Origin: an uncultured Chloroflexia bacterium
GTDB taxonomy: Bacteria > Chloroflexota > Limnocylindria > Limnocylindrales > CSP1-4
Direction of reading: 5' to 3'
Length of the DNA stretch: 64,000 nt
Assembly (NCBI GenBank): GCA_963707215.1
Contig: CAVPPB010000003.1
Location: 1,344,001-1,408,000 of the forward strand
Numbering within the stretch: the stretch's first letter is position 1; every line of letters begins with the position of its first letter. The translations under genes and the position numbers were made by a program. The notes under the pieces are model-generated. The model was given only the letters and a program-made list of their open reading frames with translations, searched no databases and had not been told where the DNA came from. Of this stretch, positions 1 to 64,000 are shown in pieces.

Positions 1-31
1 ATCCCGAAGCGGCCGTATCGAGGCCAGAGCC

Positions 32-1357
32 ATGGGTCGACTCCGCCTGATCATCCCGTTCGCGCTCGGCGCCGGGGCCGGCGCCGCCGTCGCCATGCGG
101 CTCCGCCAGCCGCCACGGCGGAACGTCTTCCCGCCCGGGCCGGAAGCCGTCGCCCCGGAGGCCGCCCGTGCCCTGGCCGGGCGCTATGCCGCCATCGAGG
201 TCGGCCGGGCCGACCTGGCCATCGAGTACGCGACGGCGACGATCGAGCGGCCGGAGCTGCTCGTCGACGGGCCGGCGTTCTTCCCCCGGATGCTCGACGA
301 CTTCCGCTCGGCCACGAGCTCGATCCACGGCAACATCTACGGGTTCCGGCCGGGCGCCATCGGGGACGAGTTCGCCGATGTCCTGATCGATGCAGCTCGC
401 CGGGGTGTCGAGGTCCGCCTCACCACCGACGAGGTCCAGAGCGGGCCCAATCTCATCTACCGCAAGTTCTGGGCCCCGATGGTCGAGGCCGGCGTACAGG
501 TGACGTCGAACCAGGGGCTCTTCCTGGACCTCGACGGGCTGGTGGGTGGCGAGCTGCGTCTCGATCCCCGTTTCGACGACTTCGGACACTTCCTCCACGA
601 GAAGGCGTTCGTCGTGGACGGACGGGTCGGCTGGGTCGGCGGCATGGGCATCGAGGACCACTTCAACGACGGCGAGTTCAGCGACGTGATGCTGCGCTTC
701 GAGGGCGCGGCCGTCGGCCAGCTCCAGACGATCATCCTGGGGACCTTCCGCCACCAGGGCGGGCCGCTACCGACGGATCCGGCCGGCCTCGAGCGATGGT
801 TCCCGACCCCGGCCGAGCCGTCGTCTGACGCGGTCCGGGCGACGCTCGTCCGGAACGTCCCCGGCGAGGGCTTCCACCAGAACAGCCAGGCCCACCTGCT
901 CCTCATGACGGAGGCCCGCGAGCGTCTCGACGTCATCAACCCGTACGTCACCGAGCACCCGGTCATCGAGGCCCTCATCGCCGCCGCCCAGCGCGGTGTC
1001 AAGGTGCGCCTGATCATCCCCGGCAAGCCGACCCCCGTCTTCATGGCCATGGCCCTGGAGAACAACTACGACCGGCTGAACGAGGCCGGGGTCAGCGTGC
1101 TGAAGCATCCGGTCATGTGCCATACGAAGGTCACCCTCGCCGACGACCGGGTCCTGCTGGGCAGCTGCAACCTCGATGCCCGCAGCCTGTGGATGAACTA
1201 CGAGCTCGGGATCTTCATCGAGGACGCAGCCTTCGCAGAGCAGGTCGGACGCGAGCTGTTCGACGTGGAGTCGGCCAGGTCGACGCCGGTCGAGCCGGCC
1301 CAGGGGTCGGCAGCGATCGTCAACGCGATCGTCGACCGGTTCTGGAAGCTGCTCTAG
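32..1357 (+). CDS. Phospholipase D / cardiolipin synthase-like protein
   Basis: Two HKD motifs (HEKAFVVD, HTKVTLAD..GSCNLD) and an N-terminal hydrophobic anchor. Confidence 0.88.
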   Translation: MGRLRLIIPFALGAGAGAAVAMRLRQPPRRNVFPPGPEAVAPEAARALAGRYAAIEVGRADLAIEYATATIERPELLVDGPAFFPRMLDDFRSATSSIHGNIYGFRPGAIGDEFADVLIDAARRGVEVRLTTDEVQSGPNLIYRKFWAPMVEAGVQVTSNQGLFLDLDGLVGGELRLDPRFDDFGHFLHEKAFVVDGRVGWVGGMGIEDHFNDGEFSDVMLRFEGAAVGQLQTIILGTFRHQGGPLPTDPAGLERWFPTPAEPSSDAVRATLVRNVPGEGFHQNSQAHLLLMTEARERLDVINPYVTEHPVIEALIAAAQRGVKVRLIIPGKPTPVFMAMALENNYDRLNEAGVSVLKHPVMCHTKVTLADDRVLLGSCNLDARSLWMNYELGIFIEDAAFAEQVGRELFDVESARSTPVEPAQGSAAIVNAIVDRFWKLL

Positions 1358-2088
1358 CTGCCCCGGGATGCGGCCGCGGGTCGGTCGAAGGCGATCCCGC
1401 GGTCGCGGAGCGACACCCAGGCGTCGTGGCCGACCACCAGGTGGTCGAGGACTTCGACGTCGAGCAGCCGCCCGGCGGACAGGGCCTCGACGGTCAGGTG
1501 GAGGTCGTCGGGGCTCGGCGTAGGATCGCCGCTCGGGTGGTTGTGCACCAGGATCACCGCGGCCGCATCGAGGCGGACCGCGTCCCGAAAGAGCTCGCCG
1601 ATCCTGACGAGCGAGGTGCTGATGTTGCCGACGTAGACGGTCGTCACGCGGAGCACGACGTTCCTGGTGTTGAGGAGGACGACCCGCAGCTCCTCGCGGG
1701 CCAGATGGCCCATCTGGAGCACCAGGCGATCGGCGATGTCGGCCGGCGTTCGGACCGTCCAGCGGCCGGCCGGCCAGTCCGCCAAGAGACGTCGGCCGAG
1801 CTCGAAGGAGGCCACCAGCTGACCAGCCCGGACCGGCCCGACGCCGGACAGTCCGGCCAGCTCCAGCTCGCTCGCCCGGGCGAGCCCTGCCAGCCCGTCG
1901 TGGCGGACGAGCGCCTCGTGGGCGATATCAACGGCGCTCCGGCCGCGCGCGCCGGATCCCCAGACCAGGGCGACGAGCTCTGCCGCCGAGAGCCCGGCGA
2001 CGCCGCGGAGCGCCAGCCGTTCGCGGGGTCGCTCATCGGCCGGGAGCTCCCGGATGCGTCGCGCGATCGGCTGGTTCGAGCTGACCAT
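1354..2088 (-). CDS. radC: RadC/UPF0758 JAB-domain protein
   Basis: ERPRERL N-terminus, HhH-like GVGP, HNHPSGD..PS..D JAMM motif, LDH; GGAGG RBS before ATG at 2088. Confidence 0.93.
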   Translation of the reverse strand: MVSSNQPIARRIRELPADERPRERLALRGVAGLSAAELVALVWGSGARGRSAVDIAHEALVRHDGLAGLARASELELAGLSGVGPVRAGQLVASFELGRRLLADWPAGRWTVRTPADIADRLVLQMGHLAREELRVVLLNTRNVVLRVTTVYVGNISTSLVRIGELFRDAVRLDAAAVILVHNHPSGDPTPSPDDLHLTVEALSAGRLLDVEVLDHLVVGHDAWVSLRDRGIAFDRPAAASRGS

Positions 2089-2283
2089 CGGACCTCCGTT
2101 GGGATGTCCCCGGACCCCGGACGACGGAGCCCGCCGATCTCCCCGCCATCCGGGACCCGAGGACATCGCGCAGGCTACGGGCGGGGGCTTGCCGGTGACT
2201 CATCCCGGCCTCCACCATGCCTGCACGGCGGGAGCCGGGCCTGGTGGCGACGGGCCGGCGACCCGTCACGAGAGGAGGTCGGG

Positions 2284-2604
2284 ATGATCGCTCGCACCTG
2301 GCGGGGATGGACGAGGGCCGACGACGCCGATGCCTACGCCGACTACGTGGCAGCGACCGGGCTGGTCGCCTACCGGGCGACGCCGGGGAACCGGGGAGCG
2401 TGGGTCCTGACGCGGGTCGATGGCGATCAGGCGGAGATCCTGGCGGTGTCGCTGTGGGACGACCTCGAGGCCATCCGGTCCTTCGCCGGCGAGAGTCTCG
2501 ACCGGGCGGTCTTCTACCCGGAAGACGACCGCTTCCTGGTCGCCCGCGAGACGACCGCCCGCCACTGGGCGGTGCGGTCAGCCGACGAGGCGGCGGAGGC
2601 CTAG
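2284..2604 (+). CDS. Antibiotic biosynthesis monooxygenase (ABM)-like small protein
   Basis: MIARTWRG...PGNRG...SLWD..AIRSFAG...AVFYPED pattern; AGGAGG RBS; C-terminal part of the 1117..2604 ORF. Confidence 0.8.
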   Translation: MIARTWRGWTRADDADAYADYVAATGLVAYRATPGNRGAWVLTRVDGDQAEILAVSLWDDLEAIRSFAGESLDRAVFYPEDDRFLVARETTARHWAVRSADEAAEA

Positions 2605-3670
2605 CCGGAGCTGCCAGCCGCGCCCAGCGCAAGGAGACCGGCAGGGCGTTGTAGGCCGCGTGCAGGCCGATCGCCGCGTACAGGGAGTCCCGGCGGACGA
2701 AGACCCAGCCGAGGGCGAGTCCGACCGGGACCCGGATCAGGAACGCGACGAGGGCCATCTGGATGCCCTCCTCGAATGACGCACCGCCGAGGGTCAGGAT
2801 GTGGACCGCGGCGAAGAAGATGCCGCCCCGGACGATCGCTCGGGTCGGCCCGATGTCGCGAAGCCAGGCCGTGGTGGCGAAGCCCCGGAAGAACACCTCC
2901 TCGGCGATCGGCGCGACGAGCGCGGCCGCGACCACGTTGAGGACGGCCCCGGGGAGGTCCGGCGCACTGGGCAGCGGGCTCTCCGGAAGGGCCAGGAAGA
3001 GACTGAGGACCAGCGCCAGGACTCCCGTCAACAGGACGAGCGGCACACCGAGGACGGCCCCGTAGAGCACGTGGCCGAGATCGGCACGCGTCGGCCGATG
3101 GAGCCCCATCTCGCGCCAGGTCAGGGCCCCGAAGTCGACGACGAGGAGTCGGATCAGGACCACGTAGACCACCGCGGTCAGCAGCAGGCCGAGGAGCCCG
3201 GCTGCCGGCGACATCAGGTCGACACCAACGAGCCCGAGGGGGATCACCAGGAGCAGCTGGAGGACGAAGGTGACCGGGATGACGGCGGCGAACACCAGGA
3301 ACGGCGAGGGGCCCCGGTAGGCGCCGCGAGCGGCTGCCCGCCGCTCCATGGCCTGTGAGCCGGCGCCGGCGACGAGGCCGACGGCGAGCAGGCCGAGCCC
3401 GATCGAGCTCAGGACGATCGAGCTGGACCCACCACCCGACATCAGCCCGACCCCGAGGAACCCCGCCCCAACGATGAAGGCGATCCAGCCCAGCCAGAAG
3501 AGGCCGGGGGCCGCCCGCCCCTCGATGGTGAAGGTCTCGGCCCCTGGGCGGCTCGGGGGTCGCTCGGTCGCCTCCACGTCACCCGTGTCGACCGGTCCGG
3601 GGTCGGACTCGGGCGGCTCCGACCGCGTGAGCGCACCCGGTTCGGGATCGCCCGATCCGGTCGTCGTCAA
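2601..3670 (-). CDS. CPBP (Abi/CAAX) intramembrane glutamic endopeptidase; apparent 1-bp deletion near the 3' end
   Basis: EEVFFRG, FAAVH and HAAYN motifs, multiple TM helices; TTG start overlaps the upstream TGA; restoring one base near 2636 gives VLLALGAAGSSG* at 2601-2603. Confidence 0.82.
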
Positions 3671-4308
3671 CGCTCGGGGACTGGGTCCGTCGGACTGACC
3701 TGGCCCCCGCCTCGCGGCGCCCGACTCCGGGACATCGCCGGCCTCGGCGACGTCGGGCGGGCCGCCGGTCGCTCGCGACCGCGTGCCGGCTCCGTTGGCA
3801 CCGGCATCGCCGCGGGCTCGACCGCTGGGCGACGCTCGAAATCCTTGCCGCACCAGGCGCACAGCGACCAGTCGAGCCCGACCAGCTTGCTGCAGTTGGG
3901 GCAGACCCGGTTGAGACGCGTCCGGCAGGTCGGGCAGATGATCCACTCGTCGTGGACCCGGCGCTGGCAGGTGGGACAGGTATGGATGGCCTCGACCTCA
4001 GCGAGGAGCGCCTCCTCGGCCAGACGCCGCTCGCTCACCTCGCCGATCCGCTCGGACGGCCGTACGAGACGGTAGATGATGACCGCGAGGGGGAAGAAGA
4101 TCGGGGTGAAGACGATGACAAGGGCCGCCGCGAGATAGGGCAGGAACGGGTTGTCGGATCGCCCGTGCATGTCCTTGAAGGCCCAGAAGGCGGCCGCGAG
4201 CCAGAGCACGACGAGGTACACGGCGAGGGCCCGCAGCCCGAGCTGGATGATCGGGCTGTCGATGAACTCGCCGATGGCGTCCGTGATGCCGTCGATCTCG
4301 AAGGGCAT
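3667..4308 (-). CDS. Membrane protein with double zinc ribbon
   Basis: Two TM helices, then CPTC/CPTC/CPNC/CAWC motifs. Confidence 0.85.
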   Translation of the reverse strand: MPFEIDGITDAIGEFIDSPIIQLGLRALAVYLVVLWLAAAFWAFKDMHGRSDNPFLPYLAAALVIVFTPIFFPLAVIIYRLVRPSERIGEVSERRLAEEALLAEVEAIHTCPTCQRRVHDEWIICPTCRTRLNRVCPNCSKLVGLDWSLCAWCGKDFERRPAVEPAAMPVPTEPARGRERPAARPTSPRPAMSRSRAPRGGGQVSPTDPVPER

Positions 4309-4434
4309 GTGGCGGGTCGACGCCTCCGGTCCGATGGTCTGTGACGTCGGCCGCCCGACGTCCGCGGCAGTGTAGCAGCCACGAGCCGCCCATCCTGCGG
4401 GACCGACGAGCAGCTTGCCCGGTGCGTGACGCGG

Positions 4435-5439
4435 TCAGTGCACCCGGGTCGGTCGCCGACCGCCGGTCCGGAGGACCTCCGCGGTCCAGAGTGCCGATCG
4501 CCAAGCGGAAGCCAGACCGGCCAGGGCAAGACCGGCGAACCAGACGATCACGAGGACGGTCGGCACCAGGATGACGCCCGGGCCAGGTTCGCCGAGCACG
4601 GCCCGCCGGGCGGCGTCCCAGGTCCACGAGGAGAGCAGGAGCGGTGGGACGATGAGCAGGATCGAGCCTCCCGTCGCCAGGATCGCCGTGGCGACCAAGC
4701 CGATCGGCGCCGAGACGATCGAGCGCCCCGCGCCCACGAACGACCCGAGGACGCCACGTCCGCCGAGCACGACCCAGCGGACCGCGAGCGCCCCGACAGC
4801 TTCGCTGACGAGCCAGGCCAGCCCCAGCAGGATCAGCGCGTCGGGAACCGCCTCGACGACCCGCAGCACGAGTGGAGCGGTGACGTCCCCCGGCGTGGTG
4901 ACCTCGCGGTAGACGGCGACGACGACGCGGATCAGCGCCCAGCCGAGCGCGGGGGCGAGCGGCAGGAGGGCGATCGACCGGACGACGAACACCCGCCACA
5001 CCTGGCCCCAGGCCGCGCGGCCCGGCGCCCGGTCGTCGAGCCGCCCGAGGCGCCCTCCCAGGATCGAGCCGAACCAGCGCACGAGCACCACATCCGCGGA
5101 TGCCCCGACCAGGCCGCCGACGAGGAACCAGACCAGCAGGGTCGCCGCGACCGACGCGATCAACGGTACGACCGTCGGGTTGGCTCCGGCGAGCGCGAGC
5201 AGGATGATCACCGGGCCGAGGGCCGTCGTCAGGCCCGTCACCGTCGGAAGGACGACGATCGGCAGCACGAAGGCGACCAGGCCGCCGCGGACCAGGAAGC
5301 CGGCCAGGGCCACGGGCCAGGCTGCCGGGCGGAACAGGGCGACCTCCGTCGCGTCCGAGGCGGCCGCGACCCAGCCTCGGCTGTCAGGCCGCTCGGCCGC
5401 CGGGGCGTCGCCGGCGGCGGCCGGCGCCGCGCCGGCCAT
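4435..5439 (-). CDS. Hypothetical polytopic membrane protein
   Basis: Hydrophobic C-terminal part of the 4435..7236 ORF; ATG at 5439 directly after the UPF0182 stop. Confidence 0.7.
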   Translation of the reverse strand: MAGAAPAAAGDAPAAERPDSRGWVAAASDATEVALFRPAAWPVALAGFLVRGGLVAFVLPIVVLPTVTGLTTALGPVIILLALAGANPTVVPLIASVAATLLVWFLVGGLVGASADVVLVRWFGSILGGRLGRLDDRAPGRAAWGQVWRVFVVRSIALLPLAPALGWALIRVVVAVYREVTTPGDVTAPLVLRVVEAVPDALILLGLAWLVSEAVGALAVRWVVLGGRGVLGSFVGAGRSIVSAPIGLVATAILATGGSILLIVPPLLLSSWTWDAARRAVLGEPGPGVILVPTVLVIVWFAGLALAGLASAWRSALWTAEVLRTGGRRPTRVH

Positions 5440-5441
5440 GG

Positions 5442-8400
5442 TCAGGGGACCGGCGAGGGACTGGGGCTGACCTGCGGCGGCGGCGTCCCGACGAGCGTCG
5501 CCAGCTCCGCCAGGGCGGCCTCCACCAGATCCATCTCCGCCCCGTAGGTAGCGAAGTCGCCGGCGCGAAGCGCCTGCTGGGCCAGCTCGAAGTGGAAGTT
5601 GGCGTAGTCGACGAGAGCCTGGACGTCGCCACTGGGGAGGCTCGGTCCCGGGGTCGGGCTGACGCCTGGCGACGGCGACGGCCCGGGGGTCGGCGTGGGC
5701 CCGGGGGTCGGCGTCGGGGTGACCCCCGCGTCGGCCTCGAGCAGCAGGTCGAGCGCCTCGCGCAGCGAGTCCGCCCAGACCACCGAGGTCGGCGAGGCGA
5801 CGACGATGCGCTGGAACTCGGGGAACGACGAGCCGGTGGACTGGAGGTAGACGGGCTGCAGGTAGACGACCGAATCCTGGACCGGGACCACGAGCAGGTT
5901 GCCGCGGATGACCGTGCTGCCGGCCTGGCTCCAGAGGGTGATCTGGGAGCTGATGATCGGGTCCTGGTCGATGAGCGCCTCGACCTGGGCCGGCCCGAAG
6001 ACCGTCGTGTTCGACGGGAACTGGTAGAAGCGGACCTGGCCGTAGACCTCGGGGTCGTTGCGGGCCGCCACCCAGGAGATCATGTTCGGCCGGCCACGGG
6101 GGACCATGGGCTGGAGGAGCAGGAACTCGGCATCCTCCTCCCCGGGCATCCGCATGATCACGTAGTAGGCCTCGCTCGGAAGCGACTGCTCGCTCGTCGT
6201 CCCCGTCGGCACGGTCCAGAGGTCGTCGTTCTGGAAGAACGTCAGCGGGTTGGTGACGTGGTAGCGGCCGAACACGCGGGCCTGGACGTTGAACTGCTCC
6301 TCCGGGTAGCGGAGGTGGCCGGCGAGGTCGTCGGGCAGCTGGTCGAGCGGCCGGAAGAGCTCGGGGAAGATGCCCTGGTAGGCGCGGATCAGCGCGTCGT
6401 CCGGATCGGCCACGTAGAAGGTGGTCGTGCCGTCGTAGGCGTCCATGACGACCTTGACGCTGTTGCGGATGTAGTTGAACGGATCGCCCCCGAGGTTGGT
6501 CTGCTCCAGCTCCGAGGTCGGGAAGAAGTACTCGGCGTTCGGGAAGCGGTCGGTCACCGTGTAGGCGTCCTGGATGAAGACCAGCCCGCCGTCCGGCTTG
6601 GCGACGAGGTAGGGGTCGCGGTCGTAGCGCAGGAACGGCGCGATCCGCGGCAGGCGGTCGGCGATCGAGCGGTGGAAGAGCAGCTGGCTCTCGCTGGTGA
6701 CCTGGTCCGAGATGAGCAGGTTCAGGTCCCGGAAGCGGAGGGCGAACAGGAGGCGGGTCAGCGTCGAGTCGATCGGGATGCCGCTCGAGCCCGTCCAGCG
6801 GTACTCGGCGCCCTGCTCGGTCCCCTCGCCCTCGCTGCCGGTGCCCGACGGGAAGTCGAACTCGGGCTGGCGGGCGCCCACGATGATGTAGTCGCTGGTC
6901 AGTTCGCCGAAGTAGATCCGCGGTTGGGTGATCTCGGGCGCGCCATCGGAGGACACCGGCGGCAGGTCGCGGATCCAGAGTCGCGGCTGACCCTGGCCCA
7001 CGACCTCGTTGACCGGGACCATGACGGCCCCGATGCCGTGGGTGTAGATGATCCGGGTGTTGAGCCAGTTCTGGGTGATCCGCGAGCCGGCCAGGTCGAG
7101 CTCTCGGGCTGACAGCATGACCTGCCGGCGCTCGTCCTCGATGTCGTAGCGGTCGGTGTCGACGTCCAGGAAGTCGTAGTACTGGCGGACCGTCTGGAGC
7201 TGATCGATCGTCGTCCGCAGGGGACGGTAGTCCCACAGCCGGGCGTTGCCGAAGGTGGCCGCCTCGCCCTCGATGTCGGCAGCGCTGAGCGGCTGGTCGC
7301 CGCTGTAGTCCTGGCGCTCCCAGTCGACGAGCCCGTACGACAGCCGCGTCATCGCGATGTTGTAGCGGATGTACGGCTCTTCGTTGGCATAGGGGTTGGG
7401 CGTGACGACGAAGCGCTGGATGATCTCCGGGTAGACCGCCCCGAGCACGATCGAGGCGCCGAACCAGATGACGAGGGCGCCGCCGAGCGGCCAGATCATC
7501 CGGGTGAAGGCCCCGCCGACCAGGAGGGCCGCAGCCAGGGCCGCGATGATGGTCAGCGCGTCGAAGGCGAAGAAGCGGGCGGCCTGGTCAGCGTAGCCGA
7601 TGCCGGTCGCCACGCCGTTGGCGCTATACACGAGCTCGAACTTGTCGAGCTGGTAGCCGAACGCCACCGATACCAGGTACAGCCCGCCGAGGACGGCCAG
7701 GTGGACCCGGACCGGGGTCGGGAAGCTGAAGCCGCCGGCCCGCAGGGCGGCCACGACGTAGCGGCCGCCGGCCACGAGCAGGGCCCCGATGATCACGCCG
7801 TTGGCGATCGACTGGATGAGCCGGAAGAACGGCAGCTCGAACAGGAAGAAGCCGATGTCCCGGCCGAAGACCGGGTCGGTCACCGGATCGCCGCTGGGCG
7901 CGAAGGGGACCCGATTGACCCACAGGAGGATCGTCTCCCAGGCTCCGGAAACGGCAGCGGCCAGGGTGAGCGCCAGGAACACGGTCAGCCCGACCAGCGC
8001 CACGGTGGCGATCGGCGTCAGGTCCGGGAGCTCCTCCGGGCCGACCGAGACCGGTCGGGCGCGGCTCGGCCCCCCGGCGCCCGGGCCGCTGAACGGGTCG
8101 GACCAACCCGATCGCCGCCCATCGGCGTCCCGTGAGGCCTCGGCCAGACGGTCGACGAACGACCGCAGGCTCGGCCCGCCGGGCTGGGGTGGCGGGGCCA
8201 GGCGGCCTGCCAGCCAGAGGTTCGAGAGCAGGATCAGCAGGCCGCCGATGAAGATGCCGAGGAAGAGCCAGAACTCGGTCACGATCCGGGTCCAGAAGAC
8301 GGAGTCGTAGCCGACGGAACCGAACCAGATGGCGTCCGTCCACAGGTCGACCGCGAAGCCGAGCAGCGGGACGGCGACCAGGATGACGACGCCGATGGCG

Positions 8401-8771
8401 ATCGGGATGAGCGCCCTGCGGACATCGGGGCCGCGCCCCTCGGGATCGCGCGGCCGGCGCGGCCGGCGCGTCCGGGGCGGTCGGTCGCCGGGGCCTCCAC
8501 CCGATGCCGGACGGATCGGCTGGGGTTCCTCCGGCTCCGGCTCGCCGACTCGCTCGGCCTCCGGGCTGTCGCCCTCGGATGCATCGTGGAACCCGGTGCT
8601 GACGGGCTCGTCGACCCGCTCGGCCTCCGGGCTGTCGTCCTCGGATGCATCGTGGAACCCAGTGCTGACGGGCTCGTCGTCGGTATCGGGGGCAGCGTCC
8701 GGCTCCCGCCCCTCGGCCTCGGCCTGGCGGCGGCGGAGCTCGTCCATGAAGTCGTCGAACATGTCTCGCAT
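5442..8771 (-). CDS. UPF0182 family membrane protein
   Basis: WF.S.GY..VF, DP.FG.DIGF, N.RLWD, YTHG.G, FNYIRNSVK, YPE..F and GNLLV.P motifs. Confidence 0.93.
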   Translation of the reverse strand: MRDMFDDFMDELRRRQAEAEGREPDAAPDTDDEPVSTGFHDASEDDSPEAERVDEPVSTGFHDASEGDSPEAERVGEPEPEEPQPIRPASGGGPGDRPPRTRRPRRPRDPEGRGPDVRRALIPIAIGVVILVAVPLLGFAVDLWTDAIWFGSVGYDSVFWTRIVTEFWLFLGIFIGGLLILLSNLWLAGRLAPPPQPGGPSLRSFVDRLAEASRDADGRRSGWSDPFSGPGAGGPSRARPVSVGPEELPDLTPIATVALVGLTVFLALTLAAAVSGAWETILLWVNRVPFAPSGDPVTDPVFGRDIGFFLFELPFFRLIQSIANGVIIGALLVAGGRYVVAALRAGGFSFPTPVRVHLAVLGGLYLVSVAFGYQLDKFELVYSANGVATGIGYADQAARFFAFDALTIIAALAAALLVGGAFTRMIWPLGGALVIWFGASIVLGAVYPEIIQRFVVTPNPYANEEPYIRYNIAMTRLSYGLVDWERQDYSGDQPLSAADIEGEAATFGNARLWDYRPLRTTIDQLQTVRQYYDFLDVDTDRYDIEDERRQVMLSARELDLAGSRITQNWLNTRIIYTHGIGAVMVPVNEVVGQGQPRLWIRDLPPVSSDGAPEITQPRIYFGELTSDYIIVGARQPEFDFPSGTGSEGEGTEQGAEYRWTGSSGIPIDSTLTRLLFALRFRDLNLLISDQVTSESQLLFHRSIADRLPRIAPFLRYDRDPYLVAKPDGGLVFIQDAYTVTDRFPNAEYFFPTSELEQTNLGGDPFNYIRNSVKVVMDAYDGTTTFYVADPDDALIRAYQGIFPELFRPLDQLPDDLAGHLRYPEEQFNVQARVFGRYHVTNPLTFFQNDDLWTVPTGTTSEQSLPSEAYYVIMRMPGEEDAEFLLLQPMVPRGRPNMISWVAARNDPEVYGQVRFYQFPSNTTVFGPAQVEALIDQDPIISSQITLWSQAGSTVIRGNLLVVPVQDSVVYLQPVYLQSTGSSFPEFQRIVVASPTSVVWADSLREALDLLLEADAGVTPTPTPGPTPTPGPSPSPGVSPTPGPSLPSGDVQALVDYANFHFELAQQALRAGDFATYGAEMDLVEAALAELATLVGTPPPQVSPSPSPVP
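8546..8679. repeat. 66-bp tandem duplication (2 copies) in the UPF0182 N-terminal linker
   Basis: DEPVSTGFHDASE(D/G)DSPEAERV repeated with near-identical DNA. Confidence 0.9.
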
Positions 8772-8833
8772 CGCCGGGAAGTCTACCCGGAGGCGGCCGA
8801 TGACCCCTCCGGGGCGCGCCTGGCGAGAGTCGA

Positions 8834-9292
8834 TCAGCCGCGCGCGAGGCTGGCGATGGCCCGCCGGAAGGCATCGAGGACGGTCCCGGCGAGCTGGGTC
8901 TCGCCCATCGCCAGGGCCCGGGCCGCCTCGAAACGCATCGCCGCCCGGACGACTGCCGGGGTGCGCCAGGGCCGGGTCGGGTCGGCCGGCGGTACGACCG
9001 GGGCAAGGCGGATGGCCAGGCGTCCAGCCTCCTCGGCGATGAGCCCGGACAGGGATCCGGCCATGGCGGGGCCCACCCGCGTCAGCGGCGGGTCCGGCGG
9101 TGGACCGGCGGTGGGAGCCAGGTCGGTGAACCGAACGATCCCGGCATCATCGGCGACCCACAGGACGGTCAGCCACCACTCGTCGTCGGTCCGCGTCGGC
9201 CGGGACATGCCGACCCGACGGTCGGGTCGGTCGGAGGAGAGCGGACGGTCCTCGAGGAACGACGGTCCGGGGGCAGGGAGGCGCTGGGTCAT
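8834..9292 (-). CDS. Hypothetical protein
   Basis: 152-aa ORF collinear with its neighbours; TATCCT 6 nt upstream of the ATG. Confidence 0.65.
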   Translation of the reverse strand: MTQRLPAPGPSFLEDRPLSSDRPDRRVGMSRPTRTDDEWWLTVLWVADDAGIVRFTDLAPTAGPPPDPPLTRVGPAMAGSLSGLIAEEAGRLAIRLAPVVPPADPTRPWRTPAVVRAAMRFEAARALAMGETQLAGTVLDAFRRAIASLARG

Positions 9293-9358
9293 GGGGCGAG
9301 GATAGCCATGGCCGCGGGCGCCGGCCCCATCGTCGGGCCCGAATGCGGGTCGGCCGGA

Positions 9359-9925
9359 TCAGCGCTCGGCGGGGGCGTCGTCAGCCGGCGTGTCGGCTTC
9401 GGCCGGCGTGTCGGCTTCGGCCGGCGTGTCGGCTTCGGCGGTCTCGACGAATGGCTCCGGGGCCCCGAGCTCGGGGTCCACGAGAGCGTCGGTCGCCTCG
9501 TCGACCGCGATGGCCGCCCGGATCGCCGCCTGGGCGTCGACCGACTCGCCGCGCTCGGCGGCGGCCAGGGCGTCCTCGATGGCCTGCAGCTCGGCCTCGG
9601 CGGAGAGCTCCGAGATCTCGGCGGCCATCTTGAGGCGGAGCATCTCCCGGCGGACCTCGTCCGACGGCGGCGCCAGCGAGCCGGGCGGTGGGGCCGGTCC
9701 GTCGTCGGGCTGCTCGCCGCTGAGCCAGGCCAGGAGGCGGCTTCGCTGGCGGGCCGGCGCGCGGACGGCGTCGAGGACCGCCATCGCATCCACGGAGGTA
9801 ACGCCGGGGACCTGAGCGTCCTCGTCACCGCCGAGGCTGGCGCCGCAGGCCGGGCAGGCAGGCCCCGAGCCGGCGGGGAGCTCGGTGGAGCACCAGGGAC
9901 AGCGGAAGGTCGCGGCGTCGCCCAT
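9359..9925 (-). CDS. Zinc-ribbon domain protein with acidic helical tail
   Basis: CPWC...CPAC; TAGAGT 8 nt upstream of ATG 9925. Confidence 0.7.
   Translation of the reverse strand: MGDAATFRCPWCSTELPAGSGPACPACGASLGGDEDAQVPGVTSVDAMAVLDAVRAPARQRSRLLAWLSGEQPDDGPAPPPGSLAPPSDEVRREMLRLKMAAEISELSAEAELQAIEDALAAAERGESVDAQAAIRAAIAVDEATDALVDPELGAPEPFVETAEADTPAEADTPAEADTPADDAPAER
9385..9438. repeat. 18-bp tandem repeat x3 (intragenic, encodes AEADTP)
   Basis: ccggcgtgtcggcttcgg in three perfect copies. Confidence 0.92.
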
Positions 9926-10021
9926 CGCCGGACACTCTAGCGCGCCGACAACCTCACGGGATAGTCCGATGGTCACGGGTCGGCGATGTGCGGTAGCGGC
10001 CTGCCTCGTGCCCGGCCGCCG

Positions 10022-10858
10022 CTACCTGGCGAAGAACAGCTGCAACTCCAGGACGCCGTCGTCCTCGACCGACACGACGATCGGCGCGCTCGGCATGTCG
10101 ACGCCGAAGTCCGAGAAGACCACCTCGGTCGAACCCACGACCACGACGACGTCGCCCGCGAGGCGGGCCTCGACGGCGAACTCGGCCGGCCGGGTGACGC
10201 CATGGATCGTGAGGTCCCCGACGGCCGTGCCGGACAGCGTCTCGCCCTCGGACGGCTGCGCCCCCAGGTCGAGCGGCTCGGTCAGGACGAACGTGGCGGT
10301 CGGGAAGGTCGACGTCTCAAGGGACCGCTGGATGGCCCCGTCGCGCCGGGTCCGGTCGCTGACGATCCGGGTCAGGTCGGCCTCGATCGTGGCGGTCTCG
10401 ACGGTCGACCCGGAGAACTCCAGCGTGCCGACCACGCCGGGCGTCCGGCCCACGGCGGTCGTCCGCCCGATGCCCTGGCCGAGGACCTCGTCGACCCGGA
10501 AGCCGACCCAGCTGTTCGAGAAGTCGTCGAACGAGCCGACCGACGTGTCGACCGACCAGGACCCGTCGAGGCCGTCTCCGGCGGGGGCGGAGGCGACCGG
10601 CACGGACGGCTCGCTGGACCCATCCGACGACGGCTCCGGGGAGGCCGCAGCGCTGGCAGCAGGGCTCGGCGACGAGACGGCGCCGACCGCATCGTCGATG
10701 TCCACCGCCGACGGCGCGTCGCCGCCGAGGAACAGGAACCAGACGGCGGCACCGGCGACGACGATGCCGGCGATCGCGGCGAGGCCGACGAGCAGCCAGC
10801 GTCGACGGGTCGCCGACGCGTCGCTAGGGGCAGGGGTGGTCGGGGAGCGGTCGGTCAC
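10022..10858 (-). CDS. Membrane-anchored YceI family protein
   Basis: N-terminal TM; W.VD..S.VGFRV.E, SD..RRD, FPTATF and GDLTIHGVTR motifs. Confidence 0.88.
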   Translation of the reverse strand: MTDRSPTTPAPSDASATRRRWLLVGLAAIAGIVVAGAAVWFLFLGGDAPSAVDIDDAVGAVSSPSPAASAAASPEPSSDGSSEPSVPVASAPAGDGLDGSWSVDTSVGSFDDFSNSWVGFRVDEVLGQGIGRTTAVGRTPGVVGTLEFSGSTVETATIEADLTRIVSDRTRRDGAIQRSLETSTFPTATFVLTEPLDLGAQPSEGETLSGTAVGDLTIHGVTRPAEFAVEARLAGDVVVVVGSTEVVFSDFGVDMPSAPIVVSVEDDGVLELQLFFAR

Positions 10859-11014
10859 GATGGGGCGCCTCCAGTGCCGGGATGGTCGTCGGATGCAGGT
10901 ACGAACGCCGCGGTCCGGCGGATCGCGAGCCGCGAAGCTAGCGGGCCCGGCGGGGAGCGCGCCGTGGATCGGCCCTGAGCGTTCCGCCGTCCCCGGGCGA
11001 CATCGATCCGAGCG

Positions 11015-12793
11015 TCACTCCCACTCGATCGTGGCCGGTGGCTTGCTGCTGATGTCGTAGACGACCCGGTTGACCCCCGGGACCTCGTTGACGATCCGCG
11101 AGCTGATCTTGCCCAGGACGTCGTAGGGCACCTTGGCCCAATCGGCTGTCATCCCGTCTTCCGAGGTCACGGCCCGGATGGCCACGACGTTGGCGTAGGT
11201 CCGGCCGTCGCCCATGACCCCGACGCTGCGGACCGGGGTGAGGATCGCGAAGGACTGCCAGAGGCTTCGGTACAGGCCGGCCGCCTTCACCTCGTCGATC
11301 ACGATCCAGTCGGCCTCGCGGAGCGTGTCGAGCCGCTCGGCGGTGACCTCGCCGATGATCCGGATGGCCAGGCCGGGGCCCGGGAAGGGCTGACGGAGGA
11401 CCATCGCCTCGGGCAGGCGCAGCTCCAATCCGACGGCGCGGACCTCGTCTTTGAACAGGTAGCGGAGCGGCTCGATGAGCTTGAACCGCAGGTCCGCCGG
11501 AAGACCGCCGACATTGTGGTGGGTCTTGATCTTCTGGGCCGTCTTCGTCTCGGGTGCCGTCGATTCGATGACGTCCGGGTAGAGGGTCCCCTGGGTCAGG
11601 AAATCGATCCGCCCCAGCTTCGCAGCCTCTTCTTCGAAGACCCGGATGAACTCGTCGCCGATGATCCGCCGCTTCTGCTCGGGGTCGACGATCCCGGCCA
11701 GACGGGCCAGGAAGCGCTCGCGAGCGTCCACCATGACGAGGCGCATCCCGAGGTTCTGTTCGAAGGTGACCCGGAGCAGCTCCGACTCCTTCTTGCGCAT
11801 CAGGCCGTGGTCGACGTAGATGCAGGTCAACCGGTCGCCGACAGCCTGGTGGACCAGCGTCGCCGCGACGGCCGAGTCCACGCCGCCCGAGAGCGCGCAA
11901 ATGACGCGTCCGTCGGACCCGGTCGCGGCAGCGTGCGCGTCCACCCGCTCGCGGATCTCGGCGACGGTCGTCTCGATGAAGTCGGTGGCGGTCCAGGTCG
12001 GCGGGATGTCGGCGATGCCATTGACGAAGTTGCGGAGCAGCTCCCGGCCCCGCGGGGTGTGGACCACCTCGGGGTGGAACTGGATGCCGTACAACCCGCG
12101 CTCCGGGGCGGCCAGGCCGGCATACGGCGTGGAGTCCGTCTGGGCGGTCGCGTGGAACCCCTCGGGCAGCCGGGTGATCGAATCGCCGTGGCTCATCCAG
12201 ACCGGCTGGTCGCGGTCGAGGCCGGCGAACAGCCCGTCATCGCGGGTGACGGTGACGGTCGCCGGGCCGTACTCGCGCTTGGCGGTCGGCATCACGTCGC
12301 CACCGAGCTCGATGGCCATGAGCTGGGCGCCGTAGCAGATGCCCAGCACCGGCAGGCGGCCGCTCCAGAGCGCCGGGTCCGATCGGGGCGCGCCTTCGTC
12401 GTAGACCGAGTTCGGGCCGCCCGAGAGGATCACCGCCCGCACCCCACGGCGCTCGAGCTCGGCCACCGGGGTGTCGTGGGGCAGCAGCTCCGAGTAGACG
12501 TTGAGCTCGCGGACGCGGCGGGCGATGAGCTGGCTGAACTGGCTGCCGAAGTCCAGGACGGCGACGCTGGCCCGTTCCTCGGCGAGCGGCGCCATGGGCG
12601 GCCGGTCGGCCGTCGAGCGCTCCGGCGGCGGGGCCTTGAGGGCGGTCTCGAGGTAGGCCTCGACCTCCGCGTCGTCGGGCGCCAGGACCCGGTGGCCGGC
12701 GTTGGCCGGCTCACCGTGGACCGTCTTGCCGCGGTCGCCCGGTGGGCCGGCGGGTCGGTCCGCGGACTGCTGTGACTCCTCGGTCTCGGCCAA
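11015..12793 (-). CDS. guaA: GMP synthase (glutamine-hydrolysing)
   Basis: [38 protein letters not shown]; TTG start at 12793 with AGGAGG RBS. Confidence 0.97.
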
Positions 12794-12861
12794 CGGCCCC
12801 TCCTGGCGTGCGTTCGCACAGAGTCTACCGGCCGAGGAGGCCAAGGGAGACGAGGGCAGGG

Positions 12862-13212
12862 TCAGGCGCCCGCTGGCCGCAAACGGAAGGCGGGACCGCG
12901 CCCCAGCCCCTCCGACGGCGTGCCGTAGCGGAGGATCAGGGCCGTGACCGCCCGCGCGGCCTCGACCGTGTCCAGCGGCTCGGCGACCGCCTCCCAGGTC
13001 CGCTCGCCGACCGTGACGGTGCAATGAGGATGGGCCTCGAGGTTGCGGGCCCAGTCGGCCTTGGGGCCGCCGGCCGCCACGAGCAGGCTTCCGTCGGACT
13101 CCTCGACGAAGCCGACGGCCGCCGGGATCTCCCGGCCGCTGACGCGGCCCCGGGTCACGATCCGGGCGACCTTCCCCCAGCCGACCAGCTGGGTACCGAT
13201 CTCGTCCGTCAG
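12862..13212 (-). CDS. Nitroreductase family deazaflavin (F420)-dependent oxidoreductase-like protein
   Basis: TRGRVSG and ADWARNL.AHP motifs; start uncertain (CTG at 13212 overlapping the guaB stop, or GTG at 13158). Confidence 0.72.
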
Positions 13213-14387
13213 CGGCCTCGCTGCCAGGACTTGCCCTCGGTGGCGACCGACGGGGCGTAGACCATCTCGACACGCTGCATCTCGGCGATCGTCCGGGCGC
13301 CGAGGGCGGCCATCGACTGGCGCAGCGCCCCGACGAGGTTCTCCGAGCCATCGGTCACCCCGGCCGGCCCGAAGAGGACCCGCTCCAGCGGCCCGCCGGT
13401 CCCGACCTTGATCCGGGTCCCGCGCGGCAGCACCGGCGAGGGCGCGGCCATGCCCCAGTTGGTGCCCTGGCCGGGTGCCTCCTCGGCCCGCGCGAGCGGC
13501 GAGCCGAGCATGACCGCGTCGGCACCGGCGGCGATGGCCTTGGCGATCTCGCCACCGTGGCGCATCCCGCCGTCGGCGACGACGGGGACGTACCGGCCGG
13601 TCTCGGCGAGGTAGACGTCGCGGGCCCCGGCCACGTCGCTCACGGCGCTCACCTGGGGCACCCCGATGCCCAGGACCTCGCGGGTCGTGCAGGCGGCCCC
13701 CGGGCCGACGCCGACGAACACGGCAGCGGCCCCCTGCTCCATCAGGGCGAAGGCGGCCTCGGCGTTGGTCGTGTTGCCGACGGCGACCGGGATGGGCATC
13801 CGGGCGGTGAACTCGGCCAGCTCCAGCGGCTCGTACCCGGAGGCGAGATGGCGGGCGCTCGAGACCTGCGACTGGACGAGGAACAGGTCTGCGCCCTGCT
13901 CGGCGCAGAAGGTGCCCCAGCGGAGGGCGGCTCCGGGGGTCGCTGCGAGGAAGGCTGGCGAGCCGCCGGCGTGGAGCTCCTCGATCCGACGGGTGACGAG
14001 CTCCTCGCGGATCGGCGCCTGGTAGGCGTCGGCCAGGACGTCGTGGACCTCGGCGTCGGGGGCGGAGGCGATCCTGGCCAGCACGGCTGACGGGTCGTCG
14101 TAGCGAGTCTGGACGCCCTCGAGGTTGAGGACCGCCAGGCCACCCAGCCTGGCAAGCTCACCGGCCAGGCGAACGTCCACCGCGGCGTCCATCGCCGCAC
14201 CGATGAAGGGGATGGCCAGCGGGAGGCCACAGAAGGTCTGGGCCAGGTCGACGTCCGAGGGCTCGACCGTGCTGGTGCCGGGCGCCAGCGACACGTCGTC
14301 GAACCCGTAGGTCGGGCGGATGCCATCCACCTTCGAGCGGAAGGTCCGCCGGGCCGCAGCCGTCGCGGCCTGGGACTGGTCGAGCAA
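13209..14387 (-). CDS. guaB3: GuaB3 family IMP dehydrogenase-related protein
   Basis: [26 protein letters not shown] catalytic Cys loop, ADGG, MLGS; no CBS domains. Confidence 0.9.
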
Positions 14388-14463
14388 TGCGGGCCCTCCT
14401 CCGCGCTGTGCCGGGATGGGCCGAGTCTACCGCGCGAGGGCGCCCGGCGATTGGCAGCGCGGG

Positions 14464-14964
14464 TCAGCGGACGACGCGCTCGCCGTCGAGCGTCGTCTCG
14501 AGCCAGCGCGCTCGCTCGACGTCCAGCGGGATAGCAGCCACCCGTTCGATCGCCTCGCGGTAGGCCGGCCAGACGGCCAGCCGGACCGCCTCGCCCGGAT
14601 CGGCCCAGCGCGCCGCGTCGTGCTCGTCGGAGATCCGCGGCTCGACCCCCGCGCGGACCCAGGCGGCGAAGACCACCTCGGCCAGGACCGCGTCGACCCC
14701 GGGCCAGTGGAACATGCTCACGAGGTCGAGGTCGTAGAAGGTCGTGACCTCATCGGGCCCGAAGCCCGTCTCCTCGGCCAGCTCGCGGACGGCGGCCGCG
14801 GCCACTCGCTCGCCCGGCTCGATCGAGCCGGTCACGCACTGCCAGAGCCCGGCCAGCTGGCGGCCCGGACCGCGGCGAAGGAGGAGGATCTCGGTCGTCG
14901 AGGGATCGGTCGGATCCGGCACCCGGAAGACCCAGACGGCGACGAGGTCGGGGCGGAGCGGCAT
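14464..14964 (-). CDS. NUDIX hydrolase (NudB-like)
   Basis: WQCVTGSIEPGE...AAVRELAEETG Nudix box and SDEH. Confidence 0.85.
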   Translation of the reverse strand: MPLRPDLVAVWVFRVPDPTDPSTTEILLLRRGPGRQLAGLWQCVTGSIEPGERVAAAAVRELAEETGFGPDEVTTFYDLDLVSMFHWPGVDAVLAEVVFAAWVRAGVEPRISDEHDAARWADPGEAVRLAVWPAYREAIERVAAIPLDVERARWLETTLDGERVVR

Positions 14965-15587
14965 CAGTCGCTTGCCGCGGCGACCGCGGGCGGTCCGTTC
15001 GACGATGCCGCCGCCAGCCGGGACTCGATCGCCTCGAGCTGCTCCAGGTGCATGAGGTCGTGGACGCCGGCGAAGAGGAGCCACTCGCCGCAGCGCAGCC
15101 GACCCACCAGCGGATGATCAAGCGGGCACGGGTCGGTCTCGTGGCCGGCCACCGAGCGGGCGGCCCGGGTGACGATCCGCTGGCTCGTCGCGAGGTGGGC
15201 GAGGATCGAGGCCCGGTCGGCATCGGCCCGGCCCGGCACACCGGGGACGACCGTCGGGGCCTCGGCCGGGAAGCGGCCCTGGGCGGCCAGTGAGGCGGCC
15301 ATCGCCAGGCCGGCCCGGGCGTCGGCGTCGTGGCCGAGCGCCTCGGTGACGCTCCAGTCCGCCTCGCCGCCCGGCAGCCCGAACGCCTCGTCCGGCAGCG
15401 CCTCGACGACCTCGGCCAGGGCCTGGGCCACGGCGGCGAGCTGGCCGGCCAAGCCCGGCGCGGTCCCCTCCCCCGCCCGGCGGCGGACCTCGCGCCGGAG
15501 TCCGATCGGTCGACCCTCCTCGAGCGCCCGCCAGCAGGCCACGACGTCCGGGGCCGTCGACTCGAGAGCCGCCATCCGGTCGTTCAT
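14964..15587 (-). CDS. DinB family protein
   Basis: WSVTEALGH, HPLVG and HDLMHLEQL motifs. Confidence 0.8.
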   Translation of the reverse strand: MNDRMAALESTAPDVVACWRALEEGRPIGLRREVRRRAGEGTAPGLAGQLAAVAQALAEVVEALPDEAFGLPGGEADWSVTEALGHDADARAGLAMAASLAAQGRFPAEAPTVVPGVPGRADADRASILAHLATSQRIVTRAARSVAGHETDPCPLDHPLVGRLRCGEWLLFAGVHDLMHLEQLEAIESRLAAASSNGPPAVAAASD

Positions 15588-15674
15588 GGCTCCAGCCTAC
15601 GCGAGCCCGTCGGGGCACGTGAGGGCCGGTCGGCATCGGACGGCGGGCGCGGCCCGGGTGATAATCCCGGCACG

Positions 15675-16517
15675 ATGTCGAGCGAGCCGTTCCGCTACCC
15701 GGACCTCATGGGCCGACTTCGCAGCGAGGGGCTCGTGCGGGTCTTCACCCACGGGCGCGGCGGCCCGCTGACCTTCCTGCTCGTGCTGGGGACCGGCATC
15801 CTGGCCGTCCCGCTGTCGGCGCCGTTGCTCGCCGTCGCCTACGCGGCAGCCTGCGCCCTCCTCTACATCCCCATCGTTCGCGGGGCGATGACGGACCCGG
15901 CCATCCAGCGGGAGCTCCTGACCCAGGCGATCGCCGAGCGCTTCCCGGCCGACGACATCGCCACCCCATCACGTCGGTCGGCCGTCGAGTCGTCGGTGGG
16001 GATCCTGGCCGAGATCGCCCTGCGCATCCACGAGGTCGAGCGTGGCGGGCCCACGGCTGCCCGGGCGCGTGCCGCGTTCGCCGATGCCGCCGGCCTGGTG
16101 GACCTCCAGCGCGAGTCGGCCCTCCAGGCGGAATCGCTCGAGCGCGTGCTGGCCATCGTCGAGCGCAACGACCCCGCGGACGCGGCGTCTACCCGAGGGA
16201 AGGCGGACGCGGAGACCGCGTCGCCGGCCCAGCGGCTGCGCCAGCAGAACATCGATGCCGTGCGTGGGGAGGCCACAGCCGCCGACGAGCTCATCGTGAC
16301 CATCGGCCAGCGCCTGGAGACCATCCTCCTCCAGACGTCGCAGATCGACCGGGAGACCATCGACATCGTGCGAACCGACGAAGCTGTCCGCGAATCGGGC
16401 GAGGCCGTGCAGCGCCTCCAGGACGTCGTGGAGTCGCGGCGTCGCGCCGCCGACCGCCTCATCTCGGTGCTCGGCACCGAGGACGAGGCCGGCACCCTCG
16501 ATCGGGTCGGGTCGTGA
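15675..16517 (+). CDS. Hypothetical protein with two TM helices and a cytoplasmic coiled-coil (XpaC-like architecture)
   Basis: Two hydrophobic segments then a long helical region; first gene of the vWA-PspA-AAA operon; GATAAT 9 nt upstream. Confidence 0.7.
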   Translation: MSSEPFRYPDLMGRLRSEGLVRVFTHGRGGPLTFLLVLGTGILAVPLSAPLLAVAYAAACALLYIPIVRGAMTDPAIQRELLTQAIAERFPADDIATPSRRSAVESSVGILAEIALRIHEVERGGPTAARARAAFADAAGLVDLQRESALQAESLERVLAIVERNDPADAASTRGKADAETASPAQRLRQQNIDAVRGEATAADELIVTIGQRLETILLQTSQIDRETIDIVRTDEAVRESGEAVQRLQDVVESRRRAADRLISVLGTEDEAGTLDRVGS

Positions 16518-16545
16518 CGACCCGCTCCAGCGAAAGGACGGACCC

Positions 16546-18345
16546 ATGAACCGGAACCGCTCCCTGTGGATCTGGGGTGCCGCGATCCTGCTGGTCATCT
16601 TCGTCTTCGCCGCCGTGATCGGCCGGCTGGTGGATTCGGCCGACGTCGGCGAGCCCGGGGCGACCGATGGCGCTGCCGCGAGCAGCGGCCCGACGACCCC
16701 GCCGAACGCCGTCGGCATCTCGATCGTCAGCTCAAACACCAAGGAGGCCTGGCTGCACCAGGCCGTCGAGGCCTTCAATGCCGCGGCGCCCGGCGACCCG
16801 GACCTCCAGGTGGACGGCAAGCCGATCTTCGTGACCATCGTCCAGGAGGAGGTCGACGGCAAGGTCGCCGACTACCGCTCGGGCACCATGGTCGCCGACA
16901 CCCTGAGCGGCAAGATCGAGCCGACGATCCTGTCGCCGGGCGAGGAATCCTGGGTCCAGAAGTTCGAGCGCGACTGGGAGAGCGCCAAGGGCGGCGACCC
17001 GGTCTCCGAGGCCCAGCCGCCGATCCTCGTCCGGACCCCGCTCGTCGTCGCCATGTGGCAGTCCCGCGCCGAGGCGCTGGGCTGCTGGCCGACCCCCGGC
17101 CCGGACTGCACCTGGGCCCGCCTCGGCGCCCTGGCCAGCGATCCGGAAGGCTGGGGCTCGGTCGGCGAACCCCAGTGGAAGAAGTTCAAGTTCGGCTACG
17201 GCTACTTCGGCGAGTCCAACTCGGGCACGCTGGCGACCGTGGCCATGTGCATGACCGCCCTGGGCAAGACCGAGGGACTCGTCGTCGCCGACGTCAGCTC
17301 CGACAACGCCTGCGGTGAGTTCATCCACGAGATCGAGAAGGCCAAGGTCCACAGCGGCAAGTCGGACGTCTTCCTGCTCGACCAGATGGAGACCGGCGGG
17401 CCCGAGTACCTCGACGGGGTCGTGACCTACGAGTCGAACGTCATCGCCCGCAACCGGGCGGTCGGCGACCAGCTGCGCGAGCCGCTCGTCTCGTTCTACC
17501 CGCAGGACGGCACCGTCGTCGTCGGGCACCCCTTCGCCATCCTCGACGGCGCTCCCTGGGTCAGCGACGAGCAGGCCCGGGCCGCCCAGGCCTTCGGCGA
17601 CTACCTGCTCTCGGACGAGCAGCAGCGGGCGGTCCTGGAGCTCGGGCTCCGGCCGGCCGACGCCGACACGGCCCTGGGCTCGCCGATCGAGCTCGGCAAC
17701 GGCGCCAACCCCGAGGCGACGCTGCTCGCCTTGACGTTGCCGGACACGCTGACGATCGAGCGCGTCGGCGAGGCCTGGCAGGACGTCCGCAAGCATGCGG
17801 TCATCGCCATCGTCTTCGACAAGTCGGGAAGCATGTCGGGCGGCAAGATCACCGCCGCCGTGAAGGGCGCCCAGGAGTTCGTCCGCAAGATGAGCCCCCA
17901 GGACGAGCTGCTCTGGATCCCCTTCGACGAGCAGGTCTACCCGGGCGTCCGGGGCACCAAGGCGGCGGTCGGCGAGGACCTCATCGGGGACATCGCGGCG
18001 ACCGTCGCCGACGGCGGGACGGCCCTCTACGACGCCATCCTGCTGGCTCGCGACGAGCTCGAGGAGCGTCGGTCGGAGACGGGCGATACGGTACGCTACG
18101 GCATCGTGGTGCTCTCCGACGGACAGGACCAGAACAGCGTCCGGACCCTGTCCGAGCTGGAGTCGGCCCTGGCCACCACCGAGGCGGACCCGACCGGCAT
18201 CCAGATCCACACCATCGGCATCGGCGAGGACGCGGACACGCCGACGCTGAAGAAGATCGCCCAGGCCGCCCACGGGCGGTTCTGGCAGCCGAAGAGCGAG
18301 GCGGACGTGGTCACCGTCTACAAGGACATCGCCGCGTACTTCTAG
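16546..18345 (+). CDS. Membrane-anchored solute-binding domain plus vWA domain protein
   Basis: N-terminal TM; SBP-like SNSG, YES and YP.DGT motifs; vWA MIDAS DKSGS, GGTALYDA, LSDG. Confidence 0.88.
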   Translation: MNRNRSLWIWGAAILLVIFVFAAVIGRLVDSADVGEPGATDGAAASSGPTTPPNAVGISIVSSNTKEAWLHQAVEAFNAAAPGDPDLQVDGKPIFVTIVQEEVDGKVADYRSGTMVADTLSGKIEPTILSPGEESWVQKFERDWESAKGGDPVSEAQPPILVRTPLVVAMWQSRAEALGCWPTPGPDCTWARLGALASDPEGWGSVGEPQWKKFKFGYGYFGESNSGTLATVAMCMTALGKTEGLVVADVSSDNACGEFIHEIEKAKVHSGKSDVFLLDQMETGGPEYLDGVVTYESNVIARNRAVGDQLREPLVSFYPQDGTVVVGHPFAILDGAPWVSDEQARAAQAFGDYLLSDEQQRAVLELGLRPADADTALGSPIELGNGANPEATLLALTLPDTLTIERVGEAWQDVRKHAVIAIVFDKSGSMSGGKITAAVKGAQEFVRKMSPQDELLWIPFDEQVYPGVRGTKAAVGEDLIGDIAATVADGGTALYDAILLARDELEERRSETGDTVRYGIVVLSDGQDQNSVRTLSELESALATTEADPTGIQIHTIGIGEDADTPTLKKIAQAAHGRFWQPKSEADVVTVYKDIAAYF

Positions 18346-18409
18346 GACATCGTCCGGCCGCCGGGCGGGTCGCCGCCCGGACGTCGGGCGCAGGAGCTGA
18401 GGGACGGGC

Positions 18410-19273
18410 ATGGGACGCTTCTTCGCCGCCATCCGGCGCTGGTTCGACTACTTCTTCCTGCGTCGCAGCGAGGACGTCCGCAACGCCGCCGATCGGCAGT
18501 TCACCGGCTCCGTGGAGGGCATCCAGGCGGCCTACGCGGTCGACCGTGACCGGCTCTCCAAGGACTTCCGCAGCCTCCAGGAGGCGGTCGCCCAGGTCCT
18601 GACGATCGCCGAGGACAAGAAGATCCAGCTCGAGCGGCTCGGCACCGAGGAGGGGCAGCTCCAGCTCCAGCTCAACGGGGCCATCAACGCCGCCGAGAAG
18701 GCCCAGGCCGACGGCGACGCCGACGGCTTCGCCCAGGCCAAGGCCGCCTATGTCCGCTACCAGGCCCGGATGACCCAGATCGACGCCGACCAGGAGCGCC
18801 TGACCACCGAGGTGGGGAACCTCGAGGCGAGCATGAAGACCCACATGTCCCGCCTGACCGCCTTCCAGGCGGAGCTTGACCGGCTGCCCCGCGAGGAGGC
18901 CGAGACGATCGCCGAGTACGTCTCGGCCAAGCAGGTCATCGAGCTCAACAACCGCCTGATGAACGCCTACGACAGCCTCCAGGAAGGGCCGTCGAGCGTC
19001 GTCCGGGCGGAGGTTCGGAAGATGTCCGCCCAGGCCCGGATCACCGAGCAGCTCGCCGGCACCGACGTCAAGCTGCAGGACCAGCAGTACGCTCAGCTGG
19101 GTCGGGAGCTCGCTGGCGAGGATTCGCTCGAGGCCGTGCTGGCCGCCCGGCGAGCCGAGCGGGAGGGGCCGACCGCCGAGGCGGTCGCCGAGCGGGAGGC
19201 ACCCGCGGTCGATGCGGCCCCGCCGGCCGATGCCGCGGACGGACCGCCACCGCCCGAGCGCCCCCGGATCTGA
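18410..19273 (+). CDS. PspA/IM30 (ESCRT-III superfamily)-like coiled-coil protein
   Basis: Amphipathic aromatic N-helix MGRFFAAIRRWFDYFF, long helical hairpin, and a C-terminal pattern (RAEVRKMSAQAR...LEAVLA) like PspA helices 4-5. Confidence 0.65.
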   Translation: MGRFFAAIRRWFDYFFLRRSEDVRNAADRQFTGSVEGIQAAYAVDRDRLSKDFRSLQEAVAQVLTIAEDKKIQLERLGTEEGQLQLQLNGAINAAEKAQADGDADGFAQAKAAYVRYQARMTQIDADQERLTTEVGNLEASMKTHMSRLTAFQAELDRLPREEAETIAEYVSAKQVIELNNRLMNAYDSLQEGPSSVVRAEVRKMSAQARITEQLAGTDVKLQDQQYAQLGRELAGEDSLEAVLAARRAEREGPTAEAVAEREAPAVDAAPPADAADGPPPPERPRI

Positions 19274-19296
19274 CGGCACCCGGACCGACGATCCGC

Positions 19297-21132
19297 GTGG
19301 CCGGCAAGCAGGCAGGCCGAGGCAGCGACGAGCGCCGTCCCGGCTTCATCGAGGAGCTCTCGCGGGCCCACTACGCTCGCCTGGCCCGCTGCATCGTCCT
19401 CAGCGGCAACACCAACGACCTCTTCCCCGTCGGGCCGGCCGATGCTTCGCGCTACGTCAGCCTGGAGGCCGTCCTGGCCGATGCCTTCGGGCGAGCCCGC
19501 TACCCGCGCCGCGGCGGCGAGGTCCCGTTCGTCGTCCTGACGCTCAAGGCCGGCGGCATCGTCTTCGCCAGCGACGCGGACCGGGCGGCCATCGCGGCCA
19601 TCGGCACGGCCGCCGGCGATCGCCATCCCGGGCTGGCACGGGACGTCGCCACGTTCCTGCGCGAGGTCACCAGGGAGCGGGCCGCGTCGCTCGTCACCCT
19701 CACCCTGGTCGCCGAGCTGATGCGGCTCGTCAGCCGGGCTCGCGAGGCCGGCATCCCGGTCCGCCCGGTCGCCGCGATCATCGACCACGCCGAGGCGCTG
19801 CTGCCGGCCGGTGACCTGGCCCGCCTCGCCCCGGTCGACCGCGAGGCCATCACGATCTTCAGCGACCTGCTGCGCGACGACGCGATCTGGGCCGAGGCCG
19901 CGACGGCCGATGCCTACCCCGACGTCGTCCTGCTCATCGCCCCGACCGTCGCCGAGCTCTCGACGCGCATCGCCGAGCTGCCCAAGACGGCCCGGGTCGA
20001 GGTCCCTCGACCCGACGAAGCGCTCCGGCGGTCATTCGTCGACGACCGGTTGGCCGCGCTCGGGCCGGGCGTGGCCGGGCTCGGCGAGGACTACCCGGTG
20101 GAGGGGCTCGTTCGGGACGCCAAGGGCCTGACGCTGCGCGACCTCGACGACCTGCTCACCGCCGCCCAGCGCTCGCCCGAGCAGTTCCGGATCGACCGCG
20201 ACGCAGTCGTCGCCATCGTCAACCGCACCCTCCAGGAGCGGCTCGGCTCGATCATCACGGTGGTCTACCCGGAGCACTCGATGGCCGACGTGGTCGGCTT
20301 CGCTGCCCTGAAGCGGCGCCTCGGCAGGCTCCGCCGCCGCTTCGACGATCCGGAGCGAGCGCCGGCCGGCATCACCGTCGTGGGTCCCAACGGCGCCGGC
20401 AAGACGTTCATCCTGGAGGCCTTCGCCCGGGACACCGACCGCACGGTCATCACCCTCGGCCAGATCCGCTCGGAGTGGTACGGCCGGACCGACGTCTTCG
20501 CCGAGGCCTTCAGCTCGGGCCTGGCAGCCTTCGGCCGGATCCTCGTCGTCGTCGACGAGGCCCACGTCGCGTTCGGCTCGATGCATGACCGCCAGACCCA
20601 CGAGACCGAGGCACGGCTGGCCAGCCACATGATCCGGATGATCGACGACCTGCCGAACCGCAGCCGGATCGTCTGGGCTCTCATCACGACCCGGCCGGAC
20701 CTGCTGGACCCGGACTTCGTTCGCGCCGGCCGCTGTTCCCTGTTCGTCCCCATCTTCGACCCGGAAGGCGACGATGCGTCCGCCTTCGTCGACCTGATGG
20801 CCGGGCGGCTCCTGCGCAGCGGGGTCCGCCTGACCCCGGAGGAGCGCGCCCTCCTCGAGGAGCGGTCGGCCGGCTTCTCGGCCGGCGACTACCGGGAGTT
20901 CGCCGACGACTTCGCCGACGAGCGCGATTTCGACCCTGGCGTCTCGCTGGCTACCTACCTCGACGGCTGGACGCCGAGCTCGGTCGCCCTGGGTGTCCAG
21001 CGCGAGCTCCAGATCCTCCTCGCCGCGCTGCACTGCGACTGGCCGGAACTCCTGCCGGAGCGGCTGCGGGGCCGCTCGAAGGCGGCCATCCAGGAAGGGA
21101 TCGACCGGCTGCGGAGCGTGCTGGCGCCCTGA
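19297..21132 (+). CDS. Classic-clade AAA+ ATPase (probably degenerate D1 plus active D2)
   Basis: Walker A GPNGAGKT, pore loop SEWYG, Walker B VVVDE, sensor-1 TTRPD, SRH DPDFVRAGR; N-terminal IIDHAE degenerate module. Confidence 0.88.
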   Translation: MAGKQAGRGSDERRPGFIEELSRAHYARLARCIVLSGNTNDLFPVGPADASRYVSLEAVLADAFGRARYPRRGGEVPFVVLTLKAGGIVFASDADRAAIAAIGTAAGDRHPGLARDVATFLREVTRERAASLVTLTLVAELMRLVSRAREAGIPVRPVAAIIDHAEALLPAGDLARLAPVDREAITIFSDLLRDDAIWAEAATADAYPDVVLLIAPTVAELSTRIAELPKTARVEVPRPDEALRRSFVDDRLAALGPGVAGLGEDYPVEGLVRDAKGLTLRDLDDLLTAAQRSPEQFRIDRDAVVAIVNRTLQERLGSIITVVYPEHSMADVVGFAALKRRLGRLRRRFDDPERAPAGITVVGPNGAGKTFILEAFARDTDRTVITLGQIRSEWYGRTDVFAEAFSSGLAAFGRILVVVDEAHVAFGSMHDRQTHETEARLASHMIRMIDDLPNRSRIVWALITTRPDLLDPDFVRAGRCSLFVPIFDPEGDDASAFVDLMAGRLLRSGVRLTPEERALLEERSAGFSAGDYREFADDFADERDFDPGVSLATYLDGWTPSSVALGVQRELQILLAALHCDWPELLPERLRGRSKAAIQEGIDRLRSVLAP

Positions 21133-21141
21133 CGGGTCGGC

Positions 21142-22449
21142 TCAGCGGTTGCCGGACGCCATCCGCATGGCGTCAGGTCGCCGACGGAGACGCCACATCG
21201 CCACGATGCCGACGAGCGGTCCCAGGGCCAGGGCCGAGAAGGCGACCTGCCAGCCGCCCGCGTCGGCCGGCGCGATCGCCCCGACCGCCAGGATCGTCAC
21301 GGCGGTGAGCACGAAGCCGCTGGCGACCTGGACCTGGAGCGCCGAGCCGGCGGTCCCGGGCGGGGCCAGCTCAGAGACGGCAGCCGAGAACTGGGCCGAG
21401 TCGGCGACGACCGTGACGCCCCAGACCATGGCCAGGGCGACGACGAGCCAGGGCGACGCACCGAAGGACAGTCCGACCAGGAGCGCGCAGGAGCCGCTGA
21501 CCGCCATCGCCACGATGGTGGCCGTCGTCCGGCCGAACCGGTCGGCGAAGAGGCCTGCCCCGACGCAGCCGATCGCCCCGGCGGCCATGACGGCGAACGC
21601 GGCGAGCGACGCCAGGGCCGCGTCGTCGTTCCCGGCCGCCGTCAGCGACGCGGCCAGGAAGAGGGGGATCCAGGTCCACATCGCGAAGAGCTCCCACATG
21701 TGGCCCAGGTAGCCCACGTTGGCGAGGCGCACCGATGGCTGGCGGAACGCCGCTGCCGCGATCCGGATGCTGAAGCGCGGCGCCGACGTGTCGAACGGTC
21801 CCGGCCGACCACCGGCCAGCACCAGCCCGCCGCCCAGGAAGGTGGCGACCGAGGCGAAGGCCACCACCGCCCGCCAGTCCACGTCGGCGAGCGCGCCCAC
21901 GGCCCGGAAGAGATGCGGCATCGCCGAGCCGACGGTGACGGCGGCGATGAGCACACCGATCGCGAGGCCGCGCTCGCGCCGGAACCAGCCGGCGATCAGC
22001 TTCATCCCGACCGGGTAGACGGCGGCCAGGGCGGCGCCGGTTATCGCCCGGGCCGGGATCCCGGCCAGCGGCCCGTCGGCCAGCACGGCGAAGGCCAGGT
22101 TGGCGACCCCGGCGACGACGGCTCCGGCCGCAAAGAGGCGATCGCCGCGGATGACGTCCGTCGCGCCGCTGACCGCCAGGACGATGGCCCCGGCGGCGAA
22201 GCCGAGCTGGACGGCGACGACGAGCAGGGAGAGCTCGAAGGCCGATGCAGCCCACTCGCGCTCAAGCGACGGGGCCACGGCGGAGGAGCTGAACCAGGGC
22301 GACATCGCCAGGATCGTCCCGGCGGAGAGGACGGCCAGGGCGGCCCAGCGGCCCGGTGGATCGTCCGCAGGCACCGGACGGGCAGCCGTCTCCGGGGCGG
22401 GCGGAGGCCCGTGGATCGCTCCCGGATCAGCCGTCGGGCGGGACGCCAT
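21142..22449 (-). CDS. MFS transporter
   Basis: About 12 TM helices; YPVGMK, GYLGHMWEL, ADRFGR and ADSAQFS motifs. Confidence 0.9.
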   Translation of the reverse strand: MASRPTADPGAIHGPPPAPETAARPVPADDPPGRWAALAVLSAGTILAMSPWFSSSAVAPSLEREWAASAFELSLLVVAVQLGFAAGAIVLAVSGATDVIRGDRLFAAGAVVAGVANLAFAVLADGPLAGIPARAITGAALAAVYPVGMKLIAGWFRRERGLAIGVLIAAVTVGSAMPHLFRAVGALADVDWRAVVAFASVATFLGGGLVLAGGRPGPFDTSAPRFSIRIAAAAFRQPSVRLANVGYLGHMWELFAMWTWIPLFLAASLTAAGNDDAALASLAAFAVMAAGAIGCVGAGLFADRFGRTTATIVAMAVSGSCALLVGLSFGASPWLVVALAMVWGVTVVADSAQFSAAVSELAPPGTAGSALQVQVASGFVLTAVTILAVGAIAPADAGGWQVAFSALALGPLVGIVAMWRLRRRPDAMRMASGNR

Positions 22450-22858
22450 CGCGCCCCATCGTATAGACGAGGCACTCTCCACGCAGGACCTCGGTCCCGT
22501 CGGTCCGTCGGGCGACGCAGCGGAGGCGGGTGATCGGCTTGTCGGTGCGGGCCTCGATGACCTCCGCTTCGGCCGTGACCGTGTCGCCGACATGGACCGG
22601 CGCCGGGTAGTCCCACTCCTGGTGGAGGAACACGCTGCCGGGTCCGGGCAGCTCCATCGCCACCAGCGCATTGAACAGGCCGGTGGTCAGGCCGCCCTGG
22701 ACGACGAGTCGGCCGACCCGGGTCTCGGCCGCGAAGGCCTCGTCGAAGTGGAGCGGATCCCGGTCGCCCGTCATGCGGGCGAACGCCTCGACCTCCTCGG
22801 CGCTGAAGGTCCTGGTCCAGGTCGCCGCAGCCCCCACCGGCGGCGGGGTCCAGGTCAC
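22427..22858 (-). CDS. MaoC family dehydratase
   Basis: FARMTGD.DPLH.D, LPGPG and PVHVGD motifs. Confidence 0.9.
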   Translation of the reverse strand: MTWTPPPVGAAATWTRTFSAEEVEAFARMTGDRDPLHFDEAFAAETRVGRLVVQGGLTTGLFNALVAMELPGPGSVFLHQEWDYPAPVHVGDTVTAEAEVIEARTDKPITRLRCVARRTDGTEVLRGECLVYTMGRDGVPPDG

Positions 22859-22864
22859 CGTGGC

Positions 22865-23194
22865 CTACAGCCGCTCGAAGCGCTCGACCGGCATGACGAA
22901 CACCGTCGCCCCGCCGACCTCGACCTCGAGCGGGTAGGGCATGAAGAACTCGCCCGGCTCCATGATCGGCGGCATCGGGTTGACGACCTCGGTCCGCGAC
23001 CGGCAGGTCTCCCGGATGATCCCCATGACCTGCTCGACCTGGTCCTCCTCGACGCCGACCATGATCGTCGCGTTCGTCTGCTTGAGGAACCCACCGGCCG
23101 AGTGGAGCCGGGTCGCGCGCAGCTCCTGCCCCAGGAGCGCGTCCACGAGCGGGCCGGCGTCTTCGTGATGGACGATGGCGACGACGAGCTTCAC
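22865..23194 (-). CDS. darA: Cyclic-di-AMP receptor, PII-like (DarA/PstA/YaaQ family)
   Basis: MKLVVAIV..ED, TRL.S.GGFL...N.T, C..R and VGGATVFV..VE.F motifs. Confidence 0.88.
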   Translation of the reverse strand: MKLVVAIVHHEDAGPLVDALLGQELRATRLHSAGGFLKQTNATIMVGVEEDQVEQVMGIIRETCRSRTEVVNPMPPIMEPGEFFMPYPLEVEVGGATVFVMPVERFERL

Positions 23195-23331
23195 GGCGGC
23201 GAGTATAGGCCGCTCGTCGACCCCGATGATGCGTCCGGCTGGTGCGCCTGGCGGGACACGACCCCCTTCCGGACCGCGGGGGCCGACGCCTACCATCGGC
23301 TGGTCCGGCTGCCCCACCCGAGGAGGATCCC

Positions 23332-24359
23332 GTGTCGACCGACCCGTCCGCCGACCAACCCAGCGCCATCCGCGTCCTCGCCGACGCCGCCGCCTCGCTC
23401 GCCCGAGGGACCGATCTCGACGCAGCCATCGGCGGGCTGATCGCCGGCGCCGCCGATTCGACGGGGGCCGCCCTGGCGGCGCTCTTCGTCCAGGACCCTG
23501 AGGTCGGCGGTCTCCAGCTGGTGGCGGCCCACGGGTTCGCGTCGGACGCGCTGGCCGATCTCGAGGCCGAGGTGACCGGTGACGCCGACCACCCGATCGC
23601 GGTCGCGGCGCGCGACGCGCGGCCCAACGTCGGACGAGCGGGTCCCGGCCCGGACGGGGCCGGGACGACCGCGGCGGACCTGCCGCTGGTGGTCGCCCGG
23701 GACGGCATCGACCTGCCGCTGGGCGTCCTCTCGCTCGGCTGGTCCGGTGAGCGGACGATCGACGACGACGAGCGGGCGCTCCTCTCGGCGACCGCCGACC
23801 TCATCGCCCTGTCGCTGGACCGGGTGCGCCTGACAACGCTGGTGCACGAGCGCTCCGAGTGGTTCGAGCGGCTCGCCCAGACCGACGCCCTGACCGGGCT
23901 GGCCAACAGCCGGCTCCGTCGACCGGGTCCTCGAGCTCGAGGTCGCCCGGGCGGGGCGTCAGGGCAGCGAGCTCTCGGTGATCGTCTTCGACGTCGACGA
24001 TTTCGGCAGCTTCAACGAGCGGGCCGGCCGCGAGGCCGGCGACGACGCGCTCCGCCAGGTCGCGGCCGCGCTCGACGGGCTCGGTCCGCCTGGTCGACAC
24101 CGTCGCCCGGATCGGCGCCGACGAGTTCGTGGTCGTCGCCCCGGGATCTGCCGGCGAGATCGTCGCGCGGCGGCTCATCGATGCCGTTGCGGCGTTCGAC
24201 GAGTCCGGCGACGGGGTGACCGTCTCGGCGGCCGTTGCCCGGTTCCCGGCCGACGGCACGAGTGCCGAGGGGCTGCTCCAGGAGGCCCGCAGCGCGCTGG
24301 CCGGGGCGAAGGCCGACGGCAGCGGCCTCCTCGTGAGGCTCTCGGGCGGCGACGGCTAG
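23332..24359 (+). CDS. GAF plus GGDEF diguanylate cyclase, frameshifted near 23915 and 24080
   Basis: GAF, then TDALTGLAN, FDVDDF..FN..G...GD and RIGADEF across three frames; GGAGG RBS. Confidence 0.8.
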
Positions 24360-25041
24360 ACCGGCCGGTCCCGCAGCCTGGCCGCAAGGGCGGGCAGCCG
24401 TTCGAGCGCGTCGAGGATCGCCGCGAACACCAGGTCCGGGTCGGCGGCCGCATCCACGACCGCGAAGCGGTCCGGCTCGTTCTCGGCCATCCGGAGGTAG
24501 CCGTCGCGAACGCGCCGATGGAACTCGACCTCGAAGCCGGCCTCGAAGCGGTTCCGCTCGCTGGCTGACTTGCGGGCGAGGCCGATCTCGACGGGGATGT
24601 CCAGGAGGATCGTCAGGTCGGGCGACGAGGCCGCCGGTCGCGAAGCGCTGGATGGCCCGCAGTTCATCCACGTCCAGCCCCCGGCCGAAGCCCTGGTAGG
24701 CCAGCGTGGAGTCGGCGTGGCGGGCGTCGATGACGAGAGCTCCACCGGCGACGCCCGGTCGGACGACCTCGTCGACCAGCTGGGCGCCGCGAGGCGCTGA
24801 ACAGCAGCGCATCGGCCCGAGGGGCGATGCGCTCGTTCGTCGAGGCAGCTCCAAGCAGGATCTCGCGGATCCGCTCCCCGGCCCAGGTGCCGCCCGGCTC
24901 GCGGACCAGGCTGACGGGCACGCCATGGGACCGGGCGAGAGCGGCCAGCCGCTCCGCCTGGAGCGTCTTGCCGGATCCGTCGCCGCCCTCGATGGTCACG
25001 AACCAGCCGGGGCCGGAGGTCGTCGGGTGTTCGTCGGTCAC
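24356..25041 (-). CDS. tmk: Thymidylate kinase, frameshifted
   Basis: TIEGGDGSGKT, REPGGT, ALLF, DSTLAYQG.GRG, PDLTILLD and FH.RVR.GY spread over several frames. Confidence 0.88.
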
Positions 25042-25149
25042 GGCCGGAGTGTATCGGCGCCGACGCCGGCGGGGCGTCCGATCGGGACCCGGCGCAGGAG
25101 CGCGCGACACGCCGACGAGGCAGCCGTGTCCGGTGCTACCCTCGGCGCG

Positions 25150-26601
25150 ATGCGGGACCTCACCGACCGAGCGCTCGACACCGCTACGGCGCAGGGCGCG
25201 ACGTATGCCGACGCACGGATCGTCCGCCGTCTCGAGGAGTCGATTCCAGGTCAAGTCCGGCCGGGTCGAGGGCGTCTCCTCGGGTGAGACGGAAGGCATC
25301 GGCATCCGGGTCATCGTCGACGGCGCCTGGGGCTTCGCCAGCACCTATCGCCTGGAGCCCCGCGAGATCGAGCGGACGGCCGCCGAGGCGGTCCGGATCG
25401 CCCGGGCCACGGCAACGGCCCTGCCGCCGCCCCGTGGTCCTCGACGATCGCCCACCGGCCCAGGGCAGGTACGAGACCCCGGTCGAGGTCGACCCGTTCA
25501 CCGTCCCGCTGGAGACGAAGATCGCCGACCTCGTCGCGGCGGACGAAGCCATGCGGCGGGTCAAGGGCCTCGCCTTCACCGAGTCGCTCTACGGCGCCCA
25601 GCGCGAGTGGAAGACGTTCGCGGCCAGCGACGGCTCCTATGCCGAGCAGGTCATCACCCACGTCGGCGCCGGGATCGAGGCGAACGCCGCCAGCGGCGAC
25701 GAGCAGCAGCGGCGGACCTACCCCGATGCCGGCGGCGGCTGGCAGGGCGCGGGCTACGAGTACATCCGGAGCCTCGACCTGGCCGGGCGGGCCGAGCCGC
25801 TGGCCGAGGAGGCAGTCGCCCTGCTGACCGCGCCGCAGTGCCCGTCCGGGCGGTTCACCGTCATCCTCGATCCGTCGCAGCTCTACCTCCAGATCCACGA
25901 GAGCTGCGGCCATCCCAGCGAGCTCGACCGGGTCTTCGGGACCGAGGCCAGCTACGCGGGCACGAGCTTCCTGACGACCGACAAGCTCGAGGCGGGCTTC
26001 CGCTACGGATCGGACCTCGTCGACATCGTCGCCGACGCGACGGCGCCGGGCGGGATGGGGACCTTCGGCTGGGACGATGAAGGGGTCGCGGCCCAGGCGG
26101 TGCCGCTCGTCAAGGAGGGCATCTTCGTCGGCTACCTCTCCAGCCGCGAGACCGCTCCGGTCATCAGCCGCCCGTCGGGCGGGGCGATGCGGGCCGACGG
26201 CTGGAACCGCATCCCGCTCATCCGGATGACGAACGTCAACCTGCTGCCCAAGCCGGGCATGAGCCTCGAGGAGATCGTCGCCGACACGGACGACGGGCTC
26301 TACCTCTCGTCGAACCGGTCCTGGTCGATCGACGACCGGCGGCTCAACTTCCAGTTCGCCACCGAGGTCGCCTACGAGATCAAGGGCGGCAAGCTGGGCC
26401 GGCTCTACCGGAACCCGACCTACACCGGGATCACCTACGAGTTCTGGCGATCCTGTGACGCCGTCGGCGACGAGCGCAGCTACCGGATGCTGGGCACGCC
26501 CAACTGCGGCAAGGGCGAGCCGCCGCCAGACCGGCCACGTGGGCCACGCCGTCTCGGGCGCCCGCTTCCGGGACGTCCAGGTCGGGGTCGGCAAGTGGTG
26601 A
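25150..26601 (+). CDS. tldD: TldD family metalloprotease, frameshifted near 25244, 25425 and 26525
   Basis: YADAR, GIRVIVDGAWGFA, HESCGHPSELDR, DDEG, RMTN and CGKG motifs. Confidence 0.88.
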
Positions 26602-27965
26602 CCGAGGGCAGCGCGGCGCGCGACCCGCGGAGCGCCCTGACCCTGGCGGCGACCGCCATCGGGCATGCGCAGCGGGGCGGAGCGACGGAGGCCGAGGCGC
26701 TCGTCATCGCCGAGGACTCGGCCCTGACCCGGTTCGCCAACAACGAGATCCACCAGAACGTCGCCGAGACGAACGTCCGGATCCAGCTGCGCTTCGTCGC
26801 CGGCAAGCGGATCGGGGTCGCCTCGACCGGGCGCACCGACGACCACGCCGTCCGTGCCCTCGCCGAGACGGCCGGGGCGATCGCCCGCGCCTCGGCCGTG
26901 CTGGAGGATTGGGGCGGCCTGCCGGCCGCGAGCCGGATCGCCGACGTGCCCTACGCCTTCTGCGCCGGCACCGCCAATGCCTCGCCGGAGCTGCGGGCCG
27001 AGAGCGCTCGGGCGGTCATCGGCGCCGCCGACGAGGTCGGCGTGACGGCCTACGGCTCGTTCTCGACCGGCGTCGAGACGGTCGCCGTCGCCAATACCGC
27101 CGGGATCCGCGCCGCCGCGTCCCGGACGACGACCGCACCTGGTGACCGTCTCGATGGGTCCCGACGGCGGCACCGGCTACGCGGAAGGGGCCGGTGTGAG
27201 CGTCGGCTCCATCGACGCCGAGGCCCTCGGTCGCGAAGCGGCCGGCAAGGCCCGCGCCAGCGCGAACCCGGTCTCGATCGAGCCCGGCGACTACCCGGTC
27301 GTGCTCGAGGAATACGCGGTCGTCGACATCCTCGACATGCTCGGCTTCCTCGGCTTCAGCGCCCTGGCGGTCCAGGAGCAGCGCTCCTTCTTCGAGCCGG
27401 GACGGCGGATCGGCAGCGACCTGGTCACCATCCGCGACGATGGCACCGATCCGGCGACGCTGCCGATGGCCTTCGACTACGAGGGGGTCGGGAAGCGGCC
27501 GATCACCCTGGTCGAGCAGGGCCTCTGCCGCGAGCTCGTCTACGACGCCCAGACTGCGGCGCGCGAGGGACGCAAGTCCACCGGCCACGGCCTGCCGGCG
27601 CCGAATCCCTGGGGTCCCTTCCCGATCAACCTCGTCCTCGAGAACGGCCACGCCTCCGCGCGAGGAACTCATCGGCGGGCTGGAGCGCGGGTCTCCTCGT
27701 GACCCGCTTCCACTACACGAACCCGGTCCACCCGAAGCTCGCGATCGTGACCGGGATGACCCGGGACGGGACGTTCCTCGTCGAGGACGGTCGGATCGTC
27801 GGCCCGGTCCGCAACCTCCGCTACACGCAGCGCTACCTCGACGCCCTGGCGGGCATCGAGGCGATCAGCAGCGAGCCGCGGACCTTGATGGGCTTCCTCG
27901 GCGGCGTCTCGACGCCGGCCGTGCGGATCTCGAACTGGACCTTCACCGGGGCCACGGAGCACTAG
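26598..27965 (+). CDS. pmbA: PmbA/TldE family protein, frameshifted near 27135 and 27660-27690
   Basis: TRFANNEIHQN, PGDYPVVLE, FDYEG, STGH and TGMTRDG; GTGA overlap with tldD. Confidence 0.82.
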   Translation: MTEGSAARDPRSALTLAATAIGHAQRGGATEAEALVIAEDSALTRFANNEIHQNVAETNVRIQLRFVAGKRIGVASTGRTDDHAVRALAETAGAIARASAVLEDWGGLPAASRIADVPYAFCAGTANASPELRAESARAVIGAADEVGVTAYGSFSTGVETVAVANTAGIRAAASRTTTAPGDRLDGSRRRHRLRGRGRCERRLHRRRGPRSRSGRQGPRQREPGLDRARRLPGRARGIRGRRHPRHARLPRLQRPGGPGAALLLRAGTADRQRPGHHPRRWHRSGDAADGLRLRGGREAADHPGRAGPLPRARLRRPDCGARGTQVHRPRPAGAESLGSLPDQPRPRERPRLRARNSSAGWSAGLLVTRFHYTNPVHPKLAIVTGMTRDGTFLVEDGRIVGPVRNLRYTQRYLDALAGIEAISSEPRTLMGFLGGVSTPAVRISNWTFTGATEH

Positions 27966-27972
27966 GGGGCAG

Positions 27973-28320
27973 GTGCCGTGGTCATCGCTCGAGCCGGCTC
28001 GCGGCACCGGCACCAGCCGGGCGCCTGAGCCCATGGGCCACGACCCCGGATCCGGCGGCGACGAGCTGCCGATCCACGTCACCCGCGACGGCCGGATCTT
28101 CGTGCACGTCGGCACGCGGTTCGTGGAGGCATCCCTCGACGAGGTCGACCGGACGCTGGAGCGCCTCGCGGCTGACCGGGGCTCGGTCGCCTACAGCCGC
28201 GATGACCCGGACGACGAGCCGGCCGGCGTTGCGCTCGATGTCGTGGGCCTGGTGGCCGACCACCGGCTGCCGGTGCGGCTCATCGCCGACACGCCGGACG
28301 AGCTGCTCGACGAGGCCTGA
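27973..28320 (+). CDS. Hypothetical protein
   Basis: 115-aa ORF filling the gap between pmbA and the convergent oxidoreductase; alternative start at 28033. Confidence 0.5.
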   Translation: MPWSSLEPARGTGTSRAPEPMGHDPGSGGDELPIHVTRDGRIFVHVGTRFVEASLDEVDRTLERLAADRGSVAYSRDDPDDEPAGVALDVVGLVADHRLPVRLIADTPDELLDEA

Positions 28321-28321
28321 C

Positions 28322-29887
28322 CTACTCCGGGCCCAGGTCGTAGCCCATCCGGCGCGGCAGGCGGACCAGCTCACGCAGCAGCCGAGGCGATGATCGCCCG
28401 AGATCGTCGCGCTGCTCCTTGGCGACGATCGCCTCGCGGATGACCCGGGCCCCCATGAACCGGAACGGCTCGGGCGGGAAGCGCCGGGACCGATGCTCGA
28501 CCAGGGGCAGCCGGGCGACCGGGTCGTCGAGGCGGTCGAGGGCCAGCGCCGCCAGGATGCGGCCGCCCAGGTGCGACGGGCCGACGCCCGTCCCGCTGTA
28601 GCCGTGGCCATAGTGGACGGTGCCGGGCTCGAGCGTCCCGAAGGCCGGCAGGTGGTCCGGGGCGATGTCGATCGGCCCGCCCCAGGCGTCCACGAGGGCC
28701 ACATCGGCCAGCTGCGGGTAGAGGCGCCGGAAGCCGCGGGCCGCCAGCCGGACCGAGGCGAGGTCGCGGGTCACCCAGTCTCCCAGCCGTCCGCCGTAGC
28801 CGGCCCGACCACCGCCCCCGCCGAAGGCGATCCGGCCGTCGGCCGTGGCCTGCCAGTAGTGGTTGGTGAAGCGGGCGTCGCTGATGGCGTGGCCGCCCGT
28901 GTAGCCGATCTCGGCCAGGCGGTCGGGGATCGGCTCGGTCAGCACGATGTAGCTGCTCCAGGTCACGAGGCGCGAGCCGAACCGACGCCAGGACGCGGCC
29001 CAGGCGTTGAGCGCGAGGACGACCTGGTCGGCGGTCAGGGTGCCGGACTCGGCGGTCGCCACGGGCTCGGTCCCGCCGGTCGCCACGGGCTCGGTCCCGC
29101 CGGTCGCCACGGCCTCCGTCTCGAGCGTCACCGGCTGGCCCGGCCTCCCGGGCCGCATCCGCCGGAGCCTCGTCCCCTCGTGGATCGTCACGCCCCGCTC
29201 CAGCAGGACCCGCCGCAGCCCGCGCGCCAGGCGCGCCGGCTGGATGTTGGCATCGCCCGGGACGAGATACCCCGCCCGAAGTCGGGGACTGCCGCCGAGC
29301 CGCCGCATCTCGTCCGCGCTGACGGGGCGGAAGCGGTCGGCGAAGCCGAGTCGCCCGGTCAGCTCGGCGCTGCCGTCGAAGCCCCCGTCCTGGGCCCGCG
29401 ACGTCGACGCGAGCAGGGAGCCGACCGGACGCAGCCAGGCGTCGACCCCGTGGCGCTCGCACCATGCCGCGACCTCGCCCGGGGCCCGCTCGCACTCGAG
29501 GGCCGCCGCGACGCCGTCGTCCCTGCCGAAGTGGTGGACGAGGGCCGGCAGCGAGTCCCACCAGCCGGTCAGGAAGCCGCCGTTCCGGCCGCTGGCGCCG
29601 CCACCGACGATGTCCTGGTCGATGATCGTGACCCGGATGCCGGGCGCCTGCTCGATGAGCTGCCAGGCGGTCCAGAGCCCCGTGAAGCCACCGCCGACGA
29701 TCGCGACGTCGGTGCTCGCCGACCCGCGCAGCGGTGGACATGGAGCCCCGGGGTCGGCGGCGAGCGCCTCCCGGAGCCACCACGCCCGGTGCGTTCCGAC
29801 GATCGGCGCCAGCCGCTCCATGTCGGCCGCCAGGACGGCCCCGAGACTGCGGGAACGCTGCTTGGTCGGCGAGTCGAGTCTGGGCAT
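28322..29887 (-). CDS. FAD-dependent oxidoreductase, DAO/PuuB-like (possible polyamine catabolism)
   Basis: DVAIVGGGFTGLW, GASGRNGG, QPARLARGL, WGGPID and GYSGTGV; start uncertain (29887 or 29821). Confidence 0.88.
   Translation of the reverse strand: MPRLDSPTKQRSRSLGAVLAADMERLAPIVGTHRAWWLREALAADPGAPCPPLRGSASTDVAIVGGGFTGLWTAWQLIEQAPGIRVTIIDQDIVGGGASGRNGGFLTGWWDSLPALVHHFGRDDGVAAALECERAPGEVAAWCERHGVDAWLRPVGSLLASTSRAQDGGFDGSAELTGRLGFADRFRPVSADEMRRLGGSPRLRAGYLVPGDANIQPARLARGLRRVLLERGVTIHEGTRLRRMRPGRPGQPVTLETEAVATGGTEPVATGGTEPVATAESGTLTADQVVLALNAWAASWRRFGSRLVTWSSYIVLTEPIPDRLAEIGYTGGHAISDARFTNHYWQATADGRIAFGGGGGRAGYGGRLGDWVTRDLASVRLAARGFRRLYPQLADVALVDAWGGPIDIAPDHLPAFGTLEPGTVHYGHGYSGTGVGPSHLGGRILAALALDRLDDPVARLPLVEHRSRRFPPEPFRFMGARVIREAIVAKEQRDDLGRSSPRLLRELVRLPRRMGYDLGPE
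29053..29112. repeat. 24-bp tandem repeat x2.5 (intragenic, encodes VATGGTEP)
   Basis: cggtcgccacgggctcggtcccgc twice plus a partial third copy. Confidence 0.88.
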
Positions 29888-29925
29888 ACTCGCATTGAAG
29901 CGCGTCGGGGAGGGGGCCGGTGCGG

Positions 29926-29971
29926 TCGGCGCGCAGACAGGGCCGATCTCGGCGCGCAGACCGGGCCGATC
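29926..29971. repeat. 23-bp intergenic tandem repeat x2
   Basis: TCGGCGCGCAGAC(A/C)GGGCCGATC at 29926 and 29949, between divergent genes. Confidence 0.85.
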
Positions 29972-30053
29972 GGGGCCCGCGGGCCGAGCCGGTCGCAGCT
30001 TGCCACGCCGGCGCGGCCTCACACGCGGCCGCGGCTTGACACAGGAGTGACGG

Positions 30054-31088
30054 ATGAGCCCACCCGACGACTTCCGGATCGAGCGGAGCGAGCTCCGCGC
30101 CGACGATGAGTACGCCGAGATCCCCGACTGGTACCTGCCCTCGTACGTCGGAGCGACCACCTTCCAGAAGCTCCCCTCCTGCCCGGACGACGAGAGCCTC
30201 GCCGCCGCGAACGCCGAGGTGGCGATCGTCGGCGCGCCGGTCGACGACGGCGCCTCGAACCGGGCCGGCGCCCGCTTCGGGCCACGGGCCATCCGCTCGG
30301 CGACGTACCACTCCGGGGAGCTGTGGTCGATCCAGCTGGAGACCTCGGTCTTCGACCGGATCCGCTGTGTCGACGCCGGCGACGCCCCGGTCGTCCCGTC
30401 GCGCCTGGAGCGGTCGCTCCGCGTCGTCCACGAGAAGGTCCACCGGGTCGCCCGGACCGGCGCGATCCCCATCGTCCTGGGTGGCGATCACTCGATCACC
30501 TACCCGTCGGCGGCCGCGGTCGCCCGGGTCCAGCACCCCCGCAAGATCGGCCTCGTCCACTTCGACGCCCACGCCGATACCGGCCTGGAGGTCTACGGCT
30601 CGCTCATCAGCCACGGGACGCCGATGCGGAACCTCATCCAGGAGGGCTGGGTCGAGGGCCGCAACTTCGTCCAGGTCGGCCTGCGCGGCTACTGGCCGGA
30701 GAAGGACACCTTCGACTGGATGCGCGAGCAGGGCCTGCGCTGGCATCGGATGGTCGAGATCGAGGAGCGCGGCGCCGAGGCGGTCATCGACCAGGCCATC
30801 GCCGAGGCGCTCGACGGACCCGACGCGATCTACCTCTCGATCGACATCGACGTCGTCGACCCGGGCAACGCCCCGGGCACCGGCACGCCCGAACCCGGTG
30901 GCCTCTCGCCGCGCGAGCTGCTGCGGGCCGTGCGGCGGATCGTCTCGAGCGTCGAGCTCGTCGGGATGGATGTCGTGGAGGTGAGCCCGCCGTACGACCA
31001 GGCCGACGTGACCGCGGCCCTGGCCCACCGCTGCGTCCTCGAGGCGATCAGCGCCCTGGCCCTCAAGCGACCGGAGCCGACCGGGTAG
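30054..31088 (+). CDS. speB: Agmatinase / ureohydrolase
   Basis: GARFGP.AIR, GGDHS, DAHAD, SHGTP, DIDVVDP and GTGTPEPGG motifs. Confidence 0.9.
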   Translation: MSPPDDFRIERSELRADDEYAEIPDWYLPSYVGATTFQKLPSCPDDESLAAANAEVAIVGAPVDDGASNRAGARFGPRAIRSATYHSGELWSIQLETSVFDRIRCVDAGDAPVVPSRLERSLRVVHEKVHRVARTGAIPIVLGGDHSITYPSAAAVARVQHPRKIGLVHFDAHADTGLEVYGSLISHGTPMRNLIQEGWVEGRNFVQVGLRGYWPEKDTFDWMREQGLRWHRMVEIEERGAEAVIDQAIAEALDGPDAIYLSIDIDVVDPGNAPGTGTPEPGGLSPRELLRAVRRIVSSVELVGMDVVEVSPPYDQADVTAALAHRCVLEAISALALKRPEPTG

Positions 31089-31125
31089 CCGGCGCGCTCG
31101 GGATACCGGGGCGCCCGCGCGGTTC

Positions 31126-31158
31126 CGTAACGGCCCCGTACCGGCAGCGTGGCCTGAT
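31126..31158 (+). promoter_or_regulatory. CGTAACG box, second heptamer and weak -10 (copy 1)
   Basis: CGTAACG-gccc-CGTACCG; CCTGAT at +27; ATG at +39. Confidence 0.65.
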
Positions 31159-31164
31159 GGCGCC

Positions 31165-32610
31165 ATGCAACATCGGACACTCGGGCTGCTCATGGCCCCC
31201 GCGCTCCTGGCATTCCTGGCCTCGGCATGTGCCGACACCCCGGCCGAGCCGACGCCGGCACCCAGCGCGCGCGAAGCGCCATCGACCAGCCGTCCGCTCG
31301 TCATCGATGTCGACCTCGATGCGAGCGACCTCCTCGCGGTCGCCATCCTCGTCCGCGACCCGGCCCTCGATGTCCGGGCGCTGACCGTCTCGGCGACGGG
31401 GCTCATCCACTGCGAGCCGGGGCTGCGCGTCGGAAGGGGGCTCCTCGACGCCCTCGGTCGCCCAGACGTCCCGGTCGCCTGCGGCCGCGAGACCGCCGAA
31501 GGCGACGCCCGCCCATTCCCGGACGCATGGAGGGAGGGCGCCGACCGCGCCTGGGGCATGTCGCTTGCCGAGGCGGTGCCGGACTCCGACCCGGGCACGG
31601 CAGCCGAGCTGATCTCCCGGGTCGTCGCCGCCAGCGAGCGGCCGGTCACGGTCTTCGCGGCTGGGCCGCTGACCAACATCGCCGATGCCCTCGCCGCGGA
31701 TCCCGAGCTGGAGCGACGGATCGAGCGACTGCACCTGATGGGCGGGGCCGTCGACGCCCTGGGCAACGTCATCGTGGACGACGTGTCGCAGGCCGATCGG
31801 CTGGAGTGGAACTTCGTGGCCGACCCTGGAGCGGTCGGCGCGGTACTCGCGTCGTCCGTCCCGATCGACCTCGTCCCGCTCGACGCCACCGACGACGTGC
31901 CCGTGCCAGCTGACCTCCTGGCCTGGCTCGAGGAGGACCACACGGCCGCCGGTGCCGATATCGCCTACGAGCTGCTGCTTCGGTTCCCCGGCCGCATCAC
32001 CGACCCTGGCTCGCAGCTCTGGGACGAGCTTGCCGCGCTGACCGTCAGCGGGCCCGGCCTGGTCTCGTGGGAGACCGCGAAGATGACGGCCGTGACCGAG
32101 GGGGCGCTGGCCGGCAGGATCGAGCGCGATCCCGGGGGTCGCGAGATCCGGTTCGCCAGCGCCGCCGACCGTCCCGCGGTCGAGGCCGCCTTGCTCGAAG
32201 CGCTCCACCGCGGGCCGCCGCGGCCCGAACCGTTCGTCCTCGAGGCAGCGGCTCGGCTGATCTGGGACGGCACGACCTGTGCCTGGAAGGGCGATCCTCC
32301 CGGGGCCGCCGGACTTCGCCAGCTGACGCTCGAGAACGACATGGCCACGTTCGGGGGAGCGTTCGTCGTGGCGGTGGAGTCCCCCCATTCCTGGGCCGAG
32401 CTGCTGGACTTCCTCGCCGCATTCGACTTCGAGAACGGCACGGAGCCACCGGCATGGATCGTCCCGCTCGCGACCGACTTCGGAGCCGCGGCCGGTGCCG
32501 AGGTGACGTCGCTGGTCGATCTGCCGTCCGGCACGTCGGGTGCGCTGTGCATCTCGGGGGAGTGGCCGGACATCGAGCTCGTCCCGGGCGAGCCGCTCGA
32601 CCTGCCGTGA
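31165..32610 (+). CDS. Lipoprotein with nucleoside hydrolase (IU-NH)-like domain and extra C-terminal domain
   Basis: Lipobox LASAC; DVDLDASD, GPLTNIA, MGGA..GN, EWNF.ADP, PLDAT and WD motifs. Confidence 0.8.
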   Translation: MQHRTLGLLMAPALLAFLASACADTPAEPTPAPSAREAPSTSRPLVIDVDLDASDLLAVAILVRDPALDVRALTVSATGLIHCEPGLRVGRGLLDALGRPDVPVACGRETAEGDARPFPDAWREGADRAWGMSLAEAVPDSDPGTAAELISRVVAASERPVTVFAAGPLTNIADALAADPELERRIERLHLMGGAVDALGNVIVDDVSQADRLEWNFVADPGAVGAVLASSVPIDLVPLDATDDVPVPADLLAWLEEDHTAAGADIAYELLLRFPGRITDPGSQLWDELAALTVSGPGLVSWETAKMTAVTEGALAGRIERDPGGREIRFASAADRPAVEAALLEALHRGPPRPEPFVLEAAARLIWDGTTCAWKGDPPGAAGLRQLTLENDMATFGGAFVVAVESPHSWAELLDFLAAFDFENGTEPPAWIVPLATDFGAAAGAEVTSLVDLPSGTSGALCISGEWPDIELVPGEPLDLP

Positions 32611-32661
32611 CCGATTCGGTACCGTGATGGCCAGCCGTCCCGCCATGCAGGAAGCCGCCAG

Positions 32662-33861
32662 ATGACGATCACGCCCCGGACCATCCTCCTGGTCGGCCTG
32701 TGGGCGGTCGCGGTCGGCATCGCCGTGGTCGACCTGCTCGTCGGGCTCTTCGCCCGACGCGGCGGCGTGAGCTTCGAGGGCACCGCCTGGACGCCGGCGC
32801 TGCAGGCCGGTTTCGCGACCGTCGGGGTGCTGATCCTGGTCAACCGTCCGAGGAACGTGATCGGCGGTCTCTGCCTGGCGATCGGGCTCGTGCTCGCCGC
32901 CAGCGCCGCCATGGCGGCGTACGCGACGCTCGACGACGTCCGCGGGGGGCCGGCGACCGCGGCGGGCTCGACGGCCGCCATGCTGTCCACGGCGCTCCGG
33001 AGTCTCGCGATCGTGCTGTACGTGCCGCTCCTCGCTCGCTTCCCCTCCGGCCATCTCCTGTCGCGGCGCTGGGCGGTCGCCGACGCACTGGTCCTCTTCT
33101 TCGTCGGCACGGTCGCGGTCGAGACCCTGAGACCGCATCGCGTCGAGCTCGAGTGGGTGCTGGCGTTCGAGAACCCGATCGGGATCCTGGGGCTCCCGGT
33201 GGCAGGGGAGCCCGCCCTGCAGGCGGCCGGGGGCTTCGCGGTGGCCGCGGCCATCCTCGTCACCGGGGCCGCGATCGTGCTCCGCTACCGGCGAGGAGGT
33301 CCGACCGAGCGAGCCCAGATCCGCTGGGTCGTCGCCGCGTATCTCGTGGCCATCGGCGCCATCGGGGCCGCCCTCGTGGCGCCGCGCCCGGTGTCCGACC
33401 TCGCCTGGCTCGTGCTCACGCTCGTGCCCGGGCTGATCCCCATCGCCATCGGGGTCGCCGTGCTGCGATACCGGCTGTACGAGATCGACCGGCTCATCAG
33501 CCGGACGATCGGCTGGGCAATCGTGACGGGAGTGCTGGTCGGCGCCTTCGTCTTCCTGGTGCTCGGGTTGACCTCGGTCGTCGAGCCCCTGTTCGGTGGT
33601 GGCAACACCCTCGCGATCGCCGGCTCCACGTTGGTCGTCGCGGCCCTCTTCAACCCGGTCCGGACGCGGGTCCAGCGAGCGGTCGACCGACGGTTCGACC
33701 GGGGCCGCTATGACGGCGAGCGGCTCCTCGCTGCCTTCACCGAGCGGCTGCGCGACGAGGTCGACCTCACCACGATCTCCGCTGATGTCCTCGCCACCGT
33801 CGATGCCGCGGTCCGACCGAGCTCTGCCGGTCTCTGGCTGCGGGGGAGCGGCCCCCGCTAG
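32662..33861 (+). CDS. Polytopic membrane sensor-like protein, paralog 1 (ends in partial GAF)
   Basis: RPRN.IG, FPSG, RAQIRW and conserved LRYRLYEID...LRDEVDL...GLWLR C-terminus; no kinase domain. Confidence 0.82.
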   Translation: MTITPRTILLVGLWAVAVGIAVVDLLVGLFARRGGVSFEGTAWTPALQAGFATVGVLILVNRPRNVIGGLCLAIGLVLAASAAMAAYATLDDVRGGPATAAGSTAAMLSTALRSLAIVLYVPLLARFPSGHLLSRRWAVADALVLFFVGTVAVETLRPHRVELEWVLAFENPIGILGLPVAGEPALQAAGGFAVAAAILVTGAAIVLRYRRGGPTERAQIRWVVAAYLVAIGAIGAALVAPRPVSDLAWLVLTLVPGLIPIAIGVAVLRYRLYEIDRLISRTIGWAIVTGVLVGAFVFLVLGLTSVVEPLFGGGNTLAIAGSTLVVAALFNPVRTRVQRAVDRRFDRGRYDGERLLAAFTERLRDEVDLTTISADVLATVDAAVRPSSAGLWLRGSGPR

Positions 33862-33883
33862 GCGCCACCCAGCGGCGAGGCCG

Positions 33884-36820
33884 CTACCAGGTCTCGAGCA
33901 TCCAGATCCCCGGCTCCAGCTCGCCGGGCATCCCGCCAACGTCGGCGAACGCGGTGACCGCCTCCCGCAGGTGCTCCAGCGCCTCGTCGTCCCGTCCGGC
34001 CGACCGCAGCATGTCGGCCAGGTTGTTCTCGACGGCCGCCTCGAGGTGGCGCTCGCCGGCGCGTCGTGCCGAGAACGACGCGCTCTCCGCAAGGGTCAAC
34101 GCCAGGTCGATGTCGCCCTGGTCGGCGACGACGAGCGCCAGCGCGTTGGCGGCCGCGATGGAGGCGACCGGATCGGGCAGCGTCGCCGCCGCAGCGAGGC
34201 TCCGCTCCAGGAGGGCCCGCGCGTCCTCGAGATCGCCGCGATCCCGGGCCAGCAGCCCGAGGATCCGATCGGCCTCGGCCTCCGCGGCGATGTCGCCCGT
34301 CGCCAGGGCACGGGCTTCGAGGGCCAGCGCCGCGGCCGACTCCGGCCGCCCGGACCGAGCCGCCGCGACCGCTTGATCCGCGAGGAGGTCGGATCGCCGC
34401 GGCCCCGTCCCCTCGCCGGCCTCGTCGAGAGCGGCCACGGCGGCGGCCAGGTGTCGCCCGGCGCGACCCGGATCGCCGCGTCGGAGATGGACCTGGCCCA
34501 GGCGATGCTCGATGGTGGCCAACCGGTCCGCGGGCGCCGACGCAGCCGCCGTCTCGAGAGTCGAGATGGCCTTCGGATAGTCCCCGGTCCGCATGGCGAC
34601 CTCCCCGATGGCCAGGTGCAGGCCGAGCACGTCTGGGTCGCCCAGGGCAAGGGCCGCCTCGAGATAGGCGAGGGCCTCCCGGTTGGCGAAGACCGCGCGG
34701 GCAAGATCGCCGGCCTCGCGGTAGGCGGCCGCAGCCTCGGGTCCGCGGCCCGCGGCCTGCTCATGGGTCGCGATACGGGCCAGGCGCCCGAGCTGGTCGA
34801 GGTCTCGACCGGCCGGCCCACGGAGCGCCTCGGCCGCCCGGCGATGGAGCAGGCGCCGCCTGACCACGCTCGTCGTCTCGTAGGCGACGTCGCGGAGGCG
34901 GGCATGGACGAAGTCGAACACCGGACCGCCGCTGCCAGTGGACTCGTTGACGATCCCCCGGCGCAGGAGCTCCTCGATGGCCATCACCGTCTCGTCGTCC
35001 GATCGACCACTCACGGCGCGGGCGGCCTCGGCTCCGAACGACCGCCCGATGACGGCCGCGGCCGCGACGACCTGCGTGGCCACGTCGCTGACCCCGGCCA
35101 GGCGTCCCTGGAGCAGTGCGCGGATGCCGGCCGGCATCGCGCCAGCGGGACGATCCGGCACGGCCAGGGCCTCGACGACGTAGAGCGGCAGCCCTTCGGC
35201 CTCGTCGACGAGGGCATCGAGGATGGCAGGGGAGGGCATCGGCCGGCCGGTCGTCACGATCGCATCGACGAGTTCGCGGACGTGGGCCTGCGCCAGCCGA
35301 TCGAGCCGGACGACGGCACCGGGCATCGCGTCCGCGGTCGCCACGAGTGGCTGGGCTCGCTCGTCGAGGTCCTCGCGGCGCCACGAGAGCAGCAGGGCGA
35401 TCGGGTGCGTCTCAAGTCGGCGGGCGAGGTAGGCGAGCGCCTCGAGCGTCGAGTCGTCGGCCCACTGGAGATCGTCGAGGCGGACGAGGACGGGCCGGGC
35501 CGGGCCGTCCGGGCCGTCCGGGCTGGCGATCGCACCGAGGCCCGCGGCGATCGCCTCGAGCAGTCGGAGCCGAGCTGCCGGACCCGATGCGGGACCGGGA
35601 CCGGTCGCCGGACCGGTCCGCTCGAGCTCCGGCACGAGCGTGGCGAGGAAGCCTCGATCCCGCTCGGAAAGCCGGGCAAGAGCGTCGGGACCATCAGCCA
35701 GGGCGAGCACCGACCGGAGCAGCCCGGCGATCGGGGCGAGCGCGATGCCCGCCTCGCCGGCATAGCAGCGCGCCGCGACCACGGGGTGATCCATCGTCGC
35801 CGCCCGCTCGGTGACGGCATCTGCGAGCCGCGTCTTGCCGATCCCCGCCTCGCCCTCGATGACCGCGAGCCGGCCGCTGCCTTCCCCGAGGGCGAGCGCG
35901 GCCGACACCCGCTCCAGCTCGTCAGCACGACCGATGAGCGGCGCGATCGAGGGGCGGCCCGGAGCCGCCGCGGCTGGCGCGGACGGCGATGTGGCGGCCT
36001 CGCCCGCGGCGGATCCTGGAGGCGACGCCGTCGCCAGCTCCCCCGCCAGGATCGCCTCGTACAGCTCCGTCGTCTCGGGAAGCGGTCCGACGCCCAGCTC
36101 ACGGTCAAGGATCGCGGCCGCGTCGCGGTACTGCCGGACCGCCGCGGCCGTCTCGCCGGAGCGTGCGTAGGCCTCCATGAGGGCTCGGTGGGCCGGCTCG
36201 TGCAGCGGGTCGAGCCCGAACCACCGCCGACCAGCCACGATCGCGCCGTCCCAGCCGCCGGCCGCGAGGCGCTCCCGAACGAGCCGCTCGAGCGCCCCGG
36301 CGAGCTCACGCTGATGGGCCTCGCGCTCGATCTCGATCCACTCATCCCACGCCTCGCTGTCGCGGAGCGAGAAGCCCTCCATGAGCCCCCCACGGTCGAG
36401 GGCCAGGGCAGCTTCGAGCGCCGCCTGGCAGTCCCCGCAGGCACGATCCGGCTCGTGGCCGTGACCCCGGGCCTGGGTCACCGCGTCGCGGAACCGGGCG
36501 ACGTCGAGCTCGATCGATCCTGGGTCGAGGGCGACCGACGTCCGGTCGATGGTCAGGCCGGTCCCATCGAGGGCCGAGTTGAGCACCGAGAGCGTCCGGC
36601 GCAGCGCGCCTCGGGCCTCCTGGTCGCCCGAATCCGGCCAGAGGAGCGCGCCCAGGGACTCGCGGGACGCGGGCCGGCCGGTCAGGGCCAGGTAGGCCAG
36701 CAGGGCGATGGCCTTCCGCGTGTCGACGGCCAGCGGTGCACCGCCGACGCGGATGTCGACCGGGCCCAGCAGGCGGATCGCGATCGTGCGCGTCGGGGGG
36801 GCCGGCGACCTCGGTGGCAT
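33884..36820 (-). CDS. SARP-type transcriptional regulator (wHTH, BTAD, STAND NTPase, TPR)
   Basis: IRLLG..KAIALLAYLA..RE.L..LLWP, DPLHE.AHR.LM, Walker A GEAGIGKT, LDDLQWAD, GLPLY, F.H and helical repeats; ATG 36820 with TATCGT 7 nt upstream. Confidence 0.9.
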   Translation of the reverse strand: MPPRSPAPPTRTIAIRLLGPVDIRVGGAPLAVDTRKAIALLAYLALTGRPASRESLGALLWPDSGDQEARGALRRTLSVLNSALDGTGLTIDRTSVALDPGSIELDVARFRDAVTQARGHGHEPDRACGDCQAALEAALALDRGGLMEGFSLRDSEAWDEWIEIEREAHQRELAGALERLVRERLAAGGWDGAIVAGRRWFGLDPLHEPAHRALMEAYARSGETAAAVRQYRDAAAILDRELGVGPLPETTELYEAILAGELATASPPGSAAGEAATSPSAPAAAAPGRPSIAPLIGRADELERVSAALALGEGSGRLAVIEGEAGIGKTRLADAVTERAATMDHPVVAARCYAGEAGIALAPIAGLLRSVLALADGPDALARLSERDRGFLATLVPELERTGPATGPGPASGPAARLRLLEAIAAGLGAIASPDGPDGPARPVLVRLDDLQWADDSTLEALAYLARRLETHPIALLLSWRREDLDERAQPLVATADAMPGAVVRLDRLAQAHVRELVDAIVTTGRPMPSPAILDALVDEAEGLPLYVVEALAVPDRPAGAMPAGIRALLQGRLAGVSDVATQVVAAAAVIGRSFGAEAARAVSGRSDDETVMAIEELLRRGIVNESTGSGGPVFDFVHARLRDVAYETTSVVRRRLLHRRAAEALRGPAGRDLDQLGRLARIATHEQAAGRGPEAAAAYREAGDLARAVFANREALAYLEAALALGDPDVLGLHLAIGEVAMRTGDYPKAISTLETAAASAPADRLATIEHRLGQVHLRRGDPGRAGRHLAAAVAALDEAGEGTGPRRSDLLADQAVAAARSGRPESAAALALEARALATGDIAAEAEADRILGLLARDRGDLEDARALLERSLAAAATLPDPVASIAAANALALVVADQGDIDLALTLAESASFSARRAGERHLEAAVENNLADMLRSAGRDDEALEHLREAVTAFADVGGMPGELEPGIWMLETW

Positions 36821-36852
36821 CCACGCAACGATACCGCCCTTGCCGTGCGGTT

Positions 36853-36885
36853 CGTAACGTTTCCCGGACCCCCGTCCGCCAGGGT
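36853..36885 (+). promoter_or_regulatory. CGTAACG box (copy 2), in the region divergent from the SARP regulator
   Basis: CGTAACG-tttc-CCGGACC; CAGGGT at +27. Confidence 0.7.
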
Positions 36886-37021
36886 GGCTGTGCCTGGCCG
36901 GGGGGCCATGGTGGGGCCCGGCGAACGGAGGTGTCGTGGGGTCCGCAAGCACACGAGTCGACCGGAGGGTTGCCGTACCGTCGTACGGTGGGGGGGCCGT
37001 ACCGAGCCCGGCGTGCGTCCC

Positions 37022-38323
37022 ATGAGCCGACCCAGCGACCCGCACCCTGCGCCGCCTCGACACACCAGCCCAGCACCTGTCGCTGCTCCGAGCATCCCGA
37101 CGCGACGACGCCCGACGACCTGCATCGCGGTCGCGCTCCTCGCCCTGGCGCTCGGCATGATCGCCTTCCTGGCGGCCTCCTCGCTCGTGCTGCCGGGCGC
37201 GGATCGACTCCCGGGCCGACCCGAGGGGATCGTGGACGTCCTGTGGATCGCGATCACGCTGGGAGCGTTCGTGTCGCTGCCGACGATGGGGGCGATCCTT
37301 GCCATCCTCCGGCCACGCAACCCGATCGGCTGGCTCCTGCTCGGCAGCGGCGTCGCGATCATCCTGGGTACGTCCGGGCCGGAGTACGTCGACCGGAGCC
37401 TTCTCCTCGGGGCCGAGCTGCCCGGCGACCGCATCGTGGACTGGCTCTCGGCACGGTCCGAAGGCCTCGGGTTCATGCTCGTGGCCGTCTGGATCCCGTT
37501 GGTCTTCCCGGACGGGCGGCTGCCCGGCCCCAGGTGGCGACTCGTGGCCATCGTTGCGGCGCTCGCGATGGTGACGAGCGTCGTTGCCGGCGCCCTGACG
37601 GTGCACGGGGACGGCCAGTGGGACCCCGCATTCCCCAACCCGCTGGCGGCCGAAGGGTGGCTGGCTGACCTCGCCGTCGTCCTGGTGGATGTCGGGAACC
37701 TGGTCCTCCTGGTCTGTATCCCGCTTGCAGCGGCATCGGTGATCGTCCGCTTCCGGCGGTCCCGCGGCGCCGAGCGGGAACAGATGAAGTGGTTCCTGGC
37801 GGCGGCGTCGGTCCTCGCGGGCGCATTCCTCCTGATGGCCGGGGTCCAGCAGGACTGGACCTACATCCTCACCCTGGCCAGCTTCTCGCTCCTCCCCATC
37901 GCCATCGGCATCGCCGTCCTGCGGTACCGCCTGTACGAGATCGACCGGCTCATCAGCAAGTCCATCGGCTGGGCCATCGTGACGGGGTTGTTGGTCGGGG
38001 CCTTCGCCCTCCTGGTCCTCGGACTCCAGACCGTGCTCGAGCCCCTCACCGGGGGCAACACCCTGGCGATCGCCGGCTCGACCCTCGTGGTGGCGGCCCT
38101 GTTCCAGCCCCTCCGGACCCGGGTCCAGCGGGCCGTCGACCGGCGGTTCGACCGGAGCCGCTACGACGGGGAGCGGCTGCTCGCCGCCTACTCCGAGCGC
38201 CTGCGCGACGAAGTGGACCTCTCGACGATCAGTGCCGACGTCCTCGCCACCGTCGATGCCGCGGTCCGGCCGAGCGCTGCCGGCCTCTGGCTGCGGGAGC
38301 GACCCGGGGGCGGGCGGCCCTGA
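37022..38323 (+). CDS. Polytopic membrane sensor-like protein, paralog 2
   Basis: RPRNPIGW, FPDGRLP..RWR, NP, REQMKW and the same conserved C-terminus. Confidence 0.85.
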   Translation: MSRPSDPHPAPPRHTSPAPVAAPSIPTRRRPTTCIAVALLALALGMIAFLAASSLVLPGADRLPGRPEGIVDVLWIAITLGAFVSLPTMGAILAILRPRNPIGWLLLGSGVAIILGTSGPEYVDRSLLLGAELPGDRIVDWLSARSEGLGFMLVAVWIPLVFPDGRLPGPRWRLVAIVAALAMVTSVVAGALTVHGDGQWDPAFPNPLAAEGWLADLAVVLVDVGNLVLLVCIPLAAASVIVRFRRSRGAEREQMKWFLAAASVLAGAFLLMAGVQQDWTYILTLASFSLLPIAIGIAVLRYRLYEIDRLISKSIGWAIVTGLLVGAFALLVLGLQTVLEPLTGGNTLAIAGSTLVVAALFQPLRTRVQRAVDRRFDRSRYDGERLLAAYSERLRDEVDLSTISADVLATVDAAVRPSAAGLWLRERPGGGRP

Positions 38324-38387
38324 GCTCCGCTCGTCTCGACGGGATCCATGCAGGCATCGTCACGGTCTGCGAGACCCGCCGCGAACT

Positions 38388-38420
38388 CGTAACGCTTCCC
38401 CGACGCTCCCGGACCACGAT
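38388..38420 (+). promoter_or_regulatory. CGTAACG box (copy 3)
   Basis: CGTAACG-cttc-CCCGACG; CACGAT at +27. Confidence 0.7.
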
Positions 38421-38471
38421 GTCGGCAGCCGGCCGCGGGGGGCGGCCGGCATCAGCACCGAGGAGCAGGCC

Positions 38472-38942
38472 ATGAGCTGGTCGATGGAGCACATCCGCGA
38501 GGCACCCGTGGCGCCAGGCGACGTGTTCGCCGCCTACACGGACCCGTCCACCTGGAGCGCCTGGGGGCACAACACGCGCTCAGCTCGGCTCAAGGGTCCG
38601 TTCCGCGAAGGAGCCGTCGTCCGCGTCGAGGCCGGCTACCGCCGCACCTGGCCGGTCCTCGTCCGGATGGTCGTGCCGGGGTGCACGGTCGTGTGCGAGG
38701 TCCGCCCGCCCGGGGTCACGATCGTCTCGACCTACGACGTGCGGCCGACAGAGGAGGGCGCCCGCCTTCGGCACGTCATCACCATCTCCGGCCGGCTCGA
38801 GCTCGCCTACCGACCACTGCGACCGCTGTACACGCGGCTGCTCGCGAAGGAGACGAGGCGCCTCGCCGAACACGTCACCGGGACCGGTGCCCGCGCCGAG
38901 GAGACGCGGGAGACGGCCGCGGACGGCCCACGACTGTCGTAA
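38472..38942 (+). CDS. SRPBCC/START family protein
   Basis: VFAAYTD..TW..W and GPF..G pattern; GAGGAG RBS. Confidence 0.75.
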   Translation: MSWSMEHIREAPVAPGDVFAAYTDPSTWSAWGHNTRSARLKGPFREGAVVRVEAGYRRTWPVLVRMVVPGCTVVCEVRPPGVTIVSTYDVRPTEEGARLRHVITISGRLELAYRPLRPLYTRLLAKETRRLAEHVTGTGARAEETRETAADGPRLS

Positions 38943-38970
38943 CGTTCCGCGAACACTCCACGCCGAGGAT
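38938..38970 (+). promoter_or_regulatory. CGTAACG box (copy 4)
   Basis: CGTAACG-ttcc-GCGAACA; GAGGAT at +27. Confidence 0.62.
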
Positions 38971-39072
38971 GCGTCCCGTGAACGGTCGATATCGAAGCCG
39001 TGCTGCAGCGCCGGCCAAGGCGTCCACGTACCTTCCGTTGACGGGTGGCCCGACCATCGGGTGCCTGGTCGC

Positions 39073-39156
39073 ATGAGCGCCGACGTCCTCGCGACCGTCG
39101 ATACCGCGGCCCGACCGACCGCTCCCGGCCCCTGGCTGCTGGGGTCCGAGCCATGA
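39073..39156 (+). pseudogene. Remnant of the conserved sensor C-terminus (27 aa)
   Basis: MSADVLATVDTAARPTAPGPWL matches ISADVLATVDAAVRPTAAGIWL; stop overlaps the next ATG (ATGA). Confidence 0.75.
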
Positions 39157-40373
39157 CGGCTGATCGGGGTCGTCTCCGCGCCGTCTCCGCGATCCTCATC
39201 ATCGCCTCGCTCGCGGGGTCGCTGGCGTTCACTATCGTCCTCGACGCGGTCGTGCTCGCCGGGTCGACGTCCTTCGACACGCCCATCCTCTCCCTGTTGC
39301 TCACGGCGATCGCGCTGGCGTTCTCGATCGTCGGGGCCGCGGTCGAGTGGCGGCGGCCCGGTCACGCAATCGGCCGCCTCCTGCTGCTCTCGGGACCGTT
39401 GTTCGCGTTCCTGGCGATGGGCTGGACGTTGGGAGGCTCTCTCGCTGCCCCCATCGACCCTGCCGTACATGCCCTGTTCGACTGGAGCGTGACCGTGCTC
39501 TCCTACCCGGGGATGGCAGTGATCGCAGGCTGGCTTCCGCTCCTGTTCCCCTCAGGAACGCTCCCAGGTCCGCGCTGGCGAGCTCCGGCGGCCGCGCTGG
39601 TCTTCGTGTCGTCGGTGAGCCTCCTCGCGCTTGCGACGCGGCCCGGGCCCCTAGTCGAGGATGGCCGAGCAAACCCGCTCGGCGTCGAAGCCTGGCCTCC
39701 CGCCCTCCAGCTGCTCGTCGACTCGCTGCTGCTTCAGCTCGTGCTGTTGTTCGTGCTCGCGGTCGTCGGACTCGCCGTCCGCTACCGGCGCGGGGACGAG
39801 GTCGCGCGCCACCAGATCCGCTGGCTGCTCGCGGCCGTGGGAACCGTGGCCGTGGGGTTCGTCGGTGCCCTCGTCGAGGGCCTCGTCCGCACGGACGAGG
39901 GGGTCTTCGTATCGATCATCGTGGCGTTCGTTGGCGTCCTGTTCATGCCCATCGCCATCGGCATCGCCGTCCTGCGGTACCGGCTGTACGAGATCGACCG
40001 GCTCATCAGCCGGACGATCGGCTGGGCGATCGTGACCGGGCTGCTGGTCGGGGCGTTCGCCCTCCTCGTGCTCGGGCTCCAGGCCGTGGTCGAGCCGATC
40101 ACCGGCGGGAACACGCTGGCGATCGCCGGGTCCACCCTCGTCGTGGCCGCCCTCTTCAACCCGGTTCGGACGAGGGTCCAGCGGGCCGTCGATCGACGGT
40201 TCGACCGCTCCCGGTACGACGGGGAGCGGCTCCTCGCCGCCTTCGGGGAGCGCCTTCGCGACGAGGTCGACCTGACCGCCATCAGGGCCGATGTCCTCGC
40301 CACCGTCGATGCCGCGGTCCGACCAAGCGCTGCCGGCCTCTGGCTGCGGGAGCGACCGGGGGGCCGGGCGTGA
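39153..40373 (+). CDS. Polytopic membrane sensor-like protein, paralog 3
   Basis: RRPGHAIG, FPSG.LPGPRWR, NPLG, RHQIRW and the conserved C-terminus. Confidence 0.85.
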   Translation: MTADRGRLRAVSAILIIASLAGSLAFTIVLDAVVLAGSTSFDTPILSLLLTAIALAFSIVGAAVEWRRPGHAIGRLLLLSGPLFAFLAMGWTLGGSLAAPIDPAVHALFDWSVTVLSYPGMAVIAGWLPLLFPSGTLPGPRWRAPAAALVFVSSVSLLALATRPGPLVEDGRANPLGVEAWPPALQLLVDSLLLQLVLLFVLAVVGLAVRYRRGDEVARHQIRWLLAAVGTVAVGFVGALVEGLVRTDEGVFVSIIVAFVGVLFMPIAIGIAVLRYRLYEIDRLISRTIGWAIVTGLLVGAFALLVLGLQAVVEPITGGNTLAIAGSTLVVAALFNPVRTRVQRAVDRRFDRSRYDGERLLAAFGERLRDEVDLTAIRADVLATVDAAVRPSAAGLWLRERPGGRA

Positions 40374-41554
40374 GGGTGCCGGGCGTGAACGACCGCGCGG
40401 CACTCCGGATCGCGTCGACCGCGATCGTGCTGCTGCTGCTGGCCGGCACGGCCATCCTTGCCGTCATCTGGCCGCCCGTCCGGCAGCCCACCTGGGGGTT
40501 CACCGGCTTCTCTGGCCTGCTGGCAGGAGCCGTGGGCCTCATGGGAGCGGTCATCGTGTACCGTCGGCCGGGCAACCGCGTGGGTTGGGTCCTGCTCCTC
40601 GTCGGCCTCATGAGCGCGATCCAGTTCGTCGTGGACCTGACCCCACTCCTGGTCATCCACCTGGGCGGCGCGGGCACGCCGGCCGAGACCTGGACGAGCT
40701 GGCTCCCGAACGCCATCTGGGTCCCGTCGGTCACCCTGATCGGCTACCTGTTGCTGATCTACCCTGACGGGCGCCCGCCTGACGGACGCTGGTCGGCCCT
40801 CGGTCCGCTGCTGCTCGTGGTCGCGATCCTGACGCTGGTGGCGATCCTGGTGACCCCCGGCGACCTGCGGAACTACCCGGGCGTCGCCAACCCGACGGGC
40901 CTGCCCGGTCTCCCCGGGGCCCTCGTGGCCATCGTCGACCCCCTGTACCTGGGGACGCTCGTGGCCGCAGCGCTGTCCCTGGTCGTCCGCTGGCGCCAGG
41001 CCCCGCCGGTCGTCCGGGCCCAGCTGAAGTGGCTCGCCCTTGCCGGGGTCCCGTTCGCGATCGCCACCAGCCTGTCGGTCGTCTCCCGGGAGGCCCAACT
41101 CATGGCGATCCTCTCCGGCGGGCTGATGCCGGTAGCCATCGCCATGGCGATCCTGCGCGACCGCCTGTACGAGATCGACCGCATCATCAGCCGGTCGATC
41201 GGCTGGGCGATCGTCACCGGGTTGCTCATCGCGACGTTCGCCGTGTTGATCCTTGGCCTCCAGGCGGTGCTCGAGCCCCTGACCGGAGGCAACACCCTGG
41301 CGATCGCCGCCTCGACCCTGATCGTCGCTGCCCTCTTCGACCCGGTCCGGACCCGGGTCCAGCGGGCGGTCGACCGCCGCTTCGACCGTTCCCGGTACGA
41401 CGGCGAGCGCCTCCTGGCCGCCTTCGGGGAGCGGCTGCGCGACGAGGTGGACCTCACGACGATCTCCGCCGATGTCCTCGCCACCGTCGATGCCGCGGTC
41501 CGACCGACCGCTGCCGGCATCTGGCTGCGGGAGCGATCGGGGGGCGGAGGGTGA
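40370..41554 (+). CDS. Polytopic membrane sensor-like protein, paralog 4
   Basis: RRPGNRVGW, YPDGRP..RW, NP.G, RAQLKW and the conserved C-terminus; GTGA overlap (alternative start 40385). Confidence 0.85.
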   Translation: MRVPGVNDRAALRIASTAIVLLLLAGTAILAVIWPPVRQPTWGFTGFSGLLAGAVGLMGAVIVYRRPGNRVGWVLLLVGLMSAIQFVVDLTPLLVIHLGGAGTPAETWTSWLPNAIWVPSVTLIGYLLLIYPDGRPPDGRWSALGPLLLVVAILTLVAILVTPGDLRNYPGVANPTGLPGLPGALVAIVDPLYLGTLVAAALSLVVRWRQAPPVVRAQLKWLALAGVPFAIATSLSVVSREAQLMAILSGGLMPVAIAMAILRDRLYEIDRIISRSIGWAIVTGLLIATFAVLILGLQAVLEPLTGGNTLAIAASTLIVAALFDPVRTRVQRAVDRRFDRSRYDGERLLAAFGERLRDEVDLTTISADVLATVDAAVRPTAAGIWLRERSGGGG

Positions 41555-42818
41555 GGGGGCAGATGCGGCAGCGGACCGTCAGGGACAGCCGAGCGGCCCG
41601 CGGTTCGTCGACTGCCGCCGCGGAGCCATCGATCGGCTGGCCCGGACGACTGCTGCTGATCGCTCTGCTGGCTGGCGGCACGTTCATCGGTGTCGCCTGG
41701 GCATTCGACCCGTTCGCGCTCCTCTTCTGGGCATCGTACGCCTCGACCGCAGCCCTCCTCATCGTTCGGCGACCCCGGAACGTCATCGGCTGGCTGTTGC
41801 TCGCGATCGCGTTCGGGTTCATCGGAACCACGTCGCGACCCGAGATCGACCTGGCCGCGCTGGAGCAGGGCGTCGGGGCGATCGGCGACGAGCTATGGAT
41901 GTGGGTCGGAAGCTGGGTCGGCGCCGCGACCTTCATCGGCTTCTTCACGTTGATGCTCGTGTTCCCGAGCGGTCGGCTTCCTGGCGGGCGCTGGCGCCGA
42001 CCGTCGATGGCGCTGATCACGGTCGGGAGCCTCGTCGTCGTCCTGGCCGCCTTCGCGCCGACCGTCACGTTCAGTCCCGATGGCGGCAGCGCCGAGATCG
42101 TCGCTCCCAACCCGGTCGCCATCCTTCCCGACCTGCCGATCTGGTCGATCGTCCCGAACAGTGGTGCCGTGACGATCGTTCCGATCCTGGTCCTGCTGCC
42201 GATCGGCGTCGTCACGTTGGCCATGCGCTACCGACGGTCAAGCGGCGCCTTGAAGCTCCAGCTGCGCTGGCTGGTCGCGGCCGTTGCCTTCATGGTCGGG
42301 GCGGTCGTGGCAGGCCTGACGATGCTGGCCATCGCCGGCGAGGACGCATGGTACGCATGGGTCCCGGCGATCATCGCCTACCCGACCGTACCCATCGCCA
42401 TCGGCATCGCGGTCCTCCGGTACCGGCTGTACGAGATCGACCGGCTCATCAGCCGGACGATCGGCTGGGCGATCGTGACGGGACTGCTGGTGGGAGCCTT
42501 CGCCCTCCTGGTGCTGGGGCTCCAGGCCGTCGTCGAGCCGCTCACCGGCGGCAACACCCTGGCCATCGCCGGCTCGACCCTCGTCGTGGCGGCCCTCTTC
42601 AACCCGGTCCGCACCCGGGTCCAGCGGGCGGTCGACCGCCGCTTCGACCGTTCCCGGTACGACGGCGAGCGCCTCCTGGCCGCCTTCGGGGAGCGGCTGC
42701 GCGACGAGGTGGACCTCACGACGATCTCCGCCGACGTCCTCGCCACCGTCGATGCCGCGGTCCGACCGACCGCTGCCGGCATCTGGCTGCGGGAGCGATC
42801 GGGGGGCGGAGGGTGAGG
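41341..42818 (+). repeat. 216-bp near-identical direct repeat (41341-41556 and 42603-42818)
   Basis: By-eye alignment shows 2 mismatches; related copies lie at the 3' ends of paralogs 1-3. Confidence 0.9.
41551..42816 (+). CDS. Polytopic membrane sensor-like protein, paralog 5
   Basis: RRPRNVIGW, FPSGRLP..RWR, NP, QLRW and the conserved C-terminus; GTGA overlap (alternative ATG 41563). Confidence 0.85.
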   Translation: MRGQMRQRTVRDSRAARGSSTAAAEPSIGWPGRLLLIALLAGGTFIGVAWAFDPFALLFWASYASTAALLIVRRPRNVIGWLLLAIAFGFIGTTSRPEIDLAALEQGVGAIGDELWMWVGSWVGAATFIGFFTLMLVFPSGRLPGGRWRRPSMALITVGSLVVVLAAFAPTVTFSPDGGSAEIVAPNPVAILPDLPIWSIVPNSGAVTIVPILVLLPIGVVTLAMRYRRSSGALKLQLRWLVAAVAFMVGAVVAGLTMLAIAGEDAWYAWVPAIIAYPTVPIAIGIAVLRYRLYEIDRLISRTIGWAIVTGLLVGAFALLVLGLQAVVEPLTGGNTLAIAGSTLVVAALFNPVRTRVQRAVDRRFDRSRYDGERLLAAFGERLRDEVDLTTISADVLATVDAAVRPTAAGIWLRERSGGGG

Positions 42819-42824
42819 ACGCTT

Positions 42825-42857
42825 CGTAACGGGTCCCGGACGGTCGACTGGTGGACT
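42825..42857 (+). promoter_or_regulatory. CGTAACG box (copy 5)
   Basis: CGTAACG-ggtc-CCGGACG; TGGACT at +27. Confidence 0.7.
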
Positions 42858-42900
42858 GCGTCCAGGCAGACCGCCGGAGGGACCACCACAGGAGGCCACC

Positions 42901-43314
42901 ATGCGCCGCGTCCTCGCTCGCTCGATCCTCATCGGGTCGATCGCCGCAACCACCCTGGCAGGGACCGCCCTGGGCCACGAGTGCTTCATCTACAGCCGGT
43001 CGGACACCGGCGACCTCGCCGCGGGCAGCCACTCGAAGGTCTGGCTGACCGTCGGCTCCACGGCCGACATCTTCCTGCTCGTCGAGGAGGAGCTCCAGCT
43101 GCCGCCGCTCTCACCCTCGCAGCTCGATTGGGCGGTCGACGCCGGGAAGGCGGCGGGCCTGCCGAACCAGTTCACGATCTTCATCGGCAAGAAGACGATC
43201 GCCGAGGGCACCCCGGCGATGGAGAAGCATGCCGCCGACGGCAGGGGCGTCGATCACGCCTTCGATTGGCTGCCGGTCGTCGTCGACATCTACTTCCAGG
43301 CGCTCGCGCACTGA
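42901..43314 (+). CDS. Small secreted hypothetical protein
   Basis: Sec-type signal peptide ending ALG/HECF; AGGAGG RBS. Confidence 0.75.
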   Translation: MRRVLARSILIGSIAATTLAGTALGHECFIYSRSDTGDLAAGSHSKVWLTVGSTADIFLLVEEELQLPPLSPSQLDWAVDAGKAAGLPNQFTIFIGKKTIAEGTPAMEKHAADGRGVDHAFDWLPVVVDIYFQALAH

Positions 43315-43495
43315 CCGAGCCTGACCCCCGGGCCCGGGCGGGCCGGCTGCCCAGCCGAGCGTCCCGTCCGTCCGGGCCCACGCCACCTCCAGCGTCCGCC
43401 GGATCGTCCTTCCGGCGGACGCGTCGCGTCCACGCGGGCCCGATGTCGACCACCACCACCGACCGCGTGACGGATCGTCCCGATGACCCTTGGAC

Positions 43496-43528
43496 CGTAA
43501 CGCTTCCCGGACGCACAGGGAGGAACCT
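43496..43528 (+). promoter_or_regulatory. CGTAACG box (copy 6)
   Basis: CGTAACG-cttc-CCGGACG; GAACCT at +27; ATG at +39. Confidence 0.72.
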
Positions 43529-43534
43529 CCGGCC

Positions 43535-45247
43535 ATGACGTTCATCCAGTCGCTGCGCCGCACGGTCGGACTCGGCGGTCGATCCGCCCCGGAGCCCGAC
43601 GCCTCCAGCGAGCCCGACGAGGGAGCCTCGGCGGCCGAGGCCCAGGTCGATGGCGTCCCGGCGGAGCCGGAGGCACCGGCGGGGTCCGCCGGGATCGGCC
43701 CGGTCGAGATCGCCCCCGACGACCCGCTGCTCGCGCTGCTCCAGTCCACCGACGGCGTGATCGACGTCGACCGGGTCACGATCGACTCGCCCGCCCTGGA
43801 CGCTCTCCGCGCGCAGGGCATCGCCGTCATCGTCCCGCTCGTCGCCCAGGGCGAGCTCGTCGGGGCGCTGTACCTGGGTGAGCGCCTGTCGGAGCAGGAC
43901 TACTCGACCGACGACCGTCGACTGCTCGCCTCGCTCGCCGCCCGCACAGCCCCGGCGATCCGCGTCGCCCAGCTGGTCCGCGAGCAGGCCACCGAGGTCG
44001 CCGCGCGCGAGCGCATCGAGCAGGAGCTCCAGGTCGCGACCCTCATCCAGCAGCAGTTCCTGCCCCGGAGCCTGCCGGAGCTCCCCGACTGGCAGGTCGC
44101 GGCGTACTACGGCCCGGCGCGCGCCGTCGGCGGCGACTTCTACGACTTCATCGAGCTGCCCGACGGGCGCATCGGCGTCGTCGTCGGCGACGTGACCGAC
44201 AAGGGCGTCCCGGCCGCCCTGGTCATGGCTCGGACCCACTCGGTCCTGCGGGCCGAGGCGCCGCGCCTCATCGAGCCGGGAGCGGTGCTCGCGCGGGCGA
44301 ACGACATCCTCTGCGAGGAGATGCCGTCGAACATGTTCGTCACCTGCCTCTACGGCGTCCTCGAGCCGACCACGGGTCGCTTCGTCTTCGCCAACGCCGG
44401 GCACAACCTTCCGTACGTCCGGTCCGCGGGCACGGTCGACGAGCTGCGGGCGACCGGGATGCCGCTCGGCCTGCTGCCGGGGATGGCGTACGAGGAGGCC
44501 GAGGGAACGATCGAGGGCGGCCAGGGCCTCCTCCTCTACTCGGACGGGTTCGTGGAGGCCCACTCGCCGACCGGCGAGATGTACGGCTTCCCGCGGCTCC
44601 GGGACGCCTACGGCGCCTTCGACGGCGACACTGGCAGCGAGCTGGTGGATCGGCTGCTCGACGACCTCCACGGCTTCACCGGCGGCGGCTGGGAGCAGGA
44701 GGACGACCTGACGCTGGTCGCCCTGCGGCGATCGCGCGGCACGGGCTTCGAGGCCCTGGCCGACGAGACCGATGCGGCCGACGCGGCCGACCCTGTGGCC
44801 ACCGCGGCGAGCGTCCGCGCCCTCCTCGACCTGGAGGTCCCCGGCGCCCTCGGCAACGAGCGGATCGCCATGGACCGGGTCGCCGAGGCGGTCGCTCCCC
44901 TCGGGCTTCCCGCGGACCGCCTCGAGCGACTCAAGACGGCGGTCTCCGAGGCGGCGATGAACGCCATCGAGCACGGCAGCCAGGGCCGGCCGGAGGTCCC
45001 TATCCGGGTCCACGTGTCGGCGACCGACGCTGCGCTCCGGGTCCGGGTCGCCGACATGGGCCTGGGCGGCGACATCCCCCTGGGCTCGGCTGAGGTCCCG
45101 GACCTGGAGGCGAAGCTGGCCGGCGAGCAGAAGCCGCGCGGCTGGGGCCTCTTCCTGATCGAAGCGATGGTCGACGAGATGGCCGTCGAGCAGACCGACG
45201 AGGGCCAGGCGGTCGTCCTGACCCTCCACCTGAAGGGAGCGTCCTGA
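43535..45247 (+). CDS. Partial GAF plus SpoIIE/RsbU PP2C phosphatase plus RsbW-like HATPase fusion
   Basis: VPLVAQGELVGALYLG GAF strands; VGGDFYD, GDVTDKG, NAGH, YSDG, DDLT; SEAAMNAIEHG, DMG and GWGLFLI. Confidence 0.92.
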   Translation: MTFIQSLRRTVGLGGRSAPEPDASSEPDEGASAAEAQVDGVPAEPEAPAGSAGIGPVEIAPDDPLLALLQSTDGVIDVDRVTIDSPALDALRAQGIAVIVPLVAQGELVGALYLGERLSEQDYSTDDRRLLASLAARTAPAIRVAQLVREQATEVAARERIEQELQVATLIQQQFLPRSLPELPDWQVAAYYGPARAVGGDFYDFIELPDGRIGVVVGDVTDKGVPAALVMARTHSVLRAEAPRLIEPGAVLARANDILCEEMPSNMFVTCLYGVLEPTTGRFVFANAGHNLPYVRSAGTVDELRATGMPLGLLPGMAYEEAEGTIEGGQGLLLYSDGFVEAHSPTGEMYGFPRLRDAYGAFDGDTGSELVDRLLDDLHGFTGGGWEQEDDLTLVALRRSRGTGFEALADETDAADAADPVATAASVRALLDLEVPGALGNERIAMDRVAEAVAPLGLPADRLERLKTAVSEAAMNAIEHGSQGRPEVPIRVHVSATDAALRVRVADMGLGGDIPLGSAEVPDLEAKLAGEQKPRGWGLFLIEAMVDEMAVEQTDEGQAVVLTLHLKGAS

Positions 45248-45594
45248 TGGAGGGCGTCATGACGGCACTGACGAGCCGGGTCGAAGCCGGCCCCGAGACG
45301 GGACGGATCGTCCTCGCGGGACGGCTCGACCGGGAGGGCGACGCTGTCCTGGCCTCGGCCTACGCAGAGGCGACGGCGGCCGGCGCCGCGGAGCTGGAGA
45401 TCGACTTCGGCGACGTCGCCTACATCAACAGCACGGGCATCGCGCTCGTCGTCCGGCTGCTGGCCGAGGCCCGCCGCGACGGGCGCCCGGTCCGCGCCAC
45501 GGGCCTGTCCGACCACTACCGGGAGATCTTCCGGATCACCCGGCTGTCCGACTTCATGACGATCGTGGACGACGAGCCAGGAGGTGAGCGATGA
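45247..45594 (+). CDS. STAS anti-sigma factor antagonist 1
   Basis: G.LD, DF..V.YINSTG phospho-Ser motif and IF.ITRL. Confidence 0.9.
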   Translation: MEGVMTALTSRVEAGPETGRIVLAGRLDREGDAVLASAYAEATAAGAAELEIDFGDVAYINSTGIALVVRLLAEARRDGRPVRATGLSDHYREIFRITRLSDFMTIVDDEPGGER

Positions 45595-45935
45595 CGGCGA
45601 CGACGGTGCAGGTCGAGTCGCGGGGCGACACGGCGATCCTCCGCATCGGCGGCGATGTGACCGCCGCCAGCGACGGAGCGTTCAGCGAAGCGTACGCGAC
45701 CGCGACCGACGGCGGAGCCCGGGCCCTGGTCCTCGACTTCTCCGGCATGGAGTACATGAACAGCGGCGGGATCGGGCTGCTCGTGACGATGCTCGTCCGG
45801 ACCCAGCGGGCCGGCCAGCGACTCCTCGCCGCCGGTCTGTCCGAGCACTACTGCCAGATCCTCTCGCTCACCCGCCTCGACGAGGCGATCGCGATCCACG
45901 ACACGACCGACGCCGCGCTGGCGGCGACGGCGTAG
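45591..45935 (+). CDS. STAS anti-sigma factor antagonist 2
   Basis: LDFSGMEYMNSGG motif and LTRL. Confidence 0.9.
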   Translation: MTATTVQVESRGDTAILRIGGDVTAASDGAFSEAYATATDGGARALVLDFSGMEYMNSGGIGLLVTMLVRTQRAGQRLLAAGLSEHYCQILSLTRLDEAIAIHDTTDAALAATA

Positions 45936-45945
45936 GAGGCCAGCC

Positions 45946-46782
45946 ATGACGACGCAGGACGCGACCCCCGACGGCCCCGGCGCGACCGTCGATCCTGTTC
46001 CCGAGTCCAGCCCCGCCGGATCCGCGGCGACCCCCGAGCGCGCGACGATCGCGACGCCGGCCCCTGCTCGCGATCCGGGCACGACCTGGGCCAAGCCGGT
46101 CGACCGCCTGACGATGGGCGAGGTCCCCGCGTCGGCGATCAACCTGAACGTCTCCGGCAAGCGGCTCTCCGGGCCCCTCCAGGGGTTCGGTCAGCTGTGG
46201 CAGAAGACCTATCGGATCCGCTTCGAAGGCGCCGCGCCGACGCCGCAGGAGGTGATCGCCACCTGGAAGCGCGAATTCGGCTCGTTCTGGCCGTCGAACG
46301 CCCACTTCTACGCGCCGTTCGCCGAGATCGCCCCCGGCGAGGTCGGGCTCATCAACCAGGACGTCGCCGGCGGTCAGACCCTCTCGACCGGGGTCATGGT
46401 CATCTACGCCGACGACGAGTCCTTCACCTTCATGACCCCGGAAGGCCACGTCTTCGCGGCCTGGATCACCTTCAGCGCCGACCGCGACGCCGAAGGCGCG
46501 ACGAGTGCCCAGGTCCAGGCGCTCGTCCGGGCGAGCGACCCCATCTTCGAGACCCTGCTGATGACCGGCGGTCACGGCCAGGAGAACCGGCACTGGGAGA
46601 CGACGCTGTCGAACCTCGCCGCCCGCTTCGGCGCCACCGGGACGCCGACGACCGAGGCGGTCTGCGTCGATCGGAAGCGCCAGTGGCGCCATGTCGGCAA
46701 CATCCGCCACAACTCGGCCATCCGGTCCGGGATCTGGACGATGACGCACCCACGGAGCATGTTCCGGCGCCCGAAGGCGTGA
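45946..46782 (+). CDS. Hypothetical protein (possible SRPBCC/DUF1990-like fold)
   Basis: Well-formed ORF with AGGAGG RBS; FTFMTPEGH..A.WITF motif. Confidence 0.7.
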   Translation: MTTQDATPDGPGATVDPVPESSPAGSAATPERATIATPAPARDPGTTWAKPVDRLTMGEVPASAINLNVSGKRLSGPLQGFGQLWQKTYRIRFEGAAPTPQEVIATWKREFGSFWPSNAHFYAPFAEIAPGEVGLINQDVAGGQTLSTGVMVIYADDESFTFMTPEGHVFAAWITFSADRDAEGATSAQVQALVRASDPIFETLLMTGGHGQENRHWETTLSNLAARFGATGTPTTEAVCVDRKRQWRHVGNIRHNSAIRSGIWTMTHPRSMFRRPKA

Positions 46783-46824
46783 CGGCGGTCGCCGGGCCGC
46801 GGTCCCGGATGGGATGATGCGGCC

Positions 46825-48265
46825 GTGACCGCCGACTCCCAGCTCGACGCCGTCGTCGTCGGCTCGGGCCCGAACGGGCTCGCCGCCGCCATCACCCTGG
46901 CCCGTTCCGGACTCGCCGTCCGCGTCTACGAGGCGGCCGGGACCGCCGGCGGCGGCATCCGCTCCGAGGCGCTCACCCTGCCCGGGTTCGTCCACGACCC
47001 GTGCACGACCGTCGTCGCCACGACGCTCGCGTCGCCGTTCCTCGGCTCGCTCGACCTGGCCGGGCGCGGCGTGGAGATCGTCCAGCCCGAGGCCCCGGCC
47101 GGCCATGCCCTCGACGGCGGCCGGGCCGCCATCCTCGAGCGCTCGGTGGAGGCGACGGCCGACGGCCTGGGGATCGACGGGCCCGCCTACCGCCGCCTGA
47201 TGGGCCCCCTCGTCCGCGACGCCGACCGGATCCTGCCCTGGGTCCTGGGTCGGCCGTTCAGCCTCCCGCGCCACCCGCTCGCCCTCGCCCGCTTCGGCAT
47301 CCCTGCGCTTGCCTCGTCCACGCTCCTGGGCCGGCTGTTCCGCGAGGACCGGGGCCCGGCGATCCTGGGGGCGCTCTCTGCGCACGCCTCGATCCCGCTC
47401 CGGCAACCGGCGACGGCGTCCTTCGGGCTCGTCCTCGGGTTCGCCGCCCACGCGGTCGGCTGGCCCGTGGTCCGGGGCGGCTCGCAGGGCCTCGCCGACG
47501 CCCTCGTGGCGGAAGTGCGTGACCTCGGCGGCGAGGTCGTGACCGGGACGGAGGTGACCTCGCTCGACGAGCTGCCGCCGGCCCGCGCCACGCTGCTCGA
47601 CGTCACCCCGCGCCAGCTCCTGAGGATCGGCGGCGACCGACTCCCGGACGGCTATCGGCGGGCCCTGGAGCGGTTCCGCTACGGCCCCGGCGTCTGCAAG
47701 GTGGACTACGCGCTCGACGGCCCGATCCCCTGGGCGAACGGGGAGCCTGGACCGGGTCGGGACGGTCCACCTGGGCGGGTCGCTGGCCGAGGTCGAGGCG
47801 TCCGAGCGAGCGGTCAACCGCGGCCGGATGCCGGAGCGGCCCTTCGTCATCGTCGTCCAGGCGACCCGCTTCGACCCGAGCCGGGCCCCGGAGGGCAGGC
47901 ACACGGCCTGGGCCTACGCCCACGTCCCCCACGGCTACCCGGCCGACGCCAGCGTCGAGCTGGAGGCGCAGCTCGAGCGGTTCGCGCCGGGCTTCCGGGA
48001 CCGGATCCTCGCGAAGACCGTCCGGACCGCGCCCCAGCTCGAGGCCTACGACCCGAACTACGTCGGCGGGGACATCGGCGGCGGGGCCCAGGATCTCCGC
48101 CAGCTCTTCACCCGGCCGGTCGCCCGCTGGGATCCGTACTCGACGCCCGTCCGGGGGCTCTACCTCTGCTCGTCGTCCACGCCGCCGGGCGGCGGGGCCC
48201 ACGGGATGTGCGGCCACCTCGCGGCCGGCTCGGCGCTGCGGCGGGAGTTCGGCCTTCGGGCCTGA
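46825..48265 (+). CDS. Phytoene dehydrogenase-like FAD oxidoreductase, frameshifted near 47745
   Basis: VVVGSGPNGLAAA, GGSQ.LA, then in another frame TVHLGG, WAYAHVP, NYVGGDI and TPPGGGAHGMCG. Confidence 0.85.
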
Positions 48266-48337
48266 GGATGCGGGCGCCGGCGGGTGAGCCGTCCGCGGCC
48301 GCGCGCCCCGTCGCCGGCTGCGTACCGTCGTCGGCCG

Positions 48338-49621
48338 CTAGCGGACCGTGATCGAGCCCACCCCGCCGCGGAGCTCCAGCTCGACCTTGTGCTCGGCGCC
48401 CTCGAACTCCGGCGACGTCCAGCCGCCCTGGGCGTCGCGCGGGAAGCGGACCGCGTCCACGTCGGTGGAGCCAAGGGCCATCGATGAGCGGATCCGTGCG
48501 GCGACCCCGACCGGCACCCTGAACTTGAGGGCCGCGGCGCCGCCCTCGGCGAAGACCCGGGTCAGGCCGGCTGCGGCCGGAAGGGTGACCGCGGTGTCGG
48601 CCGCGCCCGTCTGGACCCGCAGCTCGGCCACGCGCAGCGACGAGAGATCCGCCTCGGTCTTGGATGCCCCGGTCTTGACGGTCAGCCGCAGCGGCACCTC
48701 GGCGGTCAGGCCCAGGTGCCACTCGAACGGCGCGCGGTCCCACGACGTGTTCCAGATGCGCTCGCCGGGCGTGCTCAGGGTCACCTGCCCTGGGCCGCGG
48801 TCCTCCCGCTTGACGCCGCCCCGGAACGACCCGTCGAGCAGGTTCCCAGGCGCGGCCTGTCCGACGATCCGGAGCGTCCCGGCCCCGAAGTTCAGGATGA
48901 CGTCGGCCTCCCGTGCCCCACCGAGCGGGATCGCCGCGGGCACGGCATCCTCCGAGGCGGCCTGGCTCGCGGCTGCCCCGGCGGCCGCGGCCGCCCCTGC
49001 TGCGCCCGCGGTACCGGGCCCGGCACCGCGTCCCGGCGCTCCGGCCGTCGCCCAAGACGCCCCGGTCAGGTCGGGCTCCGGGAAGAAGTACGGCCAGATG
49101 AAGGCGCTCAGCAGCACGACGACCCCGATGCCGACGATCACCAGCGGGGCGACGTAGCTGACGAGGTCGGTATCGGCGCGCCCGGAGAGATCCCAGACTC
49201 CCTCCACGAGGACGAGCCCGACCAGGAAGAGCACGATCCCGGCCATCAGCCCGCCAAGGCCGTCGCGGAACGTCTTCGCCCGCCAGGTCACGATCCCGTA
49301 CAGGGTCAGCCCGAGGCCGACGCCACCGGGCGCCACCAGGGCCCAGGCGTAGAACCAGGAGACGAACCCGGCGAGCTCGCGCTGTGCGTAGAGAACGACC
49401 CCGAGCATGAAGACAAGCCCACCGAACCCGGCGAAGCCGGTCCCCCGCTCCCCGCCGAGCCCGACGCCGAGCAGGAAGAGCGCGGCGCCGATGACGATGG
49501 GCCAGGTGAGGAAGTCGAGGCGGATGTCAGTGAACTGGCCGACGAGCAGGAGCGCGCCGATGGCGACGAGGATCGCGCCGACGATGACGGCGCCGCGCGT
49601 CTGGCCCGAGTTGGTCTGCAT
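48338..49621 (-). CDS. LiaF/LiaI-like membrane protein with C-terminal beta-solenoid (Toastrack/DUF4097-like)
   Basis: GAILVAIG.LLL..WP TM hairpins; repeated GA/GG beta motifs (FGAG.L.I, TGAS..DL, GGVGSITV). Confidence 0.72.
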   Translation of the reverse strand: MQTNSGQTRGAVIVGAILVAIGALLLVGQFTDIRLDFLTWPIVIGAALFLLGVGLGGERGTGFAGFGGLVFMLGVVLYAQRELAGFVSWFYAWALVAPGGVGLGLTLYGIVTWRAKTFRDGLGGLMAGIVLFLVGLVLVEGVWDLSGRADTDLVSYVAPLVIVGIGVVVLLSAFIWPYFFPEPDLTGASWATAGAPGRGAGPGTAGAAGAAAAAGAAASQAASEDAVPAAIPLGGAREADVILNFGAGTLRIVGQAAPGNLLDGSFRGGVKREDRGPGQVTLSTPGERIWNTSWDRAPFEWHLGLTAEVPLRLTVKTGASKTEADLSSLRVAELRVQTGAADTAVTLPAAAGLTRVFAEGGAAALKFRVPVGVAARIRSSMALGSTDVDAVRFPRDAQGGWTSPEFEGAEHKVELELRGGVGSITVR

Positions 49622-49795
49622 GGTCCCTCTCCGCGGATCGCGCGATCTCCGCCTGGCCGGCGACCCGACGCATCGATGCTACGACCGCCGTCGAGGTGTC
49701 CCTCCATCCGGCCGACCCCTGCCCGATGGGCCGATGGTCACCGCGAGGTCACCCCCCAACATCAGCCGGCGGTCGGTCGTCGCGCGTCCGCCGGA

Positions 49796-50161
49796 TCAGC
49801 TGACGCAGAACTCGTTGCCCTCCGGATCGGTCATGACCGTCCAGCGGAAGTCCCCGAGGGACCGCTCGGCGATGACCGAGGCACCGAGGCCCCGGAGATG
49901 CTCGACCTCGGCCGCCATGTCCTCGGAGGCGAAGTCGAGGTGGACGCGGTTCTTGACGACCTTGCCCTCGGGCACCTTCTGGAACAGCAGCGGCAGGGGG
50001 CGCGGCCCATCGCCGGTCCGCTGGTCGGGCGGCGGGACGAGCGCGACGAACTGCTCGTTCATGTCGCGGCGCTCCCAGCCGCCCAGCGCGGCCGACCAGA
50101 ATCCCGTAACGACGTCGTGATCGGCGCAGTCGATGACGACCTCGGTCTGGCGCAGGCCCAT
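49796..50161 (-). CDS. VOC/glyoxalase-like protein
   Basis: VIDCAD..FW..ALG, KNRVHLD and DPEGNEFCV motifs. Confidence 0.9.
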   Translation of the reverse strand: MGLRQTEVVIDCADHDVVTGFWSAALGGWERRDMNEQFVALVPPPDQRTGDGPRPLPLLFQKVPEGKVVKNRVHLDFASEDMAAEVEHLRGLGASVIAERSLGDFRWTVMTDPEGNEFCVS

Positions 50162-50223
50162 GGCTCCCTCCCGCTGGCGATGCTCGCTGTCGTCCGAGGG
50201 TAGCGACCCGAGGCCGCGCGCGT

Positions 50224-53200
50224 TCAGTTCGCGGACGGCGTCCCCGTGGCCGGCGTCCGGCGACCGCCCCTGGCGGCCCGAGGCCCCCGCGGCGCGACCT
50301 CACCCGACGCTGTCATCGCCGCGGCGCCGTCGCCGGCTTCCAGGTCGTCGAGCCGGGTGAGGAACGGAGTCGCCCCGAGCCGGTCGAGGATGGTCCGCGC
50401 CTCGTCGGCCGCGGCCCGACCATCGGTCGAGCCGAGGCCGAGCGCGAGTGCGGCGTCCAGCTGGCACATCGCCAGGTCGAAGTCGCTGCCGATCTCGCGC
50501 CACAGCCCGGCGGCGGCGCGGAACTCGGGGGCGGCCGCCTCGGGCCCCTGCTCGAGTCGGGTCAGGTTCGCGGCCAGCGTCGGCTGGAGCGCCTGGAACC
50601 AGCGGCCCTCCCGGGCGACCCGGGCGAGATCCTCGATGGCCTTGCGGAGGACGACGGCATCGCCGAGCCAGGCGGCGGCGCGACCGACGCGGTCCAGGGC
50701 GCTGGGGGCGTTGAGCGGATCGGTGCGGGCGAGCTCCAGGCCGATGTCGACGACGGTCCGAAGGTCGCCCTCGGCGAGCGCTCGCCAGATCAGCGGATCC
50801 ATCGTGAGGCTCGGTGCCTCCTCAGGCGGGAACAGGGCAGCGAGCTGGTCCAGATCGGCTGCCGGAGGCTCACCTCGGACCGCTCGGAGGTTCTCGCGGA
50901 CCGACTCCAGGCGGGCTCGATCGAGCGACGGATCGAGCTGCGCCACGAGGTCGTCGAGCTCGGTGACCGCCCACTCCCACTCCCCGCTCCGGATGGCAGC
51001 CTCGGCGCCGTTGCTGATGAAGAACGTGAGGTCCGTCAGGTAGCCGAGCCGCCTCGCTGAGGCGATGCCGGTCTTGGACTCGGCGACGCACCGGCGGGGA
51101 TCGTCGTCCATCCAGGTGATGGCCAGGTTGACCTGGGCGCGGAGGGCCTGGTCCGTCATCCCGCGGGCCTCGGCGAGGCGGGCGCAGCCCTCGAGGACGA
51201 CGATCGCCTCGACCGGACGAGCGGCCGTCGCGTACGCGGCGCCCTTCGTGATCAGGCTGTCGATGATGGTCTCGGGCAGGCGCAGCCGCTCGGCGACGAC
51301 GAGGGCCCGGTTCGCCCAGTCGATGGCCTTGGCATCGTCCTGTCGACGCATGTAGGCCCAGGCGAGCGCCGAGGCGAGGGCGGCGCCGGGCGCCTCGTCG
51401 AGCAGCTCCTCGTACTCGGCGACCGCCTCCTCGAGGAGCGAGATGCCGGCGTCCGCGCGCCCCCCGGCGATCAGGGCGCGGGCCAGGGCGGCGACCGCGA
51501 TGGCCGTCCGCGTCCGATCGCCACGCGCCCGGTGACCCTCGACGGCCCGGCGCAGGTACTGCTCGGCGTCACCGTGGCGGCCGGTCGTCTGGGCGATCGA
51601 CCCGGCCCGCTGGAGGAGCTCGTCGGCCTCGGGGCCATCGGCGAGCGCGATCGCCCGCTCCAGGTATCCCAGGGCCTGCGCGGGCGCGCCCAGGGCGGCA
51701 GCGCGTTCGGCGGCCGCCTTCAGGGCGATCCGGGCCTGGACCGCCAGGGCCGCCGCCTCCGGCCCCTGGGGCGATGCCTCGTACGCTGCGGCGTAGTGGG
51801 TCGCCAGGGCCCCGGCCAGCTCCTCGTCGCCCATCGACTCGAAGAACCGGGCGGCCGCGAGGTGGCGGGCCCGCCGGTCCTTCTTCGACAGCGTCCCGTA
51901 GGCGACCTCGCGGATGAGCGCCTGGACGAAGCCGTACTGGCCGCGCTCGGGAGAGCGCGGGTCGGTGTCGAGCGCCAGGAGCTCCCGCCGCACGAGCCCC
52001 CGGAGTCGCGGCTCCAGGGCCTCGTCGGCACCGTCGCTGATCGCGGCCAGCGACGCCATCGAGAACGTCTGACCCAGGATGGACGCGTCCTGGAGCAGCG
52101 ACCGATCCGCCGGCTCCAGGCCGTCGAGCCGCGCGGCGATGAGCGACTGGAGGGTGTCGGGCACCTCGAGCGAGCCGAGGTCACCGACCGGGCGGTAGGT
52201 CCCGCCGGCGTCGGGCTCGAGACGCCCGTCGGCCAGGAGCATCCGGATGGTCTCGACGGCGTAGAGCGGGACGCCGCTGGCCCGCTCGAGGATCGTCGCC
52301 ACGGCCCCCGCCGGGAGTCCAGGGGCCATCCCGGCGAGCAGCTCGCGCATCTCGTCGTCGGACAGGGGGTCGAGCGCCAGGGAGCTGGAGGCGCGGCCGC
52401 CGCCCCAGGTCGGCCGGCGCTCGAGCAGCTCGGGTCGGGCGAGGGTCAGCACGAAGATCGGGTACGAGCGGCTCCACTCGAGGAGGTGCTCGATGAAGTC
52501 GAGCAGGCCGTCGTCGGCCCACTGGAGGTCCTCGAAGACGAGGGCGACGGTGGCCTCGTCGCTCATCCGCTCGAGGAACAGCCGCCAGCCGGCGAAGAGA
52601 CGCTCGCGTCCGCCCGGCGGAGCTTCCTCGACCCCGAGGAGGGCCAGCAGGGCCGGCTCGATGAAGGCGCACTCCTCCGGGTCGGCGACGTGCTTCTCGA
52701 TGGCCTCCGCGAGGCCCGTCCGGGTCGCGGCAGCGTCGTCGCTCTCGACCAGGCCGGCCCGGCTGCGGATCATCTCGCCGAGGGCCCAGAAGGAGACGCC
52801 CTCACCGTACGACGGGCAGCGGCCCTCGTGCCAGTAGACCGTCTCGACGACGCCGTCGGTGTACTTGCTGAACTCCCAGGCCAGCCGGCTCTTGCCGATG
52901 CCGCCCTGGCCGGTGATCGAGACGAGGCGGGCCCGACGCTCCCGGCCGGACGCGTGGAAGAGCTCGCGCAGCAGCCGGAACTCGGTCTCCCGCCCGACGA
53001 ACGGCGGCTCGATGCCCTCGCTGCGCCCGGTCCCACCGCGCTCGGCGACGACCCGCATCGCCCGCCAGGCCTCGACCGGGACGTCCTTACCCTTGAGCAG
53101 CTGCTCGCCGGCCTCCTCGAACAGGATCGCCGCCGACGCCGCTCGCTTGGTGGAGTCGCCGACGAGGACGGTGCCCGGCGGCGCGACCGACTGGAGCCGG

Positions 53201-53802
53201 CTGGCGGTGTTGACGAGGTCGCCGGCGACCATGCCCTGGTTCGTGGCCCCGATCGTCACCGCCGCCTCGCCGGTCAGGACCCCGGCCCGGGCCTGTAGCT
53301 CGGCTCCCAGCTCGCTCCCCAGGACCCGGACGCCGCCGACCAGGTCGAGGGCTGCCCGGACGGCCCGCTCCGCGTCGTCCTCGTGGGCGATCGGGGTGCC
53401 CCAGACCGCCATGACCGCGTCCCCGATGAACTTCTCGATCGTGCCCCCGTAGCGCCCGACGATCTCGCTGGCGAGGTCGAAGTAGCGGCCCAGGAGCTCG
53501 CGGACCTGCTCGGCGTCGCGGCCCTCGGCGAGCGTCGTGAAGCCGACGAGATCGGCGAACAGGACGCTGACCAGGCGTCGCTGGGTCTCGGGCTGGACCG
53601 GCAGGAAGGGTCCCGGCTCCCCCATCGCCGCCGGGACGGGTCGAGGCGCCTCACCGAGGCGGGTGCCGCACTCCGGGCAGAACTTGGCCCCCACATCGAC
53701 CGGGGAGCCGCAGCCCGGACAGGCCGCCGCCATGGCCGTTCCGCACTCGCTGCAGAACTTGGCGCCGTCGCGGTTCTGGGAGCCGCAGGTCGGACAGGTC
53801 AC
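50224..53802 (-). CDS. Double zinc ribbon, class III adenylate/guanylate cyclase, STAND NTPase and TPR protein
   Basis: Four CxxC; LFADLVGFT, KFIGDAV, GDLVNTASRLQ; GQGGIGKS and FEDLQWAD. Confidence 0.92.
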   Translation of the reverse strand: MTCPTCGSQNRDGAKFCSECGTAMAAACPGCGSPVDVGAKFCPECGTRLGEAPRPVPAAMGEPGPFLPVQPETQRRLVSVLFADLVGFTTLAEGRDAEQVRELLGRYFDLASEIVGRYGGTIEKFIGDAVMAVWGTPIAHEDDAERAVRAALDLVGGVRVLGSELGAELQARAGVLTGEAAVTIGATNQGMVAGDLVNTASRLQSVAPPGTVLVGDSTKRAASAAILFEEAGEQLLKGKDVPVEAWRAMRVVAERGGTGRSEGIEPPFVGRETEFRLLRELFHASGRERRARLVSITGQGGIGKSRLAWEFSKYTDGVVETVYWHEGRCPSYGEGVSFWALGEMIRSRAGLVESDDAAATRTGLAEAIEKHVADPEECAFIEPALLALLGVEEAPPGGRERLFAGWRLFLERMSDEATVALVFEDLQWADDGLLDFIEHLLEWSRSYPIFVLTLARPELLERRPTWGGGRASSSLALDPLSDDEMRELLAGMAPGLPAGAVATILERASGVPLYAVETIRMLLADGRLEPDAGGTYRPVGDLGSLEVPDTLQSLIAARLDGLEPADRSLLQDASILGQTFSMASLAAISDGADEALEPRLRGLVRRELLALDTDPRSPERGQYGFVQALIREVAYGTLSKKDRRARHLAAARFFESMGDEELAGALATHYAAAYEASPQGPEAAALAVQARIALKAAAERAAALGAPAQALGYLERAIALADGPEADELLQRAGSIAQTTGRHGDAEQYLRRAVEGHRARGDRTRTAIAVAALARALIAGGRADAGISLLEEAVAEYEELLDEAPGAALASALAWAYMRRQDDAKAIDWANRALVVAERLRLPETIIDSLITKGAAYATAARPVEAIVVLEGCARLAEARGMTDQALRAQVNLAITWMDDDPRRCVAESKTGIASARRLGYLTDLTFFISNGAEAAIRSGEWEWAVTELDDLVAQLDPSLDRARLESVRENLRAVRGEPPAADLDQLAALFPPEEAPSLTMDPLIWRALAEGDLRTVVDIGLELARTDPLNAPSALDRVGRAAAWLGDAVVLRKAIEDLARVAREGRWFQALQPTLAANLTRLEQGPEAAAPEFRAAAGLWREIGSDFDLAMCQLDAALALGLGSTDGRAAADEARTILDRLGATPFLTRLDDLEAGDGAAAMTASGEVAPRGPRAARGGRRTPATGTPSAN

Positions 53803-53889
53803 GCGTGGTCCTCGTGGAGCGGATCGGTGGCGATCATCGGACGCTGGGCCCGACAAGCGTAGCGGACGGGTGCCGGGCCGGGACGGCGT

Positions 53890-55910
53890 CTAGCGCCAGG
53901 TCGTCCGGGCCGGGTCCGGGTAGAGGCGGACCCGGCGGTAGGGCTCCCGGCCGCGCGAGCGCGACACAAGGTTGGCCCGCTCGGCCATCTGGTGCTGGAG
54001 TCGCCGGATGTAGGCGTTCTGGGGTGACAGCTCGACCGGTTCGTCGCGCGACGAGACGATGCCGATGGCCTCCTCGGTCTCGCGCAGCGCGGCGTCTCGC
54101 GGATCGACCTCCAGGGCGAAGATCGAGGTCAGCGACGCCTGCATCTGGATGATGGTGTTGTTCTTGAGGACGTAGACCGGCATCGCCCGCTCCTCCGCCT
54201 CCCGGATCGTCGTCGCCTTCTGGCGGTACTCGGAGCGGAGGGTCATGACGATCTCGGCGTCGTCGATGTCCCGGGCCACGACGACCGGCAGCTGGAGCTC
54301 GCGGATCGCCTGCTCCAGGCGCTTGCGGCTGATGCCGTACGGGAGGACGCGAAGGGTCGGCAGCGAGCCCGCCCCCTCGACCCGCAGGGCCGGGCCTTCC
54401 TCGGCCTCGGCCTCCGCCCGGGCCCGATCGGCGAGAGCCTCGTCGTCGGCCACGAGGTCGGCGGCGTTGACCGGACCGGTCCCTTCGTCAGCCTTGAGCT
54501 CGGTCAGCGCCCGGGTCGCCTCCTCGCGCCAGGCCTGCTGGCGCTGGAGCTCGCGGGCGTCGCGGGCCCGGACGTCGGCGGCCGTCGAGCCGTCGGCCCG
54601 CTCCAGGGGTCCACGGTCCGCGAGCCCCCCGGCGACGAAGGGAGCGTCGGCCGTGGGGCCGGTCGACGCCGGGCTGCCGCTGCGGGTCGCCCCGTCACCG
54701 TTGCCCCGGGTCGGTCGCCAGCCGCCGGACGCCGCCCGGTCGGTAGCCGGGTCGGTTGCCACGCTCGTCGCCGAAGACCGACCCGCCCCGGTAGGGGGTG
54801 GTGCCCCGCCAGCCGGGTTCGGTCCGCCAGCCGGGCCCGCCGACCAGGCCGCCGAATCGTTCGGCCGCCGAGCTGCTCGCGGGGTGAGGGCCGCGGTCGG
54901 GCCTGGGAGCGGTGGACGCCCTCCTCGTCCCGCCAGCGCTGCTCGGGTGACAGCGGCTCGCCGCGGAGGAGCCCGTCGACGGTGTCGGCGACGTCGGCGT
55001 GGACGATGACCCGGTCGCGGTCCTGGATCTCGACGACGACGTCGAACGTCGGCGGCGCCTTGCGTTCCAGCACGCTCTTCTGGGTCCGCCGGCGGCGGGC
55101 CTCCTCGTCGCCCAGGGTCACGCTCTGGATCCCCCCGATGAGGTCGGAGAGGGTCGGGTTGAGCATCAGGTTGTCGAGGTTGTTGCCGTGGGCGGTGCCG
55201 ATGAGCTGGACGCCGCGCTCGGCGATCGTCCGGGCGGCCTGGGCCTCCAGCTCGGTCCCGATCTCGTCGATGACGATGACCTGGGGCATGTGGTTCTCGA
55301 CCGCCTCGATCATCACCTCGTGCTGGAGGGCCGGTGTCCGGACCTGCATCCGGCGGGCCTTGCCGATGGCCGGATGGGGGATGTCGCCGTCGCCGGCGAT
55401 CTCGTTGCTGGTGTCGACGACGACGACCCGCTTCCGGAAGTCGTCGGCCAGGACGCGGGCGGCCTCGCGGAGCATCGTCGTCTTGCCGATGCCCGGCCGG
55501 CCCATGATGAGGATCGACTTGCCCGACTCGACGAGGTCCTCGACGATCTCGATCGTGCCGAAGACGGCTCGGCCGATGCGGCAGGTCAGGCCGACGATCT
55601 TGCCGTTGCGGTTGCGGATGGCCGAGATCCGGTGGAGGGTCCGCTCGATGCCCGCCCGGTTGTCCTCGCCGAACGTCCCGATGTGGTCGACGACGTGGGC
55701 GATGTCCGACTCCTGGACCTCCCGCTCGAGGAGCATCACCTCGCGGTCGGGGAAGCGAGCCTCCGGCGGGCGACCGAGGTCGAGGACGACCTCGATGAGC
55801 GCCTCGCGATCCGGCAGGGCATGGACCGCGTCCACGATCTCCGGCGGGAGGGTCCCGAGCAGGGCGTCGAGGTCGTCGATCGATTCGCGATGGCGAGCGT
55901 CGGGTCCCAC
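53890..55910 (-). CDS. Ycf45/SpoIIIAA-like AAA ATPase with C-terminal R3H domain, frameshifted near 54770-54870
   Basis: [34 protein letters not shown]; C-terminal [18 protein letters not shown]. Confidence 0.85.
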
Positions 55911-55921
55911 GAGGTCCTCCA

Positions 55922-56956
55922 CTAGCGGCCGACGGCCGGCACCAGGGCCGGCTCGGCGACGCGGACGAGGGTCTCCTTGAGCATCAGCGTGACGGTGGCG
56001 ATCGCCTCGAACCCCGCCTCCTCGAAGCGCCGATCGACCGGCGAATCGTAGGTCCGGACGGGCGCGATGACGCCGTGGATCGGTGCGGGCCGGGGTGCCG
56101 GTCCGTTCGGCGATCACTCCGAGACCGAAGTCGATGAGGTCGCTCGCGTCGCCGGCCGGATCGGCGACGACCTTGAGGTAGTGGGGCTGTTCCTCCTTCG
56201 CGACCCCGACCTGGAGGAAGGCGTCGACCCGGCCGCCGTCGCCGTCCTCGGTCGCCCGGACGAACGCCTCGACGTCGGCGAACCGGAGGATCGGGGCGAG
56301 GGAGCTACGGGGCACCCGCCATTGATGCCCCTGGCGCTCCCAGTCGATGGGCCGGACCAGCTCCAGTCGCTGGACGGGCGCGGGGTCACCGCGGTGTAGA
56401 GCCGATGCATCGCCAGCGCGTCGACCTGCATGGCCTCGCGGATGCCGGCGTCGCGGCACGGCGCGTCGCTCCCACGGCGTCGGGCAGCTCGACGCCGGGC
56501 GGGCGGAACATGACCCGCTCCTCGCCGTAGCGGGCGAATCCGGCCTGCATGAAGAGCTCGATGTTGCCGTCCTGGTCGGCGCAGAGACGTGGAACCGACC
56601 GACGCCACCCCGCGCCCCGTCGCGCAGGAGCTGCTGGATCGAGCCGGAACCGGATGTCGCCGGCCTCCGCAGGCCGACGCCATCGAGCTCCACGACGGTC
56701 CACTCGTCGCGGTGGCCCTCGCGCTCGGCCCGCAGGAGCCCGGCGATCCGGCCGTCCTCCTCGTAGACGTAGAGCAGGTCGTGGGGCCGGAACGCGCCGA
56801 GCGGCATCCGGAACAGGCTGAACAGGCCGATGCGGGCCGCGTTCACCGGCAGGCCCAGCGAGCGGGTCTCGGCGGACTTCTCCTGGCAGAGCCTCGACAG
56901 CTCGCCCATGGCCGCCAGGTCGGTCAGGCGGGCGACCCGGACCTTGCCCTGCTCAT
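55922..56956 (-). CDS. Hypothetical tandem GNAT-like protein, multiply frameshifted
   Basis: [36 protein letters not shown] and VRTY...FEEAGF across several frames. Confidence 0.55.
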
Positions 56957-57608
56957 TCGCGGACTTCCACCGCGACCGCGCGGCCGCGCGGCGGGTCGGG
57001 TGACGGCGTCGACCGGCTCCCTCGCCGGGGTCGGCGTGCTCGGACGCCATCGTGGCGACGAGCCGGTGGAAGCGGGTCTCGCCGGCCAGCTCGGGATGGA
57101 ACGCCGTGGCCAGGATGTTCCGCTCGCGGACGGCGACGACGCGGCCGTCGTCGAGCCGGGCCAGGACGTCGACGTCGGGACCGACCGCCTCCACGATCGG
57201 GGCGCGGATGAACACTGCGTGGACCGGGCGGTCGCCGAGGACGGGAACGACCAGGTCGGTCTCGAACGAGTCGAGCTGGCGGCCGAACGCGTTCCTCCGG
57301 ACGGCGACGTCGAGCAGCGGCAGGATCGGCGTCTCGTCGTCGACCAGCTCGCGGGCCAGGACGATCATCCCGGCACAGGTCCCCAGGATGGGCGCCCCCG
57401 AGGCCGCCAGGTCGAGGATGGGCTCGCGGAGGCCCCAGCGGTCGATGAGCCGCCGCATCGTCGTGCTCTCGCCGCCGGGCAGGATCAGGCCGACGACGCC
57501 GTCGAGATCGGACGGCAGGCGGACGCCGACGCCCTCGACGCCGATGGCCTCGAGGATGTCGAGATGCTCCCGGAAGGCCCCCTGCAGGGCCAGCACGCCG
57601 ATCCGCAT
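56953..57608 (-). CDS. pdxT: PLP synthase glutaminase subunit (3' end affected by an indel)
   Basis: [31 protein letters not shown] and FHPEL motifs. Confidence 0.93.
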
Positions 57609-57619
57609 AGCCGGGCCGG

Positions 57620-58507
57620 CGACCAGCCCCGAACGGCCAGTCGCTCCGCCTCGGGGATGGCCTCGAGCGCGATGCCGCGCATCGGGGCGCCCAGGCCCCT
57701 GCTCACCTCGGCCAGGATCTTGGGGTCGTCGAAGTGGGTCGTCGCCTGGACGATGGCGTTGGCCATCCGGGCCGGGTCCTCGCTCTTGAAGATGCCCGAG
57801 CCGACGAAGACGCCCTCGGCGCCGAGCTGCATGACGAGCGCCGCGTCGGCCGGCGTCGTGATGCCGCCGGCCACGAAGTTGACGACCGGCAGGCGACCGG
57901 CCCCGGCGACCTCCCTGACGAGGTCGTAGGGGGCGTCGAGCTCTTTGGCGGCGACGAACAGCTCGTCCTCGCGCATCGACGACAGCCGCCGGATCTCCGC
58001 CAGCACGTCGCGCAGCTGGCGGACCGCCTCGACGATGTTGCCGGTCCCGGCCTCGCCCTTCGTCCTGATCATCGCGGCGCCCTCGTTGATGCGCCGGAGC
58101 GCCTCGCCGAGGTTTCGGCAGCCGCAGACGAAGGGGACCTTGAACACGTGCTTGTCGATGTGGTTCGTCTCGTCGGCGGGGGTCAGGACCTCCGACTCGT
58201 CGACGTAGTCGACGCCGAGCGCCTCGAGGATCTGGGCCTCGACGAAGTGGCCGATGCGGGCCTTGGCCATCACCGGGATGGTCACCGCATCCAGGATCCC
58301 CAGGATCATCTCCGGATCGCTCATCCGGGCCACGCCGCCGGAGGCGCGGATGTCGGCCGGGACCCGCTCGAGGGCCATGACGGCCACCGCGCCGGCGTCC
58401 TCGGCGATCTTCGCCTGCTCGGGCGTGACGACGTCCATGATGACGCCGCCCTTGAGCATCTGGGCCAGGCCCTTCTTGGTCGCCCAGGTAGAGGTTTCGA
58501 CGGACAT
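57620..58507 (-). CDS. pdxS: PLP synthase lyase subunit
   Basis: [41 protein letters not shown] and terminal RGW; the expected stop reads TCG, so the ORF runs to 57485. Confidence 0.96.
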
Positions 58508-58670
58508 ACGGGACGGTGTTCCTCAGGTGTTCGTGCGGGGTCGCCGGTCGGGCCTGCCCCGGGGTCCTCGCCCGTTCGGGTCGGCCGGTTCCCGTCCTGC
58601 TCCGATTATCGCACGGCGGGTCGCATCTCCCGCTCCGGAGATGGTCGTGGGCTCGGCCGGTGCGAGCGCG

Positions 58671-59225
58671 TCAGGCGCCATCGAAGACGAAGCGGGTCGC
58701 GTCGTCCGGGAATCGGCTCCAGGCGAGCACGACCGATGGGCGCAGGCACCACAGTCCGCCGCCGCGCTCGGAGCGCCAGTTCGCCGGGTCGGCCTCGTAG
58801 GCCCAGCGCGTCGTCCGGTACTTGGCGAAGCCCTCGAGGACCCGTCCGGCCAGCGCCGCGTCCGGGTCGGTCCGGTCCTCCACCGCGCCCTCGACGATGA
58901 GCGCCGTGCCGTCATCGACGTGGACCGACGCCACGGCCCGCGGGTCGGCCGCCAGGTTGCGGGCCCGGCGGGTCCCCCGGCCACCTTCGAACCAGAGCCC
59001 GTCGTCCAGCCACACGCCCCAGATCGGGGCGGCGTGGGGTGCGCCGTCGGGACGGGTCGTCGAGACCCAGTACACGATCGCCTCCCGAAGCTGCTCGCGG
59101 ACCCAGGGCCACGGCAGCAGCCCGGCTGGGTCATCCGGCACCCTGTAGTCGCGCAGCAGCGGGCGCGATGCCCGGGGCCCGGGTGATGGGGCCGCGGCGC
59201 GCGCCGGAGTCGGGTCTTGTCTCAC
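58671..59225 (-). CDS. Pyridoxamine 5'-phosphate oxidase-like split-barrel protein
   Basis: YW.STTRPDGAPH..PIWGVW, RNL..DP and DATRF motifs. Confidence 0.85.
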   Translation of the reverse strand: MRQDPTPARAAAPSPGPRASRPLLRDYRVPDDPAGLLPWPWVREQLREAIVYWVSTTRPDGAPHAAPIWGVWLDDGLWFEGGRGTRRARNLAADPRAVASVHVDDGTALIVEGAVEDRTDPDAALAGRVLEGFAKYRTTRWAYEADPANWRSERGGGLWCLRPSVVLAWSRFPDDATRFVFDGA

Positions 59226-60010
59226 CGGACGCCCGTCGCCCGGCCGGTCGCGCGGATGACCCCGGCGACCATGCCGGCGGTCCGGCGGGCACTGCTCGGG
59301 GGGAGTCTCGAGACGGCGTCGACCAGGCCCAGGACCTCGTCGTCCTCGAGAGCGTCGAGGATCCGGATGAGCCGCAGGATCGCCTCATCGTCGACCCGGT
59401 CGAGCAGGACGAGCGCGCGCTCCAGCTGCCGCGGCTCCAGGCTCGGCACGAGCCCGACGGTCCGGTCGAACAGGCGAACGAAGGCCAGGAAGGCGGCCAG
59501 CCAGTCGGCCAGCTCTGCCAGCTCGGGGTCGTCGGGCGCTTCGGCGGCAGCCCGGGCGGCCTCCACCGAGGTCCGCTCGAGGACCGCCACGATCGGGTCG
59601 CCCTCGCGCGACTTGCGCTGGGCGACGACCCGCCCGAACCAGCGCCACGGATCGTTGACGGCCAGGTAGGCCACGCTGGCGGGGCCGCGCCGGCCGACGC
59701 GACGGGGCTCGGCCACCCGCTCGACCAGGCCCCAGGTCTCGGCCTCGACGAGGGCCTGGCTGGCCGCTCGATGGGACAGCCCCAGGGCCTCGCGGACCTC
59801 GCGCTCGGTGAGCGGGGCACGCCTGCTCATCAGGTAGGCATGGACGCGGGTCACCGCCGGCGGCACCCCCCAGGCGGCCCCCATCCGACCCCAGGCATCG
59901 GCGAGTTCCAGGCGGATCGCCTCGGCGCGCGGCGACGTCTCCGCGGCCTCCCGGACGGAGAGCGGCACCGGGGCGGGATCGGGAGCGGGAGGGCGGGTCT
60001 CGGTGGTCAT
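59222..60010 (-). CDS. GbsR/MarR family transcriptional regulator
   Basis: WG.MG..WG....R.HAYL and LGLS..AAS..L..WGLV winged HTH. Confidence 0.8.
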   Translation of the reverse strand: MTTETRPPAPDPAPVPLSVREAAETSPRAEAIRLELADAWGRMGAAWGVPPAVTRVHAYLMSRRAPLTEREVREALGLSHRAASQALVEAETWGLVERVAEPRRVGRRGPASVAYLAVNDPWRWFGRVVAQRKSREGDPIVAVLERTSVEAARAAAEAPDDPELAELADWLAAFLAFVRLFDRTVGLVPSLEPRQLERALVLLDRVDDEAILRLIRILDALEDDEVLGLVDAVSRLPPSSARRTAGMVAGVIRATGRATGVR

Positions 60011-60134
60011 GGCGGCGTCGGCCTGGAACGGTACGTGGCGATCTCGGCAGCGCGACCGCGAGTCCGCGCGACCGTGCCGGCCACCATAGCACTGCCCCAG
60101 GGGCCTTCCGGCCGAGACCCGGTAGCATCGGGGC

Positions 60135-60917
60135 ATGACCACCCGAACCACGGGCCGGGAGGCCCGCGACGGCTTCGCCCGGGCTGCCGACGCCTACGAG
60201 CGCGGTCGTCCCGGCTACCCATCGGCCCTGGTGCGTCGGCTCGTCGACCTGGTCGGGCCCCAGCCCCGGGCCCGGGTCCTCGAGCTCGGCGCCGGCACCG
60301 GCAAGCTCACCCGGCCCCTTTCCGACCACGGCCTCGAGATCGTGGCCGTCGAACCGGAGCCGGCGATGCGGGACCGCCTGGCCGACACGACCCCGGACGC
60401 CCGGATCCTCGGTGGCGTGGCGGAGGCGATCCCGCTGCCCGATGGCTCCGTGGATGGCGCGATCGCCGCCCAGGCCTTCCATTGGTTCCGCGCGGACGAA
60501 GCCCTGGTCGAGCTGCACCGCGTCATCCGTCCGGGCGGGCGACTGGCCCTCGTCTGGAACGTGCGTGACGTCGAGGTCCGCTGGATCCGGCGTCTCGGGC
60601 ACCTCGTCGAAGCCCTGGCGGGCGACGCACCGCGCTACCGTGCCGGCACCCGTCCGGCGGCCTTCCGGCGGACGCGCCTGTTCGGACCGGTCCGCCACGA
60701 GGTCTTCCGGCACGTCCAGGTCGTCGATCGGGACGGCATCCGGGACCGGGTCGCGTCGGTGTCCTACGTCGCGGCCGCTCCGGCCGCCGAGCGCGATGCC
60801 CTGCTCGCCGACGTGGACGCCCTGCTGGCCGGCGACCCGGCCACCCGGGGGCGGGACCGCTTCGAGCTGCCGTACGTCACCGACCTGTGGTGGGCGGACC
60901 GGATCGGGGCGACCTGA
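60135..60917 (+). CDS. Class I SAM-dependent methyltransferase
   Basis: YERGRPGYP, LELGAGTGK, AVEP, AQAFHWF and L.WN motifs. Confidence 0.92.
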   Translation: MTTRTTGREARDGFARAADAYERGRPGYPSALVRRLVDLVGPQPRARVLELGAGTGKLTRPLSDHGLEIVAVEPEPAMRDRLADTTPDARILGGVAEAIPLPDGSVDGAIAAQAFHWFRADEALVELHRVIRPGGRLALVWNVRDVEVRWIRRLGHLVEALAGDAPRYRAGTRPAAFRRTRLFGPVRHEVFRHVQVVDRDGIRDRVASVSYVAAAPAAERDALLADVDALLAGDPATRGRDRFELPYVTDLWWADRIGAT

Positions 60918-60967
60918 GCGGTCGGATGGCGATCGGTCGCGGCCCGGTCCGGTAGCATCCCGTCGCG

Positions 60968-62260
60968 ATGGAGCCCCAAGGCGGACGCATCCTGCAGGTC
61001 AACGTCTCGCCCGGCGGCGTGCCGAAGCTCCCCGTGGAGCGCGCCTGGGTCGATCGCTACGGCCTGGACGGCGACGGCCACAGCGAGCCCACCGTCCACG
61101 GCGGCCCGCACCGGGCGGTCGCCCTCTTCGCGATCGAGGCCATCCGGCGGGTCGCCGCCGAGGGCCATCCGATCGCCCCCGGGTCCTGCGGCGAGAACCT
61201 GACGACCGAGGGCGTCGAATGGTCGACCCTGCCCGTCGGTACCCGCTTCCGGGTCGGCGAGCGGCTGGTCCTGGAGCTCTCCGCCCCCGACAACCCCTGC
61301 TCCACCATCCGCGGCTCGTTCAGCGACGAGCGCTTCGCCCGGATCTCGATCCTGACGAACCCGGCCGACAGCCGGATGTATGCCCGCGTCGTCGAGGCCG
61401 GCGAGGTCCGGCCGGGCGACCCCATCGAGCTGCTGCCCGAGGCCCCGGACCCACGGGCCGCCGAGCTGGCCCTGCTGGCCCGACTCGACGCTGCCCATCG
61501 ACGGTCCAGCCTGGTCCGCTGGCTGGCGGCGGTCGAGGCGGGGGTCCCGCTCGCGATCGTCGACGATGGCGAGGTGGCGATGGCCGCCCTGCCCGGGTCG
61601 GTCGGGCCGTTCTTCAACCGAGGCCACGGGTTCGAGGGGCTGCCGAACCTGCTCGACCGAGCGGTCGCCTTCTTCGCGGCCGAAGGGGTGGACGGCTGGG
61701 TCGACCTCGAGCCCGACGGGCTGGCGGGACTCGACGGCGTCGAGCCGGTCGAGCGGATGACCGTGCTCGCGATCGAGCCCGACCGGATCGCGGCGAGCGC
61801 GGCAGGAGTGCCGTCGATCCCGGACCTGGCGATCCGCACGGTTGCCGCCGACGAGGGCGCGGCGTGGGCCGGTGTCCACCTCGCGGCCGGTGGCTTCCCC
61901 GCCGGCGCGGCGGAAGCCTGGGTCCGCTCCTCCGAGCGGCTGGCCGCGTCCGCGCCAGGCGACCTCTTCGTCGCCGAGCTCGTCGGCCGGATCGTCGCGG
62001 CGGGCTCGCTCCAGGTCCACAAGAAGGTCGGCTGGCTGCGGGCGACGGCGGTCCTCCCGGAGGTCCGCGGCCGGGGGATCCAGCGCGCCCTGATCGCGGC
62101 CCGCGCGGTCGCCGCCGCGGAGCGGGGCGCCACGCTGATCGGGTCGGCGGCTGTTCCCGGGTCGGCCTCCGAGAGGAACCTGCGGGCGATGGGCCTGGTC
62201 GCGATCGCCACTCGCGGCTCGTACACGTCGTCATCGCTCGCCCCGCTGGCCGCGGGCTGA
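60968..62260 (+). CDS. MOSC domain plus GNAT acetyltransferase fusion
   Basis: GGVPK, GD, HGG..RA, GENL, PC, YARV...G...GD; C-terminal V.PE.RGRG.QRAL...SERN..G. Confidence 0.82.
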   Translation: MEPQGGRILQVNVSPGGVPKLPVERAWVDRYGLDGDGHSEPTVHGGPHRAVALFAIEAIRRVAAEGHPIAPGSCGENLTTEGVEWSTLPVGTRFRVGERLVLELSAPDNPCSTIRGSFSDERFARISILTNPADSRMYARVVEAGEVRPGDPIELLPEAPDPRAAELALLARLDAAHRRSSLVRWLAAVEAGVPLAIVDDGEVAMAALPGSVGPFFNRGHGFEGLPNLLDRAVAFFAAEGVDGWVDLEPDGLAGLDGVEPVERMTVLAIEPDRIAASAAGVPSIPDLAIRTVAADEGAAWAGVHLAAGGFPAGAAEAWVRSSERLAASAPGDLFVAELVGRIVAAGSLQVHKKVGWLRATAVLPEVRGRGIQRALIAARAVAAAERGATLIGSAAVPGSASERNLRAMGLVAIATRGSYTSSSLAPLAAG

Positions 62261-62308
62261 GCCTCGTCCGCCGCCGGCCGACCGGACACCGTCGCCCGCC
62301 CGGCGAGC

Positions 62309-63109
62309 TCAGCCCCCGAGCAGCTCCCAGCGACAGCCCAGCGCCTCGACCGAAGGGCGAACGGCGCCGACCTCACCCACGGCCTCGCCATCGGGCCCAC
62401 CCGGCAGGACCCGCAGTCGGATCGTCGGTCGGTCGCCTGGCCCGGCCGCCGGCCTGAGCCGGATCGTCTGGCTCCCGACCGACGTGTCCCGGGCGCCACG
62501 GCCGGCCAACGAGGGTCGGTACTGGAGACCAAGGGTCCGAAGCTGGGCCATCGTCGCCACGTGGACGCTGGGGACCGGGATCCCCAGGACCTCGAGCCGG
62601 ACCGGCCCGCCGACCGGGTGCGCCTCGGCCGCACGGGTCGCGCGCTCGGCCGAGGTCCACTCGGCGGCCGATCCGTCGTGCTCGATGAGGAAGGCCGGCT
62701 CGGCCGGACCGAGCTCCGGCGGGGCGGCCAGCAGCCAGCGCACGACACGGCCGTCGGGCCGGCGTCGCTCGCCCGCGAGTGGCCCCTCGATCCCGGCTCC
62801 CCTTCCCCGCAGACGGGCGACGTCGGCGGACAGGTCGTCGCCGGCGAGCGCGTAGGTCGCCAGGCCGCCACCGCGCTCGAGGGCCCGGAGCGTCGGCCGC
62901 CCGACCCAGCTCGCGGCGGCCAGCCCGTCGTCGAAGACCCCGATCAGCTCCAGGTAGGCGTCACCCAGCCAGACCAGTCGGTTGAAGGTCCCCAGGGCCT
63001 CGTGGCGGCCGCCACCGCTCGACCGCAGCCCGACGGCGGCCTCCAGGTCCGCGGCCGCGGCGTCGGGATCGGAGCAGGCGATGACGAGATGGTCGATGCC
63101 GATCAGCAT
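62309..63109 (-). CDS. VOC family (Glyoxalase_3-like) protein
   Basis: IDHLVIA, GGRH..GT.N.L..YLEL and RPDG..VRW motifs. Confidence 0.85.
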   Translation of the reverse strand: MLIGIDHLVIACSDPDAAAADLEAAVGLRSSGGGRHEALGTFNRLVWLGDAYLELIGVFDDGLAAASWVGRPTLRALERGGGLATYALAGDDLSADVARLRGRGAGIEGPLAGERRRPDGRVVRWLLAAPPELGPAEPAFLIEHDGSAAEWTSAERATRAAEAHPVGGPVRLEVLGIPVPSVHVATMAQLRTLGLQYRPSLAGRGARDTSVGSQTIRLRPAAGPGDRPTIRLRVLPGGPDGEAVGEVGAVRPSVEALGCRWELLGG

Positions 63110-63151
63110 GGCCGGAGGGTAGCGCGCTCCCCGCTGTGCGACGATCGTGCC

Positions 63152-64000
63152 ATGCCCGGTCCGCGGATCCTTCCCGGCGACGACCCGGCCGCCATCGCCG
63201 AGGCGGCCGAGCGGATCCTGGCCGGCGAGCCGGTCGCCTTCCCGACCGAGACGGTCTACGGCCTTGGCGCGAGCGCCCTCGACCCGGTCGCCGTCGCCCG
63301 GGTCTTCGAGATCAAGGGACGGCCACGCTTCGACCCCCTCATCGTCCATCTCGCCGATCCCATGGAGCTCGCCCGGCACGTCGTGGCGGCCGATGCCGCC
63401 GATCCACGGGTCGGCCGGCTCATCGAGCGGTACTGGCCGGGTCCGCTCACCCTCGTCCTCCGGAAGCGCGACACCATCCCGGGCATCGTGACCGCCGGCC
63501 TCGACACGGTGGCCATCCGGATGCCCGATCACCCGGTCGCCCTGGCCCTGCTGCGGGCGGCTGGAGTGCCGGTCGCGGCCCCGTCGGCCAACCCGTTCGG
63601 GCGGCTCAGTCCGACCCGGGCCGAGCACGTCGCCCGCCAGCTGGCCGACCGGATCGACCTCGTGCTCGACGGTGGTCCCAGCCGCATCGGCGTCGAGTCG
63701 ACGGTCATCCAGCTGGCCGACGGCCAGGCGCGGCTCCTCCGACCGGGCGGCCTCTCGATCGAGGAGGTCGAGGCGGTCATCGGGCCGGTCGAGGTCCCGC
63801 CCGAAGGCGAGGCGATCTCGCTCTCCCCAGGACGCGCCGGCTCGCACTACGCCCCCGGCCCGCGGCTGGTCCTGCTCGCGCCCGGCGAGCACGCTCGGGC
63901 CGGCGATGGGGAACGGCTCGGGCTCCTCGCGGCGGACGACGCCGGTCGCCGCGCCGCGGACGCGATGGGCGGCCCGTTCGCAGCCGTCGAGGTCCTGTCG
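63152..64000 (+). CDS. sua5: L-threonylcarbamoyladenylate synthase (Sua5/TsaC), truncated by the window end
   Basis: VAFPTETVYGLGA, KGRP..PLIVH, WPGPLT, AAPSAN..SPT and GVESTV motifs. Confidence 0.93.
   Translation, partial: MPGPRILPGDDPAAIAEAAERILAGEPVAFPTETVYGLGASALDPVAVARVFEIKGRPRFDPLIVHLADPMELARHVVAADAADPRVGRLIERYWPGPLTLVLRKRDTIPGIVTAGLDTVAIRMPDHPVALALLRAAGVPVAAPSANPFGRLSPTRAEHVARQLADRIDLVLDGGPSRIGVESTVIQLADGQARLLRPGGLSIEEVEAVIGPVEVPPEGEAISLSPGRAGSHYAPGPRLVLLAPGEHARAGDGERLGLLAADDAGRRAADAMGGPFAAVEVLS

Follow-up and report, generated by a model that had tools for sequence, protein, structure and literature searches.

A predicted SARP-type regulon of signalling genes in an uncultured soil Chloroflexota bacterium

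Gene organization of the locus

We analysed a window of 64,000 nucleotides from the genome of an uncultured Chloroflexota bacterium (contig CAVPPB010000003.1). It contains a cluster of plus-strand genes, here named A to L, and a regulatory gene on the minus strand between B and C. Gene A (31165-32610) encodes a nucleoside-hydrolase-like protein (Pfam IU_nuc_hydro, 5e-38) with a signal or lipoprotein-type N-terminus, and gene B (32662-33861) encodes a sensor-like membrane protein with paralogs in C, E, F and G. Sensor-like gene C (36908-38323) is followed by gene D (38472-38942), which encodes an SRPBCC protein (Pfam Polyketide_cyc2) behind a Shine-Dalgarno leader. Genes E, F and G form a sensor-like operon that starts at 39153 or 39045 and extends to 42816; the starts of F and G overlap the stop codons of the preceding genes. 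Gene H (42901-43314) encodes a small protein with a signal peptide.

Downstream lies the operon I-J-K-L (43535..46782). Gene I (43535-45247) encodes a GAF-PP2C(SpoIIE)-RsbW-like kinase (Pfam SpoIIE, 2.7e-52; HATPase_c_2, 1.7e-22), J (45247-45594) and K (45591-45935) encode STAS proteins (Pfam STAS), and L (45946-46782) encodes a conserved 278-aa protein with a weak hint of DUF1990 (E 0.027). The NCBIfam anti-sigma F/B models match products of this operon below their cut-offs. Across 80 related loci, J and K each have orthologs in 76 and L in 72. A Pfam/NCBIfam scan of the cluster returned no sigma or response-regulator (receiver) domains, and no biosynthetic genes were seen in its Pfam annotation.

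Six boxes with a fixed -10 element

The heptamer CGTAACG occurs at 31126, 36853, 38388, 38938, 42825 and 43496, each time on the plus strand and upstream of a gene, as the initial annotation had stated. Its lists of the second heptamers at +11 and of the hexamers at +27 were identical to what we found on re-reading the sequence. The consensus site is a 22-bp box, YCGTAACG-N3-yCCGGACG-N3, with a -10-like hexamer, nAnnAT, fixed at +27 to +32. Its two 11-bp direct-repeat units read YCGTAACGwtn and yCCGGACGnnn. The common form of the second repeat agrees with the first at just four of seven positions, an observation that counts against reading the element as a SARP box.

We scored the sites with a weight matrix trained on 159 sites from 79 other genomes, the own genome being excluded. 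Box 1 (31125..31158) is a variant, cCGTAACG-gccc-CGTACCG with the -10 CCTGAT at 31153-31158, and scores 6.9 bits with the ungapped matrix. The ATG of gene A (31165) lies at +39 of this box, and the mRNA is predicted to be leaderless. Genes A and B are probably co-transcribed; there is no box before gene B, where a degenerate seventh copy had been suspected at 32606 and was rejected at -11.9 bits. Box 2 (36852..36885; tCGTAACG-tttc-CCGGACC, -10 CAGGGT at 36880-36885) reaches 34.9 bits with the independent matrix; its predicted target is gene C, with a predicted transcript start at about 36892. Box 3 starts at 38387 (tCGTAACG-cttc-CCCGACG, -10 CACGAT at 38415-38420, 28.1 bits) and has an upstream heptamer, CGTCACG, at 38358 (full site 38358..38420); gene D is its predicted target. 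Box 4 (38937..38970; tCGTAACG-ttcc-GCGAACA, -10 GAGGAT at 38965-38970), predicted to serve the E-F-G operon, is the best match in the genome at 36.4 bits, and the TAA stop codon of gene D sits within its heptamer. Box 5 (42824..42857; tCGTAACG-ggtc-CCGGACG, -10 TGGACT at 42852-42857, 19.8 bits) has gene H as its predicted target. Box 6 starts at 43495 (cCGTAACG-cttc-CCGGACG, -10 GAACCT at 43523-43528, 28.2 bits), again with an upstream heptamer, CGTGACG, at 43466 (full site 43466..43528). Its predicted target is the operon I-J-K-L, and the ATG of gene I (43535) lies at +39.

Another upstream heptamer, CGCAACG (36824..36834), lies 29 bp before box 2 and overlaps the -10 of the minus-strand regulatory gene. 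These three related heptamers, and the placement of two start codons exactly at +39, had been pointed out in the initial annotation and are real. The 29-30 bp between the third heptamer and the box do not correspond to an integral number of helical turns, which also counts against the SARP-box reading.

Genome-wide distribution of the box

The genome (3,257,968 bp, both strands) contains 44 copies of CGTAACG, and six of these lie within 12.4 kb (lambda 0.167; Poisson P(≥6) = 2.6e-8). When the window was shuffled, 1.97 copies were expected and 7 were reached in 1 of 100 shuffles, which is a weak test by itself. A further exact copy at 50105, missed in the initial annotation, was treated as a chance occurrence because it is antisense within a minus-strand glyoxalase gene and scores only 6.8 bits. 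Site 31126, at 6.9 bits, scores no better than this chance copy, which counts against it; its variant, CGTAACS-N4-CGTRnCG, is kept before orthologous gene A in 8 of the 10 loci having upstream sequence.

The remaining five sites are the five best matrix matches genome-wide (19.8 to 36.4 bits), and the sixth-ranked match has 16.9 bits. The box regulon is local: an independently trained matrix finds nothing comparable elsewhere in the genome. The earlier proposal of a local regulon, with a motif above background frequency, is borne out by the scan.

Promoter anatomy across related genomes

The comparison covered about 90 related loci, drawn from Limnocylindria, from other Chloroflexota and from MAGs with an Actinomycetota label. 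Position statistics were computed on 160 sites from 80 loci, in which related genomes are not independent samples. Within the box, position -1 is a pyrimidine in 100% of the sites, T is found at +8 in 95%, and G at +13 in 83% and at +17 in 90%. The proposed -10 hexamer at +27 is conserved in these 160 sites at constant spacing (+28 is A in 94%, +31 is A in 69% and +32 is T in 88%), and in low-GC Ktedonobacteria and Anaerolineae loci TATAAT, TACAAT or TAGAAT stands exactly at +27 to +32. The -10 elements are weak in high-GC genomes, and no -35 hexamer is recognisable in the target promoters, where +4 to +9 reads ACGWTn (160 sites). This combination is a signature of activator dependence.

An ATG lies at +39 to +43 in 119 of the 160 sites, with a mode at +39 (38 sites), so many of the mRNAs are predicted to be leaderless. 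Transcript starts near +39 are a prediction supported by these ATG positions. With the start at +39, the box occupies -40 to -19 and the -10 (nAnnAT, of the housekeeping type) occupies -12 to -7. The heptamers at 0 and +11 are direct repeats 11 bp apart, as first described, and the -10 starts 9 bp past the heptamer as given here; shifting the register by one makes this 8 bp. Some loci have up to three tandem heptamers, and the low-GC relatives carry three repeats. CGTAAC precedes the ortholog of gene I in all 10 close loci and in 76 of the 80 wider loci, and the box is found in the SARP/sensor divergent region of related loci too.

This anatomy bears on the idea that an alternative (ECF-type) sigma factor, possibly one controlled by the PP2C/RsbW-like/STAS module, recognises CGTAAC as its -35 element. 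The hexamer is common to Streptomyces ECF promoters, namely CGTAAC-N16-CGTTGA for BldN (PMC2375139) and CGTAAC-N16-CGATGA for ShbA (PMC12019637), and an RsbW-like anti-sigma-type kinase domain is encoded in the cluster along with two STAS proteins. However, +22 to +27 (N16 after CGTAAC) has neither a CGT-type -10 nor other conservation in the 160 sites, and the conserved housekeeping-type -10, located 21 bp after CGTAAC, is too far away for a -35/-10 pair. The heptamers are repeated, up to three in tandem, as would suit a protein that binds repeats. The genome has 18 Sigma70_r2 matches, none of them in the window and none within about 9 kb of a CGTAACG. We consider this explanation extremely unlikely: the competitor named in the initial annotation, a sigma factor reading GTAAC, fails on the lack of a conserved -10 at N16, the 21-bp spacer and the lack of a sigma gene in the cluster.

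The divergent regulator is a large SARP

The minus-strand gene at 33884..36820 encodes a large SARP of 978 aa, with a wHTH and BTAD (residues 1 to ~265), a NOD (AAA_16) and TPR repeats. Pfam matches are BTAD (1.7e-24), AAA_16 (4e-20) and TPR_12 (6.5e-21), and the Walker A motif of the NOD reads GEAGIGKT in the translation. The wHTH assignment rests on PDB sequence matches and a fold model because Trans_reg_C was not detected by Pfam in residues 1-120, even at E ≤ 1. With phmmer, residues 6-265 matched EmbR (2fez, 1.4e-7) and AfsR (8hvr, 1.8e-6). The AF2 model of the SARP domain (pLDDT 94.6) has beta strands in residues 13-25 and 89-105, helices in residues 35-83 and then an all-helical part, and its six best Foldseek matches are AfsR (8k60, 8hvr) and EmbR, with TM values of 0.70-0.80. 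These results uphold the initial assignment of the regulator to the SARP type, and the order of a wHTH, an all-helical BTAD, a NOD ATPase and C-terminal TPR repeats is that of large AfsR-like members. Identity with the AfsR equivalog (NCBIfam NF053617) was rejected at 69.3 bits against a cut-off of 1430; the protein is a relative and not an AfsR ortholog.

Residues 74-78 (RRTLS), the putative recognition helix, do not vary among 48 SARP orthologs whose overall identity is only 42-64%. This invariance parallels that of CGTAACG and is consistent with binding of the box by the SARP.

The SARP gene has its own -10, TATCGT (36828-36833, minus strand), 7 nt before its ATG at 36820. On the SARP strand, 49 of 58 divergent regions contain a TAnCGT hexamer, at an identical fixed offset in 45 of them. 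The distance from it to a start codon was tallied in 47 regions and is 6-9 nt in 46 of these. The third heptamer overlaps the -10 and the start of this leaderless promoter, which suggests that the SARP gene is autoregulated. It could be argued from the same overlap, recurring as the TAnCGT of the divergent regions, that the SARP, bound to the box, is chiefly a repressor or a dual regulator, or that the main role of the box is autoregulation of the SARP gene; a box at -40 to -19 could block RNA polymerase. We regard this as very unlikely, since the target promoters have no -35 and, in high-GC genomes, a weak -10, the position of the box is identical to that of the activating afs box, and sites 1, 3, 4, 5 and 6 are at promoters without a divergent gene. 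Activation by the SARP is the reading we prefer.

Linkage and co-occurrence of the SARP and the box

A SARP match was found within 10 kb in 64 of the 80 loci; in 14 of the other 16, the flank is short or is filled by a sensor array. Orthologs of the SARP and of gene I occur in the same 10 of 41 relatives, and both are absent from the other 31. The strict box pattern was detected in 34 of 36 family genomes with a SARP versus 9 of 85 without (121 genomes, including G097, which is flagged as unpublished). Two or more boxes occur in 24 genomes, each of which has a SARP. The nine SARP-less genomes with a box have one match each, compared with 12 matches for a reversed control pattern. The box lies ~30 to 160 bp from the aligned SARP N-terminus in more than 20 genomes with both listed on one contig.

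Several genomes depart from this association and count against it. The SARP is present and the strict box pattern absent in G075 and G082, locus L064 has boxes and no SARP match within 10 kb, and in G022 the SARP reads in four frames and the boxes persist.

The box might be bound by an OmpR/PhoB/GlnR-type response regulator encoded elsewhere, with the SARP merely co-regulated. Geometry alone cannot separate SARP from OmpR-family binding: proteins of the latter type also bind 11-bp direct repeats overlapping the -35 region. The core GTAAC-n6-CGGAC/CGAAC resembles GlnR boxes, such as the M. smegmatis t/gTAAC-n6-Gc/aAAC given in Table 2 of PMC10704036, and overlapping sites of AfsR and PhoP at afsS are reported in PMC10972967. 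Yet PhoB/PhoP and GlnR are receiver-domain proteins with global regulons, whereas here there is one cluster, and its BTAD-NOD-TPR regulator has no receiver. No response-regulator gene is present within the cluster in the window, and a global regulator should have sites elsewhere, where the best match stays at 16.9 bits. The box also follows the SARP gene across genomes and adjoins the SARP start codon. We judge a response regulator as the binder to be improbable. Assignment of the box to the GlnR/PhoP-type class was rejected, with all of the top five genome matches in a cluster that has no receiver-domain protein.

Comparison with known SARP systems

The closest parallel is AfsR of Streptomyces coelicolor, a large SARP with the same domain order of wHTH-BTAD, NOD and TPR. 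Its afs box, as described in passages of PMC10936776 and PMC10972967, is 22 bp long at -40 to -19 and has two 11-bp repeats, the first 8 bp of each being contacted. According to the same passages (PMC10936776; PMC10972967), the repeats of SARP targets generally recur every 11 bp, and 8 bp separate the 3' repeat from the -10. The promoters here likewise have 11-bp direct repeats overlapping the -35 region in place of a usable -35, and a weak -10 at +27 to +32, and the modelled SARP domain superposes on the cryo-EM structures of AfsR (8hvr, 8k60) with a TM of 0.77-0.80. In contrast, the repeats are CGTAACG/CCGGACG here and CGTT(T/C)ATCG for AfsR (PMC10972967), and the SARP domains are only 28% identical. 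The system here also differs in its Chloroflexota host, its predicted signalling and membrane targets (not afsS or antibiotic clusters), the extra heptamer 29-30 bp upstream and the many transcripts predicted to be leaderless.

Small, pathway-specific SARPs (ActII-ORF4, DnrI, RedD, PapR2) and the SARP-LAL PimR are also cluster-situated activators with a local regulon. Their sites are described, in a passage of PMC10972967, as heptameric direct repeats with 4-nt spacers that overlap the -35, some with three repeats. Unlike the present cluster, in which no biosynthetic genes were seen, they control actinomycete secondary-metabolite clusters. EmbR of Mycobacterium tuberculosis (2fez, 2ff4) has the same SARP-domain fold (E 1.4e-7; TMq 0.70-0.71) but carries a C-terminal FHA domain and is under Ser/Thr kinase control, whereas the protein here has a NOD and TPR repeats. 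A Chloroflexota host and signalling or membrane targets depart from the classical SARP description, which has an actinomycete host and a secondary-metabolite cluster.

A proposed activator-dependent regulon

Taken with linkage, promoter geometry and fold, the data make it likely that these are activator-dependent promoters without a -35, driven by the divergent AfsR-like SARP through binding of the two repeats. The SARP (33884-36820) would bind both repeats as a side-by-side dimer, and its contacts with sigma region 4 and with the core of RNA polymerase would stand in for the one at the -35, as they do for AfsR at afsS. Its NOD and TPR parts probably gate activator activity, as in other STAND proteins. 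Predicted targets are the A-B, C, E-F-G and H units, encoding kinase-less 7TM sensor-like and accessory proteins, together with the SRPBCC gene D and the operon of the GAF-PP2C-RsbW-like kinase, the two STAS proteins and L. Promoter anatomy, locality, SARP domains and box co-occurrence support the SARP-type local regulon read initially from the sequence. The cluster is most likely a real and conserved SARP-type regulon of signalling genes outside actinomycetes, with SARP control as a prediction.

SARPs are said to occur "exclusively" in actinomycetes in a passage of PMC7040171. Among the literature matches listed we found no description of SARPs in Chloroflexota, the matches for SARP and Chloroflexota being judged by their listing. 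The locus provides a predicted complete SARP regulon in an uncultured soil Chloroflexota, comprising regulator, 22-bp operator, -10 and likely transcript starts. It offers a short, sharply defined candidate activator-promoter pair that is directly testable in vitro. The promoter geometry agrees base for base with the AfsR structure and is shared by very distant genomes, which suggests that the "sigma adaptation" mechanism is older and more general than antibiotic control.

We tentatively raise a broader, rather unlikely reading, in which the box regulon is the transcriptional arm of an undescribed signalling system where partner switching acts on a STAND-type SARP and not on a sigma factor. 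Such a system would be widespread, occurring in soil Chloroflexota and also in some MAGs that carry an Actinomycetota label. The SARP, a sigma-adapting activator, would be acted on jointly by the GAF-PP2C/RsbW-like kinase/double-STAS module and by kinase-less 7TM sensor-like proteins, which share a near-identical cytoplasmic tail and come in expandable arrays of 1 to 8 copies. The smallest form of the unit, found in Ktedonobacteria-like loci, consists of the SARP, the box and a PP2C-STAS-STAS operon.

Clustering of the CGTAACG box

All six plus-strand copies of CGTAACG claimed in the initial annotation were found, at 31126, 36853, 38388, 38938, 42825 and 43496 (boxes 1 to 6; positions below as +n count from the first C). 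Their clustering is a real finding. The window contains seven copies, the six on the plus strand and a seventh at 50105. Window shuffles gave an expectation of 1.97 copies and reached seven in 1 of 100, which is unimpressive taken alone. The whole assembly (3,257,968 bp, 5 contigs, 72% G+C) has 44 copies on both strands, and at that rate the Poisson probability of six in 12.4 kb is 2.6e-8, so the motif is clustered above genome expectation instead of occurring at background frequency.

We ran a weight matrix of aligned box sites across the genome after training it on 159 sites, with the same-genus locus left out. The five best matches were sites 4, 2, 6, 3 and 5 of the window (36.4 to 19.8 bits), and the sixth-ranked match scored 16.9 bits. 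Site 1 scored 6.9 bits; its variant is kept before gene A orthologs in 8 of the 10 loci having upstream sequence, several of them with a start codon at +39. We dropped a 10-bp spacing of the repeats at site 1, because with 11 bp the second repeat is CGTACCG, one mismatch from CGTAACG (CGTAGCG or CGTGACG in orthologs). The degenerate seventh copy suggested at 32606 was rejected at -11.9 bits. The 50105 copy (6.8 bits) lies antisense within a gene and was judged to be chance.

Gene content and host

Genes were called by frame analysis and Pfam/NCBIfam scans. The cluster (genes A-L, 31165-46782) starts after an arginase gene with box 1, gene A (nucleoside-hydrolase-like, with a signal sequence) and gene B, followed on the minus strand by the SARP gene (33884-36820, 978 aa; BTAD, AAA_16 and TPR). 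Box 2 then precedes gene C; box 3, gene D (SRPBCC); box 4, genes E, F and G; and box 5, gene H, whose small product has a signal peptide. Box 6 precedes gene I (43535-45247), a GAF-PP2C-RsbW-like kinase gene followed by J and K (STAS) and by L. The scans found no sigma factor or response-regulator domain in the cluster.

Genes B, C, E, F and G encode mutually paralogous, multi-pass membrane proteins. They match no Pfam family and lack a kinase domain; their weak resemblance is to the N-terminal membrane portions of histidine kinases. For sensor E, the Protein Atlas gave unnamed clusters only, and the nearest named one, HisKA_7TM at 0.84, is a lead only. The paralogs (32662-33861, 36908-38323 and 39153-42816) are 80-91% identical over their last 390 nt and 56-61% over their first 600 nt; related loci (L020-L095) have arrays of 1 to 8 such genes. 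Their conserved 3' ends suggest a common cytoplasmic partner or gene conversion. Gene I is 88% identical to that of one MAG labelled Candidatus Limnocylindrales, Chloroflexota. Since the nearest named records are MAGs with that label, the host is not an actinomycete, its 72% G+C notwithstanding.

Conservation in related loci

Gene I orthologs (59-89% identity) were found in 9 of 40 relatives, and CGTAACG stands at a near-constant distance before the gene I ATG in 10/10 loci, the window's own included; it is absent at that place in two loci with gene I paralogs. Six 20-kb regions from other genera have one common layout: a minus-strand SARP gene, a box, two to six sensor paralogs, a second box and the PP2C-STAS-STAS-L operon. 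A wider scan of genome contigs yielded 80 further loci. CGTAAC lies directly upstream of the gene I ortholog in 76 of these, and three of the remaining four have a copy 550-675 nt before the aligned part of the ortholog. The fourth locus, L090, had no box nearby and no SARP gene.

Box anatomy, -10 element and predicted transcript start

At every box the second heptamer (+11) and the hexamer (+27) read exactly as in the initial annotation, as do the ATGs at +39 of two boxes. The 80 further loci contain 247 plus-strand CGTAACG copies, of which 160 were chosen by AC at +15/+16; the profile was read at the unselected positions. It has a pyrimidine at -1 in 100% of sites, T at +8 (95%), G at +13 (83%) and +17 (90%), A at +28 (94%) and +31 (69%), and T at +32 (88%), giving the consensus YCGTAACG-wTn-yCCGGACG-N9-nAnnAT. 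The conserved A, A and T at +28, +31 and +32 are the key positions of a predicted housekeeping -10 element, and in low-GC loci labelled Ktedonobacteria or Anaerolineae +27 to +32 reads TACAAT, TATAAT or TAGAAT. Of the 160 sites, 119 have an ATG that begins within +39 to +43, most often at +39 (38 sites). This placement is what leaderless mRNAs begun 6-10 nt past a -10 would give, the starts being predicted. A search of sequencing runs found no RNA run with the stretch; three soil metatranscriptome runs had 0.01-0.02 of the sampled words.

The core targets, namely A, I and in most relatives the first sensor gene, are leaderless in appearance. In the lineage-specific targets D and H, a 5' leader of ~37-45 nt (38427-38471 and 42864-42900) contains a clear Shine-Dalgarno sequence. 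The heptamer of box 4 (38938-38944) contains the TAA stop of gene D (38940-38942).

Two sigma-factor readings of the heptamer bear on this anatomy. We ruled out CGTAAC as a SigB/SigF-type -10 with a start near +12: both the conserved bases (A at +28, T at +32) and the start codons, which fall at +39 to +43, put the -10 downstream of it. The competing explanation in the initial annotation, an alternative sigma factor reading GTAAC, has a precedent in the BldN and ShbA promoters, where CGTAAC is the -35 of an ECF sigma factor (PMC2375139, PMC12019637), but it fails here: nothing is conserved N16 after CGTAAC in the 160 sites, the actual -10 is 21 bp from CGTAAC, and by comparison of coordinates 0 of the genome's 18 sigma genes lie in the window and none is near any CGTAACG. 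We therefore regard an ECF sigma factor as highly improbable.

Taking +39 as the start puts the 22-bp box at -40 to -19 and the -10 at -12 to -7. PMC10936776 describes the AfsR afs box as two 11-bp direct repeats (22 bp, -40 to -19), AfsR touching only the first 8 bp of each; in SARP targets generally, according to the same paper, repeats are spaced by 11 or 22 bp and the 3' one lies 8 bp from the -10. In PMC10972967 the heptameric repeats overlap the -35 region, with three repeats at some sites. The window's box fits this geometry base for base. A repressor role for the SARP protein is unlikely, because the box promoters have no -35 element.

Low-GC relatives have a third CGTAACG 12 bp upstream. 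Seven loci with Ktedonobacteria or Anaerolineae labels (L078, L086, L089, L094, L096, L097 and L098) have three repeats and a TATAAT-like canonical -10, arranged as CGTAACG-N5-CGTAACG-N4-GGAGACG or similar, spaced by 12 and then 11 bp. L086 and L094 have the SARP gene immediately upstream on the same strand and no sensor paralogs.

The SARP regulator and its linkage to the box

A PDB comparison of the SARP protein gave EmbR (E 1.4e-7) and AfsR (E 1.8e-6) as matches over residues 6-265; Pfam did not detect Trans_reg_C in the first 120 residues. For an AF2 model built from 48 orthologs (pLDDT 94.6), the top six Foldseek matches were AfsR (8k60, 8hvr; transcription initiation complex) and EmbR (E 3e-12 to 9e-10, TM 0.70-0.80), followed by generic TPR proteins (E > 4e-3). 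The AfsR recognition helix corresponds in the alignment to R74-R75-T76-L77-S78, a stretch invariant in 48/48 orthologs with only 42-64% overall identity. Such an invariant stretch is consistent with recognition of an invariant heptamer.

A SARP match lies inside the 10-kb flanks of 64 of the 80 loci. Among the other 16, nine have <4 kb of upstream sequence and five have the flank filled by sensor arrays; in two (L064 and L090) the flank does not explain the absence. Across 41 relatives, the SARP ortholog and gene I occur in the same 10 genomes, with SARP in 0 of the 31 others. A loose pattern, CGTAACGNNNNNNGNAC, matched 95 of 121 family genomes with a similar reversed control; being too loose, it was used just to spot paired sites and was replaced by the stricter CGTAACGNTNNNNGRACG, which gave 92 matches in 43 of the 121 genomes against 12 for the reversed control. 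The SARP domain (cut-off E <= 1e-30) is present in 36 of the 121. As plain counts over related, non-independent genomes, the strict pattern occurs in 34/36 SARP genomes vs 9/85 without SARP, those nine with one match each, and all 24 genomes with at least two matches have SARP (33/35 and 23/23 excluding G097, an unpublished genome). In the single-contig genome G022 (L015), the SARP ortholog (G022:C1:3429155-3432088) is broken into four pieces in different frames, with no damage to the boxes. A pseudogene or long-read indel errors would explain the broken frame.

A GlnR- or PhoP-type response regulator would be compatible with the geometry, and the GlnR box (PMC10704036) is similar, but the box sites are strictly local and track the SARP gene, and we give this reading little credence. 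A predicted SARP-type activator-operator system is supported, as far as computation goes. What is new about it is the consensus, the phylum and the class of targets.

Predicted promoter of the SARP gene and the upstream heptamer

TAnCGT occurs on the SARP strand in 49 of 58 divergent regions (TACCGT in 42), at the same fixed offset to the main box in 45 of the 49. The SARP mRNA is probably leaderless too, because the start codon falls 6-9 nt past this element in 46 of the 47 regions with the distance tallied. In the window, TATCGT (36828-36833, SARP strand) lies 7 nt upstream of the start codon (ATG, 36820). The related heptamers reported 29-30 bp upstream of three boxes are present (CGCAACG at 36824, CGTCACG at 38358 and CGTGACG at 43466). 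Read on the plus strand, the upstream heptamer, CGTAACGGTAC, overlaps the -10 and start of the SARP gene. It is part of the architecture even without a divergent gene, because CGTNACG (<=1 mismatch, -33 to -27) occurs at 87/160 sites vs 12/160 in a control window.

Other genes in the window

A second STAND protein (50224-53802, minus strand) has a double zinc ribbon, an adenylate/guanylate cyclase domain, AAA_16 and TPR; no box was found at its gene. The minus-strand ORF at 47187-47606 is Arg/Ser/Pro-rich and may be spurious. The 145-aa ORF at 47828-48265 matches just the C-terminal part of CrtO/CrtI-type desaturases and has orthologs in most related loci; it would be either a truncated gene or one with a mis-set start. 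A cyclic-di-AMP receptor gene (22865-23194, minus strand; CdAMP_rec, 9.5e-39) adjoins genes for a MaoC-like dehydratase and an MFS transporter.

What the first reader, a model, noticed from the sequence alone, without database searches (positions are those of the whole stretch)
32662..45935. Candidate split-GAF signalling system: five membrane sensor heads and one cytoplasmic PP2C/HATPase core
Seen: five membrane proteins (32662, 37022, 39153, 40370, 41551) have no catalytic domain. Each ends a few residues after ...GERLLAAFGERLRDEV-DL-TTISADVLATVDAAV-RP-AAGIWLR. The SpoIIE protein at 43535 has no TM and, after an acidic linker, starts PDDPLLALL..VIDV..ALDALRAQG-IAVIVPLV-AQG-ELVGALYLG-ERLSEQDYSTDDRRLLASLAARTAPAI. 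Known: GAF domains begin helix-helix-strand and end with a VPL...G.L.L hairpin and a helix, so the two fragments look like non-overlapping, complementary parts of one fold. Inference: any sensor could complete the GAF in trans, giving a many-inputs-to-one-output partner-switching module acting on the two STAS proteins. I know of no described system like this, but I could not search.
Basis: partly seen in the sequence, partly recalled or inferred. Interest (0 to 1): 0.9.

Follow-up and report, generated by a model that had tools for sequence, protein, structure and literature searches.

The report
GAF domain split between sensors and phosphatase
Five membrane sensor proteins each carry the first helix and strand of a GAF domain, and one neighbouring soluble phosphatase-kinase carries the rest, so the sensors probably plug into the enzyme by completing its fold, an arrangement that is widespread in soil bacteria and that I did not find described.

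Summary
Five multi-helix membrane proteins with no catalytic domain all stop 5-8 residues after a near-identical tail. A single TM-less SpoIIE/PP2C-HATPase_c_2 protein begins with only the C-terminal ~60% of a GAF profile.

Both pieces map side by side, without overlap, onto natural single-chain relatives. In one of these, Pfam GAF spans the break point. The split is conserved:
- 0 of 80 related loci have the two parts in one ORF.
- 259 of 262 tails end within 40 residues of a stop.
- 63 of 66 loci with enough upstream DNA carry same-strand headless sensors.
- Each of ten related genomes has one phosphatase and 2-26 sensor matches.

A complex model scores 0.80 (best control 0.00). It places the tail strand between two strands of the phosphatase's partial sheet. 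Modelled alone, the phosphatase lacks that helix and strand, and the tail strand is coil.

Binding is predicted, not measured. Split halves of a known fold can pass such a test by likeness, and a covariation test gave no support. Six literature searches found no description.

Verdict: a real and widespread new variant of partner-switching signalling, with many sensors feeding one phosphatase-kinase, most likely coupled by fold complementation.

The parts
32662..33861 (+). Sensor 1 (399 aa): variable multi-helix membrane head, conserved C-terminal module, and a GAF helix a1 + strand b1 fragment at nt 33763-33843
37022..38323 (+). Sensor 2 (433 aa); GAF a1-b1 fragment at nt 38216-38296
39153..40373 (+). 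Sensor 3 (406 aa); GAF a1-b1 fragment at nt 40269-40349; its stop overlaps the start of sensor 4 (GTGA)
40370..41554 (+). Sensor 4 (394 aa); GAF a1-b1 fragment at nt 41450-41530; its stop overlaps the start of sensor 5 (GTGA)
41551..42816 (+). Sensor 5 (421 aa); cytoplasmic tail from nt 42598; GAF a1-b1 fragment at nt 42712-42792. This is the tail used in the complex model
43535..45247 (+). Soluble SpoIIE/PP2C-HATPase_c_2 protein (570 aa), the only ortholog in the genome
43535..43576 (+). Conserved 14-residue N-terminal peptide of the phosphatase (M1 and R9 in at least 90% of 99 homologs); function unknown. It is followed by a ~40-residue acidic, disordered linker (43577-43696)
43697..43984 (+). 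Partial GAF (aa 55-150): the b2 to a5 part, lacking a1 and b1. Its last helix (aa 125-175, nt 43907-44059) runs on into the PP2C domain
44159..44731 (+). PP2C/SpoIIE phosphatase domain (aa 209-399)
   Evidence: E 2.5e-52, profile 1-191 of 192; conserved Asp residues
44867..45223 (+). HATPase_c_2 domain, an RsbW/SpoIIAB-like kinase or anti-sigma module (aa 445-563)
45247..45594 (+). STAS protein 1 (115 aa); its start overlaps the SpoIIE stop by 1 nt
45591..45935 (+). STAS protein 2 (114 aa); its start overlaps the STAS1 stop (ATGA)
45946..46782 (+). Conserved fifth operon member (278 aa), weakly DUF1990-like; role unknown, a candidate output or target
   Evidence: present in 61 of 65 loci with at least 4 kb downstream

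Best explanation
This is a naturally split GAF domain that serves as the coupling between membrane sensors and a partner-switching enzyme.

Each of the five paralogous sensors has three parts: a fast-diverging membrane head, a strongly conserved two-helix membrane module, and a cytoplasmic tail. The tail consists of a juxtamembrane helix, GAF helix a1 and GAF strand b1. The single soluble protein supplies the remaining GAF elements (b2, a2, b3, a3, b4, b5, a5). Its a5 continues as a ~50-residue helix into a PP2C phosphatase, which is followed by an RsbW-like kinase domain.

Inferred mechanism: the tail of any one sensor inserts its b1 strand between b2 and b5 of the incomplete sheet and packs a1 on a5. 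This tethers the enzyme to that sensor and orders the GAF/linker helix. Ordering of that kind is the element known in other PPM phosphatases to set phosphatase activity through linker-mediated dimerisation. The phosphatase/kinase balance then sets the phosphorylation state of the two STAS proteins, which pass the signal to a still unknown target (possibly the conserved DUF1990-like protein, or a sigma factor encoded elsewhere).

Shown by sequence and computation: the fission point, its conservation, the n:1 gene ratio, the operon, and a confident predicted interface.

Inferred: physical binding; whether docking is constitutive or signal-dependent; the direction of regulation; and the substrates.
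For: (a) Collinear, non-overlapping mapping onto a natural single-chain relative, P0032. Sensor 5 aa 286-415 aligns to P0032 309-441 (48% identity). SpoIIE aa 36-402 aligns to P0032 433-797 (54% identity). Pfam GAF covers P0032 414-538, which is profile positions 1-132 of 133, so it spans the break. The NCBIfam PrsK profile gives the same picture: sensor 3 maps to positions 122-346 and SpoIIE to positions 370-461.

(b) Six compact fusions were found: P0032, P0040 and L099-L102. In these, 14-51 residues separate the tail from the GAF remainder.

(c) The split is conserved. In 80 genome loci, 0 are fused. 259 of 262 tails end within 40 aa of a stop. 63 of 66 loci with at least 3 kb upstream have a same-strand headless sensor upstream, and in 44 of 66 it is directly adjacent. 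The median is 3.5 sensors per locus, range 0-8. Downstream, STAS is present in 65 of 65 loci and the DUF1990-like gene in 61 of 65.

(d) Among 41 related genomes, 10 have both parts, 4 have only weak sensor-like matches, 0 have SpoIIE only, and 27 have neither. Each of the 10 has exactly one strong SpoIIE ortholog.

(e) Headless sensors with a different membrane head, the P0032 type, stop at the same point, P0032 residues 439-450.

(f) The complex model scored ipSAE 0.80 in each of three runs, with a best control of 0.00. The runs agree in at least 95% of contacts and the partner's pLDDT is at least 69. This mark was reached by 58 of 80 solved complexes and 2 of 110 mismatched pairs. Tail residues 125-133 pair with SpoIIE aa 108-116 and also touch aa 55-59. 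The tail helix lies on the last GAF helix.

(g) Modelled alone, SpoIIE has no a1 or b1 and residues 1-51 are disordered. Modelled alone, the sensor's last 17 residues are coil at pLDDT ~50.

(h) Tail conservation without a cis partner: across 256 tails, P125 is 0.99, W131 0.99 and R133 0.94 conserved. Within helix a1, the predicted contact positions average 0.62 conservation against 0.28 for the others.

(i) Among the window's paralogs, tails are 81-92% identical and heads 14-43%. Synonymous third positions in most of the tail module are only modestly above background (0.56-0.70 against ~0.45). This points to purifying selection rather than only gene conversion.
Against: There is no experiment. 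The complex score is the model's own confidence. Halves of a known fold can pass by likeness to solved GAF structures, and my own alignments were used, so the calibration holds only roughly.

A covariation test (MI-APC over 76 loci and 256 tails) gave no support. 0 of the top 50 pairs fell in the predicted interface against 5.9 expected, and 2 of the top 100 against 11.8 expected. The interface columns are nearly invariant, so the test has little power.

AlphaFold2 gives the partial GAF high confidence alone (pLDDT about 90), so it does not show that the piece is unfolded without a partner.

In this window the last sensor is not directly next to SpoIIE, because a 137-aa ORF lies between them. 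Sensors 1 and 2 are separated from the others by unrelated genes.

3 of 66 loci lack an upstream sensor. 4 of 14 genomes with sensor-like matches lack the SpoIIE ortholog, although those matches are weak and do not reach the tail end. Related genomes are not independent samples.

The last 30 codons of the tails show raised synonymous identity (0.87), so some gene conversion is likely.
Confidence: 0.7

Rival explanations
1. The split is real, but the halves do not reunite. The tail is a vestige, or a homodimerisation or membrane-proximal element of sensors that signal in some other way or act as scaffolds. The SpoIIE N-domain is then a self-sufficient, degenerate GAF-like dimerisation module.
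For: No covariation was found between tail and SpoIIE. The partial GAF is modelled with high confidence alone. The complex pass may reflect fold memory. In some loci two sensors lie in a single open frame, so a tail can be internal.
Against: Gene adjacency and co-occurrence are tight. The b1 strand motif and the hydrophobic face of a1 are strongly conserved although nothing in cis can use them. The tail strand is predicted to be coil when alone. Fused relatives build one GAF from the same two pieces. Controls in the complex test scored 0.00.
Confidence: 0.15
2. The socket of SpoIIE is normally filled by its own conserved N-terminal peptide, either in cis or swapped between two SpoIIE chains, as an autoinhibitory plug. 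Sensor tails act only by competing with this plug, or not at all.
For: A 14-residue N-terminal peptide is conserved across 99 homologs and is tethered by a ~40-residue flexible linker. The compact fusions lack this peptide and linker.
Against: AlphaFold2 leaves the peptide disordered (pLDDT 26-28) and does not place it in the sheet.
Confidence: 0.1
3. Artefact: the sensors are truncated pseudogenes or assembly or frameshift products of ordinary sensor-GAF-PP2C genes.
For: Some long database proteins (P0028, P0014, P0009, P0011) look like joins of neighbouring genes made by frame errors (read by eye). This shows that errors do occur in such assemblies.
Against: The same stop position is seen in 259 of 262 tails from 80 loci of many genera and two phyla. 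Coding-type GC3 and overlapping start/stop codons are present. There are five sensors for one SpoIIE. SpoIIE has its own conserved N-terminus.
Confidence: 0.02

Closest known systems
Single-chain membrane sensor-GAF-PP2C proteins (P0032, P0040; loci L099-L102)
   Same: They have the same conserved membrane module, juxtamembrane helix, GAF and PP2C. Identity is 48% to the sensor tail module and 54% to SpoIIE.
   Different: Everything is in one polypeptide, with 14-51 residues between b1 and the rest of the GAF. They lack the N-terminal peptide and acidic linker. P0032 has no HATPase_c_2 domain. In the PP2C tree, fused forms lie at the midpoint-rooted base and also next to split forms. At least 2 changes of state are forced by supported branches. 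The root is not established.
RsbT-RsbU, and GAF- or PAS-linked PPM phosphatases generally (B. subtilis general stress response)
   Same: A partner protein binds the N-terminal regulatory region of a PPM phosphatase and acts through a helical linker. N-terminal GAF domains joined to PPM domains by coiled-coil linkers are described as a general design (PMC12143880; passages found by term search were read).
   Different: Here there is no RsbT and no RsbU N-domain. The partner is a membrane sensor, and the proposed contact completes a fold from within rather than docking two folded proteins.
Rv1364c (M. tuberculosis) and OsaC (S. coelicolor) multidomain partner-switching proteins
   Same: A PPM phosphatase is fused to an anti-sigma/kinase-type domain and works with STAS domains. 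The domain make-up is as listed in PMC12143880 (passage read).
   Different: Their sensor domains (PAS, GAF) are complete and in cis. They are not split and have no array of membrane sensors. I did not compare the sequences directly.
PrsK-type membrane histidine kinases with a juxtamembrane GAF (NCBIfam TIGR02916)
   Same: The order membrane region, then GAF, is shared. Sensor 3 and SpoIIE map to consecutive parts of the profile, positions 122-346 and 370-461.
   Different: Scores are far below the cut-off (19.9 and 17.7 bits against 300). The output there is a histidine kinase in one chain.
Donor-strand complementation in chaperone-usher pili (recalled, not searched)
   Same: A beta-strand from another polypeptide fills a missing strand of an incomplete sheet.
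   Different: That is a structural assembly system, not signalling, and is unrelated in sequence and fold.

Membership tests
GAF domain (Pfam PF01590 / PF13492 / PF13185) | Match to the profile above the curated cut-off | tested here: met
   For SpoIIE, GAF_3 scores 29.8 bits (cut-off 27) and GAF 22.9 bits (cut-off 22.4). GAF_2 scores 27.1, below its cut-off of 28.6. The sensors give no GAF hit.
GAF domain (Pfam PF01590 / PF13492 / PF13185) | One polypeptide covers the whole fold, from first helix and strand to last helix | tested here: not met
   SpoIIE covers only profile positions 49-127 of 129 (GAF_3) and 57-133 of 133 (GAF). Its model has no a1 or b1. The closest solved GAF domains (DevS/DosT) align only at their last ~50 residues.
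GAF domain (Pfam PF01590 / PF13492 / PF13185) | The missing N-terminal helix and strand exist and are homologous to GAF positions 1 to about 28 | tested here: met
   Sensor 5 aa 388-415 aligns to P0032 414-441, which is the start of P0032's full-length Pfam GAF match (profile 1-132). The pieces therefore lie on separate proteins.
PPM/PP2C phosphatase (SpoIIE, PF07228) | Full-length domain match with conserved acidic metal-binding residues | tested here: met
   E 2.5e-52, profile 1-191 of 192. D201, D204, D219, D337, D390 and D391 are invariant in 99 homologs. Their catalytic role is recalled, not tested.
RsbW/SpoIIAB-type kinase or anti-sigma domain (HATPase_c_2, PF13581) | Domain match; equivalog status | tested here: inconclusive
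   The Pfam match scores 80.3 bits against a cut-off of 27.4. NCBIfam RsbW and SpoIIAB equivalogs are far below cut-off, for example 51.6 against 135. It is a family member but not an ortholog of either.
Partner-switching system | STAS antagonist proteins encoded with the phosphatase and kinase | tested here: met
   Two STAS proteins, translationally coupled. They are conserved downstream in 65 of 65 loci. A Ser in the position of the usual phosphorylation motif is visible in both; the motif itself is recalled.
Partner-switching system | A defined target (sigma factor or other) released by the switch | not tested
   No sigma factor lies in the conserved operon. The conserved fifth gene is only weakly DUF1990-like: Pfam E 0.027, below cut-off, and atlas cluster names. 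The rest of the genome was not searched for targets.
RsbT-RsbU activation module | RsbU N-terminal domain and an RsbT partner | tested here: not met
   No such Pfam or NCBIfam hits were found on any of the eight proteins. The system may work like this module but is not a member.
HisKA_7TM sensor region (PF16927) | Profile match above cut-off | tested here: not met
   Only sensor 2 gives a hit, at 19.7 bits against 28.6. The atlas's nearest named cluster is HisKA_7TM at 0.84, a lead only. The fold search gave only weak GPCR-like matches, with query TM-scores of 0.32 or less.

The most novel reading that the evidence does not exclude
This may be a general plug-and-socket signalling architecture. 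Interchangeable membrane sensor heads fall into at least two groups with no BLAST-detectable likeness, with up to 26 sensor matches in one genome. All end in the same helix-strand plug, and ligand-controlled insertion of that plug into the unfinished GAF socket of a single PP2C-kinase is itself the signal-transmitting step. Folding of a domain across two proteins would then replace the covalent sensor-effector link. Many inputs would compete for, or combine on, one output, with the conserved N-terminal peptide of the enzyme acting as a second tether or a competing plug.
Probability: 0.4. Interest if true: 0.9.

Novelty: new variant of a known kind. Interest (0 to 1): 0.8.

Why it matters
Bacterial sensors are normally joined covalently to their output domains, or they dock as folded proteins. 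Here a small domain is cut in its middle, the cut is kept over many genera in Chloroflexota and Actinomycetota, and one output enzyme faces several to many sensors.

If the halves reunite, this is a natural case of fold complementation used for signal integration. It would explain thousands of roughly 400-residue 'hypothetical' membrane proteins: at least 5819 clusters at E <= 0.001. It would also explain about 2000 SpoIIE proteins annotated as RsbU/RsbW-like. It would give a simple peptide-plus-domain system in which to study how GAF and linker ordering controls PPM phosphatases. It also suggests a natural design for modular synthetic receptors.

Tried and rejected
(1) I considered that the conserved Trp of the tail (WLR) is an adaptation special to split forms. 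Rejected: four of the six fused forms (L099-L102) also have Trp there, while P0032 and P0040 do not.

(2) G354:C370 and G410:C136 looked fused in the genome search. On reading the ORFs, both have a stop between the sensor and SpoIIE, so they are split.

(3) The 'longer' hits P0028, P0014, P0009 and P0011 were not counted as fusions. By eye they keep the SpoIIE N-terminal peptide, or change frame within the tail, and so look like joins of neighbouring genes.

(4) Covariation between the tail and SpoIIE gave no enrichment at the interface. Rows dropped before that count: L016-L018 (near-copies of the window), 5 loci with an identical GAF part (88 down to 83), and loci without a qualifying tail (down to 76).

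(5) A fold search of the sensor model against the PDB gave only weak GPCR-like helical-bundle matches: one hit at E <= 0.001, query TM-scores of 0.32 or less and rmsd above 8.9 A. No fold was assigned.

(6) The S-component/5TMR receptor paper (PMC11109136, passages read) concerns another membrane domain and does not bear on this one.

(7) The small ORF 42901-43314 is not part of the system. It has 0 matches in the 80 loci, none in the 10 relatives' loci and no Pfam hit.

(8) Literature:
- 'split GAF' gave 0 occurrences in the 14 papers listed of the 19 that hold at least 2 of the 3 search terms.
- 'strand complementation' together with 'GAF domain' gave 0 papers.
- Searches on fold complementation or in trans, Limnocylindria or partner-switching, gene fission or separate polypeptides, and incomplete, partial or truncated GAF found nothing relevant in their listings.
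- The library lacks most subscription journals, and supplements were closed.

(9) I did not use the search of protein representatives, the look-up of sequencing runs or read laying.

Selections made before counts and models:
- A1 holds the 43 tail hits that covered query positions 1-9 through at least 130.
- A3 holds 99 sequences: P0006 plus 98 of the other 119 proteins listed, chosen by eye for full coverage.
- A4 holds P0005, its four paralogs and 103 of the 120 listed.
- In some searches a tail was counted only if its BLAST match reached position 125 of 140.
- For the tree, matches shorter than 300 residues were dropped and identical rows merged (92 down to 87).
- In one search only 2 candidates per genome were scored.
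Full report
**What is in the window**

The window has about 73% G+C. ORF listing, translation and GC3 frame plots give this gene order on the + strand:
- arginase-family gene, 30054-31088
- nucleoside hydrolase, 31165-32610
- sensor 1, 32662-33861
- a SARP-type regulator (BTAD-AAA-TPR) on the opposite strand, 33884 to about 36800
- sensor 2, 37022-38323
- an SRPBCC/polyketide-cyclase-like gene, about 38350-38942
- sensors 3, 4 and 5: 39153-40373, 40370-41554, 41551-42816
- a 137-aa ORF with a signal-peptide-like start, 42901-43314
- SpoIIE/PP2C-HATPase_c_2, 43535-45247
- two STAS genes, 45247-45594 and 45591-45935
- a 278-aa gene, 45946-46782

The start and stop codons of sensors 3/4 and 4/5, of SpoIIE/STAS1 and of STAS1/STAS2 overlap, which fits co-translation. 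The genome holds exactly five sensors and one SpoIIE ortholog, all in this locus. It is 3.26 Mb in 5 contigs and 84.8% complete.

None of the five sensors has a catalytic domain in Pfam or NCBIfam. All stop 5-8 residues after a shared ...WLR motif. Their last ~140 residues are 81-92% identical, and their heads are only 14-43% identical.

Synonymous third positions in most of the conserved module are only moderately more alike (0.56-0.70) than in the heads (~0.45). They reach 0.87 in the last 30 codons. Selection on the protein, with some gene conversion at the very end, is therefore the likeliest cause.

The SpoIIE protein matches GAF profiles only over their C-terminal part: GAF_3 positions 49-127 of 129 and GAF positions 57-133 of 133.

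**The two pieces are halves of one GAF**

A natural 797-residue relative, P0032, contains both pieces in one chain. Sensor 5 residues 286-415 align to P0032 309-441 (48% identity). SpoIIE residues 36-402 align to P0032 433-797 (54% identity). Pfam GAF covers P0032 414-538, profile positions 1-132 of 133, across the junction.

So the sensor tail (aa 388-415 of sensor 5) corresponds to GAF positions 1 to about 28, which is helix a1 plus strand b1. SpoIIE supplies the rest.

The PrsK profile independently places sensor 3 at positions 122-346 and SpoIIE at 370-461. The nearest solved GAF domains (DevS/DosT) align only with the hairpin and last helix, at their own residues ~96-150.

In all I found six compact fusions: P0032, P0040 and L099-L102, with 14-51 residues between the tail and the remainder. 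Several other long database proteins look like erroneous joins of neighbouring genes and were not counted (read by eye).

**The split is conserved and widespread**

Among 41 related genomes, ten have a strong ortholog of the SpoIIE N-part (E <= 2.4e-40), exactly one each. All ten have sensor matches, from 2 to 26 per genome. Four genomes have only weaker sensor-like matches that do not reach the tail end. None has SpoIIE without sensors, and 27 have neither. Related genomes are not independent.

In those ten genomes the gene order is n sensors, SpoIIE, STAS, STAS, then the homolog of the 278-aa gene. There are variants: 13 tandem sensors on one contig, and two sensors lying between the STAS genes in another genome.

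A scan of one genome per species found 540 relatives of the N-part. I analysed the best 80 loci. By their record titles they come from Candidatus Limnocylindrales/Limnocylindria and other Chloroflexota, and from Thermoleophilia, Solirubrobacterales and other Actinomycetota. The closest record, at 97% identity, is a Ca. Limnocylindrales MAG. In these 80 loci:
- 0 have the tail and the GAF remainder in one ORF.
- 259 of 262 tails end within 40 residues of a stop.
- 63 of 66 loci with at least 3 kb upstream have a same-strand headless sensor upstream.
- In 44 of 66 the sensor is directly adjacent.
- The median is 3.5 sensors per locus.
- STAS genes follow in 65 of 65 loci with at least 4 kb downstream, and the DUF1990-like gene in 61 of 65.

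Database searches list at least 5819 sensor-like clusters, which are named 'hypothetical protein' where a name is given (two are called 'MFS family permease'). They also list 2091 proteins like the SpoIIE N-part, mostly ~550 residues.

Headless sensors with the different membrane head of P0032 end at the same point, P0032 residues 439-450. Some lie next to SpoIIE genes that begin at P0032 positions 426-456. In one search only two candidates per genome were scored.

**Structure predictions**

Modelled alone with 99 homologs, SpoIIE has a disordered N-terminus (residues 1-51, pLDDT below 50). Its GAF part has only helices 64-71 and 86-93, a hairpin at 96-104 and 107-115, and a helix at 125-175 that runs into the PP2C domain. 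There is no first helix or first strand.

Modelled alone with 107 homologs, sensor 5 has a confident membrane domain. After it come a long helix made of the last membrane helix plus the juxtamembrane helix (337-385), a helix at 389-404 (GAF a1), and a final 17 residues of coil at pLDDT ~50.

It gave ipSAE 0.80 in all three runs against 0.00 for the best of three controls. The runs agree in at least 95% of contacts and the partner's pLDDT is at least 69. This mark was reached by 58 of 80 solved complexes and 2 of 110 mismatched pairs.

The closest contacts pair tail residues 125-133 antiparallel with SpoIIE 108-116. The tail also touches SpoIIE 55-59, and its helix lies on the last GAF helix. 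This places b1 between b2 and b5, which is the strand order I recall for GAF and PAS folds. I did not test that order here.

The tool warns that halves of a split gene tend to pass by likeness to solved structures. That applies here, so the result shows compatibility, not binding.

**Further tests**

Within tail helix a1, the ten predicted contact positions are much more conserved than the nine others across 256 tails: 0.62 against 0.28, one-sided Mann-Whitney p = 0.0005. The strand motif is almost invariant, with P at 0.99, W at 0.99 and R at 0.94. A fragment that has no fold of its own and is predicted disordered when alone is thus under strong selection. This argues for a binding partner.

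A mutual-information test for covariation between the tails and the SpoIIE of the same locus gave no support: 0 of the top 50 pairs fell in the interface against 5.9 expected. The interface columns barely vary, so the test is weak, but it is a negative result.

A quick maximum-likelihood tree of the GAF-remainder plus PP2C region had 87 rows. With midpoint rooting, two pairs of fused forms lie at the base. P0032 lies beside a split form (support 93), and P0040 sits on a long branch among split forms. The fewest changes of state is 3, and supported branches force at least 2. Fusion and fission have therefore happened more than once. The direction is not established and the sampling is biased towards split forms.

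**Likely mechanism**

The enzyme keeps the conserved acidic residues of PPM phosphatases and a full HATPase_c_2 domain. Both STAS proteins have a Ser at the place of the usual phosphorylation motif (the motif is recalled).

Published work on RsbU and other PPM phosphatases reports control through N-terminal regulatory domains, including GAF. Helical linkers from those domains order and dimerise the phosphatase when a partner binds (PMC12143880, passages read).

By analogy, I propose that a sensor tail completes the GAF, orders helix a5 and the linker, and so sets the phosphatase/kinase balance on the STAS proteins at the membrane. I cannot tell whether docking is permanent, giving a non-covalent receptor, or is triggered by the signal. 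With five sensors for one enzyme, and up to 26 sensor matches elsewhere, the sensors must share or compete for the enzyme. The target of the STAS proteins is unknown.

**Comparison and novelty**

The parts are known: GAF, PP2C, an RsbW-like kinase and STAS. What differs is the way the input is connected. The GAF domain is cut inside the fold and the cut is conserved. One enzyme serves many sensors. The sensor heads are interchangeable while the plug stays the same.

Six full-text searches found no description.

I rate it a new variant of a known kind, with high interest. The main reservation is that the central claim of physical complementation rests on prediction and comparative genomics.

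Noticed in passing
window 43535-43576: The SpoIIE protein starts with a 14-residue peptide that is conserved across 99 homologs (M1 and R9 in at least 90%). A ~40-residue acidic, disordered linker follows. The compact fused relatives lack both. It could be a second tether to the sensor or a competing plug.
   Followed up: partly
window 45946-46782: A 278-aa protein with no significant Pfam hit (DUF1990 at E 0.027) whose atlas neighbours are named DUF1990. It is conserved right after the STAS pair in 61 of 65 loci. It is a possible output or target of the switch.
   Followed up: partly
window 33884-36800 (- strand): A large SARP-type regulator (BTAD, AAA_16, TPR) sits on the opposite strand between sensors 1 and 2. 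It is not present in the related loci I mapped.
   Followed up: no
window 38350-38942: An SRPBCC/Polyketide_cyc2-like gene lies between sensors 2 and 3.
   Followed up: no
window 42901-43314: A 137-aa ORF with strong coding GC3 and a signal-peptide-like N-terminus lies between sensor 5 and SpoIIE. It has no Pfam hit and no counterpart in the 80 scanned loci or in the 10 relatives' loci that were BLASTed.
   Followed up: partly
window 46825-48351: This FAD/amine-oxidase-like ORF loses coding-type GC3 at about 47650, where another frame (47828-48265) takes over. This could be a frameshift, a pseudogene or two genes.
   Followed up: no
L008 (G024:C97) 1-17000; L006 (G012:C15): One relative has 13 tandem headless sensors on a single contig, and two of them share one open frame. 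Another has two sensors inserted between the two STAS genes.
   Followed up: partly
(family f2, 16 genomes of about 1.1 Mb): The small-genome sister family in the same order has neither sensors nor the SpoIIE ortholog (0 of 16 for both).
   Followed up: no
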